From assembly GCA_039589115.1 (NCBI GenBank), contig JBDHHZ010000017.1, positions 1 through 46,772 of the forward strand: a DNA stretch of 46,772 nt. Reading direction: 5' to 3'. A program made the position numbers and the translations under genes. A model generated the notes under the pieces. That model had not been told where the DNA came from. It ran no database searches and was given only the letters and a program-made list of their open reading frames with translations. The DNA comes from Gemmatimonadota bacterium (GTDB lineage: Bacteria; Gemmatimonadota; Gemmatimonadetes; Palauibacterales; KS3-K002). This document shows positions 1 to 46,772 of this stretch, one piece after another; position 1 is the first letter of the stretch; each line of letters opens with the position of its first letter.

Positions 1-805
1 CCCAACTGACCTCACGCCGAGCAAGATCCGGTGCCTCTCGGCCGCCGACACCCCGAACGCTGTGGCACCCTGCGCAACCTTTTTCCTCAAATGTGACGCG
101 ACCCTCGTTGGCATCTCCCGGTAGAACGTACAAGGGCCCGGCCAGTGACGGCGGCGAGATCGACTCGAGGTAGGCGATCAGATCTGTGAGCTCGGAACCG
201 GAGAAGGTCGGGCGTTCTATCCCCTTGTCCTCCATCATGGCCTGCATCCCAGGCCCGTGATTCCACATCGCTGCTGCAACCAGGATCGGTGAGCCATACT
301 GCCCGAGGTGGTCGAGGCTGGGCCCGGCCACGCCACCGTGCACACCCACCTGGTGACACATTACGCACTTCTTTTCATCGAACAGTTGCTCTCCAGCGTC
401 TGGATCGCCGGGCGGGTCGAAGTAGTCCAGCGTAAACAGAAACGCTACCAGGTCTCCCGCTTCGCGCTCGCTCAGCTGCGGGCGCTCGATACCGAGTTCG
501 TGCATCCGCTGTTCCATACGAGGGAGGTGGTTCCACATCGTGGCGGCCAAATCGTAGAGCGATCGCCGCTCCGCGACGTGCCCCAGGTCCGGCCCGAGCG
601 TTCCGCCCAACCCGTTCACCGAGTGACACTTGACGCAACCTTTAGAACCGAAGACTTGGGAGCCAGCCAAGGGGTTCTGCGTCAGCCCCCAGCGTTCCTG
701 AGCGTAAGCCGGCTGTAAGGCCCACAGAAGAAGTACAGCCACGGTCAGGCTCGAGGCTACGTCGGCTTTTCCGCTTAGACTGATTGATGGGTGCTTGCCG
801 ATCAT
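1..805 (-). CDS. Multi-domain class I cytochrome c (at least 3 hemes), truncated by the window edge; paralog of 848..2056
   Basis: Absent from the ORF track because there is no stop in the window. Manual translation from ATG 805 (GGAGG RBS upstream) gives MIGKHPSISL...LLLWALQPAYAQ (signal peptide), then CVKCH, CVMCH and CAGCH; the first two are followed by GPxL...MWNH. Confidence 0.9.
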   Translation of the reverse strand, partial: MIGKHPSISLSGKADVASSLTVAVLLLWALQPAYAQERWGLTQNPLAGSQVFGSKGCVKCHSVNGLGGTLGPDLGHVAERRSLYDLAATMWNHLPRMEQRMHELGIERPQLSEREAGDLVAFLFTLDYFDPPGDPDAGEQLFDEKKCVMCHQVGVHGGVAGPSLDHLGQYGSPILVAAAMWNHGPGMQAMMEDKGIERPTFSGSELTDLIAYLESISPPSLAGPLYVLPGDANEGRVTFEEKGCAGCHSVRGVGGREAPDLARREVSW

Positions 806-847
806 AGTGGTCCTCCAGGTCCCGCGAGTTCTTTGGCGCAGACAGCG

Positions 848-2056
848 TCACCTACTGGCGGCCAGGTCTCTCAGGTATACCGCGAGGTCTCTCATCTCGG
901 CCTCTTCGAAACGAGGCCAATCCACCTGCTCGAGTTGAATGACCGTGTACATTGCAGGGGCGTGATTCCACATAGCTGTAGCAAGCCTTATCGGCGCCAG
1001 TATGACGTCCGACTGAGAAAGATCGGGCCCGATCGAATCGCCACCGTCGACTGCGTGACAGCTGGCGCAGCCTTTCTGCGCGAACACTGCTTCGCCCGCG
1101 CGTGCGTCACCCCCGGTATCGTAGAATCGCAAGTAGTACAGGAAGGCGATAACGTCCGCCATCTCTTTGCCCTCAAACCGGGGAAAGGTGATCCCGCGAG
1201 CCCGCATCGCCGCCGCCATCTGGGATGAGTGATTCCAAAGCGTTCCGGCTATCTCCGAGACACGGAGCAGTTGAGTCGCACTGCGGAGATCCGGTCCGAA
1301 CCGTGTTCCACCGCCGCTGGGCCCGTGGCAGCTCGAACACCCCTTCGCCAGGAATAAACCGCGACCGGTATTGGGGTCAGGGGGTTGGAGGAACATGACA
1401 TCACGGCCCTGAAGGCTCGAAACCTCCCGGATGTACGCTTGGATATCTGCCATCTCTCGCCCCATGAACGAGGGAACCCCACGGAGCGTGGCCTGCTGCG
1501 CCTGCATGGCTGAGCCGTGGTTCCACATGCCTGTGGCCAGCATTAGCGGAGCTATGTAACGGGCGTAGCCGTCGAGGGGCAGGGCGGTTTGGCCACCTTC
1601 ATCACCAATCGCATGACACTCAATGCAGCGCATCTCGCGGAACCACCGCTCGCCAAGAACAGGATCCCCCGGCTCGTCGAACAGTTTCACGTAATAGATG
1701 TAGCTGATGATGTCAGCGAGCTCTTCCTCGGTGAAGGTCGGCCACTGGAATCCCCTGACCTGCACGGTTTGGATCATTTGAGGTGTGTGGTTCCAAAACA
1801 TACCGGCGAGCTGCTGCAAGCTGCGGCCGGCGCCGACCAGGGCGAAATCTGGACCGAGCGTCCCGCCATTCCCCCAGATGGCGTGACAACGATCGCAACC
1901 CCGCGCTACGAAAATCCGGCGCCCGGCGATGGGATCTCCGGGGAATGACTGGTCAGATTGCGCGTGCGCTGCCCCCACAGCCAGCAGGAATGTGCAGCAG
2001 AGCGCCCCGAAAGAGGCGAACAACAGAGTCCGAATAGCACGTGGGTTAAGCATCAC
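848..2056 (-). CDS. Periplasmic tetraheme cytochrome c (four tandem class I cytochrome c domains)
   Basis: Signal peptide ending AHA-Q; CDRCH, CIECH, CSSCH and CASCH, each followed by a (M/F/L)WNH..xM motif. Start is GTG 2056 or ATG 2053. Confidence 0.92.
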   Translation of the reverse strand: MMLNPRAIRTLLFASFGALCCTFLLAVGAAHAQSDQSFPGDPIAGRRIFVARGCDRCHAIWGNGGTLGPDFALVGAGRSLQQLAGMFWNHTPQMIQTVQVRGFQWPTFTEEELADIISYIYYVKLFDEPGDPVLGERWFREMRCIECHAIGDEGGQTALPLDGYARYIAPLMLATGMWNHGSAMQAQQATLRGVPSFMGREMADIQAYIREVSSLQGRDVMFLQPPDPNTGRGLFLAKGCSSCHGPSGGGTRFGPDLRSATQLLRVSEIAGTLWNHSSQMAAAMRARGITFPRFEGKEMADVIAFLYYLRFYDTGGDARAGEAVFAQKGCASCHAVDGGDSIGPDLSQSDVILAPIRLATAMWNHAPAMYTVIQLEQVDWPRFEEAEMRDLAVYLRDLAASR

Positions 2057-2074
2057 ATATCTCCGGCCGGCAAG

Positions 2075-3427
2075 CTACGCGCTCTCCGGCAAGTACTCAG
2101 CCACCCGGTCGGCGACCTCCCGCACAGAGTGTTCTCGTCCTTCCTTTATCTCCCAGATCGAAACAATCGGGATGAACTTGGTGGCGAGCATGTACAGCAA
2201 GATGAAGCCCGAGAACGTAGCTGCCATGATCGACAGCTCGACCCATGAGGGTAGGTATTGACCGATCGACTCGATTTCCCAGCGCGGATTCACCGACGTC
2301 GGAACCACTATGTTGAACCGCTCGAGCCACATGCCAATCATCACCGCGATTCCGGCGATAAGTGTGCCCCGAGGCGTCCTCATCGAGCGCCGCGACATGA
2401 GGGAGAGCGGTATGACGAAGCAGCCCAGAACCATGGCCCAGAAGGGGATGGCGAACGGTCCCGCCAGCTTCGCCCAAAAGGCGCGCATCTCTCCGGGCTC
2501 CCCACCGTAGAACGCGGTCAGGTACTCTGCGAATGTGAAGTAGAACCACAGCAAGCTGAACAAGAGGAGCAGGCGGCCCAGGTAATCGAAGTGAATGTCC
2601 TTGAAGTACTGTTGTAGGCCGAAAGCTCGCCGCAGCACGACCATGGCGACAAGGATGGCAGCGATACCGGAGTAGATCGCGCCCATGACGAAGTAGGGCC
2701 CAAAGATGGTGCTGTGCCACATGGGTCGGAGCGTCATTGCGAAAATCCACCCGATCACGGTGTGGACGGAAACCGCTATGGGTATCACGATGATCGAGAG
2801 AACTCCGATAACCCGCTCGAGACGCGCACGCTGCGCCGGCGTGTCGAGGTAGCCGGCAGCAAGGAACCGGTAGAAGCGGGGCGCCTTGATACCCGAGTCG
2901 CGGATGATTGCCAGGTCGGGCAGCAGGGGGACGTAGAGGTAGAGCGTGCACGAGATGAAATAGAGGCCGATGCTCGCGACATCCCAGAGCAACGGCGAGC
3001 TCAGTTGCGCGTGTAGCATGACGTTCAGCACTCGGTCGGGGCGGCCCAGGTCGGTGATCGGTTGGATCGCGCCGAAGCCGATGACAAGAACCGTGATCAA
3101 TTCCGCAGAGCGAGTGATAGAACGCCGCCACTCCGCCTTGCTCACCCGAAGGATGGCGGAGATCAATGTGCCGGCATGGCTGATCCCGATAAAGAAGACG
3201 AAGCAGATGATGTAGATGCCCCAGTAGCTGGGACGATTCAGTCCGGTACGACCGAGGCCGAAACTGACTTGCAGGTAGTACGCAAACATCCCCCAAAGCG
3301 TGATAGCCGCGAGCGAGGCCGCGACGACGTAGAAGCTGCGCGAGGTCTCGACCAACGGCCGCAGAAGGACCTGTTCGTCGGTCGACATGCGGGCCAGCTT
3401 CTCTCTCACGGCTTGTCGCATTCTCAT
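2075..3427 (-). CDS. NrfD/PsrC-family quinone-interacting membrane subunit (QrcD/ActC-like)
   Basis: WGIYIICFVFFIGISHAGTLISA, DLGRPDR, SSPLLWD and WLERF motifs, about 10 TM segments. Start moved to ATG 3427, which overlaps the upstream stop (ATGA). Confidence 0.92.
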   Translation of the reverse strand: MRMRQAVREKLARMSTDEQVLLRPLVETSRSFYVVAASLAAITLWGMFAYYLQVSFGLGRTGLNRPSYWGIYIICFVFFIGISHAGTLISAILRVSKAEWRRSITRSAELITVLVIGFGAIQPITDLGRPDRVLNVMLHAQLSSPLLWDVASIGLYFISCTLYLYVPLLPDLAIIRDSGIKAPRFYRFLAAGYLDTPAQRARLERVIGVLSIIVIPIAVSVHTVIGWIFAMTLRPMWHSTIFGPYFVMGAIYSGIAAILVAMVVLRRAFGLQQYFKDIHFDYLGRLLLLFSLLWFYFTFAEYLTAFYGGEPGEMRAFWAKLAGPFAIPFWAMVLGCFVIPLSLMSRRSMRTPRGTLIAGIAVMIGMWLERFNIVVPTSVNPRWEIESIGQYLPSWVELSIMAATFSGFILLYMLATKFIPIVSIWEIKEGREHSVREVADRVAEYLPESA

Positions 3428-4122
3428 TCTCTCGGCCGCAGATAATAGACCTTCGGTTGGGTTCCCAAGTCCTCCATCAGACGCATTACCCGAGGATCCT
3501 CTTTCAGGCTGGACACCCTGTGACTCGGGTTGTCCAGGTCGCCGAAGACGATGGCGCCGGTGGGACAGATGTCGGCACAAGCCGGCTGATAGTCCTCCTC
3601 ACGCAGTTCGCGTCCCTCGGCGCGCGCATCTTCCCGAGCCTTCTGCAGGCGGTGGTGACAGAACGTGCACTTCTCGATGACACCGTTTGGCCGAACTGAC
3701 ACGTCTGGATTAAGGTGCTGGCGCTCGGACTCGGACCACTCCGGTCCGTACCAGTTGAAGTACTTCACCATGTATGGACAGGCGTTGGCACAGTAGCGGC
3801 AGCCGATGCAGCGCGCGTAGATCTGGCCGACGATACCTTCGTCATCGATATAGGTCGCCTCTACAGGACAGACCCTTATGCACGGTGGATTGTCGCAGTG
3901 CATGCAAGGGCGAGGGTAGAAGTGCATCTTCGTATCTGGAAACTCCCCTTCCACATGCGCCATGACCCTCAGCCAACTGGTGGCGCGCCCCATATCCGCT
4001 TGGTCGGCAGAGACTGCAGCTATGTTGTTCTCGCTCTTACACGCCACCTCACATGCCGCACAGCCCGTGCAGCGGTCCAAGTCGATCACCATTCCCCAGC
4101 GTGTCATATTCTGATCCGTCAC
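3424..4122 (-). CDS. 4Fe-4S polyferredoxin subunit (NrfC/PsrB/QrcC-like)
   Basis: WGMVIDLDRCTGCAACEVAC, CMHCDNPPCIRVCP, CIGCRYCANACP, KCTFCHHR...ACADICP and GTQPKVYY; 16 cluster-type Cys. Confidence 0.95.
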   Translation of the reverse strand: MTDQNMTRWGMVIDLDRCTGCAACEVACKSENNIAAVSADQADMGRATSWLRVMAHVEGEFPDTKMHFYPRPCMHCDNPPCIRVCPVEATYIDDEGIVGQIYARCIGCRYCANACPYMVKYFNWYGPEWSESERQHLNPDVSVRPNGVIEKCTFCHHRLQKAREDARAEGRELREEDYQPACADICPTGAIVFGDLDNPSHRVSSLKEDPRVMRLMEDLGTQPKVYYLRPRE

Positions 4123-6479
4123 GTCCGTTCGAGGCGTACAAAGGTGGAAGACCAGCTCGGAAGTCCCGTGAGTGGGTCGTTCGAGCCATCGAGCAACTGG
4201 AGCGGATTAGCTGCCTGCCCGTCAGGATGGCGAAGTCCGTAAGGCGCGCAGACGGTTTCGGGTGCCGTCCCTGGAGATACTTTGAGGTGGGCTCGATACC
4301 TGCCGCGGGGCGAGACTACCCACACTTTCGTGTCGTCGCTGAGTCCCAGCGCATGCGCCGTCTCCGGAGCCACCTCGACCCAGGGGTGCCAAAGGACGTC
4401 GGGAAATATTCCCGGTTGCTCGGCGAGCCATCGCTCGAGGTTCAGAGTGCCCGAGGCCAAGGTGGACACGCGATAGGGTATGAGTCGCAACCCGAACTCG
4501 GATGAACCCTCCGCGGTTTGGTTTGCGATGTCGAGGTAGGGCCTGGGCGCCGATCCTTCCGAGTCAAGAACGCTCAGCAGCGCCGCCGGCATCAGCTCGA
4601 TTCGGTTGCTACCTGTTCGGGCCAGGCGGTGGGGGTCGGTATGATCGTAGAACAGATCGGTCCAGCCACCGCGCTCGACCAATTCTTCCCAGAATGCCTC
4701 GAAATCGGTGTGTTCCGGCAGCCACCAGCCGCGCTCCTCCATCTGGCGGTGGTGCGTGCGCTCGAAGTGACCACCCAACGTCATGCCGCGCCGGACGGCA
4801 AAGAGGCCGCGAGCCCTTTCCCTAAGCAGCCCCTCGAAGCTCTCGTATGGCAGGCTCTCGGCCACGTTGCCGCCCAAGCTTTGTGCGAGGGCAAGCACGA
4901 CATCCCCCGAATGCATCGCACCCTCATGCGGCGCGACCAGTGGCCGGGCGAGACCCCAAACCGGATACGGGTAGGTCATTGGATTCGGCGCGTCCTGCCA
5001 GCGTTCGTACGGCAGCAAGTCGGGCAGAACCACGTCCGCGTAGCGGGCGGTCTCGTCGAGGAACGGTGAGAAGCTGACGACGAAGGGGATCTTCTCGAGC
5101 GCTTCGCGCCATACCGAGGGGTGTGTGGACGAAGCGATGGGATTGGCGTAATAGAGTAGCAGCGCCTCCACCGGGGCTTCGGCCCCAGCTACGGCCTCGG
5201 CGAAGCGGAGCGCCTCGCCGCCGCTGCCGAACGGTGATTGGGCGGCGCCGATCGGCCCGCGACCTACGCCTTCGCGGGCGGTCTCGTCCAACACGGGCGA
5301 ACCCAGCGGTCCAATTGGGGCATCTTCTCCGAACAGCACTCCACCTGGGCGATTGACGCTCCCCGTCAGCACGTTGATGCTATGGACGGCCAGGCCGGCC
5401 AGTAGCCCATTCGGGGCGAACGTGACGTCCGTTCCGCAGACGGCGACAGCCGGTCGGTTTGCGGCGATCGCTCTGGCCAGCGCCGTGATCCGCGCGACCG
5501 GTACGCCCGTGATCGCGGATACTTCCTCGGTTCGGTAGTTGCGCATCACGAGCGATCGATAGCCTTCCCTGGGCTGGCCCTGCGCATCGACGAAGTCCTC
5601 GAAGCCGGATACATGCCGCGCTACGAAGTCGGCGTCGAACAGCTCGTCCCTTATCAGCACATAGGCAATTCCGAGAGCAAGCACGGCATGCGTTCCCGGC
5701 CGCACACCGACCCACTCGTGGGCGCGCGAGGCCGTGCGAGAGAAACGCGTGTCCACCTGGACGAAGCGAGGACCCCGCTCTCTCTCATCGTCCGGGCTCG
5801 CGAAGGCCACGAATGCCTGAAGCGGAGACCACCACGACTCGAACAAGGGAGCACCGAACGAGAGCACCAGGCGGGCCCGGTCGAGATCGTAGCTGGGTCG
5901 ACGCGGGATGCCGTGCATGAGCGCCATGACGGCGTCCGTTCCGTCCTCGTACTCATCGGCCACATAGTTGGGTGATCCGAAAGAGCGCAGGAACTGACGC
6001 CAAAGATCTTGCATCGTGCCAGCGCTGTAGCCCGCCAGAAGTGCCAGCGCCTCCGGTCGGCCGGCCGCCCTGAGCCCCTGCAGCTGCTCGCCGATGCGGG
6101 CAATAGCTTGCTCGCGCGTGACGGTTTCCCACTGGCCGCCGCCGCGAGGACCGTTGCGCACCAGCGGCGCGGCGAGCCGTTCTGGGTGGTAGAGCATCTG
6201 GACCCCGGCGACGCCGCGCGGACAGAGGCCCCCGCGGCTAAGCGGGTGGAGGGGATTGCCGTTAATCCTGACCAAGCGTCCGTCCACCAGGCGGCCTCGG
6301 ATCCCGCAGCGCGAGGGGCAAATCAGGCATGCGGAGTTGCGTTGCTCTTCGATTCCGGGCGCCCACCCCACGTCCACGGACTCTTCCGAGGTCCAGAGCA
6401 CGTCCTGCGTCCCTTTCAGGGCCACTGTCGCCGCGGCGGCACCCATCGTCCACAGGAAATCGCGCCGACTTGGGCTCAT
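4119..6479 (-). CDS. Tat-exported molybdopterin-oxidoreductase-fold subunit (QrcB/ActB1-like) with an N-terminal FS0 motif
   Basis: ATG 6479 with GAGGAGG RBS; SRRDFL twin-arginine signal; CLICPSRC...CPRG; GNPLHP, ADVVLP and a C-terminal molydop-binding-like region. Confidence 0.9.
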   Translation of the reverse strand: MSPSRRDFLWTMGAAAATVALKGTQDVLWTSEESVDVGWAPGIEEQRNSACLICPSRCGIRGRLVDGRLVRINGNPLHPLSRGGLCPRGVAGVQMLYHPERLAAPLVRNGPRGGGQWETVTREQAIARIGEQLQGLRAAGRPEALALLAGYSAGTMQDLWRQFLRSFGSPNYVADEYEDGTDAVMALMHGIPRRPSYDLDRARLVLSFGAPLFESWWSPLQAFVAFASPDDERERGPRFVQVDTRFSRTASRAHEWVGVRPGTHAVLALGIAYVLIRDELFDADFVARHVSGFEDFVDAQGQPREGYRSLVMRNYRTEEVSAITGVPVARITALARAIAANRPAVAVCGTDVTFAPNGLLAGLAVHSINVLTGSVNRPGGVLFGEDAPIGPLGSPVLDETAREGVGRGPIGAAQSPFGSGGEALRFAEAVAGAEAPVEALLLYYANPIASSTHPSVWREALEKIPFVVSFSPFLDETARYADVVLPDLLPYERWQDAPNPMTYPYPVWGLARPLVAPHEGAMHSGDVVLALAQSLGGNVAESLPYESFEGLLRERARGLFAVRRGMTLGGHFERTHHRQMEERGWWLPEHTDFEAFWEELVERGGWTDLFYDHTDPHRLARTGSNRIELMPAALLSVLDSEGSAPRPYLDIANQTAEGSSEFGLRLIPYRVSTLASGTLNLERWLAEQPGIFPDVLWHPWVEVAPETAHALGLSDDTKVWVVSPRGRYRAHLKVSPGTAPETVCAPYGLRHPDGQAANPLQLLDGSNDPLTGLPSWSSTFVRLERT

Positions 6480-6495
6480 CCGGTTCCTCCTCGCA

Positions 6496-7035
6496 CTAGC
6501 GGTGGCATGCGTTGCAGTCGAGGGTTTGTCCCTGCTCGCGGTGGCAGTCCAGACAGAAATCCATGTCGATCCTGACCAGCGGGCGAGCAGGTGGACGTAC
6601 AGTCTGAGCGATCGCGCCGTGGCAGTTATCGCACTCCAGCTCGGCAATCCCGACATGGCGGCGGTGCGTGTAGAACACATGCGACTCGAGGCGGAACAGC
6701 TTGTTGAACGTTAGTGCGTCGCCTTCGGCGAGCAGTGTCGTGACCCGAGCCGCCTCGGCCGACGTGCCTTGCGTAGCTTGGTGGCACATAGAGCAAGTTT
6801 GGGCATCCGGCAGCCCGGCATGCGCGCGTTTCGTCACATGCACATGACAGAACTGGCAATTGAGTCCGAGCTCCTCGGTATGCTTGCGATGGTTGAACGC
6901 GACCGGTTGCGGAACGGACGGTTTGCCCGTGACAACCACTGTGATGATGATCCCAGCAGTCAGGATCAGGCCGAGCCCCACGTAGCCCCACCACACGCGT
7001 GCGAATCCGCCGCGATCAGCGGCAGTACCTTGCAT
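6496..7035 (-). CDS. Membrane-anchored pentaheme cytochrome c (QrcA/ActA-like)
   Basis: One N-terminal TM; PQPVAFNHRKH; CQFCH, CSMCH, CDNCH, CLDCH and CNACH. Confidence 0.93.
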   Translation of the reverse strand: MQGTAADRGGFARVWWGYVGLGLILTAGIIITVVVTGKPSVPQPVAFNHRKHTEELGLNCQFCHVHVTKRAHAGLPDAQTCSMCHQATQGTSAEAARVTTLLAEGDALTFNKLFRLESHVFYTHRRHVGIAELECDNCHGAIAQTVRPPARPLVRIDMDFCLDCHREQGQTLDCNACHR

Positions 7036-7066
7036 TCTAGGTATCTCGAGTTTGGTGTTCAGGCTC

Positions 7067-7105
7067 GGAGTCTTTCCCCTGAGCGATGCTCAGGGGAAAG
7101 ACTCC
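7067..7105. other. Perfect 18-bp stem-loop inside the operon (RNA stability, processing or partial termination)
   Basis: GGAGTCTTTCCCCTGAGC-GAT-GCTCAGGGGAAAGACTCC; no U tract on the minus strand. Confidence 0.75.
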
Positions 7106-7136
7106 AGGCGTTGCCGAGGCGAATTGCTGTCCCGCT

Positions 7137-8677
7137 CTATGGAACCGGGTCCGGATACGTGGTCGCGTTCGTCAGCGCTAGGTACAAATCCAAGATCTCG
7201 GTGAGATCCGTCACCAGGCTGCCCATGGCCGTGCCTGGCTGCCCGAACTTGACCTTGTGTTGCACCTCGTACGGCTTCGCACGGAGGAAGCTGCCGACGC
7301 TGAAGCTGCCATCGACCAGGAAGGCCGTACCGTCGGCGCCGTGGCAGGCGGCGCAGCGGGCGGCATAGGTCGCATCGCCCGCGCTGGCGTTACCGCCCGC
7401 GCCGATGTTCGAGTAGGTGATCGAGCCGGTCGGGTACGTCCCGGTGGTGGAGATGTCATAAAGCAAATCGGTGTCATTCGCTTCTTCTTTCAGGAACTTC
7501 ACCAGATCCCAGACCTGCTCCTCCGTCATGATGTCACTCAGGTCGGGCATCTGGTCGCCGACCGTGGAATTCGTCACCGGATCGTACGTGGAAAGATCCG
7601 CGCTCACCGCACGACGAGCGGTGGACCTCCACAGGGCATCGAACAGTGCCTGTTCCGACATCGCCGCCGTCGCCGTCTTCAGGTTGAGCGAGGCTACGTT
7701 CGGCCGCGTTGCGCTCGGCGCACGGCCGATGTACGAGGCCGCATTGCCAAGCCGGTCCCACGCGTGGCACTGCTTGCAGCGGAAGAAGTTCGAGAAGCCA
7801 TTGAACGTCGCCAGGTTCGGATCGCTCTGATTCCAGCCCGTCTCCGCAGTCCAGAACTTGTCGTACATCGTGCCGCCGTTAATACCGTCGGCAAGCTCGA
7901 ATGCCGGATCCGGGTAGTTGGCCTCGTCCGTCAGCGCTGCGTACAAATCCAGTATGTCGTCGATGTCCGTTACCAGGCCGCTGCCCATGGCCGTGCCCGG
8001 CTGCCCGAACTTGACCTTGTGCTGCACCTCGTACGGCTTCGCACGGAGGAAGCTGCCCACCGTGAATTCGCCGTCCACGACGATGGCTGTACCGTCGGCG
8101 CCGTGGCAGGTCGCGCAGTTGGCCGCATAGATCGCATCACCGTTGGTCGCGTCACCGCCCGCGCCGATGTTCGAGTAGGTGATCGACCCGGTCGGGTACG
8201 TCCCGGTGGTGGAGATGTCATAAAGCAAATCGGTGTCATTCGCTTCTTCGTGGAAAGATCCGCGCTCACCGAACGACGGCCGGTGGAGCCCGACAGGGCG
8301 TCGAACAGCTCCTGCGGCGTCATGTCCGCCGTGACCGCCTTCAGGTTGAGCGAGGCCACGTTCGGCCGCGATGTGCTCGGCGCACGGCCGATGTACGACG
8401 CCGCTCTGCCCAGCCGGTCCCACGCGTGGCACTGCTTGCAGCGGAAGAAGTTCGAGAAGCTATTGAACGTCGCCAGGTTCGGATCGCTCTGGCTCCAGCC
8501 CGTTTCCGAGGTCCAGAACTTGTCAAACATCGTGCCGCCGTTAACACCGTCGGCGTTGGTGAATTCAGGCGGGTCGGTCACGGCGGGTCCGCCATCGTCA
8601 TCGTCGCAACCGGCCGGGCCGACGAGAATGAGGGCGACAAGCGCGAGGGCTAGGGTCCTGAAGCGAGATGAATCCAC
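7137..8677 (-). pseudogene. Tetraheme cytochrome c lipoprotein made of two tandem diheme units; frameshifted near 8250 (real lesion or assembly error)
   Basis: The 5' part (ORF 7970..8725; start GTG 8677 or ATG 8725) has a lipobox-like GPAG-C and CKQCH. The 3' part (ORF 7137..8432) has CATCH, CKQCH and CAACH. Unit 1 lacks the 100 bp that correspond to 7488-7587 of unit 2. Confidence 0.85.
7150..8555 (-). repeat. Intragenic tandem duplication (about 7150-7895 and 7905-8555)
   Basis: Long near-identical DNA stretches, e.g. 7400-7487 vs 8162-8249; repeated peptides DKFWT.ETGW.QSDPNLATFN.FSNFFRCKQCH and FLRAKPYEVQHKVKFGQPGTAMGS. Confidence 0.92.
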
Positions 8678-8828
8678 GGCGTCCACCTCCTGTGGGTCAC
8701 GTGAGCAGCGGAATCGGCTGAACATGGGTCCTCCTTCCAGTGGGCGACTGGAATGCTGCGAGATCAGAGGTCGGGCAGGCGATGGTTGGGGCCTGGCGGT
8801 TGGGGCCTGCCATTCCGTCTTTCCTAGG

Positions 8829-8845
8829 GGCAGATCTCGTACCAG
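8829..8845 (-). promoter_or_regulatory. Sigma54 (-24/-12) promoter of the respiratory operon
   Basis: Minus strand CTGGTACGAGATCTGC fits GG-N10-GC (consensus TGGCACG-N4-TTGC); a divergent NtrC-family activator gene is nearby. Confidence 0.72.
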
Positions 8846-8859
8846 CTTTTCTAAATAGT

Positions 8860-8872
8860 TAACTCATTGTTA
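8860..8872 (-). promoter_or_regulatory. IHF-like site
   Basis: TAACAATGAGTTA, one mismatch to WATCAAN4TTR, lying between the promoter and the putative UAS. Confidence 0.5.
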
Positions 8873-8917
8873 CCAGGCAACTTACAGGGAGGGTCGGTGC
8901 GGACGACCGACCGACAT

Positions 8918-8956
8918 AGGGGCAAATACCCCACTACTAATGGGGGATTTCACCCT
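8918..8956. promoter_or_regulatory. Paired putative enhancer (UAS) sites
   Basis: AGGGGCAAATACCCCA and TGGGGGATTTCACCCT; the second matches the reverse complement of the first at 13/16 positions; 23 bp apart, about 100-140 bp upstream of the predicted start site. Confidence 0.5.
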
Positions 8957-9110
8957 TCTTTACCGGCGGGGGGTATCGACGGAGTATCATTATCGCTTAT
9001 TCTTCCAGTAGTCGCTCGCGGGTACCGTTCTTGCCCGATGCTAGAATGGGCAAAAGACCCATTCGTCCGATTCAGCTCGGAACCAGGCAATCGGGAAGGT
9101 TGGACTGAGA

Positions 9111-9485
9111 TTGGGCAAGAAGATCGTTTTGGTTGACGACGATCGCTTGGTCTTGCAGAGTGTGTTGGCTGCGCTCGAGGCGAGCGGCTACCAGGTATGG
9201 GCGACCGATTCGACGGAGGAGGCGGTGGAACTGACCAGGGAGGTGGAGCCCGACGTGGTGGTGACCGACTACCGAATGCCGGGGATGGATGGCGTATCGC
9301 TGCTTGAGCGGGTGAAGGAATTGGCGGCGGTTCCGCTGATGCTAGTGTACAGTGCGACGCCGCCGGCACGAGGTGGACCGCCTGAGGGAATGCGGGAGGT
9401 GTACTGGGTCGCGAAATCTTCTGGTCACGGAGCGCTTCTGGGCAAGCTAAGGGACTTGCTGGAGAGCGGAGTTGACCCGAGATAG
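9111..9485 (+). CDS. Stand-alone response regulator receiver protein
   Basis: KIVLVDDD, DVVVTDYRMPGMDG, conserved S/T and K positions; no output domain. Confidence 0.9.
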   Translation: MGKKIVLVDDDRLVLQSVLAALEASGYQVWATDSTEEAVELTREVEPDVVVTDYRMPGMDGVSLLERVKELAAVPLMLVYSATPPARGGPPEGMREVYWVAKSSGHGALLGKLRDLLESGVDPR

Positions 9486-11322
9486 CTTCTGGCGCTCGCT
9501 CTGGCAGAGGATGCCGCTCCGGGGCGGGCTGGGTCGCCGGATTCTTCTGTGGTTCCTCGTGCTCTCGCTAGTACCTCTGCTTGTTTCGAACACCGTGGGG
9601 TACCTTTATACGCGGGAGATCATAGACTGGCAAATACGACGCTACTTGGGCGCACTGGCGGAGATCCAGGCGCAGCAGGTAGCTACAGAGGTCGAGCGTC
9701 ACCAGCTCTTCTTAGAAGGGATTACGGTCAGCAGTCTGCCTCTCTTTCAGACCATGTCTGCTGCCGCCCTTCAAGTGGGGCAGCGACAAGATCGCTCTCT
9801 CACAGCACTCCAGGCGCATCTAGCTCACGAGCTCACGGAACTCCGGTCAGTAGGCGAGTTCTTCGTGATCGACACGACAGGAACTGTGATTGCAGCGACG
9901 GACAGCGACCGGCTTGGACAGGATTGGTCGCACAGATGGGTATTCCGTCGCGGCCGCGCCGAACGATATTTCGCGGCCGATTGGGACATGCAGAACGGCA
10001 ATGTTGTGCCCCTTTACCGGCTGGCTGTGCCGATACGCGACGGACAGCGAAGAGTGATAGGCGTGCTCGGGGGTACCGTAAGCTTCGATAGGTTGCAGAC
10101 GTTTCTGAGCGTTCCTGAGCATCTGGCTATTGACGTCCACGCCTTCATCGTAGACCGCTTCGGCCGCCCTGTGTTCGCATCGCACCCCCATATTCCCATT
10201 GACTACCGGAAGAGACTAGCGTCGCCTCTGGTCGATCAGGAGCCGGGCTCGGTGGCCCGTTACGTTAACTACGAGGGCATCGAGGTAGTAGGCACTTCCG
10301 TAGCCGTTCCCGACGTTCAGTGGCTGTACATTTCCGAGGTATCGGTAGCCAGCGCTCTTGGCCAATTGCGCGGGCTTGCGCTTCTGGCGGCCACGCTCGA
10401 GAGCGCGTTCGCGCTCTTACTGGTCGCAATAGTCTGGATCGTAGCACGCTCGATCGTTGCTCCCCTCCGGCGCCTGGTCGTTGCGGCGGAACGTATTCGC
10501 AAAGGCGATCTGGGTACTACTGTCGAGATCGAACGAGATGACGAACTGGGTGACCTCGGCCGTACATTCGATCAGATGTCCAGCGAGCTCGAGTCCTCGG
10601 CGCGCAAGATCCAGGAGCTTCACGAGGGGGATATGCGCCGGGCGGCGCAGCTCGCGTCGGTGGGCGAGCTAGCTTCCGGGATCGCGCACGAGATAAAGAA
10701 CCCGCTGATTGGGGTGGCGAGCGGGGTCGATCTGCTCTCGAGACGAGTCGGGACAGATTCGAAGTCCGCTGTCCTTCTGGACCAGATCCACGCGCAGATT
10801 CGCCGTATCGAGTCAGCCTTAAAGGACTTGCTTAGCTACGCCAGTCCCAAGGAACCGCTGTATACTTGGACCGACCCTGAACTGCTGGTGGAGAGGCTCA
10901 TCGCACTCGTGCGTCCGCAGGCCGATGCTGCGGGAGTGGAGATCACGGGACGCCACGATGAAGCGCTACCGACGATACGGGTCGATCCGGAGCTCCTCAC
11001 CCAAGCTCTGGTCAACCTGGCTCTGAACGCGATCCAGGCGATGGAGCCTGGGGGGATACTTCGGGTTTCCCTCGAGACCGTGGATGACAACGTGTGCTTC
11101 TCGATCTCTGATAGCGGAGTGGGGATCGCGCTTGAGGAGATAGACCGGATCTGTCGGCCGTTCTACACCACCAAGCACCAGGGCACCGGACTGGGCTTGG
11201 CTATAACATGTGAAATCGTCGAACGCCACGGCGGCCACATCAAAATCGAGAGCAAGCTTGGTGAAGGCTCTACGTTCACGCTTGTCATACCGGGTAAGCC
11301 GCAGGAGGCGCTAGTGCGATGA
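9472..11322 (+). CDS. Sensor histidine kinase (dCache-like periplasmic domain, HAMP, HisKA, HATPase)
   Basis: Two TMs; DELGDLGRTF HAMP; GIAHEIKNPL H-box; NAIQAM, DSGVGI, PFYTTK and GTGLGL. Start may be ATG 9511. Confidence 0.95.
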   Translation: MTRDSFWRSLWQRMPLRGGLGRRILLWFLVLSLVPLLVSNTVGYLYTREIIDWQIRRYLGALAEIQAQQVATEVERHQLFLEGITVSSLPLFQTMSAAALQVGQRQDRSLTALQAHLAHELTELRSVGEFFVIDTTGTVIAATDSDRLGQDWSHRWVFRRGRAERYFAADWDMQNGNVVPLYRLAVPIRDGQRRVIGVLGGTVSFDRLQTFLSVPEHLAIDVHAFIVDRFGRPVFASHPHIPIDYRKRLASPLVDQEPGSVARYVNYEGIEVVGTSVAVPDVQWLYISEVSVASALGQLRGLALLAATLESAFALLLVAIVWIVARSIVAPLRRLVVAAERIRKGDLGTTVEIERDDELGDLGRTFDQMSSELESSARKIQELHEGDMRRAAQLASVGELASGIAHEIKNPLIGVASGVDLLSRRVGTDSKSAVLLDQIHAQIRRIESALKDLLSYASPKEPLYTWTDPELLVERLIALVRPQADAAGVEITGRHDEALPTIRVDPELLTQALVNLALNAIQAMEPGGILRVSLETVDDNVCFSISDSGVGIALEEIDRICRPFYTTKHQGTGLGLAITCEIVERHGGHIKIESKLGEGSTFTLVIPGKPQEALVR

Positions 11323-12698
11323 GCGCTCGACCCGCTATCGCTGTCGTCGACGACGAGGAGCTTTTCCGGAGCTGGCTGAGCGAGCACCTCGGTGCAGCCG
11401 GGTACGCAGTTAAGGAGGCGGCGACAGGCGGCGAAGCACTGCGCCTGGCGGCAGAGGAGAGCCCGGCATTGATGCTGCTCGATCTGCGGCTCCCTGACGC
11501 TGACGGCCTCGAACTCGTCACCCGGCTTCACGAGATCGACCGTGACTTGGTCGTCGTGATCGTGACTGCATATGGAGAGGTGCAGACAGCAGTCCGGGCC
11601 GTGAAGGCGGGGGCTTACCATTTCCTCGAGAAGCCTGTGAATCTTGATGACTTGCTTATCACCATGGAGAAGGGCTTGGAAGCTCAGCGTCTCCGCCGGG
11701 AAGTTGCGGTCCTGCGCGAGCAGCATCGGTGGCAGTTTGCGAGCGTGGAGTTCGTGGGCCGCTCTCTCGCCGTGCGTCATCTTATCGAGGTCTTGGAGAA
11801 GGTGGCTCGCACTGACTCGGCAACAGTGCTGCTTCAGGGGGAGAGCGGCACCGGCAAGGACCTCGTAGCTCGCGCCATTCATGGCCGCAGTAGCCGAAAG
11901 GACCAGCCCTTCCTGGAGATAAATTGCACAGCGCTGCCTGAGACTCTTGTCGAAGCAGAACTGTTCGGCCACGAGCGTGGCGCCTTTACGGACGCGCGTG
12001 AGCGGAAGAAGGGCCTCGCTGAACTTGCCGACGGGGGCACACTCTTGCTGGACGAGATCGGGGACATGCCGCTGGGAGCTCAGGCCAAACTGCTGCGGTT
12101 CCTGGAAGATTCGAGGATCAGGCGGCTGGGAGGTACCACCGACATCCCCGTGAACGTGCGGATCATCGCCGCCACGAATCAGAACCTGGCCACGGCCATA
12201 GAAGCGGGGAAATTCCGAAGCGACTTATACTACCGGCTGAAAGTCGTCGATCTATACATCCCTCCGTTGCGCGAACGTCCTGAGGACTGTGCTCCACTGG
12301 CACTTTACTTCGTTGAGCAGTTGTCCCGTGATCTCAAGCGCGAACCACCCACGATAACTCTAGACGCGATCCGTGTCCTCGAGGCCTATCCATGGCCGGG
12401 CAACGTCCGCGAGCTTCGAAACGTACTTGAGCGAGCGCTTATTCTGGAAGACACGCAAGAGATTCGACTGGAGCACCTGCCGGTCGAGATCCGCAGCGCT
12501 GTGCAGCCGCCCGGCGGAGCGGATCACGTAGTCCAACTCCCGGTCGAGGGGTTTCGCATGGATGATGTCGAGCGCAGCCTTATCGAGCAGGCCCTTACGC
12601 GGACGAGGGGCAATGTAGCACATGCAGCCCGCCTCCTCGGCCTGAGCCGGGATACTCTCCGCTATCGAGTGAAGAAGTACAACTTCACCGAATCCTAG
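11319..12698 (+). CDS. Sigma54-dependent NtrC/AtoC-family response regulator
   Basis: REC domain; GESGTGKD Walker A; GAFTDA loop; LLLDEIG; FRSDLYYRL; WPGNVREL; Fis-type HTH. Confidence 0.96.
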   Translation: MSARPAIAVVDDEELFRSWLSEHLGAAGYAVKEAATGGEALRLAAEESPALMLLDLRLPDADGLELVTRLHEIDRDLVVVIVTAYGEVQTAVRAVKAGAYHFLEKPVNLDDLLITMEKGLEAQRLRREVAVLREQHRWQFASVEFVGRSLAVRHLIEVLEKVARTDSATVLLQGESGTGKDLVARAIHGRSSRKDQPFLEINCTALPETLVEAELFGHERGAFTDARERKKGLAELADGGTLLLDEIGDMPLGAQAKLLRFLEDSRIRRLGGTTDIPVNVRIIAATNQNLATAIEAGKFRSDLYYRLKVVDLYIPPLRERPEDCAPLALYFVEQLSRDLKREPPTITLDAIRVLEAYPWPGNVRELRNVLERALILEDTQEIRLEHLPVEIRSAVQPPGGADHVVQLPVEGFRMDDVERSLIEQALTRTRGNVAHAARLLGLSRDTLRYRVKKYNFTES

Positions 12699-12868
12699 TG
12701 GCGCTGACGACGACGCTGAAGGTCATCGTATCAGTAGTGAAGAGGCGTCGCCGCCGGGGTCGATCCGATGAGCACGCTTCGGGCCGAGTGACGGCGCCTA
12801 GTGGGGGGGCAGCGGCTACGCGAAGACGGCGCGACGTCACCAGGTGTGCGGAACCGGGATCCCTACAG

Positions 12869-15337
12869 CTACTCCACCCGCAAGGCGGCGCTGGGATCGA
12901 TCCGCGCCGCCCGCGAGGCGGGTACGATGCCCGCCGCCGCCGCCGCCAGCAGTAGCGTTACCGTCACGACGGTCAGCACGACTGGGTCACGCGGAGATAT
13001 CTGGTAAAGCAGCGGCGCCAGCGCGCCGCCGGCGGCGATGGCGATGACGAGTCCGAGCACGACGCCGATAGCGGCGAGCGCGACCGACTCCCTCAGTATT
13101 TGGGCGACGATCCTGCCGCGCGTGGCGCCCAGCGCGCTGCGCACGCCGATCTCGTGGGTCCGTTGCGCCACGTTGAAGGCGAGCACGCTGTACAGCCCGA
13201 GCGCCGCCACGATCAGAGCCAGGAGGCCGAACAGGCCGAACACTGTTGCACCCAGCCGGTAGGAGCGGAGCTGCGGGTCGATCCGCTCCTGTAGGGGCCG
13301 CACGACGGCGTATCTGATGTCCGGGTCGCCGCTCAACAACTCTCGCTGGACTACGGACACGAGCGCCTCCGCGTCGCCGCGTGCCCGGAGGAGGATGGCG
13401 GAGGGGGTCTCCTCGGCATATTGTGCGGCGGGAACGTAGTAAACCCACTTCCGCGTCTCAGTCAGCCGCATCCGGTGTGAATCGGCGACGACCCCGACGA
13501 CGCGGGTGCAGGGTGCGTCGACCGACGCGATGAAGAAACACTGGTCGAGCGGGTCGCTCCCCCAGAGTCCTCGGGCCATCGACTCGTTCACGATGGCGAC
13601 GCGCGGGGCGCCGGCCACGTCCGACTCGTTGAAGTCGCGGCCGCGGCGCATCGCGATGCCGAGCGTCGCGAAGTAGTCCGACTTCACTGTCTCGAAGTGC
13701 GGTCCCGGTGGCGGGGCCGGGACGGAATCGCCGCCGGGCACGAAGACGTCTTCGATCGACCCACCCCAGAAAAGCAGGCCGCCGCTGGTGCTGGCGTGCT
13801 CCACCGACGGGAGCGCCTGCAGCCGCTCCAGCGACCGCTGGTAGATATTCCCCACCTCCTCGGGGGTTCGCTCACGCGGCTCCAACTCCAGCATCGCATA
13901 GACGACCGGGTTAGGCTCGAATCCGAGATCGAGGCCCTCCAGGCGTTGCAGGCTGCGAACGAAAAGACCGGCCCCCACCAGGAGAACCAGCGATAGTGCT
14001 CCCTGAACGACCAGCAAGGCGACCCGGGTCCTGGACCGCTGGACCGTGCCCGCCCGGGCGCTGTCTTTCAGATCATTGCTCAGATCGAAGCGCCCGGCCT
14101 GGAGTGCGGGGACGATCCCCGACACGATTCCCGTGACCAGCGCCAACAGGGCGGTGGCGGCGAGTACACGGACGCTGACCGGCGAATCGCTCCACATCAC
14201 ATCGGGCAGCAAGATGTGACGGATGAAGTCGGCGCCCCACGACGCCACTAGCAGTGCCACCGCCCCGCCCAGCGCCGCCAGCACGACGCTCTCGGTGAGC
14301 AGCAAGCCGGTGAGCCGGCTGCGTGAGATTCCCAAGGCGAGTCGTACGGCGATCTCCTTCCTGCGGCGCAGGCTTCTAGCCAGCAGCAGGTTCGCCACGT
14401 TAGCGCAGGCGATGAGCAGAACGACGAGTGAAACGCCGGCCAGCAGGACCGAGACCTTCGACTCCCTGGACGCCATCGGCCCACGGGCCTCCACCAGGGG
14501 GGCGGCGACCACCCGTACATTCTCGTCGTACGTGCCCTGATCGATTCCCTCGCGGCGACCGTTCCAATGGAGGCGCGTGGCCTCGTTCTCGGCGGCCTCG
14601 ATGCTCACGCCGGGAGCCAGCCGCGCGATGACCTTGATCCAGTAGTAGTTGCGGGTACGCTTCCAGCGATCGGTCTCTCGCTCGATCGTGTAGGCGTGCA
14701 GCGGCGCCCAGAGATCGATCCGCTCCATGTCTACGCCAGCGAACCCGCCGGGCGCGACGCCGATGACCGTGTAGGCGCCTCTGCCTATGTCCAATGTCCG
14801 CCCCAGCACCGACGGGTCGCCGCCGAACCGCGCCTGCCACAGGCCGTGGCTCAGGACCACGACGCCCGCGGCGCCTGCCTGGTCGTCCGACTCGTCGAAG
14901 AACCGACCTAGCGCCGGCTCGAGCCCCAGCACCCTGAAAAACGAACCCGAGGCCAAGCTCCCCTTCAGGCGGACCGCGTCCGTGCCACTGCCCAACGTCA
15001 TCTCGTTGGGCCAGTAGGCGCCCACCGATGCGAAGCTGCCAGCCTCCTGCCAGTCGGTGTAGTCCAGGTAGGCGTGGGCCCGCTGGTGGACCAGAGGACC
15101 GTTAACGCGGTTCCGCAGATGAGCGTAGAGCCGCCGCACCTGATCCGCGTCCCTCACCTGCGCCGGCGCGCTCAAGAGCAGGCGATCCAGGATGCCGAAC
15201 ATGGTGGTGTTGACGCCGATCCCCAGAGCCAGCGTCACCACCACCGCAGCCGTGAACCCGGGCGACCTGAGCAGGCCCCGCATGGCGTAACCCAGGTTGT
15301 CGCGCGCTATAGATATGATCTCTATGAGACGGTCCAT
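12869..15337 (-). CDS. ADOP/MacB-FtsX-type duplicated ABC permease
   Basis: LALGIGVNTTMF, LLIACANVANLLLAR, EIGVRSALGA and a PASRAARIDP..ALR.E ending. Confidence 0.95.
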   Translation of the reverse strand: MDRLIEIISIARDNLGYAMRGLLRSPGFTAAVVVTLALGIGVNTTMFGILDRLLLSAPAQVRDADQVRRLYAHLRNRVNGPLVHQRAHAYLDYTDWQEAGSFASVGAYWPNEMTLGSGTDAVRLKGSLASGSFFRVLGLEPALGRFFDESDDQAGAAGVVVLSHGLWQARFGGDPSVLGRTLDIGRGAYTVIGVAPGGFAGVDMERIDLWAPLHAYTIERETDRWKRTRNYYWIKVIARLAPGVSIEAAENEATRLHWNGRREGIDQGTYDENVRVVAAPLVEARGPMASRESKVSVLLAGVSLVVLLIACANVANLLLARSLRRRKEIAVRLALGISRSRLTGLLLTESVVLAALGGAVALLVASWGADFIRHILLPDVMWSDSPVSVRVLAATALLALVTGIVSGIVPALQAGRFDLSNDLKDSARAGTVQRSRTRVALLVVQGALSLVLLVGAGLFVRSLQRLEGLDLGFEPNPVVYAMLELEPRERTPEEVGNIYQRSLERLQALPSVEHASTSGGLLFWGGSIEDVFVPGGDSVPAPPPGPHFETVKSDYFATLGIAMRRGRDFNESDVAGAPRVAIVNESMARGLWGSDPLDQCFFIASVDAPCTRVVGVVADSHRMRLTETRKWVYYVPAAQYAEETPSAILLRARGDAEALVSVVQRELLSGDPDIRYAVVRPLQERIDPQLRSYRLGATVFGLFGLLALIVAALGLYSVLAFNVAQRTHEIGVRSALGATRGRIVAQILRESVALAAIGVVLGLVIAIAAGGALAPLLYQISPRDPVVLTVVTVTLLLAAAAAGIVPASRAARIDPSAALRVE

Positions 15338-15377
15338 TGAGCCCTCGCGTCGATGATCGATTCCGGCGTTGGGAAAG

Positions 15378-15393
15378 GCAAGGGCGGTGCCAG
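15378..15393 (-). promoter_or_regulatory. Sigma54 promoter upstream of the permease
   Basis: CTGGCACCGCCCTTGC matches TGGCAC-N5-TTGC, about 40 bp before the ATG; palindrome CGTCC-N7-GGACG at 15468-15484 is a candidate UAS. Confidence 0.78.
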
Positions 15394-15535
15394 CGGGTCT
15401 GTCGAACCTAAACCATTGCAGTAGAACAGGTTAAAGATGCAGCCCGGTGATTGCCGGACGCAGGGAGCGTCCGCTCGTGGGACGCGAGGGGCCGGATCCG
15501 GACACGACCTGAGTTTTCAGATTCGTCGCCCAAGT

Positions 15536-15566
15536 GAAAGGGGCACCGAGTATCGGTGCCCCTTTC
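15536..15566. terminator. Stem-loop, probable terminator of the hydrolase-OMP transcript
   Basis: GAAAGGGGCACCGA-GTA-TCGGTGCCCCTTTC just downstream of the stop at 15593. Confidence 0.65.
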
Positions 15567-15592
15567 TTGGCCGGGTCACGTGCGCGTTTGCT

Positions 15593-16273
15593 TCATCGTT
15601 TCCCGAAGCCGAATCCGAAGGACAGAGAGAGCTCGGGGCTGCTATGGTTCTTCGCCGATCCGATCGGCTTGTCGAAGTCGGAGACGAGACGGTAGCCGAG
15701 CCCGAGGCCGAGATAGAATGACCTGCCGAGAGACAGGTCCGCGCCTATACCGATGCGCGTGCCCAAAGCTGTCTCCTGGTAAGATTCGGTCCCGGTCGAT
15801 CTCCCTGCTTGAACGTTGGAGGCGAGCCCGAAGTAGGGCCCGACGTAGGCATAGACATTAGGTCTCAGAGCATCGCCGACGGCCAGGCCGCTGGGCGCGT
15901 ACTTTACTCCGAAGAGCAACGGAATGACCACCGCCGATTCTACGCCGGCCTCGCCGATGGTCGCGGACGTTTCGACCGCGGCGTTCGAGACCCCGATGCT
16001 CAGACCAATGGCGAGATCGTCCTCGAGCCAGAGGTTGTAGGTCAGAGATCCGAGCAGGCCGTTGGCCTCGGTCTGTGTTCCCACATCGCCAACGCTCGCA
16101 TCGACGCGGGCGCGCACGTCGGTCAGAAGACCCACGCTAAGCTCGATCGTGTGCTTGCTTCGAACCGTCACGGACTCCGACGGGCCAGTCTCGTTCGAAG
16201 CCGGCGTCTGTGCCAGTGCCGGCATTTGGTACGTGGCCAGCAACAAAACGCAAAGCGCTCTGTATGTGTACAT
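15593..16273 (-). CDS. Small outer-membrane beta-barrel protein (OmpW/OmpA-TM-like)
   Basis: Signal peptide ending ALA-Q, amphipathic beta strands, C-terminal LSFGFGF. Confidence 0.75.
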   Translation of the reverse strand: MYTYRALCVLLLATYQMPALAQTPASNETGPSESVTVRSKHTIELSVGLLTDVRARVDASVGDVGTQTEANGLLGSLTYNLWLEDDLAIGLSIGVSNAAVETSATIGEAGVESAVVIPLLFGVKYAPSGLAVGDALRPNVYAYVGPYFGLASNVQAGRSTGTESYQETALGTRIGIGADLSLGRSFYLGLGLGYRLVSDFDKPIGSAKNHSSPELSLSFGFGFGKR

Positions 16274-16309
16274 GGTTCAATCTCCGGTTTTTTGAGTGTC
16301 GTTCTTTGT

Positions 16310-17380
16310 TCACTGGGCCGTGCGCGCATTGAGCACCAAGTTGATCAGTGTGACGACATCGTCTTGCGTCATGCTCCACGGCTCGTCCGTATTGACGCGA
16401 TGGACGAATACCAGGTCGTCGTCAGGCATGATGTACAGGTAGTGGACGCCGATCCCGCCGTGCAGGACGGCATTACCGAGAGGTGAGTCTTCGAGCGTGA
16501 CGCCCCAGAGCATCCCGTAGCCGATACCGTTCTCTTCGTCGTCCACGGAGTAAGGCGTCCAGCTCGCGGCGATCCAGTCTTCGGGTACGATCTGGCGGCC
16601 ATCCCAGCGTCCGCCCTTCTGGAAGAGCACACCGAACCGGGCCAGATCGCGTGCGGACATCCTGAAGTGATAGGCCGGGTGGATGGATTTCAGGAACTCG
16701 TACTGGTAGTAGCAGTCCTCGACCCGGAAGTCCTGCATCCCTATGGGATTGGCGATCTCGCGCTCGAACTCCTCGAAGATCCCGGTTCCCGTCTGTTGCT
16801 CGAAGATCGTACCCAGCGCGTTGAAGTCCCAGTTGTTGTAGTAATAGAACGTGCCGGGCAGATGGCTTCCGCGATCCGGCCGTTCGGCGATCATGTCCGG
16901 GTGCTCGGCGGCCGCTGGATGGTAGACGCCAGAGCGCGACCTGAGCAGATCCGCCACCCGGGCCTGCTTCTCCTCGGCCGTTAGGCTGGGCGGGATATCG
17001 TCGATACCGAGCTCCGCGATGGTCGCCGCCGTATCGATCGCCCCTCCGGCAACGTGAATGCCGTAGAGCGCTCCGAGCAGGGGCTTCCTTATAGAGTGCA
17101 GAAGGTAGCGCCGGTCCACGTGGCCCCAGGCGACGAACACCTTGCCATCGTGTAGCGCCATGAACGCCGCCGAGCCTATCCTATCGAACTGGGCCCTGGC
17201 AGCCCTGAGGTCCTCGGACAAGAACCCGACCTCTTCCGGCGCGACGTTCTCGAAACCGTCGACCGCGGGCCCGCGCACGTCATCGACGGGCTGGCTGGAC
17301 GTCGGGCCATTGGAGCATCCGCTGAACGTGCCCAGGGCGATCATCAGACCGCCGAGCAGTATTGTGTGCGAGCGAGACAT
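16310..17380 (-). CDS. Serine hydrolase lipoprotein (class C beta-lactamase / esterase family)
   Basis: ATG 17380 with GGAGGAGG RBS; lipobox FSG-C; SIRK (SxxK), YYNN (YxN), SARDLARFG and HGG. Confidence 0.9.
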   Translation of the reverse strand: MSRSHTILLGGLMIALGTFSGCSNGPTSSQPVDDVRGPAVDGFENVAPEEVGFLSEDLRAARAQFDRIGSAAFMALHDGKVFVAWGHVDRRYLLHSIRKPLLGALYGIHVAGGAIDTAATIAELGIDDIPPSLTAEEKQARVADLLRSRSGVYHPAAAEHPDMIAERPDRGSHLPGTFYYYNNWDFNALGTIFEQQTGTGIFEEFEREIANPIGMQDFRVEDCYYQYEFLKSIHPAYHFRMSARDLARFGVLFQKGGRWDGRQIVPEDWIAASWTPYSVDDEENGIGYGMLWGVTLEDSPLGNAVLHGGIGVHYLYIMPDDDLVFVHRVNTDEPWSMTQDDVVTLINLVLNARTAQ

Positions 17381-17442
17381 GGATAGTCCTCCTCCTTCAC
17401 TGGTTTGCTGGCCGTTTCGGGGCTTCGTAGCTTCATGGGCGA

Positions 17443-17485
17443 ACTCTAGGCGGGCGGCGTCTCCTGACCGACTCGCCGGCGTCAT
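17443..17485 (-). promoter_or_regulatory. SARP-type promoter: three heptamers at 11-bp period and a -10 element
   Basis: Minus strand ATGACGC-N4-GAGTCGG-N4-GAGACGC-N8-TAGAGT, divergent from the BTAD regulator gene. Confidence 0.5.
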
Positions 17486-17506
17486 ATCCTGTGTTACGGC
17501 TGAGTT

Positions 17507-20029
17507 ATGAGCCCTTCCTCCGCACGCAGTATCAGGTTCCGGGCATTGGGTACCGCCGACCTCCAGGCGCCGGGCGGTACCGATCCCCGGTCCGTCATCG
17601 CCCGACCGAAGCTGCTCGGCCTGCTGTCTTTCTTGGCGGCGGCTCCCGGAGCCTTCCAGCGCCGCGACACACTGACGGGGCTCTTCTGGGGCGAGCTCAG
17701 CCAGGAGCGGGCCCGCGGCGCCCTGCGGCAGTCGCTGTACTACCTGAGACAATTCCTCGGGGAGGGAGTGGTCGTCACTCGAGGCGACGAAGAGGTCGGC
17801 CTCGACGGCGACCTGTTCTGGTGTGATGTCGCGGCGTTCGAGGGTGCGGTGGATCGCGGGGCCCAAGAGGAAGCTCTAGAGCTCTACAGCGGAGATCTGC
17901 TGCAAGGCTTCTATGTCCCCGGCGCCCCGGGATTCGAGCGCTGGCTGGACGAACGGCGCGACGAGCTGCGGGAGCGGGCGCGCGTGGCGGCGTGGGAGCT
18001 GGCGCAGGGCGCCGAGAACCCGGCGAATGCGGCTCGCTGGGCCCGGCGCGCTCTCAAGCTGGCGCCGCTGGATGAGGAGCTGGTGCGGCAAGTCATCGAG
18101 CTGCTCGCCGGAGTGGGGGACCGCTCGGGCGCGGTACGGGAGTACGATGCGTTCGCCAGCCGCATGGCCGAGGAGTTGGAGTTAGAGCCGGCGCCGGAGA
18201 CGCGGGCGCTGATCGAAGCCATCAGGTCCCGCGAGTTGGTCGGCGATGATCCGGCGGCGATGGCCGCGGCGTCGGCGGAATCGGCGGCAGCGTCGGCCGT
18301 CGTTCCGGCCGAGCCAGCGGGGCGCCTCGTCGGGACCCGTCCGTTTCGTCTGGGCCTTATCGCTGGTGCGGCTCTGGTCGTCGGCCTTGGTATCGTTTGG
18401 GCATTCAGCTCGATGGGCGGCGGCCCGGGGCTGGACCCGACACGCGTCGTGGTGGCCGCGTTCGAGAACAGGACAGGCGACCCGGAGCTCGACCCCTTGG
18501 GCCGGATGGCGGCGGATTGGGTGACCGAGGGGCTCGGTTGGATCGACGTGGTCGATGTGGTGCCGAGCACCAGCGGTCTAACGGCGCGCCCCGACCTGGC
18601 CGACGCCGCGAGCTCAGGCCCCGCCGATATCCAGGCGCTGGCCGAGGCGACGAGAGCTGGAACGGTTGTCGCCGGCGCCTATTACCGCAGCGGAACGAAC
18701 ATCGAGTTCCAGGCGCAGGTTGTCGACGCTCGGAACGGAGAACTCCTGACTGCGGTGGCGCCTGTCGGTGGGTCGATCGAGTTCCCCGGTGCCGTCGTCG
18801 ATTCGCTGCGCCGGCGCGTGGTCGGAACCGTCGCCCGGGTGTTCGATTCGCGACTCGCCGACCCGTCCGCCGGCGGTGAGCCGCCGTCGCTGGAGGCCTA
18901 CCGGGAGTACCTCGAAGGTCGGGACCACTTCTATCGCGAGCCGGCGCAGATGCATCAGGCACAGATGCGCCAGGCGCTGACGTTCTTTCAACGGGCCGTC
19001 GCACTGGATTCGACCTTCCTCGAACCGCGCTTCTTCGTCGTCCTAGCGCATGTCAACCTCGGCGAGTGGCAGGCGGCCGACTCCAACGCGCAACTCCTCG
19101 TTCCTCATCGGCCGCGCATGACCGCGGCTCAGGGTCACCTGCTGGACTATCTGCTAGCGCATCTTCGCGGCGATCGCAGGGCGGCACTCGAAGCCACTCG
19201 CGCCTACGGCGGGCTGGACGCCGGGGTCGAAGCTCTCCGAGCGAACCGCCCCCGAGAAGCGATCGACATATTGGCCTCGGTTGACATCGCCGACTTCTAC
19301 TACAAGTGGCTGGATCTGATGCAGGCCTATCATGCGGTTGGCGACTATAGGCGCGAGCTGAGGGAGGCGGAGGGCGGGCGCGGGGTCTTCCCGGACCGAA
19401 TGCGAGTGCTGAACGCCGAGGTGCGCGCGCTAGCGGCGCTGGGACGGGTCGACGAAGTCATGCAGCGGCTCGATGAGAGCGTGCTGCTGCCGCCGGAAGA
19501 CGGTCTGGTGCCGGGCTACCTCATGAAGAGAGCAGCGGCGGAGCTGCGTGCTCACGGTCACCGGGAAGCATCGTTCGAAGCACTCGATCGCGCCTTCGAG
19601 TGGCTGCGATCGCGCCCGGCTGAAGAGGCGGAGAGTGGGTTCCATCGCTTCGAGGTTGCGGAGGCTCTCTATATGAGAGAGCGCTGGGACGACGCCCGCA
19701 TGATATTCGAGGAGCTTGCCGAGGGGCCCCCGCACATCAACGTCCAGGGGTTTCTGGGCGTGCTGGCGGCGCGGCGCGGTGACCGCGAGACCGCGCTCGC
19801 GATCGGCGAGGGACTGACCGGTATGGCGGCCCCCGGCGACTTCGGGCGTGACGTCTACTGGCAGGCGTGCATCGCATCGCTGCTCGGCGACCGCGAGCGG
19901 GCGATGGCGCTACTGAGTGAGGCCTACGCTCGCGGCCGCCTCTTCTCGGTGTTGCTGCACCGGGACATGGACCTCGAGCCTCTCCACGACTATCCGCCGT
20001 TTGAAGACTTCTTGCGGGGGGACGGGTAG
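17507..20029 (+). CDS. Transmembrane SARP-like regulator: wHTH-BTAD, TM, TolB-like domain, TPR
   Basis: RRDTLTGLFW...ARGALRQSLYYLR, CDVAAFE, LYSGDLLQG, FERWLD and APLDE...PAPET; central TM; FENRTGDPELD; TPR-like C-terminus. Confidence 0.88.
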   Translation: MSPSSARSIRFRALGTADLQAPGGTDPRSVIARPKLLGLLSFLAAAPGAFQRRDTLTGLFWGELSQERARGALRQSLYYLRQFLGEGVVVTRGDEEVGLDGDLFWCDVAAFEGAVDRGAQEEALELYSGDLLQGFYVPGAPGFERWLDERRDELRERARVAAWELAQGAENPANAARWARRALKLAPLDEELVRQVIELLAGVGDRSGAVREYDAFASRMAEELELEPAPETRALIEAIRSRELVGDDPAAMAAASAESAAASAVVPAEPAGRLVGTRPFRLGLIAGAALVVGLGIVWAFSSMGGGPGLDPTRVVVAAFENRTGDPELDPLGRMAADWVTEGLGWIDVVDVVPSTSGLTARPDLADAASSGPADIQALAEATRAGTVVAGAYYRSGTNIEFQAQVVDARNGELLTAVAPVGGSIEFPGAVVDSLRRRVVGTVARVFDSRLADPSAGGEPPSLEAYREYLEGRDHFYREPAQMHQAQMRQALTFFQRAVALDSTFLEPRFFVVLAHVNLGEWQAADSNAQLLVPHRPRMTAAQGHLLDYLLAHLRGDRRAALEATRAYGGLDAGVEALRANRPREAIDILASVDIADFYYKWLDLMQAYHAVGDYRRELREAEGGRGVFPDRMRVLNAEVRALAALGRVDEVMQRLDESVLLPPEDGLVPGYLMKRAAAELRAHGHREASFEALDRAFEWLRSRPAEEAESGFHRFEVAEALYMRERWDDARMIFEELAEGPPHINVQGFLGVLAARRGDRETALAIGEGLTGMAAPGDFGRDVYWQACIASLLGDRERAMALLSEAYARGRLFSVLLHRDMDLEPLHDYPPFEDFLRGDG

Positions 20030-20172
20030 CTCGATCGATGGAAGCTCAGGCAACGGCCTTAACGACTGACACATCTAACGACTTGAGATCTCCAGGTAGA
20101 GATAAACCTCTTTGCTTCTCCTCGTGTGACTCGGCCCCGGTGAAGAACCAGACGACCCGAAGAGGTGACACC

Positions 20173-20712
20173 ATGTGGCTCGATGTCTTGAAGCGAAGTA
20201 TCTCAGCGGCTCTCGTCCTGATCGCCGGTTCCGGCACGACCCTGCTGCACGCGCAGGCTCCGTCGGATCAGGCTGCCCTCGAGACGGCGGAGGGCGTGGT
20301 CACCGAGATCTACGGTCTGGTCTCGTTCGAGGCCGGGAACACGCCGGACTGGGACAAGGTCAGGTCCATGTTCATCCCCGAGGCGGTCGTCGTGCTTCGC
20401 ACCAGCAGGGAAGCTTCGACCGTGTTTTCGGTAGAGGGCTTCGTCGGCGATTTCGTCAATTTCGTAGAGAATTCACCCGCCGGCGATATGGGCTTCACGG
20501 AAGAGATCGTGAGGATGAAGTCGCTGGTGTTCGGAGACATGGCTCATGTTCTCGTCCTGTACGAGGCTCAGATAACCGGTTCGCCCAGGCCTCCGCAGCA
20601 GGGCGTGGACAGCTTTTCGCTCATCAAAAAGGACGGGCGCTGGTGGATCGCCGCGATCACCAACGAAATCCCCACACCTGACAGGCCTGTCCCGGAAGTG
20701 CTTCAGAACTAG
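20173..20712 (+). CDS. Exported NTF2/SnoaL-fold protein
   Basis: ATG 20173 with GAGGT RBS; signal peptide ending LHA-Q; PDWDKVRSMF and GVDSFSLIKKDGRWWI patterns. Confidence 0.75.
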   Translation: MWLDVLKRSISAALVLIAGSGTTLLHAQAPSDQAALETAEGVVTEIYGLVSFEAGNTPDWDKVRSMFIPEAVVVLRTSREASTVFSVEGFVGDFVNFVENSPAGDMGFTEEIVRMKSLVFGDMAHVLVLYEAQITGSPRPPQQGVDSFSLIKKDGRWWIAAITNEIPTPDRPVPEVLQN

Positions 20713-20742
20713 GCCTGGGACGGGAGCGCGCGGAGGCACGCC

Positions 20743-22041
20743 ATGACGGAGTCGCTGTACATGCCAGCCTGGTGCCGGATGTCTTCCCTGCTGTTGATCG
20801 CACTCGGCGGATGCGCTGTTGGTGGTGCGCGTGTGCCGGATGATGCAGTGGTGATAAGCAACGGGACCGTGATCGACGGCACCGGGCACGAGCCCATCAC
20901 CGACGGCATCGTCGTCCTCCAAGATGACCGCGTCATAGCCGTGGGTGAGGCGGCAGAGTTCTCCATCCCCCGCGATGCCAGAGTCGTTGACGCGAAGGGC
21001 GGCACCATAATGCCCGGCATCATCAACTCGCACACGCATGCCACCGATGATCCTGCGACTCGTCGAGCGTTCTTGATCGACGGCGTCACAACCGTCTGCA
21101 ACGTGGGGATCTCACTGGACCGGCTCTCCCAGTTCGAGGATGCCTCGGTGCCCGAGGGTCTGTCCGCGAGAGGGTACTGGGCCGGGCCGATCATCACGGC
21201 ACCGGGCGGTTACCCCGGTGCAGTATACGGATTCCAGTTCAACTACGAAGTGGCAACGCCGGCGGAAGCTCGAAGCGCGGTCGCTGATCTCGTGAGCCGC
21301 GGGGCGAGTATGATCAAGATCACTCTTGCCCCCGGCGATCCCCAGGATCCCTGGCCCATTCTCGACCTCGAACGAGTTCAAGCCATCGTGGAGGAAGCCC
21401 ACAGGCTCGGCGTGCTCGTCCGGGCTCATGTGTTCGAGCCGTACCTCGTCGAGGACATCGTTCTCCTGGCCGGTGTAGATGTCATTGAACACTCACCTTT
21501 TCCGATCTTGTCTGTCGAAGAAGAGACCAGCGTTCTGGAGAGCGACGACCCACGCACAACCCTGTTCGAGATCGTCGCGCCGGAGTTTGACACGCTACTC
21601 GCTCGAGTGGTGGAACAGGGCATCGTGATGGTGCCGACTCTCGATGGGAATATCGGAACTCTCTACAGAAAGCCTGACCGTTCACGCGTAGAGCAGATCG
21701 TTGTTGATGTGCACGTCGAGGCCGTTCACCGCTTCCATGCCTTGGACGGAGTCGTCGCGCTCGGGAACGACTTCGGCGCCATCCCCGACGTCCAGCCGGG
21801 TATGCCTATGACAGAGATGAGTCTGCTCCTCGAAGCCGGGCTCACTCCGCTGGAAGTCATCCTGGCTGGCACTCGAAACGCTGCGTTTGTATGCGGGCAA
21901 GGCGACAGACTGGGCACTCTCGAGCCCGGGAAGCTCGCCGATCTTATAGTCGTGGATGGCGACCCGCTGACCGATCTTCAGGCCATGCAGAGGGTTGTCC
22001 TGGTCTTAAAAGATGGTGACATAGCTTACACGGCGAACTAG
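20743..22041 (+). CDS. Exported amidohydrolase-superfamily protein (possible lipoprotein)
   Basis: MPGIINSHTH metal motif, MIKI, VRAH, IEH, GNDFG and GTLEPGKLADL; LGG-C lipobox-like sequence. Confidence 0.9.
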   Translation: MTESLYMPAWCRMSSLLLIALGGCAVGGARVPDDAVVISNGTVIDGTGHEPITDGIVVLQDDRVIAVGEAAEFSIPRDARVVDAKGGTIMPGIINSHTHATDDPATRRAFLIDGVTTVCNVGISLDRLSQFEDASVPEGLSARGYWAGPIITAPGGYPGAVYGFQFNYEVATPAEARSAVADLVSRGASMIKITLAPGDPQDPWPILDLERVQAIVEEAHRLGVLVRAHVFEPYLVEDIVLLAGVDVIEHSPFPILSVEEETSVLESDDPRTTLFEIVAPEFDTLLARVVEQGIVMVPTLDGNIGTLYRKPDRSRVEQIVVDVHVEAVHRFHALDGVVALGNDFGAIPDVQPGMPMTEMSLLLEAGLTPLEVILAGTRNAAFVCGQGDRLGTLEPGKLADLIVVDGDPLTDLQAMQRVVLVLKDGDIAYTAN

Positions 22042-22049
22042 TCCAAACC

Positions 22050-22170
22050 CTCGCGTCAGCGTCATCGCCTCGCCATCGCCCGCGTCCGCGCCCTCGCCCG
22101 CGATTCCCTCGTTCCTTGTAGACATCGCGGAGGCGGACGCGGGCGCGGGCGATGACGCGACGCCGACGAC
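22050..22170. repeat. GC-rich imperfect palindrome (REP-like); 25 bp of its right arm recurs at 25522-25546
   Basis: GCGTCATCGCC/GGCGATGACGC and CGCCCGCGTCCGC/GCGGACGCGGGCG arm pairs. Confidence 0.65.
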
Positions 22171-22206
22171 TCTCCCGAGCCACCTGTCCCACGAAACGAC
22201 AAGTCC

Positions 22207-22260
22207 TTGACAACAGGGGAAAATTGTACTAGAGTGCTAGAGCAATAGAGATCTAGAGCA
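22207..22260 (+). promoter_or_regulatory. Sigma70 promoter overlapped by a putative YtrA-type operator
   Basis: TTGACA-N17-TAGAGT; TAGAG at 22230, 22238, 22246 and 22254; imperfect palindrome TGTACTAG-N4-CTAGAGCA. Confidence 0.75.
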
Positions 22261-22290
22261 CTGGATCAATAGGGGGGCGGGGGATACGAA

Positions 22291-22674
22291 GTGAGCGTGG
22301 CGATCGGGATCGATACGAAGAGCGGGGTACCGTTCTACCGACAGATCATCGAGCAGGTGAAGTTCGCCATCGCCCGGGGCGACCTGGTAACTGGCGACCA
22401 ACTCCCGACGATGCGGCAGCTGGCCGTCGATCTTTCCGTCAACCCGAACACAGTCATCCGCGCCTACCGCGAGCTGGAGATCGCGGGAGTCCTCGAGACC
22501 CATCAGGGCTCGGGTACGTTCGTCGGCCGGCAGAAGCCGCGGGTCGACGAGCTGGAGCGGCAGCGGATGCTGGACCAGATCCTCACCGACCTGCTGGCGC
22601 GGGCCGCCGGTTACGGCTTTTCCCTCGGCGATGTGCTGGAGGGGCTGCGCCAGAGAAAGGAGGGCACGTCATGA
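22291..22674 (+). CDS. GntR-family regulator, YtrA subfamily
   Basis: PFYRQIIEQV...GDQLPTMRQLA..LSVNPNTV.RAYRELE...GSGTFV with a short C-terminal domain. Confidence 0.93.
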   Translation: MSVAIGIDTKSGVPFYRQIIEQVKFAIARGDLVTGDQLPTMRQLAVDLSVNPNTVIRAYRELEIAGVLETHQGSGTFVGRQKPRVDELERQRMLDQILTDLLARAAGYGFSLGDVLEGLRQRKEGTS

Positions 22675-23816
22675 TATCACCGATAGGAAGGGGCGAGTCG
22701 AGGACCAGGCTGCCGAGCTTCTCGCTGGAGAAGTTCGCGGCAACGCTCCGGGCCGACTTCCGCTTCTCTCCGTTCAACGCGCTGATCATGGTAGCGATCT
22801 TCGTTGCGGGGCTCGTCGTTCATCTGAGCATGTACCCGTTCTCTGAGAAGGCGGTGATGCTCGCCCTGGGCTCGGCCGTGATGCTGGCGGTGGCGTTTAG
22901 GGTGACTCAGGTCTGGGAGGCGGTCGTCATTCTAGGGACGGCCGACGCGCTGGCGATCTTCCTGCAGCTGCGACCCGAGAGCGAGGTGCTGGTAATTGCG
23001 GCGATCGTCGCGGTCATCGTCGCTCCGTCGATTCAGATCGCCTACCAGTGGGAGCGTGCGGTAGTACTGCGCTTCGGCCGTTTCCGGGGGCTACGCAAGT
23101 CGGGACTGTTCTTAGTCGTCCCGGTCATCGACAAGGTGGCCCAGTTCGTCGATCAGCGGATCCGCGTCACGGACTTCAGCGCCGAGACGACGCTGACGGC
23201 GGACACGGTTCCGGTCAACGTGGATGCCATCGCGTTCTGGATGGTGTGGGACGCGCAGAAGGCCGTGCTCGAGGTTGAGCATTTCGACGATGCCGTGGTC
23301 ATGTCGGCGCAGACGGCGCTGCGGAACGCGATAGGCAAGAACGATCTCGCCGTCCTGCTCTCGGAGCGCGACCGTCTGGGCCACGAGATCCAGAAGCTTC
23401 TGGAAGAGAAGACGAGCGGTTGGGGGGTCACGACGCAGGCGGTCGAGATCCGCGACATCATCATACCGAAGGGGCTCGAGGACGCTATGTCGCGCCAGGC
23501 GCAGGCCGAGCGGGAGCGTCAGAGCCGGATCATCCTCGGGACCGCCGAGACCGAGATCGCCGAGAAGTTTGCCCGCGCCTCTGAGCACTATCGCAACAAT
23601 CCCGTTGCTCTGCACCTACGGGCGATGAACATGGTGTACGAAGGTCTCAGGCAGAAAGGCTCGATGATCATCGTGCCGTCGACCGCGGTGGAGACGATGG
23701 GGCTTGGCGCGCTGGGCGGCCTGACCGCGTTCGGCGGTGGCATGGCCGGGGCTGCCGGCGCGGTGAACCCGGCGGGGGATGATGAGGACGACGAGCCGTC
23801 GAGTTCTGGAGAATAG
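22671..23816 (+). CDS. SPFH/stomatin (slipin) protein with an extended multi-TM N-terminus
   Basis: WERAVVLRFGRF, AQTALRNAIG, VEIRDI and AMSRQAQAERERQ; several N-terminal TMs; acidic tail. Confidence 0.92.
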   Translation: MISPIGRGESRTRLPSFSLEKFAATLRADFRFSPFNALIMVAIFVAGLVVHLSMYPFSEKAVMLALGSAVMLAVAFRVTQVWEAVVILGTADALAIFLQLRPESEVLVIAAIVAVIVAPSIQIAYQWERAVVLRFGRFRGLRKSGLFLVVPVIDKVAQFVDQRIRVTDFSAETTLTADTVPVNVDAIAFWMVWDAQKAVLEVEHFDDAVVMSAQTALRNAIGKNDLAVLLSERDRLGHEIQKLLEEKTSGWGVTTQAVEIRDIIIPKGLEDAMSRQAQAERERQSRIILGTAETEIAEKFARASEHYRNNPVALHLRAMNMVYEGLRQKGSMIIVPSTAVETMGLGALGGLTAFGGGMAGAAGAVNPAGDDEDDEPSSSGE

Positions 23817-23877
23817 GCGCACCGCAGACCGGGGAGCACTCGAAGAAGAGTCCGGCGCGAGCATGAGGAGGTGACCC

Positions 23878-25437
23878 ATGAGAGCGATAGTGAGCAGTGT
23901 GTTGTTCGTGGCGCTCGGCGTGGGGCTCGCGTGCGATGACGCGCCGAGTCCACCGCCGGGACCCTCATTCCAGGGACCGGCCCGCGGCGACATCATCGCC
24001 CTGTTGCCCCATTCGGCGGTGGCGGCGGTGGAGCTGCGTGGCGTTGCCGACCGCTGGGACGAGCTGCGGGAGATGCATCGATTCGCCCGCCTGCAGGACC
24101 GGATGCTCGCCGAGCTGGGGCTCGACGCCGACGACGTCCCGGAGATTGCCGGCTCACACGCAGTCTTTGCGCTCGTCTTCGACGAAGGCTCACGGGCGAT
24201 CGTGCCGGTGGCCGTCCTCGATCCGCCGTCCAGGGCGGAGGCCCTGGCGCGGCTCGGGCGGAGCGGGAAGCTGGTAGCGGTCGAAGGACGGGGCGCGGTC
24301 TGGGCCGGGCCGACGAGCCGGGCGCGCTTCGTGGAGCGAATCGCCGTCGGGGACGGGACATCGCTCCGCGATGCCGTCGACATTGCGGCGCTCGCGGAGT
24401 GGCTTCCCCCGGGTGGTCTCGTGCGGGCGGTGATCCACCCACGCGCGTTGCGCGAGTATCTGTCAGTGTTCGCGGAGGTGGAGGGGTCCGGCCCAGCCGG
24501 TACTATGGCGGCGCTTCTTCGCGCGGACCTCGAGGCCATCGAGATCGCCGGCTTCCGTCGCGACATCGTCGCTGGTGAGATAGTGACGGACATGTGGATC
24601 GGCATCGACACCGACGTCGTTCCGGAGGCCGTCACGACGGCACTGACCACGCCTCGCGGACCCGCGGTGCTTCCCAGCGATCTGCCCACCGACCTGCTGC
24701 TCGCGAAATCGTTCCGGGTGGAGGCCGATGCAGGGCTGGCCTGGTTGCGGGCAGCTGCAGCCGATGATCCGCGCGGTCCGCTGCGCAATCTCGATTTCTG
24801 GATCGCCGAGTTCGAGGCGCGAAGCGGCAGGAACGTCGAACGGGATCTCGCTGCCGCGCTGGGCGAGCGTGGGATCGCCCTCGTCTTCGAGGGAGAGGGC
24901 GACGGGGCTGTGGAGTTCGTCATGATCCTCGAGGCGGATGACCCGGAGAGGCTCGAGGCGGCCGTTGTGGACCTGCGGGATTGGCTGGCCGAGCAGATCT
25001 GGGGACGCTCGCTGGGGCTGGCAATCCCTCGGTCGTGGACCGCCGGTGAGGGGACTGGCACGGTGCACGGGCTCGACTTCCGGAGCCCCTTCGCTACCGT
25101 CAGCGCGCCCGTCTTCCAGCTCGCCAACGATCAACTCATCGTTGCGACCGACCAGAGCTCGCTTCAGCGCGGCGTCGGGCTAGCCGGCTCGAGGGAGGCG
25201 TGGACCACGCCGGCCTGGGCGCTCGTCGACGGGGCGCCGCCCGACGAGCTAGCGTTGATCCGCACGGCGGCGGTGGCCCGCTTGCTCGCCGCATGTGCTG
25301 AATCTCATTCAGGCGATGGGCCGTGGTTCCTCGGGCCGATTCGAGAGTTCCTCGAGGGTGCCGGTGACGGTCAAGTCGTCGTGCGCTACGAAGAGCGCGG
25401 CTTCAGCGTTTCCGCCCGGATTCGCGTCGACGCGTGA
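23878..25437 (+). CDS. Hypothetical lipoprotein (possibly DUF3352-like)
   Basis: GAGGAGG RBS; signal peptide with GLA-C lipobox; GC3-biased long ORF. Confidence 0.7.
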   Translation: MRAIVSSVLFVALGVGLACDDAPSPPPGPSFQGPARGDIIALLPHSAVAAVELRGVADRWDELREMHRFARLQDRMLAELGLDADDVPEIAGSHAVFALVFDEGSRAIVPVAVLDPPSRAEALARLGRSGKLVAVEGRGAVWAGPTSRARFVERIAVGDGTSLRDAVDIAALAEWLPPGGLVRAVIHPRALREYLSVFAEVEGSGPAGTMAALLRADLEAIEIAGFRRDIVAGEIVTDMWIGIDTDVVPEAVTTALTTPRGPAVLPSDLPTDLLLAKSFRVEADAGLAWLRAAAADDPRGPLRNLDFWIAEFEARSGRNVERDLAAALGERGIALVFEGEGDGAVEFVMILEADDPERLEAAVVDLRDWLAEQIWGRSLGLAIPRSWTAGEGTGTVHGLDFRSPFATVSAPVFQLANDQLIVATDQSSLQRGVGLAGSREAWTTPAWALVDGAPPDELALIRTAAVARLLAACAESHSGDGPWFLGPIREFLEGAGDGQVVVRYEERGFSVSARIRVDA

Positions 25438-25521
25438 TGCGCCGGACCGTATAAGCTCCCCACGGGACGGTGCGCCTGCACCCCGGTGGTAGACTATGTC
25501 TGCTGCCGGGGTGCTTTCTGT

Positions 25522-25546
25522 CGCGGGCGCGGGCGATGACGCGACG
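25522..25546 (+). repeat. 25-bp exact copy of 22138-22162
   Basis: CGCGGGCGCGGGCGATGACGCGACG at both sites. Confidence 0.85.
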
Positions 25547-25635
25547 ACGACGTCAGCGAGGCTTGACTCCCGCTTGACCGCCCACCCTCTTGTTGCAGGC
25601 AGCCTCAACCGCCTGACGTTCGAGGTGGACTGCTG

Positions 25636-26415
25636 ATGTTCTCTCTCTCGAAGTGGTACTGCGACTGCGTGAGCGATGAAGGAGCCGCCGTCATCGGGTA
25701 CTGGGCCCGCATGCGGTGGGGACCGCTCAGCTTGCCCTACGCGGCGACCCTCCACAAGCCGGTCGGCGAGCACCCGCGCGAGCGCTACATGATGCGTCGG
25801 TGCGCCGCTCCAACCATAGAAGACGACGAGCTGCGCTGGGACTGCGAGCGCCTCGGTCTTCGTGGCGTGTGGACCGCCGGTATGCCTGCGATTGAGCGCG
25901 TGCTGCTCGAGACGGCCGAGGGCTCGATCACCTGGCACTGCAACACTCCATGCGGGCGCGCGCGGATCGACCTCGCCGGGGCCGGCCAGGTCTCGGGTCT
26001 TGGATACGCCGAGCGGCTCAGTGTGTCGGTGAGGCCGTGGCGGCTGCCGTTCGAGGAGCTGCGCTGGGGTCGCTTTCTGTCGGCGGACGATGCTGTGACG
26101 TGGATCGAGTGGCGCGGCCGGGAATCGCGCCGCTGGGTGTTTCACAATGGTCGCGAGCTGGAGGGCGCGACCGTCGGCGCGGAACGCATCGAGTTGCCGG
26201 TCGATAGCGGCACCATCGAGTTGCGGGACGCCGTCGTGCTCCGTGAGGGGCGGTTAGTATCCACGGCGCTTCGTGCGATCCCCGCCGCAGGCCTGTGGTT
26301 GCCGGGCGGGATCAAGAACGCTTCCGAGACCAAGTGGCTGGCGCGCGGAACGCTCACGACGGGCACGCGCTGCAGCTCGGGTTGGGCGATACACGAGATC
26401 GTGCGGCTACGATGA
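25636..26415 (+). CDS. Trp-rich hypothetical protein (possible AttH/tocopherol-cyclase-like beta fold)
   Basis: GAGGT RBS; KWYCDCV, GLGYAERL, LPFEELRWGRF and HE.V motifs; ATGA overlap with the next gene. The fold is a guess. Confidence 0.7.
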   Translation: MFSLSKWYCDCVSDEGAAVIGYWARMRWGPLSLPYAATLHKPVGEHPRERYMMRRCAAPTIEDDELRWDCERLGLRGVWTAGMPAIERVLLETAEGSITWHCNTPCGRARIDLAGAGQVSGLGYAERLSVSVRPWRLPFEELRWGRFLSADDAVTWIEWRGRESRRWVFHNGRELEGATVGAERIELPVDSGTIELRDAVVLREGRLVSTALRAIPAAGLWLPGGIKNASETKWLARGTLTTGTRCSSGWAIHEIVRLR

Positions 26416-28349
26416 AGAAGACGACGCTCGGGAAGCTCGCTTACGGCGTTCTGTTCGTAGTCGTGATCCCGGCCCTGCTGGTCTGGTGGGCCCTGGCGAC
26501 CGGCCCGACCGTGCCGCTACGCACCGTCCCCTATACTTGGGCCGGGTACATACTGATAGCCGTCGGTGTGGCATTGATGGTGGCGGGGATGGCCGCCCTC
26601 GTCGCGTACGGAAAAGGCCTGCCGATGAACCCGTACCCGCCTTCGACGTACGTGGCGTGCGGGATCTACAGGTTCACGGCGCATCCTATATATATAGGAT
26701 GCGTCGTGTCGTGCTTCGGTGTAGCAATGCTGCTCGAGTCGCCCAGCGGGCTCTGGCTGGTATCGCCGATGGTGGCACTGGGGCTCACCGCACTCGCGTT
26801 GGGATACGAGCGGCACGATCTTCGTCGACGCTTCGGTAGGGAAGCGATTCACGTACCGCTCGTGTCGCTGCCTCCAGATCGCCGCGACCCGCCGACGTCT
26901 TGGAACCGGGCGTCGATCTACCTGCTCGTGCTCATTCCGTGGGCGGTTGCGTACGAGGCTGTGTACCGCCTCGGCGTACCGACAGACGCTATCGTCGCTC
27001 ATCTGCCCTTCGAGCGAGACTGGCCGGTTCTCGAGTGGACCGAGGCGATCTATGGGAGCGTGTACGCCTTCGTCCTGGCCACGCCGCTGATCCTGCGAAG
27101 ACGATGCGACTTGCGCCGATTCGCGGAGTTGGGGCTGATAGCGACCGCCGTGGTGACCCTGATCTACATCACCGTGCCGGTGATTGCGCCGCCGCGCTTC
27201 TTCGAGCCGCAGACGTTTCTCGGCCGCGCGCTGATGTTCGAGCGATCCATGTCGCACACGGTCGCTGCCTTTCCCGCCTTTCACGCCATCTGGAGCTTCA
27301 TCGTCGCCGACGGGTGGGCGCGGCGCGGCCGGACCTGGGGCGTCGCCGGTTGGACCTGGGCGATCCTCATCGCCCTCAGTTGCATCACGACGGGCATGCA
27401 CGCACTGGTCGACATCGCCGCGGCTGCGATCGTATTCATAGTCCTGCTGCAGTGGCGCCGCGTTTGGCGACTATTGCGCCGAGCCGCGGAGGCCGTCGCC
27501 AACTCATGGCGCGAGTGGCGTTGGCGCGGCGTCCGGGTCATCAACCATGGCCTGTACGCCGGCTTGGCTGGCGCCGTGGGCTTCTGGATCTCAGCTTCGC
27601 TGGGCGGCCCGGACGTCTACTGGCAGCTGGTGTTCGTGCACTTGTGCGGCCTGGCGGGCGCGGCTCTGTGGGCGCAGAAGCTGGAGGGGTCCTCGAAGCT
27701 GTCCCGCCCGTTCGGGTACTACGGCGGCGTGATCGGTGTCTTGACCGCTGTGATCGTCGCCGGTCGGTTAGGCGGCAATACGATCTTTCTTCTCGCCCTC
27801 GTCGCGATTGAGGGGCCGTGGTTACAGGCGCTCGGCAGACTGCGCTGCCTGGTTCAGGGATGTTGCCACGGGTCCGAAGCCCCGGAGGAGATAGGCATCC
27901 GTTACTGGATGCCACGTTCCCGCGTCTGCACATTGGCCGAGCTAAGAGGCGTTCCCCTCCATCCCACGCCACTCTACTCCATACTGGCGAACGTCGTGAC
28001 CGGGGTGCTCCTGCTACGACTGTGGTCGCTGGGAGTGTCATACGCTCTCATCGCCGGCACCTATCTCATCCTCGCCGGCCTCGCCCGCTTCGTCGAAGAG
28101 TCGTACCGCGGCGAGCCTCAGACGCCGATCGTCGGCGGGCTGCGCGTCTACCAGTGGATGGCCGTGCTTTCGGCCACCCTCGGCATCCTGATCACGACCC
28201 TCCCCGGCGGCGGACCGCCGAGCCTCATCTTCGCGCTCGACTCGAGAGTCGCTGTGAGCGCCGCCCTGTACGGCCTGCTGGCCGGCTTTGCCATGGGCGT
28301 CGACTTCCCCGGCTCCGCTCGGCGGTTCGCCCGGCTGGCATCGCCCTGA
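26412..28349 (+). CDS. Membrane triple fusion: PEMT/ICMT-like methyltransferase, PAP2-like phosphotransferase and Lgt-like domain
   Basis: GLPMNPYPP..V..GIYRFTAHPIYIG...YE (PEMT); AAFPAFH...SCITTGMHALVD (PAP2); FGYYGG, QALGRLRC...GCCHG, HPTPLY and ARFVEESYR (Lgt). Confidence 0.85.
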   Translation: MKKTTLGKLAYGVLFVVVIPALLVWWALATGPTVPLRTVPYTWAGYILIAVGVALMVAGMAALVAYGKGLPMNPYPPSTYVACGIYRFTAHPIYIGCVVSCFGVAMLLESPSGLWLVSPMVALGLTALALGYERHDLRRRFGREAIHVPLVSLPPDRRDPPTSWNRASIYLLVLIPWAVAYEAVYRLGVPTDAIVAHLPFERDWPVLEWTEAIYGSVYAFVLATPLILRRRCDLRRFAELGLIATAVVTLIYITVPVIAPPRFFEPQTFLGRALMFERSMSHTVAAFPAFHAIWSFIVADGWARRGRTWGVAGWTWAILIALSCITTGMHALVDIAAAAIVFIVLLQWRRVWRLLRRAAEAVANSWREWRWRGVRVINHGLYAGLAGAVGFWISASLGGPDVYWQLVFVHLCGLAGAALWAQKLEGSSKLSRPFGYYGGVIGVLTAVIVAGRLGGNTIFLLALVAIEGPWLQALGRLRCLVQGCCHGSEAPEEIGIRYWMPRSRVCTLAELRGVPLHPTPLYSILANVVTGVLLLRLWSLGVSYALIAGTYLILAGLARFVEESYRGEPQTPIVGGLRVYQWMAVLSATLGILITTLPGGGPPSLIFALDSRVAVSAALYGLLAGFAMGVDFPGSARRFARLASP

Positions 28350-28425
28350 ATTGACCCTTCAGCAGTCGTCGAGCGGGGCTTAGCGTCCTGATACCTTGAC
28401 ATTCGACAACAAGCTCATCACTATT

Positions 28426-28438
28426 GTAGACAATCTAG
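28426..28438. promoter_or_regulatory. Putative PadR operator
   Basis: GTAGA-CAA-TCTAG palindrome between TTGACA (28396) and the padR RBS. Confidence 0.6.
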
Positions 28439-28464
28439 GCATCGAACACTTACGGAGGCGAATC

Positions 28465-28800
28465 GTGGCGCGTTCCAAGACCGATCTGCTGCAGGGCACG
28501 CTCGACATGCTGATCCTCAAGACGCTGGCGCTGGGGAAGCTGCATGGCTGGGGCATCTCGAAGCGGATCCAACAAATGTCGCGTGGTGCGCTGGAAGTGA
28601 ACCAGGGCTCACTCTACCCGGCGCTATACCGGCTGGAGGACCGCGGGTTCATCGAAGCGGAGTGGGGGATTTCGCCGGAGGGACGCCGCGCGAAGTTCTA
28701 CATGCTGACCGACGCGGGGAAGAGATCTCTTCGGGAAGAGAAGCGATCCTGGAAGCTCTTCTCGGAAGCGGTCGAGCTGATCTTGCAGACGAGTCAGTAG
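28465..28800 (+). CDS. PadR-family regulator (Acidobacteria type, linked to ADOP permeases)
   Basis: GTG 28465 with GGAGG RBS; DLLQGTLDMLILKTL, HGWGI, QGSLYPALYRLE and RRAKFY.LT. Confidence 0.94.
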   Translation: MARSKTDLLQGTLDMLILKTLALGKLHGWGISKRIQQMSRGALEVNQGSLYPALYRLEDRGFIEAEWGISPEGRRAKFYMLTDAGKRSLREEKRSWKLFSEAVELILQTSQ

Positions 28801-28836
28801 GAGCGGTCGAGCTGATCTTGCAGACGAGTCAGTAGG
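28767..28836 (+). repeat. Perfect 35-bp tandem duplication of the padR 3' end
   Basis: AGCGGTCGAGCTGATCTTGCAGACGAGTCAGTAGG at 28767-28801 and 28802-28836. Confidence 0.95.
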
Positions 28837-28850
28837 TCGAAGAGGGTCAT

Positions 28851-31487
28851 ATGATGATGGAATGGATCAGAATGATAGGCCGCCGCGCTCGCATCGTGCT
28901 GAACTGGAGGCGGGTGGAGCGCGAGATGGATGAGGAGATGCGTCTCCACATCGAGCTGGAGATAGAGGATCTAGTGGGGCGCGGGCTGAGCCGAGAGGAG
29001 GCGCGGCGCGAAGCGCTGCTGAGGTTCGGTGGAGTCGAGCGCTATAAGGAGCGGGGTCGCGAGGCTCGCGGGGCGCGTCTGTTGGTCGACTTGGGGCAAG
29101 ATCTGCGCTACGCGATTCGCATGCTCAGGAAGAACCCTGGGTTCACTGCTGTGACGATACTGACGCTGGCGCTGGGTATCGGTGCGACGACAGCGATCTT
29201 CAGCGTTGTCGACGGTGTGCTCTTGAAGCCATTGCCGTATCCGGAGCAGGACAGGTTGGTGGTCATCTTCGAGCAGAACAGCCCATCGAATCGCTGGCCG
29301 CTATCGGTGGTTGACTACCAGGCGGCCGAAGCGCAGCAGCGGTCTTTTGATAGGCTGAGCGGCCTTGCACGCAGTAGAGCGATCCTGACGGGCGGGGAGC
29401 AACCCGAGCGAGTCAGGGTGGGCCGGGTGACGGCGGACTGGTTCAACACTCTGGGCGTACACCCTGCTGAAGGCCGGGGCTTCCTCCCGGGCGAGGATCG
29501 TCCCGGTGCCGAGTTAGTGGCCGTGATAAGTCACGCGTTCCGCGAAAGCCACTTCGGACTGGGCGCCGAAGCGGTAGGCCGGACGCTCGTGCTGGACGGC
29601 GACAGCTATACCGTTGTGGGAGTGTTGCCGCGCGGCGTTGAGTCGCTGGTAGGTTGGCGAGCCGACATCTGGCCCATCCTACAATTGCAGCCGCCGCCGC
29701 GCAGGGGCCCGTTTTTCATTCAGACTGTCGCGCGCCTGCGCAGCGGGGTCTCGCTGGACGATGCGGCCGGCGACCTGGCTCAGGTGAGCGAACGCATCTT
29801 TCCCATTTGGGCCGACACTTTTCAAGATCAAGAGGCACGCCTGACCCCGTTCCCTCTGAGGGACGTCATGGTTGGGAACCTCGGAGGCCCGCTCTTCATG
29901 CTCCTCGGCGCGGTGGGCTTCGTCCTGTTGATCGCTCTGGCCAACGTGGCGAACCTGCAGTTGGCACGCGCCACCGTACGCGAGCGAGAGGTCGCGCTGC
30001 GGACCTCCCTGGGGGCCACGCGGGGCCGCCTGACCCGTCAGTTGCTGGTCGAGAGCACGACCCTCGCGGTTCTCGGTGGTCTGGCCGGCCTGTCCCTCGC
30101 TGTGCTGGCTCTGGACGCGCTGCTCAGCATGGGCCCACAACTGCCGCGGCTCAACGAGGTGAGTCTAGACGGGAGGGTGCTCGCGTTCACCGCCACGCTC
30201 ACCGTCCTCAGCGGCGTGCTCTTCGGTCTCGCTCCGCTGGTCCACGGGCTCTCGTCCGATCTTGCCGGCACCTTGCGGAGCGCCGGCCGCGTGGGATCGG
30301 AAGGGAAGAGGTCGGGCGCTTTGCGCAGCGCGCTGGTCACGGCGGAGTTCGCGCTCGCGCTACCGCTTCTGGTAGGTGCCGCGCTGTTGTTCACGAGCTT
30401 GGGGCGGCTGCAGAACGTGGATGCCGGAATCGATCCCGAGAACCTTCTGCTGGCTAGGGTGTCGGCACCGGCCGCCAAGTATCCCGACGGCGCATCCGTT
30501 CAGCAGCTGTGGCGGCTCGCGCTTCCCAGGCTCGCCGAGATGCCTGGCGTGGCGGCCGTCGGGATAGGGTCGGGAGTGCCGCCGAACAACCCAGGCATGA
30601 TCAACAACTTCGATCTGGTGGACAGACCTGTTCCGCCGGGCAGCAGTCAGCCGGCGGTGCCCTGGATAGTGGTTTCTCCGGGGTTCTTCGATGCCATGGG
30701 CATTCGCCTGCTCAGAGGACGAACACCTGACGAGACGGACACGTCGGACAGTCCGCGAGTCGTGGCGGTGAGCAGCGCTTGGGCGGCGCGGTTCTATCCC
30801 GGTGAACAAGTCGTGGGTAGACAGCTGTACGCGGGCGGCAACATGACGAACCCGGTGACCATCGTCGGTGTGGTGACCGATGTGAAGTACAGCGGCCTCG
30901 CCAGCGTCGATCAGAGCGCGGTGTACGAGTCGTACACCCAAAACGCTTGGCGCTCACCCAATCTCGTCGTCCGCGGCAGAGGTGCGTCGGTGACCGCGGC
31001 GCTGGTGCGGAACGAGATCAACGCAGTGGACCCCGATGTGCCGCTGACCGAAGTGCAGACGATGCGGGAACAGCTGGCGGCATCGGTCAGCCGGCCGAGA
31101 TACTGGGCGACGCTGGTCGCCATCTTCGCCGCGGTCGGCGTCGCCCTCGCTGCGGTGGGGATCTACGGTGTCCTGTCCTATTTCGTCAGCAAGCAGACGC
31201 GCGACATCGGAATCCGCATGGCGCTGGGGGCGGACCCGTCAGCGGTGCGGCGCATGGTCGTCCGTCGCGGAATGGTCCAGGCGGCCATCGGTCTCGGCGT
31301 CGGGCTCGCCGCAACTCTGTATCTGACGCGATTACTGGAGGGTCTGCTGTTCGAGGTTTCCGCCACGGATCCGGCGACGTTCGGTGCGGTATCTCTGTTA
31401 CTGCTGGGCGTGGCGTTCGCGGCCTGCTATCAGCCGGCGCGGCGCGCGACCAAGGTCGATCCTGTTAGTGTCCTTACGGAGGAGTAA
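28851..31487 (+). CDS. ADOP/MacB-type permease with an N-terminal permease-prefix domain
   Basis: [11 protein letters not shown]...[12 protein letters not shown] prefix; [15 protein letters not shown]; IGIRMALGA; [10 protein letters not shown]. Confidence 0.95.
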
Positions 31488-31690
31488 GGAGGTGCCGACC
31501 GGTCAGGTCGGCCCATAGAACGAAGACTTTGAATCCCCCGTATCGCTGGTCCTCAGACCCATCGTCCCCACGAAACCTGGGACCCTCCGTGAAACGTAGA
31601 GATCATGAGGCGGCGGTCCCCGCAATCTGGGGTGCGAGCCAGCCGCGTGCGTAGGCTGCGAGTCAACGACGGCATGGATGAGACCTGACC

Positions 31691-34084
31691 ATGGATAGGA
31701 TCTGGCAAGATGTGAAGTACGGCCTTCGTGCGCTCCGTAGAGGCAAAGGCCTCATAGCGATTGCCGTGCTCTCTCTGGGCATCGGCATCGGCGCCAACGT
31801 CAGCATCTTCAGTGCCGTGGACGTGTTCATGCTCCGTCCTTTGCCCTATCCCGATTCCGACGACCTCTACGCGGCGTACACGACCAATCTCGAGAGAGGT
31901 TGGAACCGGGTCTCCTACTCGGTACCCGACTTCCTCGACTTGCGCGAGCGCAGCCAAACCATCGGTGTCGCCGCACTCAACGGGGCGAGCTTCAACCTTT
32001 CGGGTGGCGACCGGCCCGAGCGGCTGCGAGGTCAGGTGGTCAGCGCGGACTTCTTCCAGGTTCTCGGAGTGGGTCCGGCGATGGGCCGCGGCTTCACGCC
32101 GGAGGAAGAGCGCGAGGGCCTGAACCATGTAGCGATCATCAGCGACGGGCTCTGGCAACGGCGGTTCGGAGCCGATCCGAACGTGCTGGGTAGCACAGTG
32201 CTCCTGGACGGTGAAGTCCACACGATCATCGGCGTGATGCCGCCGAAGTTCTGGTTCGGCTGGCCGGGCAACGAGATCTGGGCTCCAATCGGCATCACCG
32301 GCGAGGAAGCGCGCAACAGTCATTATCTGGACGTCCTGGTGCGAGTGGGCGGCGGCACGTCGAAGGATCTAGCTCAGCAGGAGGTCCAGCGTATCGCGGA
32401 GCAGCTGGCCGTCGAGTTCCCCGAGTCCAACAGAAACAACGGCGGGACCTTGATCACGTTGCATGAGCGTGTCTTTGGTGAGGGATTCAAGATGGGCACG
32501 CTGATCTCGACTGTAGCCGTTCTGTTCCTGCTCCTCATCGCCTGTGCCAACGTCGCGAACTTGCTGCTCACACATGCCGCGGGTCGCGATCGCGAAGTTG
32601 CCGTGCGCAACGCGCTCGGCGCGGACCGTACCCGCATCGTCCGTCAGTTCCTCACCGAAGCGGCGATCATATCCGTGATGGGTGGGCTGCTTGGACTCGC
32701 CCTCTCCGTCATCGGCATCCGCGCGCTCGTTTCGGTCATGCCCGGGTGGTTTCCCCGCGTCGACGAGATCGGCTTGGACGGGCGCGTCCTGCTCTACGCC
32801 GCCGGGGTCTCGCTGCTGACCAGCATACTGGTCGGCCTGGCGCCGGCTCTTCAGAGCTCCAAGCCGAACACGACGGAGACCCTCAAAGAAGGCGGAAGGG
32901 GAGGCACGGCCGGCAAGAGCATGCGCCTCAGAAAGGCGCTGGTCGTGGGTGAGGTGTCGCTGACTCTGGTCCTGCTCGTCTCATCGGCTCTTCTGGTGCA
33001 AGCGTTCGTGCGCGTTCGCCTGGCCGATCTCGGGTTCGACCAGTCGGACGTTCTCACTCTGCGAGTCGCGCTTCCAGAAAACGACTACCCTGACACCGTT
33101 GCCGTAGGGGCCTTCCACGAGCGGCTCGCGTCGCGCATCGCGTCCATCCCAGGCGTCGAGGCCGTGGGCGCGACCTCGATCTTTCCCCTCCAAGGGAACA
33201 GCGCGACGTATTACTGGCTTCCCGGTGAAGTGATCGAGGACGACTCGCAGCGGAAGATAGCCAACTACCGGTACGTACTGCCCGGGTACTTCGCCGCTAT
33301 GGATGTCCCCGTGGTCCGCGGTCGCGGTCTCGAGGAAGGTGACCGGGCGGGCATGCGCCTCGTCACCGTGATCGACGAGACGATGGCCGAGAAGCACTGG
33401 CCCGAGAGCGACCCTATCGGGCAGCAGATCGAGTTGTACTCGGGGCCCCGCGAGATCGTTGGGGTGGTGGCCGACACCAGGCTCAACGGAGCCGGCAGCA
33501 CCATGCGGCCCATGGTCTACTTGGCCGCCATGCAGACGACTTCGCGCAGCCTCGGCTGGGTGATCGAGACCCGGGTGCCGCCGCAGAGCATCGTCGAGGC
33601 CGTACGGGCCGAGGTCCGCTCCATCGATCCCAACATTCCCGCTTACAGCGTCCGATCGATGCGAGCGATGATCGATGAGACCCTGGGTGGCGACACGATC
33701 ATGGCGAAGATCATGGGGGTGGTGGCGGTGATCGCTCTCGTCCTATCGCTGGCCGGCGTGTACGGCGTGATGGCCTACACCGTCTCGCAGCGAACTCAGG
33801 AGCTCGGCATCCGCATCGCGCTGGGAGCACAGACCGGTGATGTCCTGTCCATGGTCGTGCGGCAGGGCGCGCTGCTCGCCTTCATCGGCGTGGTCGTGGG
33901 CATCGGCGTGGCCCTCGGCGTCACCCGCGGCCTCTCGTTCTTCTTGTTCGATGTCAGCCCCTTCGACCCGTTGACCTTCGGAGCGGTGGCGATAGCGTTG
34001 CTCGTTGCCGGACTGGTCGCGACGTACTTCCCGGCACGCCGCGCGACGAGGGTGGATCCGATAGTGGCCTTGCGGGCGGAATAA
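31691..34084 (+). CDS. ADOP/MacB-type permease
   Basis: QDVKYGLRAL, LIACANVANLLL, ELGIRIALGA and PARRATRVDP. Confidence 0.95.
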   Translation: MDRIWQDVKYGLRALRRGKGLIAIAVLSLGIGIGANVSIFSAVDVFMLRPLPYPDSDDLYAAYTTNLERGWNRVSYSVPDFLDLRERSQTIGVAALNGASFNLSGGDRPERLRGQVVSADFFQVLGVGPAMGRGFTPEEEREGLNHVAIISDGLWQRRFGADPNVLGSTVLLDGEVHTIIGVMPPKFWFGWPGNEIWAPIGITGEEARNSHYLDVLVRVGGGTSKDLAQQEVQRIAEQLAVEFPESNRNNGGTLITLHERVFGEGFKMGTLISTVAVLFLLLIACANVANLLLTHAAGRDREVAVRNALGADRTRIVRQFLTEAAIISVMGGLLGLALSVIGIRALVSVMPGWFPRVDEIGLDGRVLLYAAGVSLLTSILVGLAPALQSSKPNTTETLKEGGRGGTAGKSMRLRKALVVGEVSLTLVLLVSSALLVQAFVRVRLADLGFDQSDVLTLRVALPENDYPDTVAVGAFHERLASRIASIPGVEAVGATSIFPLQGNSATYYWLPGEVIEDDSQRKIANYRYVLPGYFAAMDVPVVRGRGLEEGDRAGMRLVTVIDETMAEKHWPESDPIGQQIELYSGPREIVGVVADTRLNGAGSTMRPMVYLAAMQTTSRSLGWVIETRVPPQSIVEAVRAEVRSIDPNIPAYSVRSMRAMIDETLGGDTIMAKIMGVVAVIALVLSLAGVYGVMAYTVSQRTQELGIRIALGAQTGDVLSMVVRQGALLAFIGVVVGIGVALGVTRGLSFFLFDVSPFDPLTFGAVAIALLVAGLVATYFPARRATRVDPIVALRAE

Positions 34085-34089
34085 CTACT

Positions 34090-34249
34090 CGACAGCCGAC
34101 AGCCGTTAGCCGACAATCGACATTCGAGTACTTCCCGACGATCGAGTCCCGACGGCCGGCGTCCAATGCTCGGCGTACATCGAACGTAGGACGTGGAACG
34201 TCGAAAACCGAGTTGTACTCGGCTGTCGTATGTCGGCTGTCGGATGTTG
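34090..34249. repeat. Heptamer-array palindromic element, copy 1
   Basis: (CGACANN)n-CGAGTAC(34125)...GTACTCG(34215)-(NNTGTCG)n between convergent genes. Confidence 0.88.
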
Positions 34250-34259
34250 TGAAGTAACC

Positions 34260-36686
34260 CTACTCCGCCGTCAGCGCCGACACCGGATCGACCTGTGTCA
34301 CGCGGCGCGCCGGAACGAAGCTCGCCGCCAGGCCGGTCAGGGCCATGGCCAGCGTTACGGTTAGGAACACGCTGAGATCCCTCGTATTCACATCGTAAAG
34401 GATGAACTGAAGTGGGCCGGCGACCAGGGCGGCCAGTCCGATGCCGATCGCCAGGCCGATGCCTAGCTGGATGACTCCCCGTCTCATGACCAGCCTGACG
34501 AGGCTCGGGCCGTCGGCGCCGAGCGCCATCCGGATCCCCATCTCCTGCCTACGTCGGCTGACGGCGAACGACATGACGCCGTAGAGGCCGACGACGGCGA
34601 GGAAAAGGGCCACGAAGCCGAAGACCACGAACACGGAGCCGAACAGCCAGTAGATCCAGGTCTCCCTGGCGATCACCTCCTTCATCGACAGGACTTCGTA
34701 GATTGGGAGGTTAGTGTCGAGCGACTGGACAGCAGCGCGGATGTCCGGTGTTATCGACATCGGCGCGCCGCGGGTTCGTACGGCGATGCTGACCAGCGTG
34801 CCCACCGGGCTCTGTGAGATGGGCATGTAGTAGCCGGCCGGGCTGGCGTTCTGGTTCTCCATGCCCTCCATCTTCATGTCCGGCACCACGCCGACCACCG
34901 TCATCCATGCCAACGCTGTGTCACCGGTGATGATCCGCATGCGCCGGCCGAGGGCATCGCCCTCGCTGAAGAAGGTGCGGACGAAAGTCTCGTTGACGAT
35001 TGCCACCGGAGGGCTCGCGCCGTGGTCCGTCGCGGTGAAGGCCCGACCCTCCAGTACGGGCGCCTGGAAGGTCTCGAAGTAGCCTGGGGTTACTATGCCT
35101 TCCCGGGCGAACGGCAGATCGTCCTCGGAGGCGTACGACTCGCCATCGATCTCGAAGACCCGCGTCCCGTTTCCGGCGGCCGGTAGCCCATCGGAAAGGG
35201 TCACCGCCTCGACGCTGGGGATGGCCCGTAGCCTCGGCAGCAGGTCCTCGTAGAACTGGATTCGGCGGTCGGGATTGGGATACTCCTCAGCCGGCAGGCG
35301 GAGCCGCGCCGTGAATACGCTCTCGGTGGCGAACGGAAGGTCCTCCGTTATCAGCCGGGTGACGCTTTTGGTCATCAGGCCCGCCAGGACGAGCAAGCCG
35401 CACGACAGTGCGATCTCGGTGACGACGAGAGCGGCGCTGAACCTGCTCATGCGGAAGCTCGCTGATCCCCGGCCCTCATCTTTGAGCGCTTCGCTGACGT
35501 GCACGCCTGTGGCGCGGAGCGCCGGGATCAGCCCCGAGACGAGGCAGGAGAGCATAACCATCGAGGCTACGAAGAGCACGACCCGGTAGTCTGGGTCGAA
35601 CGTGATCCAGAACGGTGGCGGATCGAGGATCGCCATCCTGTCGATCCATACGACCCCGGCCCGGCCGATGGCGTACCCGAGGACGCCGCCGATGCTCGAG
35701 AGAATCAACAGTTCGGTCATGAACTGTGCGATGATCCGCCCGCGGCCGGCCCCGAGCGCCGTGCGCACCGCCACCTCGCGAGTACGTGTCGTCGCTCTGG
35801 CGAGCAACAGGTTGGCAACGTTGGCACAGGCGATTAGCAGCACGCCGATCACGGCGCCGAGCATCGTGTAGACCATCCCCCCCATCCGGGGGTTTATGAG
35901 ATCGGGGAACGGCAGCAGAGTCGCGCCGATTCCCTCATTCGTCTCCGGATACTCGAGCTCGAGCCGCCGGGCGATGGTCGCAAACTCAGCACGCGCCTCA
36001 TCCAGCGTGACATCATCTCTCAGTCGCGCGACGCCGATGTAGCTTGGGCCCTCTCCCCGCTCATAGGCGCTCGGCTCGAGCACCTCCGGAATCCAGAGCT
36101 GCTCTTGGTCCGGGAACCTGAAACCGTCGGGCGCCACGCCGACGATCGTTCGCGTGGTGCTGTTGGCGCGGACCGTTCTCCCGATCACGTCCGGCGAACC
36201 GCCGTAGCGGTCCTGCCAGACGTCGTAGCCGATGACGATCACCGGCTCGGCACCGGGCCGGTCGTCTCCTTCCAGGAGCAAGCGGCCGAGCTCCGGCTGG
36301 ACACGAAGCAGGTCGAACAGGTTGGCCGTCGTGAACGCTCCCGTGTGTCGTTCCGGGCGCCCCTCGCTGCCAGCCAGGTTCACCGTCCTGATAGCGACCA
36401 CCTCGAACGCCTCGAGCGTCGACTGCTGCTCCCGCCAGTCCACGAAGTCGTGAACGCCGATGTTGCCGAACCGGACGCTGGCGATAAGGTCGGTCGTCCC
36501 GACGGCCACGATTCGGTCGCCCTCCGGGAACGGCAGCCCTTTGTACATCGCGCCGTTCACCCAGCTGAAGACCGTGGTGGTGACGCTGATACCCAGGGCG
36601 AACGTGATGATGATGATTGCTGAGAGTCCCGGACGCTTGAGCAGCATCCGTAGGGCGAAGCCGATATCCCTGCGCAGTTGATCCAT
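34260..36686 (-). CDS. ADOP/MacB-type permease
   Basis: [38 protein letters not shown] and PARRVTQVDP. Confidence 0.95.
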   Translation of the reverse strand: MDQLRRDIGFALRMLLKRPGLSAIIIITFALGISVTTTVFSWVNGAMYKGLPFPEGDRIVAVGTTDLIASVRFGNIGVHDFVDWREQQSTLEAFEVVAIRTVNLAGSEGRPERHTGAFTTANLFDLLRVQPELGRLLLEGDDRPGAEPVIVIGYDVWQDRYGGSPDVIGRTVRANSTTRTIVGVAPDGFRFPDQEQLWIPEVLEPSAYERGEGPSYIGVARLRDDVTLDEARAEFATIARRLELEYPETNEGIGATLLPFPDLINPRMGGMVYTMLGAVIGVLLIACANVANLLLARATTRTREVAVRTALGAGRGRIIAQFMTELLILSSIGGVLGYAIGRAGVVWIDRMAILDPPPFWITFDPDYRVVLFVASMVMLSCLVSGLIPALRATGVHVSEALKDEGRGSASFRMSRFSAALVVTEIALSCGLLVLAGLMTKSVTRLITEDLPFATESVFTARLRLPAEEYPNPDRRIQFYEDLLPRLRAIPSVEAVTLSDGLPAAGNGTRVFEIDGESYASEDDLPFAREGIVTPGYFETFQAPVLEGRAFTATDHGASPPVAIVNETFVRTFFSEGDALGRRMRIITGDTALAWMTVVGVVPDMKMEGMENQNASPAGYYMPISQSPVGTLVSIAVRTRGAPMSITPDIRAAVQSLDTNLPIYEVLSMKEVIARETWIYWLFGSVFVVFGFVALFLAVVGLYGVMSFAVSRRRQEMGIRMALGADGPSLVRLVMRRGVIQLGIGLAIGIGLAALVAGPLQFILYDVNTRDLSVFLTVTLAMALTGLAASFVPARRVTQVDPVSALTAE

Positions 36687-36867
36687 GTCATGCCGCTGGC
36701 TGAGTGAAGCTGAGGCTCGCGCTTCTGGCTAGCACTACGAACGAGTGGCCTGGCGGGTTTCCTGTTGCCGGCCGATTGGCCGGGCGTCTCGATAATGCCT
36801 AGTTTGGGAGAACACGGTCGGTTATGACTGATCAACCGAACTCGCTCGCTTGGGGGAACCAAGTGCC

Positions 36868-37629
36868 ATGACTCTGGAGATCGTGAAGAAGACATACGAA
36901 AAGCTGGGTCGAGAGGATCCCCTATATGCCGTGCTGTCCGACGACAAGCTCCGGCACAACAAGTGGGATCCGGCCGAGTTCTTCCAGACTGGAGTGCGAG
37001 AGATTCGGGAAGTGCTCGAGTACGTCGACCGTCTCGCCCTTCCGCTCGAGCGGCAGCGAGTGCTCGACTTCGGTTGCGGGGTGGGGCGCCTGAGCCAGGC
37101 GCTTGCCGAACACTTCGAGCAGGTCGTGGGTGTGGATATCGCGGAATCCATGGTCCAAGAAGCCCGCAAGTTCAACAGGCATGGCGACCGCGTCGAATAT
37201 CGGGCCAACAGCACCGATAACCTGGAGATCCTCGACAGCAACTCTTTCGACTTCGTGTACACGTACATAACCCTGCAGCACATACCTCCGGAACCAGCAG
37301 AGAACTATATCCGCGAGTTCTTCCGCGTGCTCCGACCGGGCGGGATCGCGATCTTTCACGTCCACACCGGTAAGCTATACGAAGCCGGTTCACTGCGTGC
37401 CTGGCTGTACAACCTTCGGCGTCGGCGCTTGCGTAGAATCTGGAAGATCGTTCGCGGTCGGCCGCCAGTCGAGATGCACTACATCGCGCGTGAGCGAGTC
37501 GAGCGTATTGTCGAAGAGAGCGGTGGCCGAATGGCCGACGTTGTGGATGCGGGGGAGGGACGAAGACGCGGGAGGAGCTTTCGATACTACGCCGTGAAAT
37601 CGAGGTCCTCGAAGGAAGAACCAGTCTGA
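36868..37629 (+). CDS. Class I SAM-dependent methyltransferase
   Basis: VLDFGCGVGRL, VGVDIA, SFDFV and RVLRPGG; ATG 36868 preferred as start. Confidence 0.92.
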   Translation: MTLEIVKKTYEKLGREDPLYAVLSDDKLRHNKWDPAEFFQTGVREIREVLEYVDRLALPLERQRVLDFGCGVGRLSQALAEHFEQVVGVDIAESMVQEARKFNRHGDRVEYRANSTDNLEILDSNSFDFVYTYITLQHIPPEPAENYIREFFRVLRPGGIAIFHVHTGKLYEAGSLRAWLYNLRRRRLRRIWKIVRGRPPVEMHYIARERVERIVEESGGRMADVVDAGEGRRRGRSFRYYAVKSRSSKEEPV

Positions 37630-37638
37630 GGAAAAGCT

Positions 37639-37812
37639 CGACATTCGACAACCGACATTCGACAGCCGACACTCGACGCTCGAGTACTGCCCGATGATCG
37701 AGTCTCAACGCTCCACTTCCGACGCTCGGCGGACGTCGAAAGTAGGACGTCGAAGGTCGAGAGTCGAGTAGTACTCGGATGTCGATTGTCGAATGTCGGC
37801 TGTCGGCTGTCC
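37639..37812. repeat. Heptamer-array palindromic element, copy 2
   Basis: CGAGTAC at 37681 and GTACTCG at 37771, flanked by CGACANN and NNTGTCG arrays; between convergent genes. Confidence 0.88.
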
Positions 37813-37821
37813 TCCGGCCTC

Positions 37822-40095
37822 TTACCAAGCAAAGGTATAGGTGTATTTCAGCAGTATCGTCCGGTTATCGGTGAGCGGCAGGGCCGGCTCGCTGCGGTCC
37901 CGGTCGAGGTTGTACCCCTCGTTGTAGACCAACCACAGGTCGTTGCCCTCGCGGAAGTTGTAACGCAGCCGGACGTTGGCCGCGCCGAAATCGCTGATGT
38001 TGCTGTACTGCAAGAAGGCGTTCACCGAGAATTTCGTGTCGAGCGCCGTCCCGATCCTCAGTCGCCCGATGTGCGCGTCGAAGCCCTGGTCGCGGTCCGG
38101 GAACCGCACGATGTCGATCTCATACTGGAAGGTGAACTCGAGGTGGCGCGAGACGTTCCAGCGTGGGACCAGCCAGATGTTCGTTCGCCAACCATCGTAG
38201 AAAGCCTGCGCACCTCCACCGACGAAGAAGCGGAACGGCGTGCCCGGTGGCATGCTGAAGTCGAACTCGAAGCGCGGGAACGTATAGCTGCCCGGCGGGA
38301 CGTAGGTCCCGAGCGGGAAGTCCAGTGTCTCGCGCACGTCCTCATAGTAGAGCTCCAGATCGAGCCCCAGCCATGCCCCGGATCGCCAACCGAAATCGAC
38401 GTCGTGCTCGACGAATGCCGACTCGACGCTGCCGTCCGGATTGCGCAATGCGACCGACCCGAACAGTTGGAACGGATCGATCCTGCGAAACGGCCCAGCC
38501 TCGGGGTAGTGGAAGTAGGCGACCGAGTAGTAGAAGTCGCTGAAGTTGCGGCGCGTCACGAAGCCCATCTCGGGGTTGTAGTCCGCGCCGAACCGGCGAG
38601 CGCTGAAGAAATACGAGAACCCGCGCTCCCGTGCTCGGTCGAGGTAAAGGCGTACCGCGCTGGCCTCGGCGAACCGGAACCCGCGATCGGCGATGATCTG
38701 GTCGTCGACGCTCTGGGCCAGGCGGATACCCAGGTAGTCGTCGCCGGTGTAGCGGAACGTGCCGTCGAGGCCATACGCGATGTTGTAGGAGCCGTCGTCT
38801 CCCAGCCTCGTCGTGAGCATCGCCCCGGCGTTCGAGTACTGGTTGAAGACGCGGCGGCGTGCCCGGGCGACCCCGAAGTTCTCGGACGGCAGATGGGTGC
38901 TCCGCTTCGTCTGCATGTCGAGGACGCCGACATCCCAATCGCCGACCCGGCCCACCAACCTCGCACCGCCGATGATCGGGATCGCCTCACCTTCGTAAAG
39001 CCCGATGTGTCGGCTGTAGAATAGCCGCGTCGCACCGCCGGTGAAGAAGTCGAATACGCCGGATCTCTCCTGGAAGAACTGGCGCTTCTCGGGGAAGAAC
39101 AGCGAGAAGCGCGTCAGGTTGACCTGCCAGTCGTCCGCCTCGACCTGCGCGAAGTCGGTGTTGACGGTGAGGTCGGCCGTCAGGTTGCTCGTCACGTTGT
39201 ACTTGAGATCGCCTCCAACCTGGCCCTCTACTTCGCTGTCCAGTTGGTAGCGATCTCCAACGCTGGTCAGCACCGCGTCTTGTCCCACACCGCTCAGCAC
39301 GTAAGGTGTGAGGTACACCGGCCTGTGCGTGCTCACGCCCTCCAGAATCGCGTCCTGCGCCAGCGACGGCCTCAGGTAGTCGAACTCGGGCGGGATCTCC
39401 GGGAACACCTGCCGCTCGTTCTTCCGCGGGATGTAGCGGTAGGCGGAGATGCCCATCTCCACCCGCTGATCGACGGCCTGAAATCCCAGGCTCGAGAACG
39501 GGATCCGCAGCTCGGCGAACCAGCCCTCCTCCGTCTCCACCGCCGCCACGTCCCAGTAGGTGTTCCAGCTGCCGTTCCAGCTGCCCGCGCCGTCCCCGGC
39601 GATCGATACGTCCCCGCGCAGGCCCGCCGGTGTCGTGAAGAACCAGAGACCGATGTCGTTGTCGTTGAATGGATCGACCACCATGCCGAAGCAGTCGTCG
39701 CCGCTCAAACGGTCCCGGTACATCGAGTTCACCTGAATCCCCGACGGATCGGAGTCGTAGAAACGCCCTGCCACATAGAGGAACTCATCATCATAGCCGA
39801 TGCGGATCTCCGTCCGCTCCGTCAGCTCACCCCGGAACGATGGCGTGTACATCGTCATCGGAAGCGGCTCGATACCGCGCCAGGCGGCCTCGTCGCTCGG
39901 GCCATCCAGCTCCACCGGCCCGTCCAGCCGCGACAGTACGATGAGCGTGTCCGGTGCCCTCCAGCTCGGGTCCGCGCCTTCCTGCGCCGCCAGCTCGGAA
40001 GCCCCTGGCGGAAAGGCTGCGGCCAGCGCCACGACCGACCCGAGGATCAGGCGAGCTGCGGGCTTATCTGTAAAGATTTTTTCATATATGCGCAT
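37822..40095 (-). CDS. Outer-membrane protein: CBM9/DOMON-like domain and DUF5916-like beta-barrel
   Basis: Signal peptide; LDGPSDEAAW, GWFAELRIPFSSL and NTDFAQVEAD...NLTRFSLFFPEKRQFFQE; aromatic C-terminus YTYTFAW; start ATG 40095. Confidence 0.85.
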   Translation of the reverse strand: MRIYEKIFTDKPAARLILGSVVALAAAFPPGASELAAQEGADPSWRAPDTLIVLSRLDGPVELDGPSDEAAWRGIEPLPMTMYTPSFRGELTERTEIRIGYDDEFLYVAGRFYDSDPSGIQVNSMYRDRLSGDDCFGMVVDPFNDNDIGLWFFTTPAGLRGDVSIAGDGAGSWNGSWNTYWDVAAVETEEGWFAELRIPFSSLGFQAVDQRVEMGISAYRYIPRKNERQVFPEIPPEFDYLRPSLAQDAILEGVSTHRPVYLTPYVLSGVGQDAVLTSVGDRYQLDSEVEGQVGGDLKYNVTSNLTADLTVNTDFAQVEADDWQVNLTRFSLFFPEKRQFFQERSGVFDFFTGGATRLFYSRHIGLYEGEAIPIIGGARLVGRVGDWDVGVLDMQTKRSTHLPSENFGVARARRRVFNQYSNAGAMLTTRLGDDGSYNIAYGLDGTFRYTGDDYLGIRLAQSVDDQIIADRGFRFAEASAVRLYLDRARERGFSYFFSARRFGADYNPEMGFVTRRNFSDFYYSVAYFHYPEAGPFRRIDPFQLFGSVALRNPDGSVESAFVEHDVDFGWRSGAWLGLDLELYYEDVRETLDFPLGTYVPPGSYTFPRFEFDFSMPPGTPFRFFVGGGAQAFYDGWRTNIWLVPRWNVSRHLEFTFQYEIDIVRFPDRDQGFDAHIGRLRIGTALDTKFSVNAFLQYSNISDFGAANVRLRYNFREGNDLWLVYNEGYNLDRDRSEPALPLTDNRTILLKYTYTFAW
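40067..40086 (-). promoter_or_regulatory. Putative BlaI operator inside the 5' coding region of the barrel gene
   Basis: TATGAAAAAATCTTTACAGA, 18/20 identical to the site at 43329-43348. Confidence 0.7.
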
Positions 40096-40169
40096 GGGAA
40101 AACCCTCATGGTCCGGGGGAGCCGCAGGGGCCGGAGCCCCTGCGGCCCTTCCGGTAGACGGCACCCGGG

Positions 40170-41072
40170 CTACGCGGAGGCGCGGCCCCGGTCCCGGCCC
40201 GCATTGTCACGCTCGGAGCGCTTGTGCTCGTTGTAACGCGACGGGTTGGTTTCGTCGAGCGACCAGACTGCCATGGCGCGGACGGCTGGATCGCGATCGC
40301 GGAGCGCGTCGAGGAGCGGATCCACGGCGCGCTCGTCGCCCAGTCTGCCGAGCCGTTCGGCCGCCGATAGCCGAGTCTGTGGGTCGTCGTCGCTCAGAGC
40401 GGTGATCAAGCTGGAGGCGTCATCCGCCATCGGCCGGGCCCTGAAGCTTCCCAAGTGGCCGGTCCAGACCTCGTCGTTCTCGTAGGGGTAGCGTCCCGCT
40501 TCGCTGAAGATGGCGTCGCGCGCTCTCGGGGCTTCGCCCTCTCCGATCTCGCCGAGCGCCCAGATGACCGGTTCGCGGAGCTCGCTGTGCCGGTCGAGCG
40601 CTTCGGTCAGCGCGGAGACCGCCGAGGGATGTTCGATCTCTCCCAACGACAGCACGGCCATCTCGCGCACCAGCGGGTCGTCGTCTCCCAGCAGCTCGAT
40701 CAGCGGTTGGATGGCCATGTAGTCCTTGATCTCGCCAAGAGCCCAGGCGGCGACGAGGCGTACGTCTGCATCGCGATCTTCCAGACGCTCGATCAGCGGC
40801 CTTACACCTTCGGTGCTCTCGAGCTCGCCGAGCGCCCAGGCCGCATAACGTCTGACGAGTGGATCGCTGTCTTCCAGCTCGCGGATGCGCTGGATCGCGG
40901 CGTCGCTGCTCTGAGTTGCTCCCAGCAGTTCGACGGCCGGTGCGATCTGCGCGAGGGCGATCCTGAACAGGCGCGTTGCGTGGAGTTCCGAGCCCAAGCC
41001 GATGACCGCCGCGACTACGAGAGCGATGAAGGCGAGTCGTCTAAATGTAAATGTTTTTTCATATGTGGACAT
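40170..41072 (-). CDS. Exported HEAT/PBS-lyase repeat protein; paralog of the sensor's C-terminal domain
   Basis: GGAGGT RBS; signal or TM segment; repeated D.D..VR..AAWALGE units. Confidence 0.9.
   Translation of the reverse strand: MSTYEKTFTFRRLAFIALVVAAVIGLGSELHATRLFRIALAQIAPAVELLGATQSSDAAIQRIRELEDSDPLVRRYAAWALGELESTEGVRPLIERLEDRDADVRLVAAWALGEIKDYMAIQPLIELLGDDDPLVREMAVLSLGEIEHPSAVSALTEALDRHSELREPVIWALGEIGEGEAPRARDAIFSEAGRYPYENDEVWTGHLGSFRARPMADDASSLITALSDDDPQTRLSAAERLGRLGDERAVDPLLDALRDRDPAVRAMAVWSLDETNPSRYNEHKRSERDNAGRDRGRASA
41044..41063 (-). promoter_or_regulatory. Putative BlaI operator inside the 5' coding region of the HEAT gene
   Basis: TATGAAAAAACATTTACATT, 16/20 identical to the site at 43329-43348. 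Confidence 0.65.
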
Positions 41073-41109
41073 GATCTACCTCCGTTCCATCGTCAGGGTT
41101 GGCTAGCTC

Positions 41110-42921
41110 TTACTCGGTGTTCTGATGACGCGACGGGTTAATCTCGTCGAGCGCCCAGATCGCCATGGCGCGCACCGAGGGCTCCGGATCGCGTAGCGCA
41201 TCGAGGAGCGGGTCGACGGCGCTTTGCTCGCCGCGCAGCCCGAGCCACTCGGCAGCGGAGCGCCGCATCTTGGGATCGTCGTCGTCGAGAGCGTCGATCA
41301 GGGCGGACAGGTCTCCGGCGAAGCGGCGAGCGGCGTCGCTGCCCAGGTAACCGCTCCAGACGTCCTGGTTGTCCCAGCCGCGTCGTCCGATCTGAGCGAA
41401 GACGGCGCTTCTGGCTCTCTCGGCCTCGTGGTTGCCGATCTCGCCGAGCGCCCAGATTGCCGGTTCTCTGAGCTCGGGATGGCGGTCGAGCGACTCAATC
41501 AGCGGGTCGATCGCCGAGGGGTTCTCTATCTCCCCCAGCGCGAGGACTGCCATCTCGCGGACGAACGGATCGTCGTCGTCTAGGCGCTCGACCAGCGGGT
41601 AGATGGCTATGTCGTCCTTTATCTCGCCGAGCGCCCAGGCGGCGACCAGGCGGACGTCGGCATTCTCGTCAGTCAAACCTTCGATCAGTGGTCTCACGCC
41701 GCGCGAGCTCTCGAGCTCACCCAACGCCCAAGCCGCATGCCGTCTAACGAGGGGATCGTCGTCCTGCAGCTGGCGGACGCGCTGCTCCACCGAGTCGCCC
41801 ACCTGGACCGTGCCCCAGATGTCGACGCTCGCCAGCGGCAGAGCGAACAGCAGTGCGGCGACGGCGGTGGAGAACAACCGGCCCTGAGACATGGGCGCTC
41901 GATCCAGTTCTCTGGCGAGAATGCTGCGGAAGCGCGTCGCCAAGCTGGACGGCTGCGCCATGGCGAACGCTGCGCGTGGTGCGTCATCGGAGACCTGCGC
42001 GCGGGCGATCTCGAACAGATGCGAAGCGTACACATCGGAGCGGACGCCGGCGTACAGCGCTTGGTCGTCGCAGGCTCGCTCGCGTTCCATGGCGCCTTGC
42101 TTTGCGGCGATCCAGACGAGCGGGTTAAACCAATAGATCGCGCACACGACCTCGACCATGAGCAAAACGGCCCAATCCCACCGTCTGATGTGAGCTAGCT
42201 CATGCAGTAGCACGATGTGGGTTCGCTGCGTCGACCATGTGGCCATAGCTTCCGGCAGGATCACTGCGGGAGTCCAGGCGCCCCACGTGAGCGGCACCTT
42301 CACTTCGTCGCTCACGAGGATGCGGATCCGACGTCGAATTCCCAAGCTCACCGCCAGTCGGCGTGCGAGATCGTGAACCGCCGCGGAACTGCAGTTCGAA
42401 GCCCGCCGCGTGATACACCGAATCCGCAGCGTGTCGACGCCCAGGCGGCCAAGCAGAGCTAGCACACCCAGCAACCAGATCACCAGAGCGATAGCCACAG
42501 GGGAGGCCCCCGACGCAGCGGATTTCTGCGAGTCCGCTTGCTCGAACGGGACAGTGACCGCAGGCGAAGTCCCTCTCGTTCCCACCGTCCCTCGTGTAGC
42601 AGCAGGTCGCGCGGCGGGCGAGGAGCTCTCGAGGCGCTCAGAACAGCACTGCGTGGCATCGCTCGGCAACACGGTCTCCGTCTCCATCGAGACGTACAGC
42701 CGCCCCAGCTTCCACGCTGGAAGCGCTCCGGAGAGGATCGGCAGAAGGAGCAGACAGCCGAGCGCGACACTCCATACCGCGTGTCGCGTGGCTGCGGAGC
42801 CACACCGCAGATACCAGGCTGCTATTCCGGCGACGGCTAGAACGATCGTCGCCTTCAGCAGGACATCGATCGCAAGGTCGATGGCGAACGCTGTGTATGG
42901 ATTAGTCAGAGCCTCACCCAT
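41110..42921 (-). CDS. BlaR1/MecR1-like M56 metallopeptidase sensor with extracytoplasmic HEAT repeats
   Basis: SAATRHAVW, VPLTWG, LLHELAHIRRWD (HExxH), YWFNPLVW and ERACDD; a TM followed by HEAT repeats; start ATG 42921. Confidence 0.93.
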   Translation of the reverse strand: MGEALTNPYTAFAIDLAIDVLLKATIVLAVAGIAAWYLRCGSAATRHAVWSVALGCLLLLPILSGALPAWKLGRLYVSMETETVLPSDATQCCSERLESSSPAARPAATRGTVGTRGTSPAVTVPFEQADSQKSAASGASPVAIALVIWLLGVLALLGRLGVDTLRIRCITRRASNCSSAAVHDLARRLAVSLGIRRRIRILVSDEVKVPLTWGAWTPAVILPEAMATWSTQRTHIVLLHELAHIRRWDWAVLLMVEVVCAIYWFNPLVWIAAKQGAMERERACDDQALYAGVRSDVYASHLFEIARAQVSDDAPRAAFAMAQPSSLATRFRSILARELDRAPMSQGRLFSTAVAALLFALPLASVDIWGTVQVGDSVEQRVRQLQDDDPLVRRHAAWALGELESSRGVRPLIEGLTDENADVRLVAAWALGEIKDDIAIYPLVERLDDDDPFVREMAVLALGEIENPSAIDPLIESLDRHPELREPAIWALGEIGNHEAERARSAVFAQIGRRGWDNQDVWSGYLGSDAARRFAGDLSALIDALDDDDPKMRRSAAEWLGLRGEQSAVDPLLDALRDPEPSVRAMAIWALDEINPSRHQNTE

Positions 42922-43297
42922 GGGACTTCCTCTCTTCTTCGATCCACTCGGCGATCTCGTCCAGCTCGTCACGCGACAGCTTCGACATACCGAGAAGCGT
43001 CAGCATCGCCCGGGATGGTGACCCGCGGAAGAACGTGTGCAGGAGATTGCGTACCGCGGATCGGGAGGCCGCCTCGTGAGGGACCGTCGGGCTGTAGACG
43101 TAGCGGCGGCCTTCCTGCCGGTGCTTCACGTGGCCCTTCTTCTCCAAGATGCCCAGCGTCACCCGCACAGAGTCGTATCCCGCATCCTCATCCATGCGGC
43201 CGAAAACGTCCGCCACGCTCGCCTCGCCCAGGCGATAAACGACGTTCATGATCTCTCGCTCGCGGCGGCTCAGCTGGTTCTGCGGGGTCTTCTTCAC
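42914..43297 (-). CDS. BlaI/MecI/CopY-family repressor
   Basis: LSRREREIMNVVY...VRVTLGILEKKGHV....GRRYVY...TFFRGS; overlaps the M56 start. Confidence 0.94.
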   Translation of the reverse strand: MKKTPQNQLSRREREIMNVVYRLGEASVADVFGRMDEDAGYDSVRVTLGILEKKGHVKHRQEGRRYVYSPTVPHEAASRSAVRNLLHTFFRGSPSRAMLTLLGMSKLSRDELDEIAEWIEEERKSHG

Positions 43298-43328
43298 AGG
43301 GCACTCTCCGGGGAGGAGGCCAGCAGCT

Positions 43329-43383
43329 TATGAAAAAATCTTTTCATATGGCCCAAAGTAGTACCCCCTCACCAGGGTGTCAA
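43329..43383 (-). promoter_or_regulatory. Sigma70 promoter and palindromic operator of the blaI operon
   Basis: Minus strand TTGACA(43383-43378)-N17-TACTTT(43360-43355); TATGAAAA-AATC-TTTTCATA palindrome at 43329-43348, at the predicted +1. Confidence 0.82.
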
Positions 43384-43446
43384 GTTTATTGTGGGGCCTA
43401 TCCACCCTACGGTTCGGTGGTCGCTGCGGTTTCTGAGAAAGAGGAT

Positions 43447-43599
43447 CGACATTGGACAGCCGACAGCCGACATTCGAGTACAACTCGACTACCGACGTCC
43501 GACTCCCAACGTTCGACGTCCGTGGAAGATCGAGCGTAGAACGTTGACCGTCGAGTAGTACTCGGGGGTCGAATGTCGATTGTGGGCTGTCGAATGTCG
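43447..43599. repeat. Heptamer-array palindromic element, copy 3
   Basis: CGAGTAC at 43475 and GTACTCG at 43558, with the same flanking arrays. Confidence 0.88.
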
Positions 43600-43610
43600 A
43601 GTAGTTACGC

Positions 43611-43646
43611 AAAAAAAATTGCCGGGACACCTATCGGTGCCCCGGC
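43611..43646 (-). terminator. Rho-independent terminator
   Basis: Minus strand GCCGGGGCACC-GATA-GGTGTCCCGGC-AATTTTTTTT. Confidence 0.8.
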
Positions 43647-43689
43647 GCAGATTCCTGTTCAAGGTGCGCGAATTAGCGCTCGTTAGGCT

Positions 43690-43773
43690 CTATTCCTGCT
43701 CCTCGTAGGAACGCCACACCAGCACCACCGGGGGCACTAGGATGACGCTTGCAATCAAAATCGCGGTCAACAT
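43690..43773 (-). CDS. Putative 27-aa single-TM small protein
   Basis: MLTAILIASVILVPPVVLVWRSYEEQE*; GGAAGGA upstream; followed by its own terminator; below the ORF-track size cut-off. Confidence 0.5.
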   Translation of the reverse strand: MLTAILIASVILVPPVVLVWRSYEEQE

Positions 43774-44082
43774 CTGTCTGTCCTTCCGTCGGTTCTTCAC
43801 CGTGCACTCTCAAGGCTACGGTACATCGTCATTGACCTTGCTCGTGGCGTGCGGGAGCAGCCCGCATCGCACTACTTTGTAGGGCAAACAACATGCCACT
43901 GTGCCGGCGCCGGAAGGCTAGCGGTGGTGCGGTTTTCTGGCAGGCTGGGGCGGGCTTCGCCCGGTCGGGGCCTCATTTCGAGCCGGACAGGGGACAAACT
44001 GACCTGCCGGCGAGCGCCTGCCCGTCGCGCGGGCTCGAGGAGCTGTTTGCTGGGTTACAATAGACCAGCTAGAGTTATTGCT

Positions 44083-44505
44083 ATGGAGCCAGCCAACGGC
44101 GCATACGAAGTGCCCGAGCATGAGATCTACTTCCAGGCGACGCGGTCCAGCGGTCCTGGCGGCCAGCACGTCAATCGCCGGGCCACTCGCGTCGAGGCGT
44201 GTTGGAACGTCCGGGAGAGTCCCAGCCTGACGGACGAGGAGCGGGCGAGGATCCTGGAGAAGCTGGCGGCTCGGATCGGCAAGGACGGCGTTCTGCGTGT
44301 CGTCGCGGAGGACGAGCGAAGCCAGCATCGCAACAAGGAGCTGGCGAAGCAGCGGCTGCGGGAGCTGGTCGCGGAAGCGCTCCGTGTACCGAAGCGCCGG
44401 GTGAAGACGCGACCGCCCAAGTCGGCGGCGGAGAAGCGGCTGGATGAGAAGAGCCGCCGCAAGCGGGTTAAGAAGTTGAGGAAACCTCCCGACCCGGAAG
44501 AGTGA
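44083..44505 (+). CDS. arfB: Alternative ribosome-rescue peptidyl-tRNA hydrolase ArfB (YaeJ)
   Basis: RSSGPGGQHVN (GGQ), RSQHRNKELA and basic tail RVKTRPPKSAAEKRLDEKSRRKRVKKLR; ATG 44083. Confidence 0.95.
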   Translation: MEPANGAYEVPEHEIYFQATRSSGPGGQHVNRRATRVEACWNVRESPSLTDEERARILEKLAARIGKDGVLRVVAEDERSQHRNKELAKQRLRELVAEALRVPKRRVKTRPPKSAAEKRLDEKSRRKRVKKLRKPPDPEE

Positions 44506-44512
44506 GGTGGAT

Positions 44513-45172
44513 CTAGCGGCGCGCGACGAGCATCCACTGCCCGTCGCTGTGGCCGCTATCAGCGAACTGCTCGTCGCGGTCGAGCACCTCGAAGCCCGCC
44601 TCCCGAACCTCCTGTTCGACTAGATCGATGCTCAGCTCGTGGCTCCTCATTTGTTGATCGCGCGACTGGGAAGGGTTGGACGCGACCAGGTCCAGGATCA
44701 CGAGACGCCCGCCGGGTTTCAGCGCCCTGTACATCGCTGAGAGCATCGCCTCGTACTCGGTCATCTCGTGGTAGGCGTCCACCGTCAGCACCGCATCCAG
44801 CGATTCATCCTGGAGCTTGGGATCATCGATTTCGCCGCGAACGACCTCCACGTTGTCGAGACCCTCGTCCTCAACAAGCTGCCTCAGCTGCGTTAGAGCC
44901 CGCTCGCTGATGTCGACGGCGAACACGCGTCCGCTGGCGCCGACCTCTCTGGCGAGGTGCCCCGTGAAGTAGCCGCTACCGGCGCCCACATCCGCCACGC
45001 GACTCCCCTCGCCGATCGCCAGCGCAGTCATGACATCCGGCACCCGCTGCCAGTCGTCGCGATTGCGTCGCTGGGCCTGGACCTCGGTCGGTTGGAAGCC
45101 CACGGCCAGCAGGGCACAGAGTAAGAGCCAGGACGACTGGCGCGGCACAGACACGCGGTATGCCTTTCTCAT
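44513..45172 (-). CDS. Class I SAM methyltransferase with an N-terminal signal-like sequence
   Basis: VADVGAGSGYFT, VFAVDI, DAYHE and ALKPGGRL; hydrophobic leader ending VQA-Q. Confidence 0.9.
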   Translation of the reverse strand: MRKAYRVSVPRQSSWLLLCALLAVGFQPTEVQAQRRNRDDWQRVPDVMTALAIGEGSRVADVGAGSGYFTGHLAREVGASGRVFAVDISERALTQLRQLVEDEGLDNVEVVRGEIDDPKLQDESLDAVLTVDAYHEMTEYEAMLSAMYRALKPGGRLVILDLVASNPSQSRDQQMRSHELSIDLVEQEVREAGFEVLDRDEQFADSGHSDGQWMLVARR

Positions 45173-45279
45173 CGCAACCCCCGTCGCATCAGCTTTCGGC
45201 GTGACAGCGCTTTGGGCTTCGCTCCCACTTGACTTTGACGCTTAAGCCAGCGCCAGCGTTGCGGCGGCTTGGCGACGAC

Positions 45280-45311
45280 AAAAAAAGCGGGCGGTCGAGA
45301 GACCGCCCGCT
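45280..45311 (-). terminator. Rho-independent terminator
   Basis: AGCGGGCGGTC-N4-GACCGCCCGCT followed by a T tract on the minus strand. Confidence 0.88.
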
Positions 45312-45336
45312 CCGACGATTCCTGTTGAGTTTGTGA

Positions 45337-46392
45337 CTAGCCGATCGGCTCGCCCATCTGTGCCAGCTGAGCGACGAACTGGAGCATCCCCTCCATCCAC
45401 TCGCTGAGTTCGCCCATCGCCTCGAAAACCTGTTCGAGCGCAGCGAGCTCGGCAGCTGTCAGCGGATCGCCCTCGGCGTTGGTGATCGTAAGTTCGCCCT
45501 CGAGCGAGCCCTCGATGATGGCGACCGTCTCGCCGTTGATGGTGATGCCGCTGCCCGCAACGATCGTGTCTTCCACGAGATTCAAGCTGAAGACGATCGT
45601 GTTCGTTCCGTCGGTGAACGCCACCTCGACTTCGAGGCCGGACTCGGAGTAGGTCATGCTCCAGGAGGCTTCGAAATTGCCGTATTCCAGCCCGAACTCG
45701 AAGGTGTAGGCCATCGGCCCTTCGCTGGCGTACATGTTGTACAGCAGCTGCTCGGTGCCGTCGGAGAGGAAGCCGTCGATGTTGATCCAGGCGCTCGTCT
45801 CGCCGAAGTTCCCCGTGATAGTCGCGGAGATCAGCGTGACATCACCGACCACCGCCGCCATGGATATGTTGATCGATGGCCACGAGCTGGCGTCGGCGAT
45901 TTCGAGGTAGCCGATCTCGTTTTCGGAAACCGGAGTTAGGGGCTCACCGGTGCTCGGGTTGACGGCGTAGAGCATGAAGCGCACGCCGTTGAGCGGAGCG
46001 CCGGGGAGCTCGCTCGGTACATAACCCTCTTCCTGGTCATCCCATACGAAGGTCACACCCTCGAAGATTTCCGGGATGTTGGCTGCTGCGCGGTACACCG
46101 GGTTGCCGAGCAGGTGGCGCGGGATCGGACCCGCTTCGGCGGGCGGGCCAGCACTGAGTGGCGGCATTCCGCCACCGAGCGCCATGGCTATGGCATCGCC
46201 GAAGACCTCCAGGCTCATCGCGGCGTCGTTCCCCTCGAGGAAATCCGCGACCAGCTCGTCAACGATGTCCGCGGTGCTCTCGGGGTCGAGCTGGATTGTG
46301 GGCTCCGTGGTGTCCTCGCACGCCGAGAAGAAACTCAGCACCAAGGCGGTCACGGCGACACGGGTCAGCCAGAACGGTCTCGCTGTCTTCAC
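45337..46392 (-). CDS. Acidic hypothetical lipoprotein
   Basis: GTG 46392 with GGGAGG RBS; lipobox FSA-C; beta-rich and E/D-rich. Confidence 0.78.
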   Translation of the reverse strand: MKTARPFWLTRVAVTALVLSFFSACEDTTEPTIQLDPESTADIVDELVADFLEGNDAAMSLEVFGDAIAMALGGGMPPLSAGPPAEAGPIPRHLLGNPVYRAAANIPEIFEGVTFVWDDQEEGYVPSELPGAPLNGVRFMLYAVNPSTGEPLTPVSENEIGYLEIADASSWPSINISMAAVVGDVTLISATITGNFGETSAWINIDGFLSDGTEQLLYNMYASEGPMAYTFEFGLEYGNFEASWSMTYSESGLEVEVAFTDGTNTIVFSLNLVEDTIVAGSGITINGETVAIIEGSLEGELTITNAEGDPLTAAELAALEQVFEAMGELSEWMEGMLQFVAQLAQMGEPIG

Positions 46393-46663
46393 ACTTGCCT
46401 CCCTTGATTTGTGGTTGGGCGGGGTGGAGCGGGGGCGCGCTCGATAGGACAGGCTATCGGTAAAGGGCTTTGGCCAGGGAATCATGTGCCGCGACAGCGG
46501 CGCCGGGGAGATGGCAAACTCCAAGCTATCGAAAACCGTGATTCGCGCAAGGCTTTGTCATTGGCCCCTTTGCAGGGCTGGAGAGGCCGGGCAACGTTTC
46601 GCGTTCCCCAATTGTCATTGTATGTGAGGCCCCAGAGACATCTCACCATGAAAGACTAGCCGA

Positions 46664-46772
46664 GTGCAAGAGCTCTCCAGAAAGCTCCGGCTCTTTCCGG
46701 CCACGAATATCGTGGTCGCCGACATGATAGGAGTCGGGATCTTCACGACTTCAGGGCTGTTGCTGGGAGAAT
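46664..46772 (+). CDS. APC-family amino acid permease, 5' fragment (truncated by the window edge)
   Basis: Manual translation MQELSRKLRLFPATNIVVADMIGVGIFTTSGLLLGE matches the APC TM1 pattern; the exact start is uncertain. Confidence 0.8.
   Translation, partial: MQELSRKLRLFPATNIVVADMIGVGIFTTSGLLLGE

Follow-up and report, generated by a model that had tools for sequence, protein, structure and literature searches.

The window analysed here (46,772 nt) is the whole contig C17 of the Gemmatimonadota bacterium assembly GCA_039589115.1 (JBDHHZ010000017.1), and its left edge is therefore a contig end. At this end lies a minus-strand operon for a pentahaem cytochrome, a MopB-fold protein, an Fe-S protein, an NrfD membrane protein and two four-domain cytochromes c (Table 1). 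In the stretch that begins with the pentahaem gene, gaps and overlaps do not exceed 42 nt, which is operon-like spacing. The cytochromes of the operon contain 4+5+4+3 = 16 CxxCH motifs, with cytF contributing three up to the contig end, as an earlier note on this DNA had counted (4+5+4+at least 3). A 17th CxxCH, CTFCH in the Fe-S protein, is part of a cluster motif and no haem site. A tblastn search (E ≤ 0.01), with ActD and ActF of a relative among the queries, gave no match for ActD, ActE or ActG in the window, and the ActF query matched only the NrfD gene itself. What the earlier note had described was confirmed in large part, namely the four core genes with split B and C subunits, the lack of ActD, ActE and ActF in the window, and extra cytochromes around the core, of which the upstream one is broken.

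Table 1. Features of the operon and of the diverging regulatory genes in the window.
Feature	Position	Strand	Details
cytF, cytE paralogue	2..805	-	cut by contig end; 268 aa, 3 CxxCH visible
cytE, four tandem class I cytochrome c domains	848..2056	-	402 aa, 4 CxxCH; each CxxCH...WNHxxxM
ActC-like NrfD membrane subunit, predicted quinone site	2075..3427	-	450 aa
ActB2-like Fe-S protein	3424..4122	-	232 aa, 16 Cys = four four-Cys cluster motifs
ActB1-like MopB-fold protein	4119..6479	-	786 aa, Tat signal with twin-arginine motif SRRDFL
ActA-like pentahaem cytochrome c, N-terminal hydrophobic helix	6496..7035	-	179 aa, 5 CxxCH
Upstream repeat cytochrome c (probable lipoprotein)	7137..8725	-	two dihaem units of about 250 aa, 4 CxxCH; broken
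Sigma-54-type -24/-12-like element TGGTACGAGATCTGCC	8829..8844	-	about 105 nt upstream of first gene
Stand-alone receiver-domain gene, diverging from operon	9111..9485	+	Pfam Response_reg, 61 bits
Sensor histidine kinase, dCache_1-HAMP-HisKA-HATPase	9472..11322	+	
NtrC-type sigma-54-dependent response regulator	11319..12698	+	

Judged by their sequences, all four core subunits are most like those of alternative complex III (ACIII), namely ActA, ActB1, ActB2 and ActC. The best PDB matches of the pentahaem protein are ActA chains (6lod_A with 1.6e-20, then 8k9e_A and 6f0k_A), and its five CxxCH motifs are invariant in 64 of 64 relatives. The Fe-S protein is closest to the B2 domain of ActB (6f0k_B, 1.2e-58); its 16 Cys are invariant in 75 of 75 relatives, and Cys108 aligns with a Thr of Rhodothermus marinus ActB. 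For NrfD the best match is ActC (6f0k_C, 5.4e-65). The residues W82, F89, H97, L166, D169, S245, H247 and the gate residue R395, given for the quinone site of ActC in PMC5928083 and PMC8076601, are kept in 77 of 77 NrfD relatives, and D253 of ActC is not kept, being Ile in the window NrfD.

The gene cytE occupies the position where ActD and ActE follow ActC. In three of the domains the Met of the WNHxxxM motif shows a conservation of at least 90% or does not vary at all, the haems are probably His/Met-ligated, and an AF2 model of the protein has a pLDDT of 84.6. Its place in the gene order suggests that CytE assembles into the complex. Full-length cytF orthologs in the loci L013, L014 and L023 encode 405-418 aa with four haems, and the cytF product of L013 is 36% identical to CytE. 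The two multi-domain cytochromes noted earlier downstream of the core are cytE and cytF. In the closed chromosomes of relatives the gene set is identical and ends after cytF. Since the operon ends right after the second cytochrome there (L013, L014, L023), no terminal enzyme is expected past the left edge, where the earlier note had placed a possible terminal partner. It had also asked for the adjacent sequence to be inspected for oxidase, porin or reductase genes; in L013, the single locus read downstream, cytF is followed by a converging methyltransferase gene without adjacent oxidase genes.

The upstream gene, which had been taken for a tetrahaem lipoprotein, does contain four CxxCH motifs but is no intact gene here. 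The motifs are spread over two reading frames (ORFs 7970-8725 and 7137-8432), and 100 nt are missing from repeat unit 1 at the junction 8250/8249, compared with unit 2 as well as with the intact L013 ortholog. This frameshifting loss is either an assembly error or a real deletion. Intact orthologs have 564 aa and four haems (L013) or 827 aa and six haems (L014), and the only Pfam domains found are Cytochrom_C and Cytochrome_CBB3.

The -24/-12-like element lies 105-117 nt upstream in L013, L018, L021, L023 and L024 as well, whereas in L015 and L017 its distance to the called ORF start is different; the genome contains rpoN. Transcription of the operon is probably controlled by the diverging kinase and activator and initiated at a sigma-54 promoter. 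That it is inducible, as had been proposed, is plausible from the diverging receiver, the dCache kinase, the sigma-54 activator and the conserved element.

The same core of five genes, one of them for a tetrahaem class I cytochrome, is present in 80 loci of several phyla (Gemmatimonadota, Acidobacteriota, Eiseniibacteriota, Zixibacteria, Nitrospirae, Ignavibacteria/Bacteroidetes and Methylomirabilia). Where the contig leaves room for the gene, synteny holds for MopB in 65 of 65, for the pentahaem gene in 61 of 62, for the Fe-S gene in 71 of 74 and for cytE beside NrfD in 67 of 69. According to tblastn, ActD and ActG occur in none of the 80 loci, and ActE gave one weak ActE-like match. This type of complex is widespread in uncultured bacteria, and the phyla that share the five-gene form consist mostly of uncultured inhabitants of sediment, soil and groundwater.

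The same genome has a separate canonical ActB-C-D-E-F operon on contig C298 and ActG on C446. Identity to the canonical ACIII of a relative is 32% for A, 29% for B1 over its full length, 45% for B2 and 38% for C, and MopB scores 251 bits against the ActB1 of that relative versus 178 bits against the Psr-like MopB of its own genome. The NrfD phylogeny, which the earlier note had proposed as a check, places the window family together with ActC and ActF in one group (SH-aLRT 99) and as a branch of its own (94), with DsrP and the Psr-like NrfDs of the same genome outside, in a tree where canonical ActC and ActF come from a single genus and QrcD is not represented. Among the NCBIfam models, those of Qrc match the pentahaem, MopB and Fe-S subunits best, but all four subunits remain below the cut-offs (QrcA 75/180, QrcB 292/440, QrcC 314/400, QrcD 34/570), as they likewise do in the family members L074 and L081, with three family members giving the same picture. 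Moreover, the QrcB model scores canonical ActB with 284 bits, nearly the 292 bits of the window MopB. The earlier assignment to the Qrc/ACIII family, with B and C encoded separately and ActDEF missing, is supported, whereas the label QrcABCD is not, as the Qrc models score canonical ActB equally and the PDB and paralog comparisons favour ACIII.

Compared with the ACIII structures of R. marinus (6F0K), Flavobacterium johnsoniae (6BTM) and Roseiflexus castenholzii (6LOD) and with 8K9E, the likeness comprises the pentahaem ActA-like cytochrome with its N-terminal helix, the MopB-like and Fe-S modules, the ActC-like NrfD with identical quinol-pocket residues and gate Arg, the gene order A-B-C and a periplasmic orientation, which is predicted from the Tat signal and the c-type haems. 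However, ActB of ACIII is B1 without cofactor fused to B2 with one [3Fe-4S] and three [4Fe-4S] clusters, whereas B of the window complex is encoded by two genes, and the cluster beside the quinone site has four Cys instead of the three-Cys [3Fe-4S] motif, which is also that of a relative's canonical ActB. The FS0 Cys are kept, in contrast to the cofactor-free ActB1, although canonical ActB of Gemmatimonadota relatives keeps them too. ACIII has ActD (a two-helix coupling subunit), ActF (a second NrfD-like protein) and ActG, which the window complex lacks, and instead of the monohaem lipoprotein ActE an unrelated four-domain cytochrome c follows NrfD. A split ActB has been accepted as ACIII before, since in the published description of neutrophilic iron oxidisers (Kato et al., 2015, PMC4643136) the operon actAB1B2CDEF has separate actB1 and actB2 genes and the identical FS0 motif CX2CX3CX27C; ActD, ActE and ActF are kept there, and that description of the operon reports no tetrahaem class I cytochrome. 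By its description in a genome paper only, the "ACIII-like" cluster 4 of the MBNT15 bacterium SHF-111, with ActABCD and a four-haem ActE-like protein (Begmatov et al., 2022, PMC9386147), also resembles the window complex. We found no biochemical study of this complex in the literature, but with these gene clusters in print the earlier word "undescribed" goes too far.

Like Qrc, the window complex has a core of four subunits encoded in the order cytochrome, MopB-like, Fe-S and NrfD, with only one NrfD and without ActD and ActF. QrcB has no cofactor (PMC13059093), and QrcA is listed with six haems and QrcC with a [3Fe-4S] cluster (table in PMC8076601), whereas the window complex, compared with Qrc of Desulfobacterota, keeps FS0 and has five haems and Fe-S motifs that all have four Cys. 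The partner of Qrc is type I cytochrome c3 and its reaction reduces menaquinone, whereas the partners here are class I cytochromes. PsrABC and ArrABC (2VPZ, 6CZ7) are similar in the MopB fold with FS0, the four four-Cys clusters and the NrfD-family anchor, a combination of the Psr/Phs/Arr (CISM) enzymes that is complete in the window; they differ in that the window MopB has no Cys, Sec or Ser as metal ligand, a Cys/Sec/Ser/Asp ligand for Mo/W-bisPGD being not conserved across the family, in that NrfD is of the ten-helix ActC type, and in the added haem subunits. The four-Cys cluster at the quinone site also fits low-potential CISM enzymes, and therefore direction and potential may differ from ACIII.

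We consider it fairly likely that the operon codes for a reduced paralog of ACIII, most likely transferring electrons from quinol to cytochrome c. The ActC-like NrfD would bind quinol or quinone at the periplasmic face, with the ActB2-like subunit and its four cluster motifs on top, and the ActA-like pentahaem cytochrome, anchored by one helix, would receive electrons from the cluster nearest the membrane. CytE would stand in for the monohaem ActE and lengthen the haem wire, and CytF and the repeat dihaem lipoprotein, broken in the assembly, may be further periplasmic carriers in this lineage, while the MopB-fold subunit would be a Tat-exported shell retaining only the FS0 cluster. The electrons would feed a cytochrome-c-dependent acceptor encoded elsewhere, for which the genome offers one haem-copper oxidase, NosZ and cytochrome c peroxidase. 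Among 201 sampled Gemmatimonadota genomes (18 with the module, 183 without), no clear link to NosZ was seen (9/18 versus 72/183). Since ActF as second proton path and ActD as coupling subunit are absent, energy conservation, if any, would proceed as in Qrc and Psr, by charge separation at one NrfD, and not as proposed for ACIII.

The opposite direction, in which cytochromes c reduced externally or in the periplasm (by Fe(II) via a porin-cytochrome conduit, or by a sulfur compound) deliver electrons to quinone as in Qrc, has a low but appreciable probability. The subunit set is as simple as that of Qrc, Qrc models are the top NCBIfam matches for three subunits, and the split-ActB ACIII of iron oxidisers with the same FS0 motif is proposed to pass electrons to quinones (PMC4643136). 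Moreover, six loci, five of Acidobacteriota and one of Methylomirabilia (L043, L075, L076, L077, L089, L092), have MtrA/MtrB(PioB)-like porin-cytochrome genes within 10 kb of the module. However, all subunits stay below the Qrc equivalog cut-offs, most clearly QrcD, the score on the QrcB model is shared by canonical ActB, the cytochromes that accompany the core belong to class I, with a conserved Met, and not to the bis-His c3 types, and quinone reduction from them would need an energy input. The genome does contain dsrA, which is present in only four of the 18 Gemmatimonadota holders and absent from 14, and tblastn found no MtrB-like gene in it. Hence, the surface electron wire suggested earlier is not borne out for this genome, but it gains from the MtrA/MtrB-like neighbours in the Acidobacteriota and Methylomirabilia relatives.

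Beyond the reduced ACIII form with quinol oxidation, it is a speculative idea of small probability that the family is an inner-membrane quinone gateway for periplasmic and outer-membrane electron conduits in phyla without CymA-, ImcH- or CbcL-type proteins, with FS0 and an all-[4Fe-4S] wire as a second electron branch through the MopB shell and with the Gemmatimonadota core re-plumbed to soluble tetrahaem carriers. The complex would then be a two-outlet device and not a simple ACIII. In L043 and L076 (Vicinamibacterales) the operon is directly continued by genes for MtrA-like and MtrB/PioB-like proteins and for a monohaem cytochrome, and in L092, another Acidobacteriota MAG, MtrC- and MtrA-like genes lie upstream on the same strand. 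Given the porin-cytochrome linkage in Acidobacteriota, the complex is a candidate for coupling extracellular electron transfer to quinone in these phyla. The window by itself adds a further well-conserved member to the family, in which additional cytochromes are specific to the lineage and one of these is broken in the assembly. ACIII and Qrc belong to a large radiation of cofactor-poor MopB/Fe-S/NrfD complexes, of which, to our knowledge, no other members have been characterised. Current models of proton pumping by ACIII rely on ActD and ActF. A five-gene form without both and with an altered quinone-site cluster is therefore a natural test of which ACIII parts are needed for energy conservation.

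It is improbable that MopB is a working Mo/W enzyme with Asp179 as ligand, as in NarG-type enzymes, acting as terminal reductase or oxidase on some periplasmic substrate, with the cytochromes as a side branch. Such an enzyme would fit the Tat signal, the Cys of the FS0 motif CX2CX3CX27C (invariant in 67 of 67 relatives), the complete wire of four four-Cys motifs towards FS0 and the full four-domain fold, with ArrA (TM 0.78) and PsrA (TM 0.70) as best structural and also best PDB sequence matches. The ligand position holds no Cys, Ser or Sec; Asp179, which aligns with the ArrA Cys, is an Asp in 56 of 67 sequences, but in the distant Ignavibacteria, Nitrospirae, Eiseniibacteriota and Methylomirabilia branches the position is taken by R, N, A, S, K, E or other residues. 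None of what we take to be the active-site residues of ArrA is aligned in MopB at the positions read from the alignment. Furthermore, conservation is lowest for MopB among the subunits (24-25% identity in Ignavibacteria-type loci versus 53-58% for Fe-S protein and NrfD), and its Pfam Molybdopterin score of 74 bits is near that of canonical ActB (58) and far below that of the Psr-like enzyme of the same genome (137). The FS0 Cys are equally retained in the canonical ActB of relatives, and ActB1 of ACIII holds no cofactor according to PMC5928083. MopB thus looks like a non-catalytic shell without a conserved molybdenum ligand, and molybdenum would be absent from the complex. If MopB is a mere shell, however, it is not obvious what purpose the invariant FS0 cluster serves.

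That an ordinary ACIII operon was cut at the contig break, with loss of ActDEF, or that the gene set is an assembly artefact, has a negligible probability: the contig does end inside cytF, but 80 loci lack ActD and ActG and yield one weak ActE-like match, and this reading is contradicted by the closed chromosomes of relatives, which show the same set ending after cytF, and by the distinct ActB-C-D-E-F operon on C298 with ActG on C446.

The window spans all of contig C17 of a Gemmatimonadota MAG (3.71 Mb in 503 contigs, 91.7% complete), and the closest relatives of its MopB protein carry the name Gemmatimonadota. Seven genes, all on the minus strand, occupy positions 1-8725; counted from the pentahaem gene on, each gene either overlaps the next or leaves no more than 42 nt between stop and start codon. 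The count of 16 haem motifs in the earlier note proved correct.

Genes of the minus-strand operon at the left end of the window
Gene	Position	Strand	Features
Repeat cytochrome c	7137-8725	-	4 CxxCH, two dihaem units
Pentahaem cytochrome	6496-7035	-	179 aa, 5 CxxCH
MopB-fold protein	4119-6479	-	786 aa, N-terminus MSPSRRDFL
Fe-S protein	3424-4122	-	232 aa, 16 Cys
NrfD protein	2075-3427	-	450 aa
cytE, four-domain cytochrome c	848-2056	-	402 aa, 4 CxxCH
cytF, second cytochrome of cytE type	2-805	-	cut by the contig end, 3 CxxCH so far

The best PDB matches of three subunits are parts of alternative complex III (ACIII), namely ActC for the NrfD protein (6f0k_C, 5.4e-65), the B2 domain of 6f0k_B for the Fe-S protein (1.2e-58), and ActA for the pentahaem protein (6lod_A, 1.6e-20). 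For the MopB protein, ArrA and PsrA are the best matches, both in PDB sequence searches and in the fold of its AF2 model (pLDDT 85.8; TM 0.78 and 0.70, respectively), whereas in the phylum canonical ActB is its nearest paralogue (29% full-length identity, 251 bits, versus 178 bits to the Psr-like MopB of the same genome). In an NrfD tree of 38 rows, with canonical ActC and ActF taken from one genus only, the NrfD of the operon groups with ActC and ActF (SH-aLRT 99), the DsrP and Psr-like NrfD proteins of the same genome fall outside, and the operon's own NrfD family is separated with a support of 94. The tree is without QrcD, since no bona fide Qrc (NF041784 above its cut-off) was found in 21 relatives, three genomes with distant loci and 151 genomes of the phylum to which another genome, G021, belongs. 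The best NCBIfam models for the cytochrome, MopB and Fe-S subunits are those of Qrc, all below the equivalog cut-offs (score/cut-off in bits: QrcA 75/180, QrcB 292/440, QrcC 314/400), and for the NrfD subunit DsrP (103 bits) comes ahead of QrcD (34/570). Canonical ActA, ActB and ActC of a relative returned no ACIII-named NCBIfam model, and this canonical ActB itself scores 284 bits on QrcB and 210 on QrcC, so that a Qrc label says little. The previous designation as a complex of the Qrc/ACIII family is upheld, with the PDB and paralogue matches pointing to ACIII, whereas the QrcABCD label is not, as all four subunits stay below the cut-offs. This variant of ACIII is already touched on in print, with a split ActB carrying the FS0 motif (Kato et al., 2015) and by Begmatov et al. 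(PMC9386147); no biochemical study of it was found in the literature searched.

The operon does not represent part of an ordinary ACIII, because the genome has a separate canonical one (ActB-C-D-E-F in a row on contig C298, ActG on C446) and ActD, ActE and ActG are unmatched in the window. With the NrfD protein as query and one genome per species, 80 loci were collected, and ActD and ActG are unmatched among these as well; the absence of ActD and ActE from the window noted before is therefore borne out. Since ActD and ActF are missing, pumping as proposed for ACIII is unlikely. The suggestion that a terminal partner might lie beyond the left edge found no support, as cytF, with 405-418 aa and four haems, is the final gene of the cluster in two closed chromosomes (L013, L014) and one long contig (L023) of relatives. 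At L013, the only locus whose downstream side was read, cytF is followed after a gap of ~440 nt by a methyltransferase gene in converging orientation, and no oxidase, reductase or porin gene is seen.

Where the contig leaves room, MopB is found with the NrfD gene in 65/65 loci, the pentahaem cytochrome in 61/62, the Fe-S protein in 71/74 and a four-haem cytochrome in 67/69, and some of the misses (L031, L053, L073) look like ORF-calling artefacts. The record titles of the loci name Gemmatimonadota, Acidobacteriota (Vicinamibacterales, Polarisedimenticolia), Eiseniibacteriota, Zixiibacteriota, Nitrospirae, Ignavibacteria/Bacteroidetes, Methylomirabilia and a "delta proteobacterium". A second tetrahaem gene lies directly downstream in 24 of 62 loci, all of Gemmatimonadota save one of Methylomirabilia (L089), and 18 of the 201 Gemmatimonadota genomes sampled have an NrfD at least 55% identical to that of the window. 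Without gene context phmmer gave no clean family boundary, as the 391 representatives at E <= 1e-30 run continuously from 57% down to 31% identity. In the Ignavibacteria/Nitrospirae/Eiseniibacteriota branch of the family, a conserved protein of ~86 aa with two hydrophobic helices and no Pfam match sits between the NrfD protein and the tetrahaem cytochrome (L081:11331-11591; also L072, L082-L088, L090 and L091); it is absent from the window and, by its topology, might be a stand-in for ActD. Contig C422 of the window's genome carries another NrfD from the clade of the operon's NrfD, cut off by the contig end, with a gene for cytochrome b after it (L012:2184-2924 and 3-1499, both minus); the two may form a second, different module of the same family.

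The FS0 motif CX2CX3CX27C, which is described for ActB1 of iron oxidisers (Kato et al., 2015; PMC4643136), is invariant in 67/67 MopB sequences. A fused canonical ActB of the same genus (L100:3593-6604) keeps the FS0 cysteines with this spacing, together with the three-Cys spacing of the proximal cluster; hence, within this phylum the split variant is not alone in retaining FS0. All 16 cysteines of the Fe-S subunit are invariant in 75/75 sequences, including Cys108, which aligns with a Thr in ActB of R. marinus and falls where the canonical ActB of a relative has a three-Cys spacing. The clusters of the subunit are thus all of the four-Cys type, whereas FeS1 of ACIII is described as a [3Fe-4S] centre of +140 mV beside the quinol site (PMC5928083) and QrcC is listed in a table with a [3Fe-4S] cluster (PMC8076601), which makes this a real difference. 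At the Mo-ligand position of MopB, Asp179 aligns with the Cys of ArrA and is Asp in 56 of 67 sequences, with varied residues in distant branches. MopB is also the least conserved subunit, with 24-25% identity in the Ignavibacteria-type loci compared to 53-58% for the Fe-S and NrfD subunits. Taken together, the cofactor motifs, the loss of Asp179 in distant branches and the low conservation argue for MopB being a non-catalytic shell. In the NrfD protein, the residues corresponding to W82, F89, H97, L166, D169, S245, H247 and R395 of ActC are invariant in 77/77 sequences, and the position of D253 is occupied by Ile.

Each of the four class I cytochrome c domains of cytE has a CxxCH followed by WNHxxxM; in three domains the Met of this motif never varies or is conserved to at least 90%. 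This suggests His/Met-ligated haems of probably fairly high potential. A fold search with the cytE model (pLDDT 84.6) gave no PDB match at E <= 0.001, and such weak hits as there were fell on generic cytochromes of class I (c555, TsdBA, Kustd1711, SoxX, QcrC). Complex prediction of cytE with the pentahaem subunit scored 0.00, which bears neither way on binding. We propose that quinol would be oxidised at the ActC-like site and that electrons would pass via the nearest Fe-S cluster and the five ActA-like haems to the four haems of cytE, from where soluble carriers (cytF, plus the repeat lipoprotein in genomes that have it intact) would take them to a final acceptor presumably encoded elsewhere.

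In the main rival to this, electrons would run the other way, as they do in Qrc and as has been suggested for iron oxidisers, and the four-Cys proximal cluster and the relatives with porin-linked loci keep this rival in play. In L043 and L076, two loci titled Vicinamibacterales and Acidobacteria, cytE is directly followed by genes for an MtrA-like protein, an MtrB/PioB-like protein (PF11854, 210 bits) and a monohaem cytochrome, and in L092 the pentahaem gene is preceded, on its own strand, by genes for MtrC-like and MtrA-like decahaem proteins, an ORF of 644 aa and a monohaem cytochrome gene. MtrA-like genes lie within 10 kb in L075, L077 and L089, the last of which also has an MtrB-like gene, and Rieske/cytochrome b and multihaem genes lie downstream in L090. 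Mtr-type probes had no match at any Gemmatimonadota locus, and tblastn with the proteins of L043, L089 and L092 found no MtrB/PioB-like porin in the genome of the window (91.7% complete). For the proposed outward flow from quinol, this genome encodes one haem-copper oxidase, NosZ and a cytochrome c peroxidase. NosZ is present in 9/18 holders of the module versus 72/183 others among the 201 Gemmatimonadota genomes, which is no clear enrichment, and dsrA in 4/18 holders and in 7/201 genomes overall, so that co-occurrence with either gene gives no usable signal in this sample. The ORFs of contig C11 of the window's genome (L009) read as a dsrAB-dsrMKJOP-sat cluster, with dsrA at 566 bits, above its cut-off.

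The tetrahaem lipoprotein reported upstream does have its four CxxCH motifs, but not as an intact gene in this assembly: its two dihaem units of ~250 aa sit in different reading frames. According to a DNA alignment, unit 1 is short by exactly 100 nt at the junction 8250/8249, a stretch that is kept in unit 2 and in the L013 orthologue, which is uninterrupted (564 aa, four haems). Among the sequencing runs listed, none contains more than 0.11 of the sampled words, and no RNA run contains the source DNA; the missing 100 nt may be a real deletion or an assembly error. The number of units varies among relatives, with two in L013, three in L014 (827 aa, six haems) and no such gene in L018; overall, the gene occurs in 8 of 54 loci, all Gemmatimonadota. 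PDB sequence search and the Atlas returned generic cytochrome c clusters only. A TsdA-like reading was rejected, as the unit has no Cys outside the CxxCH motifs.

Divergent from the operon are genes for a stand-alone receiver (9111-9485), a dCache_1 histidine kinase and an NtrC-type sigma-54 activator, and rpoN is present in the genome. The strict sigma-54 consensus TGGCAC-N4-6-TTGC has no match upstream of the operon, where the relaxed, conserved TGGTACG-N4-CTGC is the sole sigma-54-like element: TGGTACGAGATCTGCC at 8844-8829, with GG-N10-GC spacing, ~105 nt upstream of the first gene. The element recurs 105-117 nt upstream in five relatives (L013, L018, L021, L023, L024). L015 and L017 have it too, though at a different spacing from the called ORF start, and L033, L034 and L037 carry a variant. 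In three loci scanned from other phyla, the histidine kinases adjoining the module (L070:2885-4822, L074:1900-3795, L080:1531-3408) have two CxxCH motifs in a periplasmic sensor domain of the Mcp40H-20 type and may be haem-c sensor kinases, which hints at possible redox or gas sensing.

Elsewhere in the window, a PadR regulator gene (28396-28800, plus strand) precedes one of four large MacB_PCD/FtsX permease genes (12869-15337, minus; 28851-31487, plus; 31691-34084, plus; 34260-36686, minus). The stretch 40170-43297 (minus) encodes, one after the other, a BlaI-like repressor, a BlaR1 (M56) protein with fused HEAT repeats and a further, separate protein with HEAT repeats. A 684-aa ORF at 26295-28349 (plus) combines the Pfam domains PEMT, PAP2_3 and LGT (prolipoprotein diacylglyceryl transferase) in one protein, which is an unusual fusion.

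Follow-up and report, generated by a model that had tools for sequence, protein, structure and literature searches.

The closest described relatives of the locus reported here are the BlaI/MecI-BlaR1/MecR1 systems of Staphylococcus aureus and Bacillus licheniformis, together with the related CopY, in which, as here, a Penicillinase_R winged-helix repressor stands beside an M56 membrane sensor with an HExxH motif. In these systems too, AT-rich palindromic operators lie over the repressor's own promoter, and such loci usually carry more than one operator. BlaI and MecI are described as homodimers in the cited part of PMC1935004, and the operators studied in Firmicutes have a dyad centred on TACANNTGTA, according to the cited parts of two reports (PMC1935004, PMC7253601). 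The locus analysed here differs in that its palindromes have the form TGxAAA-N4-TTTxCA, the sensor carries HEAT repeats in place of a penicillin-binding domain, and blaI, blaR1 and the effector genes are co-directional, whereas the described systems are divergent from the effector gene. In addition, extra putative operators are found in coding sequence, about 2.3 and 3.3 kb past the promoter.

Auxiliary or roadblock operators inside genes are known for other regulators, such as lacO2 in lacZ, galOI in galE and the PurR site in purB, and CcpA cre sites inside coding regions are further examples. The C-protein roadblock of Kpn2I is another intragenic case, as presented in the cited part of PMC6237814. 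In all of these, as here, a copy of the promoter operator lies in coding sequence, where looping or a block to elongation is acting or proposed. Unlike them, the present site is placed at the boundary between regulator and effector genes, within the first 2-13 signal-peptide codons, and is kept across an order-level clade with a traceable co-change of operator, downstream copy and recognition helix. To our knowledge, no such boundary operator is known for the BlaI family, and narrow literature word searches (BlaI with roadblock, coding region or Gemmatimonadetes) returned no description of intragenic BlaI operators.

Results

Genes of the blaI operon

The window, the whole 46,772-nucleotide stretch of Gemmatimonadota DNA that was analysed, carries the operon on its minus strand. 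The blaI gene (42914..43297, GTG start) encodes a BlaI/MecI-family repressor of 127 aa that matches Pfam Penicillinase_R (PF03965; 89.6 bits against a cut-off of 22.6, E 2.2e-25) and, over residues 8-117, the MecI structures 1sd6 and 1okr (E 1.6e-6). It is adjoined by a blaR1-like gene (41110..42921, minus strand), which overlaps its stop and encodes a protein of 603 aa with an M56 protease domain (Peptidase_M56, E 5.6e-35), a HELAH motif and a C-terminal HEAT-repeat domain (HEAT_2, E 5.8e-42). In the C-terminal half of BlaR1 only HEAT, HEAT_PBS and Arm repeat matches were obtained, with no penicillin-binding (class D beta-lactamase-like) sensor domain. Because the sensor domain consists of HEAT repeats and is not penicillin-binding, the signal that it senses is probably something other than a beta-lactam.

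Downstream, a gene on the same strand (40170..41072) encodes a stand-alone HEAT-repeat protein of 300 aa, whose N-terminus holds a hydrophobic anchor or signal and which shares about 63% identity with the C-terminal domain of BlaR1. It is followed by a gene (37822..40095, minus strand) for a DUF5916 protein of 757 aa (Pfam DUF5916, E 2.8e-16) with a signal peptide and the C-terminal sequence ...YTYTFAW; no paper was found with 'DUF5916' as literature search word.

Palindromes at the blaI promoter and in two downstream genes

The blaI promoter consists of a -35 box TTGACA (43378..43383, minus strand) and a -10 box TACTTT (43355..43360, minus strand). Since the -10 hexamer ends 8 nt upstream of it, the putative operator O1 (43329..43348, not assigned to a strand; core 43331-43346), a perfect 8+4+8 palindrome of sequence TATGAAAAGATTTTTTCATA, would occupy about +1 to +16. 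This overlap of the palindrome with blaI's own promoter is kept in 15/15 orthologous promoter regions, in all of which TTGAC(A/G) is present at the same offset and TTGAC(A/G)-17 bp-TAnnnT precedes the site.

A first-pass annotation of this DNA had claimed that the palindrome recurs within two downstream genes, starting at codon 4 of each, so that both products begin M-x-x-Y-E-K-(T/I)-F-T. Both parts of the claim were borne out. O2 (41044..41063, minus strand; core 41046-41061, TGAAAAAACATTTACA) and O3 (40067..40086, minus strand; core 40069-40084, TGAAAAAATCTTTACA) occupy codons 4-9 of the HEAT and DUF5916 genes, respectively, in the same direction of transcription; in both genes the 20-mer begins at codon 4, and the translations start with MSTYEKTFT and MRIYEKIFT. 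In a 20-mer search limited to 3 mismatches, O3 differed from O1 by 2 mismatches on the minus strand; O2 was unlisted there, as its 4 mismatches, counted by eye, exceed the limit. The 16-base core TGAAAA-N4-TTTWCA is exact at all three sites. With up to 1 mismatch allowed, 0.04 matches to this core are expected per window, and the observed count was reached by 0 of 100 shuffles. In the genome-wide motif scan suggested by the annotation, three exact sites were found in the whole assembly of the window's own genome (G000, 3,713,830 bases), every one of them in the blaI operon.

The strong ribosome-binding site proposed for the HEAT gene is indeed present, as a Shine-Dalgarno sequence GGAGG 6 nt 5' of the ATG. 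No alternative in-frame ATG, GTG or TTG was found in this gene from the preceding stop to about 40 nt past O2, and the sole alternative in the DUF5916 gene, a GTG lying 69 nt further upstream, lacks any Shine-Dalgarno-like match. The assigned starts of both genes have the support of a Shine-Dalgarno sequence. Therefore, O2 and O3 lie inside coding sequence; true start codons downstream of the motifs, which the annotation had named as an objection to its own claim, were seen in neither gene.

Conservation at orthologous loci

In family f1, the 18 loci with DNA available after blaR1, which include two near-duplicate pairs, all keep the site (up to 1 mismatch) at the 5' end of the gene after blaR1. 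This is the HEAT gene in 14 loci and the DUF5916 gene in the 4 that have no HEAT gene. TGWAAA-N4-TTTWCA is confined to the orthologous locus in genomes G002, G005, G006 and G022, with 2 sites each, and in G016, with 3. Two downstream sites in series, one per downstream gene, are present in the window, in G016 and in L051.

All f1 loci with both regions have the same motif at the promoter and about 2.3 kb downstream, and site quality is equal at both positions, the perfect palindrome being at the promoter in some genomes and in the gene in others. Both observations agree with O2 and O3 being auxiliary operators only, which would strengthen blaI repression by looping with O1 in the manner of lacO2, with no block to elongation. 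This explanation is nevertheless quite unlikely, given that the site always lies exactly at the blaR1/effector boundary and not elsewhere in the 2-3 kb, a placement that looping does not need, that a second downstream site would contribute little to a loop, and that BlaI and MecI are described as homodimers (PMC1935004), with no site-bridging oligomer found in the parts of the sources cited. The serial sites are needless for looping; they fit a leaky roadblock only loosely and would fit gene-specific promoters.

As a control, 43 other BlaI-family loci were inspected, each having a palindrome at the promoter and 3 kb or more of sequence downstream. Only two showed a downstream match when up to 2 mismatches were allowed, each with a GC-rich spacer, and a general rule for BlaI loci was rejected on the remaining 41/43. 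The four other blaI paralogues of G000, often on short contigs, have different palindromes and no palindrome-like downstream copy. Therefore, the putative downstream operator copy is specific to this clade.

Covariation with the recognition helix

Three other lineages have an altered promoter motif, TGTA-N8-TACA or TGCAAA-N4-TTTGCA, with a matching change in the downstream copy and in the BlaI recognition helix. The promoter site and the DUF5916 site are both TGTA-N8-TACA in family f2 (4/4 loci); the promoter and downstream sites are both TG(C/T)AAA-N4-T(T/C)TGCA in f3 (2/2 loci) and both of the TGAAAA type in f9 (1/1 locus). On the protein side, the helix YDSVRVTLGIL pairs with the TGAAAA half-site, YN(S/A/T)VRVT with half-sites of the TG(C/T)A type, YD(S/A)VRLTLGVL with TGTAG and, mostly, YSAVRAxLR with TGCTA. 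From these patterns, it is very probable that BlaI binds the predicted operators.

The other loci of this BlaI branch have TGCTA-N6-TAGCA in 45/51 cases, so that the branch as a whole departs from the TACANNTGTA rule given in the cited parts of the Firmicutes reports; in f2, the half-sites face outwards, unlike those of the TACANNTGTA-centred operators. As the half-site layout differs, binding geometry is not transferable from the studied Firmicutes structures.

Codon usage within the motif

The codons of 20 motif sites were compared with background codon shares from 963 long ORFs of G000. The Glu codon is GAA at 20/20 sites, as against 23% of Glu codons in these ORFs, and the Phe codon is TTT at 18/20, as against 8% of Phe codons. 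An xCA codon is used at 19/20 sites, and T is the last base of the first motif codon in every case, whether Y, D, H or S is encoded. The GC3 count is 12/120 (10%) in the motif, as against 396/500 (79%) in the next 25 codons.

The annotation had offered a shared N-terminal peptide signal as an alternative. On this reading, M-x-x-Y-E-K-x-F-T would function in sorting or in recognition by a protease, and the palindrome would be a by-product. Two different proteins do share the peptide at the same position, and its E and F are invariant across f1. However, residues at motif codons 1, 3 and 4 vary (Y/D/H/S, K/N/R and T/I/N/F/K/L, respectively) while the half-site bases remain constant, and the f2 peptide, N/T-V-x-F-C/Y-T, tracks the operator change. 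Moreover, the downstream site is untranslated in f3 and f9, where it lies in the 5' UTR ahead of the Shine-Dalgarno sequence; it is read in another phase in L048, and a different reading phase holds for a Rhodothermales locus; and the same sequence is present at the non-coding promoter. A peptide signal is thus hardly credible. In the comparison of palindrome bases with amino acids in orthologs, which the annotation had called for, the bases are kept, by rare synonymous codons, and the residues at these three codons vary. Since the motif is conserved, covarying, phase-independent and rich in rare codons, it is best regarded as a DNA element. The claim of an operator dual-coded in both gene starts agrees with this conservation, with the covariation with promoter and helix, with the uniqueness of the sites and with the codon pattern, and it is strongly supported by these comparisons that the same DNA encodes the signal peptide and a repressor operator at both downstream genes.

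RNA structure around the sites

An action of the motif in mRNA, as a hairpin, a protein or RNase site, or an AU-rich start easing translation initiation, was also considered. All three window sites are probably transcribed, O1 being at about +1, and O1 folds as an 8-bp AU hairpin; gene starts are, besides, often AT-rich in GC-rich genomes. Against this, the minimum-energy fold shows no hairpin at O2 or O3 (z +1.3 for the O2 stretch), and no Rfam family matched positions 37400-43800 at E up to 1. Some promoter copies would also be untranscribed, as they lie between the -35 and -10 boxes (L026, L047), upstream of the -35 box (L041, L042) or, by reading, over the -10 box (f2). The motif further tracks the DNA-recognition helix of BlaI, and a genome-unique match of 12 positions is beyond the reach of general AT-richness. 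The mRNA element put forward in the annotation fits poorly with these data and is very unlikely.

The spacer between the HEAT and DUF5916 genes contains a GC-rich hairpin with a 13-bp stem (40119..40148, minus strand), without a U-run directly after it; the fold of a 116-nt stretch that includes it has -55.8 kcal/mol and z -4.05. The corresponding spacer of G016 is shorter. If this hairpin terminates transcription, O3 requires its own promoter.

Search for internal promoters

The possible ending of the upstream transcript at this hairpin is one of three points in favour of O2 and O3 serving separate BlaI-repressed promoters, located either at the 3' end of the gene before or within the short spacer; the others are that the window, G016 and L051 have a separate site for each downstream gene, and that the f2 spacers of roughly 70-100 nt, from the blaR1 stop to the candidate DUF5916 start, could house a promoter. 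In contrast, a simple sigma-70 consensus scan, which could overlook the phylum's own promoters or those read by alternative sigma factors, found a TTGACA-like/TAnnnT pair within 160 nt upstream at 0/18 internal f1 sites, versus 15/15 blaI promoter sites. The f1 spacers are only about 35-45 nt long and are taken up by the Shine-Dalgarno sequence. Furthermore, any start site that still included the ribosome-binding site would be about 30 nt or more upstream of the operator, which would then be a promoter-proximal roadblock anyway. Separate internal promoters are rather unlikely, and within the reach of this consensus scan the 0/18 count makes a roadblock or looping action on transcription from the blaI promoter the best-supported mechanism.

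A generic promoter scan of positions 39800-43600, with stricter thresholds, listed no promoter-like site; the blaI promoter itself was missed, since its -10 box has only 3/6 consensus bases. The same generic scan gave 5 terminator-like sites (2.0 expected) in this region, none at the operators.

Two further candidates were rejected. In genus g1, the sequence ahead of O2 (GGGATTACTATG) is similar to the -10 region that precedes O1; it has no -35 partner, and a transcript begun there would lack the HEAT start codon. An ATG in O1 opens a 17-codon frame, a possible leaderless uORF whose TGA overlaps the blaI GTG. Similar frames are present in G002 and G004, those of G003 and G007 stop after 1-6 codons, and the frame is thus not conserved.

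Discussion

We propose that the three 16-bp AT-rich palindromes are BlaI operators, of which O2 and O3 most likely act on RNA polymerase coming from the blaI promoter; from sequence comparison, we give this reading a probability of roughly 0.55. BlaI at O1, over about +1 to +16, would repress its own promoter. Polymerase that escapes from it would meet BlaI bound at O2 or O3, within the signal-peptide-coding part of each of the two effector genes after blaR1, where elongation would be blocked at a conditional stop; a loop to O1 may strengthen the block. With basal transcription, repressor and sensor would remain supplied while the HEAT and DUF5916 genes are off. Inactivation of BlaI by the M56 protease BlaR1 would then free all operators and allow transcription of the entire operon. 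That roadblock alone is the main mode has close to an even chance. More tentatively, at somewhat under even odds, the locus may be a two-stage operon with one promoter, in which internal operators serve as conditional terminators at the first effector codons and operator selection has fixed the hexapeptide.

The locus provides a comparatively validated case in which one DNA stretch would code at once for a signal peptide and for a repressor operator, at a cost to the protein that shows in its rare codons, its N-terminal extension and an acidic n-region residue. If the two-stage reading is true, operator selection has fixed Y-E-K/N/R-x-F-S/T in signal peptides across an order. For an uncharacterised Gemmatimonadota BlaI/BlaR1 pair, whose HEAT-repeat sensor domain points to an envelope signal other than beta-lactams, the analysis also defines the predicted operator and the full regulon, which is strictly local. 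If the roadblock operates, an autoregulated sensor-repressor pair would stay expressed while its co-transcribed effectors remain silent. Because the recognition helix varies between lineages in step with the operator and its downstream copy, specificity rules for the BlaI family become directly testable, and these parallel changes may represent a natural recognition code for a large unstudied branch of the family.

Organisation of the operon and its palindromes

Four consecutive genes occupy the minus strand of the window: blaI (43297-42914; Penicillinase_R, E 2.2e-25), a blaR1-like gene (42921-41110) whose M56 protease product contains HELAH and ends in a HEAT-repeat domain, a gene (41072-40170) for a stand-alone HEAT-repeat protein that has a hydrophobic segment at its N-terminus, and a gene (40095-37822) for a DUF5916 protein that begins with a signal peptide. 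By domain content, the repressor and the protease belong to the BlaI/BlaR1 families; the sensor is not a penicillin-binding domain. On either side, the operon is bordered by an imperfect palindrome of ~160 nt (43445-43605 and 37636-37812) made of the 7-nt units GTCGAAT, CGACATT and GACAGCC. The fold of 43440-43612 reaches -46.2 kcal/mol (z -6.2), and ten-base words of this palindrome have 51 occurrences, spread over 33 contigs, in the window's own assembly, G000 (503 contigs, 64% G+C). The blaI paralogue on contig C331 has a similar array upstream of it, and these palindromes look like a genome-wide intergenic repeat family.

The 20-mer at the blaI promoter (O1, 43329-43348) is a perfect 8+4+8 palindrome. 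It is repeated in the DUF5916 gene with two mismatches (O3, 40067-40086) and in the HEAT gene with four, counted from the sequence and beyond the mismatch limit of the search (O2, 41044-41063). The recurrence reported by the first-pass annotation was borne out, as all three places match the core TGAAAA-N4-TTTWCA exactly, with 0.04 matches of up to one mismatch expected per window. The motif is not common elsewhere, since a scan of the 3.7-Mb assembly returned three exact core matches only, namely O1, O2 and O3. Both translations also have the described start, M-x-x-Y-E-K-(T/I)-F-T, in two unrelated proteins.

A Shine-Dalgarno-like sequence precedes the ATG of both genes. An alternative in-frame start before the hydrophobic segment was sought in the HEAT gene and none was found, and the sole other in-frame start of the DUF5916 gene is a GTG 69 nt upstream, with no Shine-Dalgarno-like match. 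As the start codons are supported in this way and comparable alternatives are lacking, O2 and O3 lie within coding sequence, as had been proposed.

Upstream of blaI, a TTGAC(A/G)-17 bp-TAnnnT promoter was present in all 15 orthologous loci that include this region, and in each of them the -10 box ends 8 nt before the palindrome, which places O1 at about +1 to +16. A generic promoter scanner did not list the blaI promoter of the window among its matches, because its -10 box, TACTTT, has only 3 of 6 consensus bases. An ATG within O1 opens a 17-codon frame (MKRFFHKLLASSPESAL; 43297-43345, minus strand) whose TGA overlaps the GTG start of blaI. A comparable frame exists in the related genomes G002 and G004 and is cut short in G003 and G007; it is probably incidental.

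Conservation of the downstream site in orthologous loci

Within the locus family of the window (f1), the motif was found with up to one mismatch at the 5' end of the gene after blaR1 in all 18 loci with DNA there, a count that leaves out L031, where the sequence stops inside blaR1, and includes two pairs of near-duplicates (L021/L022 and L015/L023). The gene in this position encodes the HEAT protein in 14 loci and DUF5916 in the four genomes in which the HEAT gene is missing (G022, G013, G042 and G005). The site is therefore tied to the boundary that follows blaR1 and not to a particular protein. An additional copy at the DUF5916 gene was present only in the window and in G016; in the other genomes of the genus, the DUF5916 gene overlaps the HEAT stop codon and has no site. 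In whole-genome scans of G002, G005, G006, G022 and G016, TGWAAA-N4-TTTWCA was confined to the orthologous locus, and the predicted regulon is the operon of the window only.

The codons used at the 20 internal f1 sites follow the motif. The codon with its first T encodes Y, D, H or S and always ends in T. The Glu codon is GAA at 20/20 sites (23% of Glu codons in 963 long G000 ORFs), the Phe codon is TTT at 18/20 (8% of Phe codons in these ORFs), and the last motif codon is ACA or TCA at 19/20 (7% and 4% of the codons for their amino acids), while both codons across the 4-bp spacer are free to vary. G or C was found at 12 of 120 third positions in motif codons compared with 396 of 500 in the following 25 codons of the same genes, a contrast to which the mild AT enrichment often seen at gene starts may contribute. 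Judged from codon choice, the constraint at these internal sites is on the DNA and not on the peptide. The annotation had offered a shared N-terminal peptide as an alternative; this gave way to the orthologue comparison, in which the palindrome bases are kept in 18/18 f1 loci and the encoded residues vary, and to a lineage (f3) in which the site is untranslated.

Covariation of promoter and downstream sites in other lineages

In the sister family f2 (four loci, BlaR1 ~41% identical in the homologue search), the f1 pattern was found in 0/4 loci. Their blaI promoter regions carry one or two TGTA-N8-TACA palindromes, and a site of this type is also present within the first 6-15 codons of the DUF5916 gene, where the encoded peptide shifts with the operator (E to V, F to C or Y). 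In one f2 locus (L035, G113:C43), the signal-peptide frame that bears the operator is offset by a frameshift from the long DUF5916 frame, which leaves its coding status uncertain; the gene may be broken or the assembly in error. In f3, two genomes of another family, promoter and downstream sites are both TG(C/T)AAA-N4-T(T/C)TGCA, and the latter is untranslated, as it follows the blaR1 stop and precedes the ribosome-binding site of the next gene. In the single f9 genome, CGAAAA..TTTTCA follows the -10 box, and the 5' UTR of the next gene contains TGAAAAAATCTTTTCA.

Eleven further loci with closely related BlaI (55-74% identity) were examined, and in 9/11 the next gene downstream carried a clear site at its 5' end. 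L051 has two, each at about codons 4-10 of a signal peptide, and in L048 (Rhodothermales) the site covers codons 1-6 in a different reading phase. In L049 the 5' UTR holds a weak candidate only, and no downstream site was found in L053 (Planctomycetota). Among 66 more distant BlaI loci used as a control, a promoter palindrome was detected in 51, being TGCTA-N6-TAGCA in 45 of them, and a downstream match with up to two mismatches was present in only 2 of the 43 whose downstream DNA extends for at least 3 kb, both having a GC-rich spacer. The control loci (L054-L119) come from Acidobacteriota, Gemmatimonadota, Planctomycetota, Myxococcota and others; their TGCTA-N6-TAGCA palindromes lie just upstream of blaI, as tandem pairs in about half. 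G000 has four more blaI paralogues (contigs C331, C26, C467 and C184), whose promoter palindromes or repeats all differ, e.g. ATCTACTAC..GTAGTAGAT and TGCTACTGTAGTAGCA, and no downstream palindrome-like copy was found on these contigs as far as they extend.

The finding is real, and on this comparative evidence the main reading, a putative repressor operator dual-coded in the first codons of the downstream genes, stands. An mRNA element had been the other alternative. In loci L026 and L047 the promoter copy lies between -35 and -10, and in L041 and L042 it is upstream of the -35 box; as copies in these positions would be outside the transcript, they argue for a DNA and not an RNA element. The minimum-energy RNA fold has no hairpin at O2 or O3, and an Rfam search of the operon region gave no family match, so that the RNA alternative was not upheld.

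Proposed mechanism and origin

A sigma-70-like promoter was found within 160 nt upstream of 0/18 internal f1 sites compared with 15/15 at the blaI promoter, and the f1 spacers after blaR1 are about 35-45 nt long and contain the ribosome-binding site. The most economical reading is that BlaI at O2 and O3 would act on polymerase arriving from the blaI promoter. A serious rival is that internal promoters of an unrecognised type serve O2 and O3: it is favoured by the serial pair of sites seen in three lineages and by a strong hairpin (40119-40148) between the HEAT and DUF5916 genes of the window, whereas the 0/18 count speaks against it. This hairpin, with a perfect GC-rich 13-bp stem and no U-run immediately behind it, lies in the 73-nt HEAT-DUF5916 spacer, which is shorter in G016. 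It could act in termination or in processing, or be a repeat element.

If BlaI acts on arriving polymerase, it would block elongation at O2 and O3, possibly assisted by looping to O1. The autoregulated promoter would supply basal repressor and sensor with the effector genes silent, and the M56 protease, by cleaving BlaI, would open the whole operon at once.

The HEAT protein (40170-41072) shares ~63% identity with the C-terminal sensor domain of BlaR1 (41110-42165), up to the C-terminal ...LDE(I/T)NPSR. By this likeness it appears to be a recent duplicate of that domain, and it may function as a co-sensor or a decoy. In loci that lack the HEAT gene, the more distant f2 included, the site is at DUF5916. 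A tandem duplication spanning HEAT domain, stop codon, spacer, operator and start of the signal peptide would yield a new HEAT gene that has an N-terminus of the DUF5916 type and brings in a second operator, as in the window and G016 with their three sites; the third site would later have been lost in other genomes of the genus. Such a history is likely, and it would account for the nine N-terminal residues common to two unrelated proteins.

Relation to known systems and operator specificity

Operators within coding sequence that act by looping or as roadblocks include lacO2, galOI, PurR at purB and CcpA cre sites. Intragenic operators are thus known for other repressors, and the BlaI-family case appears new among the literature found, where narrow word searches returned no description of one; a similar search for DUF5916 found nothing. 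The layout in the window differs from that of the studied Firmicutes BlaI/MecI systems, whose operators are TACANNTGTA-centred dyads according to two reports (PMC1935004, PMC7253601). The putative action at O2 and O3 resembles that of the Kpn2I C-protein, described as a roadblock (PMC6237814).

The predicted recognition helix of BlaI varies with the half-site, which, in lineages related to one another, counts as a pattern and not as a statistical result. YDSVRVTLGIL pairs with TGAAAA, YN(S/A/T)VRVT with TG(C/T)A-type half-sites (TGCAAA, TGTAAA and variants), YD(S/A)VRLTLGVL with TGTAG, and NSSIRVMLR with TGCGAA, and the helix is mostly YSAVRAxLR where the half-site is TGCTA. A helix that differs by operator class may amount to a usable specificity code for the BlaI family.

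Follow-up and report, generated by a model that had tools for sequence, protein, structure and literature searches.

The window analyzed here (46,772 nucleotides from a Gemmatimonadota bacterium, GCA_039589115.1) carries a four-gene unit on its minus strand. ORF calls and Pfam matches identified the genes, in order, as blaI, an M56-HEAT sensor protease, an exported free HEAT gene, and a DUF5916 gene, confirming the order and domains described in an earlier sequence-only reading of this DNA. Two start codons from that reading were revised: the DUF5916 gene begins at ATG 40095 instead of GTG 40164, and the sensor gene begins most likely at ATG 42921 instead of GTG 42972, which gives an 8-nt overlap with the blaI stop (ATGGGTGA). 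A synteny check revealed that the arrangement is kept, with blaI, M56-HEAT, HEAT, and DUF5916 in this order in all five close orthologous loci (L036-L040; L069 repeats L038); the six-locus counts below refer to these five and the window. The four genes are presumably co-transcribed, and the terminator-like hairpin upstream would insulate them from transcription coming from that side. The hairpin core that separates the HEAT stop from the DUF5916 start forms 13 pairs in the predicted fold and has no T-run behind it; the predicted fold of 40175..40060 has an energy of -55.8 kcal/mol (z -4.05). The ~170-nt palindromic repeats at both ends are copies of a genome-wide element that is not peculiar to the unit.

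Table 1. Genes and sequence features of the four-gene unit, in window positions.
Feature	Position	Strand	Description
Dispersed palindromic repeat, copy 1	37621..37820	.	~170 nt; directly after DUF5916 stop
DUF5916 gene	37822..40095	-	757 aa; signal peptide, sandwich 48-252, barrel 256-755, C-terminal ...YTFAW; PF19313
Operator O3 (putative)	40069..40086	.	TATGAAAAAATCTTTACA; codons 4-9 of DUF5916 gene (MRIYEKIFT)
GC-rich hairpin core	40122..40145	-	CCGCAGGGGC-TCCG-GCCCCTGCGG; between HEAT stop and DUF5916 start
Free exported HEAT gene	40170..41072	-	300 aa; signal peptide, then sensor-ectodomain paralogue; HEAT_2 E 1.5e-62
Operator O2 (putative)	41046..41063	.	TATGAAAAAACATTTACA; codons 4-9 of free HEAT gene (MSTYEKTFT)
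Sensor protease gene	41110..42921	-	603 aa; M56 module and six alphaRep-type HEAT repeats; PF05569 and HEAT_2
blaI	42914..43297	-	127 aa; BlaI/MecI/CopY-family winged-helix repressor; GTG start; PF03965
Operator O1 (putative)	43329..43348	.	TATGAAAAGATTTTTTCATA; perfect 8+4+8 palindrome
Promoter before blaI	43355..43383	-	TTGACA 43383..43378, 17-nt spacer, TACTTT 43360..43355
Dispersed palindromic repeat, copy 2	43447-43601		~170 nt; upstream of blaI promoter
Terminator-like hairpin	43621..43646	-	11 pairs (9 GC), then AATTTTTTTT; upstream of unit

The repressor matched Penicillinase_R (PF03965), which spans a winged helix and dimerisation helices, over the full profile (1-115 of 115; E 2.2e-25; 89.6 bits versus a cut-off of 22.6) and scored below the specific equivalog cut-offs for CopY_TcrY (51.3 bits versus 121.95), BlaI_of_BCL (33.4 versus 180), and MecI (29 versus 250). 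The cleavage motif of S. aureus BlaI is Asn-Phe, which was not evident at the aligned place in the unit's BlaI.

The sensor protease matched Peptidase_M56 (PF05569) at profile positions 3-294 of 296 (E 6e-35; 121.3 bits versus a cut-off of 31; residues 38-349, numbered on the 620-aa ORF). Four transmembrane helices were identified (8-37, 43-66, 141-173, and 346-365), together with a disordered loop at 72-136, a K/R-rich protease loop, and the zinc motif HELAH at 240-244; H240, E241, H244, E279, and E281 are invariant across 70 sequences. The M56 module matched BlaR1 (8exs) with an E of 2.4e-12 over profile positions 98-353, and a Foldseek comparison of the sensor with BlaR1 (8exp) gave an E of 8.6e-4. 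As previously claimed, a penicillin-binding domain is absent: NCBIfam blaR1_generic scored 95.6 bits against a cut-off of 400 and covered residues 161-307 only, and the C-terminus is occupied by HEAT_2 (E 6.5e-42), with six repeats at residues 374-602 (about nt 41113-41817). The corresponding C-terminal sensor of BlaR1 is extracellular (PMC7593790). Since the M56 module is homologous to that of BlaR1, the HEAT repeats come after the last transmembrane helix in the same way as the sensor of BlaR1, and a signal peptide precedes the free paralogue, homology and hydropathy place the HEAT domains most likely in the periplasm, in line with the sequence-only reading.

The free HEAT protein starts with an N-terminal hydrophobic signal and aligns with the sensor by BLASTP at 162 of 254 identical residues (64%; E 5e-106); the block of 45/56 identical residues and the shared LDE.NPSR ending reported earlier are both readable in this alignment. 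At the DNA level, a 300-nt stretch of the two genes is 75% identical. The view that the free protein is a close duplicate of the sensor ectodomain holds within this clade but does not extend to other M56-HEAT systems, which have a dissimilar free HEAT protein or none; in other clades, the free proteins are 516-532 aa long and only 47-51% identical to the sensor domain. Among six sensor and six free sequences, 107 of 257 columns are invariant and a single column carries a fixed sensor-versus-free difference. Furthermore, at the positions where artificial alphaRep binders differ from one another, located through a profile alignment, both forms have the residues W,W,L,W,E,W and E,E,E,E,x,E, a Trp/Glu ladder. 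Between the paralogues, third-position identity ranges from 0.53 to 0.64 and no identical run exceeds 23 nt; therefore, the likeness is kept by selection and not by recent conversion. Concerted evolution of the paired domains, which had been suggested for a tree check, gained slight support: five label changes are needed on the HEAT-domain tree, an AU test of a single free clade gave p 0.033, and within each lineage the sensor and free HEAT resemble each other at least as much as their orthologues elsewhere, but recent conversion tracts were not found. The identity at the binder positions, the single fixed difference, and the lack of recent gene conversion favor one ligand or partner shared by both domains, thereby strengthening the earlier proposal that the two proteins bind the same thing. 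HEAT repeats are, however, generic scaffolds, and a conserved face shows constraint and not the ligand.

The DUF5916 protein matched its family profile PF19313 with 59.7 bits (cut-off 22.6), although only profile positions 18-95 of 572 align. In a homologue search, 7751 of 8000 scored candidates had an E of at most 1e-5, and all 120 matches listed carry PF19313, many of them with PF06452. The protein is thus a clear member of the DUF5916 or 'carbohydrate binding family 9 domain-containing' outer-membrane proteins; we found no paper on the DUF5916 family in the literature searched. Its AF2 model (pLDDT 85.8; pTM 0.83) showed a barrel of about 24-26 strands over residues 260-753. The nearest folds were MtrB (VIA Z 16.6 with residues 256-755), LptD, and TonB-dependent transporters (the latter two at E 1e-7), without family-level similarity. 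Residues 48-252 resembled 4jpq (Z 19.6; rmsd 2.9; 194 aligned) and the CBM9 structure 1i82 (Z 17.9; rmsd 2.8; 176 aligned). The model and these structural matches support the earlier assignment of the last gene as an outer-membrane barrel; its CBM9 label stands as a CBM9/DOMON-like fold, but CBM9_1 (PF06452) gave no Pfam match at E<=0.01. Outer-membrane β-barrel proteins typically end in a C-terminal aromatic residue as part of their β-signal, and here the signal peptide, the large antiparallel barrel, and the terminal aromatic residue are all present.

The promoter layout before blaI, TTGACA-17-TA(C/G)nnT (summarized as TTGACA-17-TAnnnT), occurs in all five orthologous loci; a generic promoter scan missed it, since only 3 of 6 positions of the -10 hexamer match. 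O1 begins 6 nt after this hexamer and thus covers the expected transcription start. The thrice-repeated palindrome, which is peculiar to the unit, is new in this analysis. The 16-bp pattern TATGAAAA-N4-TTT(T/A)CA occurs in only three places in the 3.71 Mb assembly, all within the unit, and only O1, O2, and O3 score 14/14 genome-wide when up to two mismatches are allowed. Across the six loci (about 70 kb), matches of at least 12/14 were confined to three places: upstream of blaI (6/6), at the start of the HEAT gene (6/6), and at that of the DUF5916 gene (2/6). O3 is present in the window and L039 only; in the loci without it, the DUF5916 start abuts the HEAT stop. In the distant loci L053 and L056, the DUF5916 gene carries a related site in its 5' end. 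The motif forces rare codons: TAT, GAA, AAA, TTT, and ACA are used at 19, 24, 21, 7, and 8% elsewhere in the window's genes. In the six loci, the half-sites are conserved around a variable 4-nt center, and TTTACA variants are uncompensated, unlike what an RNA stem would require. One operator-like palindrome shared by the unit and found nowhere else in the genome supports the common control implied by the operon of the earlier reading, and we consider the palindrome a likely BlaI operator that defines the regulon. The boxes of BlaI, MecI, and CopY generally carry a TACA/TGTA core, and O1 has no clear core of this kind. For each of the genome's four other BlaI paralogues, the TTGACA is followed by a repeat or palindrome unlike this one. 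The coding sequence is an unusual place for a primary operator, and no convincing internal promoter for O2 or O3 was found by eye or by scan. Because both sites sit after the start codon, they are most likely roadblocks or auxiliary operators, and as roadblocks they would hold the two effector genes more tightly shut than the sensor and repressor genes.

Similarly to BlaI/BlaR1 and MecI/MecR1 of Staphylococcus and Bacillus, the unit has a repressor gene adjoining that of a four-TM M56 zinc protease (HExxH and a downstream Glu), a C-terminal domain that most likely lies outside the cytoplasm, beyond the last TM helix, a putative palindromic promoter operator, and an effector related to the sensor domain (mechanism as given in PMC7593790). 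In contrast to those systems, a six-repeat HEAT solenoid stands in place of the class-D-β-lactamase-like penicillin-binding domain, blaI leads the gene order and all genes share a strand, the regulon would comprise the free HEAT protein and an outer-membrane barrel instead of a β-lactamase or PBP2a, and putative operators lie within the first codons of effector genes. BlaI/M56 pairs that regulate other functions without PBP-domain β-lactam sensing (Rv1846c/Rv1845c of M. tuberculosis, the M. abscessus pair, and PvmSR of P. aeruginosa; bioRxiv 10.64898/2026.08.03.742534) lack any ectodomain, whereas that of the M56-HEAT protein is large and exists in a second, secreted version. The repeats themselves are of the alphaRep/PBS type (artificial alphaRep, MTH187, CpcE/F, and NblB), with the same 31-residue unit occurring six times in both proteins; profile matches reached E 1e-115 to 1e-18 for artificial alphaRep and 1e-13 for CpcE, with Foldseek TM to target up to 0.8-0.9. 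Unlike these relatives, the repeats here are most likely periplasmic and fused to a membrane protease, a fixed Trp/Glu ladder occupies their binder positions, repeats 4 and 5 are separated by a conserved aromatic insert (WGRxxWxNDxVWTGxLG), and a bilin-lyase context is absent. M56-HEAT fusions are numerous in databases, yet our literature searches found no paper on them. In a distant clade (G144 and G110), whose sensor is about 30% identical, DUF5916 is the gene immediately after M56-HEAT and contains a TGAAAA-N4-TTTTCG-like site in its 5' end, and elsewhere the neighbors are a PF00144 serine hydrolase, a cytochrome P460 with an MBL-fold protein, or an S9 peptidase. Therefore, neither DUF5916 nor a free HEAT copy is a general companion of the HEAT sensor.

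With a BlaI repressor and an M56 protease bearing a HEAT sensor joined to a secreted HEAT copy and a barrel, apparently under one shared operator, this Gemmatimonadota unit looks like an uncharacterised envelope-sensing switch. We propose, with a probability of about 0.6, a switch of the BlaI/BlaR1 type that works by proteolytic derepression and has a periplasmic HEAT (alphaRep-type) solenoid in place of the penicillin-binding sensor. At rest, BlaI dimers would occupy the palindromes at the blaI promoter, the HEAT gene start and, in this genome, the DUF5916 gene start. Upon induction, an extracytoplasmic molecule, most likely an extended peptide, protein segment or polymer, would bind the concave Trp/Glu-lined face of the sensor HEAT domain, and the cytoplasmic M56 zinc protease would then be activated and cut BlaI. 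The output would be more sensor, the secreted copy of its binding domain, and the CBM9-like/large-barrel outer-membrane protein, which would distinguish this copy from other DUF5916 proteins by its BlaI/M56-HEAT control. Because its binding positions are the same as the sensor's, the free HEAT protein would bind the same molecule, either buffering it, as negative feedback, or acting as its periplasmic carrier toward or away from the barrel; the role first suggested, as decoy or chaperone with negative feedback, may apply. As a whole, the first interpretation is partly supported: it kept its conserved unit, probable periplasmic HEAT domains, barrel, and putative shared binding, while the duplicate relation proved limited to the clade and the case for concerted evolution weak. 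A bolder joint reading, which we regard as doubtful, describes a new kind of envelope sensing circuit: through the Trp/Glu-ladder groove, the protease would recognize an extended ligand (a cationic peptide, a protein segment, or an envelope polymer) and induce a secreted receptor copy as ligand sink along with a dedicated outer-membrane conduit, with the first-codon repressor sites serving as transcriptional roadblocks. Importin-alpha reads basic peptides much as the sensor groove would in this ligand-sink reading.

Alternatively, the HEAT domain might dock on the periplasmic part of the barrel protein with no free ligand, so that the sensor reads barrel state as FecR reads FecA and the free HEAT protein competes for or extends the contact. 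FecA-FecR-FecI likewise combines an outer-membrane barrel, the periplasmic domain of an inner-membrane signal protein, and regulated proteolysis freeing transcription, but the analogy is functional only: there is no homology, the TonB box, plug, and sigma/anti-sigma pair are absent here, and the barrel-sensor link is putative. In outer-membrane proteins, a domain N-terminal to the barrel usually faces the periplasm, as the CBM9/DOMON-like domain would here; an alternative docking site could be the loop with the most conserved DUF5916 motif, NTDFAQVEADD..FPEKRQFF, whose residues 316-338 were modeled with low confidence, as could happen for a segment that depends on a partner. A core sensor-barrel pairing is also suggested by the distant loci L053 and L056, where DUF5916 comes right after M56-HEAT without a free HEAT gene. 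However, DUF5916 relatives are widespread (48-55% identical in lineages labeled Rhodothermales, Salinibacter, and Poribacteria), no second M56 or operator match was seen beside the other DUF5916 loci among the at least seven in this genome, and many M56-HEAT systems have no DUF5916 neighbor. The unaccompanied loci imply that the family works without a HEAT sensor, and we consider such a relay unlikely.

The near-identical conserved faces could also mean that the free HEAT protein hetero-oligomerises with the sensor ectodomain and tunes the protease directly, as inhibitor or activator, without ligand titration. The within-lineage likeness and the tree result would fit such co-evolving partners, and BlaR1 is itself a dimer (PDB 8exp title, 'with C2 symmetry'). 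The same tree pattern is, however, expected from one evolving third partner or from old gene conversions, and the longer, less similar free proteins of other clades also argue against this co-receptor role, which appears quite unlikely. Finally, it is very unlikely that the M56 protein is constitutive or answers general membrane or envelope stress, with HEAT as a scaffold or chaperone for barrel export or assembly and the AT-rich motif as a translation-initiation or mRNA element; AT-rich coding starts can help initiation in GC-rich genomes and sensor-less BlaR homologues still regulate genes (PvmSR of P. aeruginosa and mycobacterial BlaR; bioRxiv 10.64898/2026.08.03.742534), but a true palindrome lies at a non-coding site right after the blaI -10 in 6/6 loci, its half-sites are preserved, its TTTACA variants lack the compensation of an RNA stem, and no other gene start in the genome has the motif at 14/14.

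If the bolder reading as a new kind of envelope sensing circuit is correct, M56-HEAT sensors would form a large family of receptors in Gemmatimonadota and Acidobacteriota that has gone unrecognised. As they would control serine and metallo hydrolases in other loci, they may signal damage to the cell wall or by antibiotics without covalent drug binding.

Open reading frame calls placed all four genes of the unit on the minus strand, and profile matches confirmed the order proposed from sequence alone (blaI, M56 peptidase-HEAT sensor, exported HEAT protein, DUF5916 barrel), with two start codons corrected. Starting at ATG 42921, the sensor gene shares 8 nt with the end of blaI (ATGGGTGA), and fold prediction revealed a strong GC-rich hairpin (-55.8 kcal/mol, z -4.05) inside the gap between the HEAT and DUF5916 genes. 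An Rfam scan of 33800-44000 at E<=0.1 returned no matches, so neither this hairpin nor the dispersed repeats of the region correspond to a known RNA family. We read the unit, with a probability of roughly 0.6, as a BlaR1-like proteolytic switch carrying a HEAT receptor, whose regulon would comprise the switch genes themselves, the receptor domain in secreted form and an outer-membrane barrel.

Both the repressor and the protease module belong to their respective families. A profile built from 70 sensor homologues matched Staphylococcus aureus BlaR1 structures (8exs, E 2.4e-12, profile positions 98-353), the AlphaFold model of the sensor (pLDDT 84.7) matched 8exp in Foldseek (E 8.6e-4), and H240, E241, H244, E279 and E281 were invariant in the homologue alignment. 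The family-model search found no penicillin-binding domain in the sensor, bearing out the sequence-only reading; since such a sensor domain defines BlaR1 and MecR1, the protein is not an equivalog of either. In BlaR1, the protease is cytosolic and the domain following the last transmembrane helix is extracellular (PMC7593790). The free HEAT protein opens with a signal (MSTYEKTFTFRRLAFIALVVAAVIGLGSELHA) that runs from basic through hydrophobic to small residues. Because of the BlaR1 topology and this signal on the free paralogue, both HEAT domains are most likely periplasmic, as judged by homology and hydropathy.

Features of the unit, its surroundings and other M56 loci (window positions unless a locus, contig or residue range is named)
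Feature	Location	Strand	Remarks
blaI	43297..42914	-	127 aa; whole Penicillinase_R profile matched, E 2.2e-25
Sensor, M56-HEAT	start ATG 42921	-	603 aa; PF05569 121 bits, then HEAT_2 E 6.5e-42
Free HEAT protein	41072..40170	-	300 aa; 37-nt gap after sensor gene
DUF5916 protein	40095..37822	-	757 aa; 74 nt after free HEAT gene
O1	43348..43329		perfect 8+4+8 palindrome, 6 nt after TTGACA-17-TACTTT
O2	41063..41046		codons 4-9 of free HEAT gene (MSTYEKTFT)
O3	40086..40069		codons 4-9 of DUF5916 gene (MRIYEKIFT)
Sensor TM helices	residues 8-37, 43-66, 141-173		model and hydropathy count
Sensor disordered stretch	residues 72-136		model and hydropathy count
Sensor protease domain	residues 174-345		K/R-rich; model and hydropathy count
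Sensor last TM helix	residues 346-365		model and hydropathy count
Sensor HEAT domain	residues 374-602		acidic; model and hydropathy count
Palindromic repeat, ~170 nt	34089-34247, 37621-37820, 43447-43601		three copies; CGACANN-like heptamers
MacB_PCD + FtsX permease genes	31691-34084, 34260-36686	+, -	convergent; ~800 aa each
RF-1-domain (ArfB-like) protein, two SAM methyltransferases	43849-44505, 44513-45172, 36850-37629	+, -, +	flanking genes
Downstream free HEAT protein	L044, L051, L054		3 loci
Downstream DUF5916, directly	L053, L056		2 loci
Downstream PF00144 beta-lactamase-family hydrolase	L041 9617-11011, L055 9293-11029		2 loci
Downstream cytochrome P460 + metallo-beta-lactamase (MBL)-fold protein	L048, L049		2 loci
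Downstream S9 prolyl oligopeptidase	L052 4559-6769		1 locus
Downstream protein without Pfam match	L050		1 locus
Second system of the genome: BlaI, M56-HEAT, free HEAT	C184 (L097) 3940-4329, 1571-3937, 906-1574	all -
Further BlaI/M56 pairs of the genome	C26, C331, C467 (L098, L099, L001)		M56 proteins end in other domains

A repeat search revealed a 28-nt family in three copies, one at the blaI promoter (O1) and one at each of the free HEAT (O2) and DUF5916 (O3) gene starts, with the core TATGAAAA-N4-TTT(T/A)CA. By its spacing from TTGACA-17-TACTTT, O1 spans the point where transcription should start. No further copy of the 16-bp pattern exists in the 3.71 Mb assembly; with up to two mismatches allowed, 14/14 was reached at O1, O2 and O3 only, and a single 13/14 site fell on an unrelated gene start. 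That site (C210:1433-1450), which coincides with the first codons (ATG AAA AAG) of an ArsR-like gene that precedes a heavy-metal ATPase-like ORF (gene identities by eye), was rejected as an extra regulon member and is probably a chance match because the symmetry of the second half-site is missing. Over six loci (~70 kb), matches of at least 12/14 were confined to the region before blaI (6/6), the HEAT start (6/6) and the DUF5916 start (2/6, the window and L039). At the four loci without an O3-type site, the DUF5916 start abuts the HEAT stop, and the operator thus marks each unit set apart by a gap. Variation falls in the central 4 nt and in the encoded residue, and the half-sites are conserved. 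The codons that the motif imposes have a usage of 7-24% elsewhere in the window's genes, and free HEAT N-termini in the database read M(S/T)xYE(K/N/R)xF(S/T) or MYE(R/K)xFS, the pattern expected from the motif. Each of the four remaining BlaI paralogues of the genome has a TTGACA of its own, followed by a repeat or palindrome that differs from this one. In the distant loci (~393 kb), two sites alone reach 11/12; L053 and L056 carry a TGAAAA-AATA-TTTTCG-like site within the 5' part of the DUF5916 gene and, upstream of blaI, a weaker one, GGAAAA-N4-ATTACA.

From these sequence patterns, which speak for a specific motif acting at the DNA level, we consider the palindrome the likely BlaI operator. 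Both O2 and O3 follow a start codon, and a usable internal promoter was not evident; they would most likely act as roadblocks or auxiliary sites, for which lac O2 and the PurR site in purB are precedents. A consensus scan of 37400-43800 returned no promoter-like sites, and -10-like hexamers seen by eye to overlap the HEAT start codon in some orthologues were rejected as internal promoters because the transcript would start downstream of the ATG. An RNA-hairpin reading of the motif was likewise rejected, as the TTTACA variants give uncompensated mismatches.

The four-gene arrangement was compared across genomes. Twelve loci emerged from a scan of one genome per GTDB species, and at five of these (L036-L040, Gemmatimonadota/Gemmatimonadales MAGs with sensors 62-67% identical) the same genes were found in the same order and strand in every case; the synteny proposed for M56-HEAT, HEAT and DUF5916 was thus kept at all five close loci found. 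A metagenome scan added L069 alone, which was left out of the independent loci because its tblastn figures nearly all equal those of L038. A large protein database gave a broadly consistent picture: 1985 of 8000 scored candidates matched the sensor at E<=1e-5, and all 120 relatives listed carry PF05569 and HEAT families; at E<=1e-20, the free HEAT protein has 332 matches. Longest-contig values of 4806034, 68838 and 63992 are common to the sensor, DUF5916 and free HEAT match lists, which suggests, short of proof, that the relatives with these recurring values may lie on the same contigs. In the phylum sample, a tally that takes in two unpublished genomes (G182 and G157), 72 of 201 genomes match the sensor at E<=1e-30, mostly in the M56 part only.

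The model of the DUF5916 protein, built with a 75-sequence alignment, was confident (pLDDT 85.8, pTM 0.83): behind a signal helix come a beta-sandwich (residues ~50-252) and, over residues 260-753, about 24-26 long strands. In Foldseek, it matched LptD, OprC and TonB-dependent transporters (E ~1e-7, TM 0.2-0.33) and CBM9 1i82, and VIA-align gave Z 19.6 to 4jpq and 17.9 to 1i82 for residues 48-252 and Z 16.6 to MtrB for the barrel (rmsd 3.9 over 383 residues). The most conserved family motif, NTDFAQVEADD.QVNLTRFSLFFPEKRQFF (residues 312-348), has many residues invariant across phyla and contains the sole internal part of the model with pLDDT below 50 (316-338); it might serve as a plug, an active site or a loop that binds a partner. 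With labels from several phyla and 7751 of 8000 scored candidates at E<=1e-5, this is a very large family, and at least seven DUF5916 loci occur in the window's genome; the ORFs beside the other paralogues gave no functional lead by eye. An ESM Atlas search returned DUF5916 clusters only, and a literature search found no paper mentioning DUF5916 in the library covered. A FecA/FecR-like relay with HEAT docked on the barrel appears unlikely; a complex prediction for DUF5916 residues 49-757 with sensor HEAT residues 372-603 gave no answer (score 0.00), which counts neither for nor against binding.

The C-terminal 254 residues of the sensor share 64% identity with the free HEAT protein (E 5e-106), and this alignment contains both the block of 45/56 identical residues and the common LDE.NPSR ending noted in the sequence-only reading. 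Each protein has six repeats, and profiles matched the artificial alphaRep binders (E down to 1e-115). In both sensor and free forms (window, L037, L039), the positions variable among alphaRep repeats, x in AAxALGx of the profile alignment, hold the same residues, W,W,L,W,E,W and E,E,E,E,x,E. Across six sensor and six free sequences, 107 of 257 columns were invariant and only one held a fixed type-specific difference; in both forms, repeats 4 and 5 are separated by an aromatic insert. Third-position identity at identical residues was 0.53-0.64 between sensor and free forms within a genome, where the longest identical run was at most 23 nt, and 0.75-0.89 between close orthologues. The low third-position identity and short runs indicate that the copies are old, their likeness being maintained by selection; recent gene conversion between the two segments was not seen. 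Trees of the HEAT domain (12 rows, 95 rows, and a cleaned 57 rows after dropping six "free" entries that were sensor fragments, five long-branch or ambiguous rows and 27 near-duplicates, 38 in all) showed the sensor and free clades interleaved by lineage. Five label changes were needed in the cleaned tree, at least two of them forced by well-supported branches, and constraining all free forms into one group cost 35 log-likelihood units (AU p 0.033). The trees offer modest evidence for co-evolution or old conversions. That sensor and free HEAT form a hetero-complex seems doubtful to us; under the preferred BlaR1-like switch, the secreted copy would instead serve as a buffer or carrier for the sensor's ligand.

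Eleven distant M56-HEAT loci (L041, L044, L048-L056) were surveyed for the gene immediately or shortly downstream of the sensor. Their varied neighbours (PF00144, P460 with MBL-fold, S9) indicate that HEAT-type BlaR sensors control varied periplasmic enzymes, and the hydrolases among them hint, only as a lead, at cell-wall or antibiotic-damage signals. At two more loci, L074 and L076, tblastn alone indicates an additional HEAT region. In the window's genome, the second system on C184 encodes a 788-aa M56-HEAT protein and an exported 222-aa free HEAT protein, whose start overlaps the sensor stop and which is 35% identical to its own sensor's domain. The pairing of M56-HEAT with a free exported HEAT protein is therefore a recurrent design, and only in the window's clade are the two HEAT domains close duplicates. 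The complete absence of HEAT-mediated sensing is a very improbable reading. The three further M56 proteins end in a ~600-aa region with SSDYEL-type repeats (no Pfam match), TonB_C and peptidase M23, so that M56 fusions in this genome involve HEAT (twice), TonB_C, M23 and one repeat without Pfam match.

The ~170-nt palindromic repeat is intergenic and dispersed, matching ~45 places across the 503 contigs of the assembly, and has no Rfam match; it may be REP/MITE-like. A mobile cassette, with the unit flanked by inverted repeats, was rejected because the flanks are copies of this dispersed element. Another copy lies between the two convergent MacB_PCD + FtsX genes, and at L041 ORFs with similar N-termini (by eye) follow the M56-HEAT/PF00144 pair. 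One flanking SAM methyltransferase has a signal-like N-terminus; this exported methyltransferase was also present upstream of the unit in L039 and not in L036-L038 or L040.

M56-HEAT fusions are already annotated in databases (source names), and a literature search on BlaR1, BlaI, M56, HEAT, Gemmatimonadetes and Acidobacteria found no paper on them. The closest studied non-canonical systems, PvmSR and mycobacterial BlaR, have no ectodomain (bioRxiv 10.64898/2026.08.03.742534), whereas the sensor studied here has a HEAT ectodomain. Understanding of BlaR1-type signalling has been confined to beta-lactam sensing via a penicillin-binding domain, and the unit provides a compact, testable case for what M56 proteases with other ectodomains detect. 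Its assets are a 20-bp putative operator in three copies, a soluble, secreted form of the sensor domain amenable to purification and ligand fishing, and an effector set of only two genes that is conserved. The putative operators in codons 4-9 illustrate how a DNA site may dictate a protein N-terminus and force rare codons, and DUF5916, a widespread outer-membrane family, here gains a first regulatory context.
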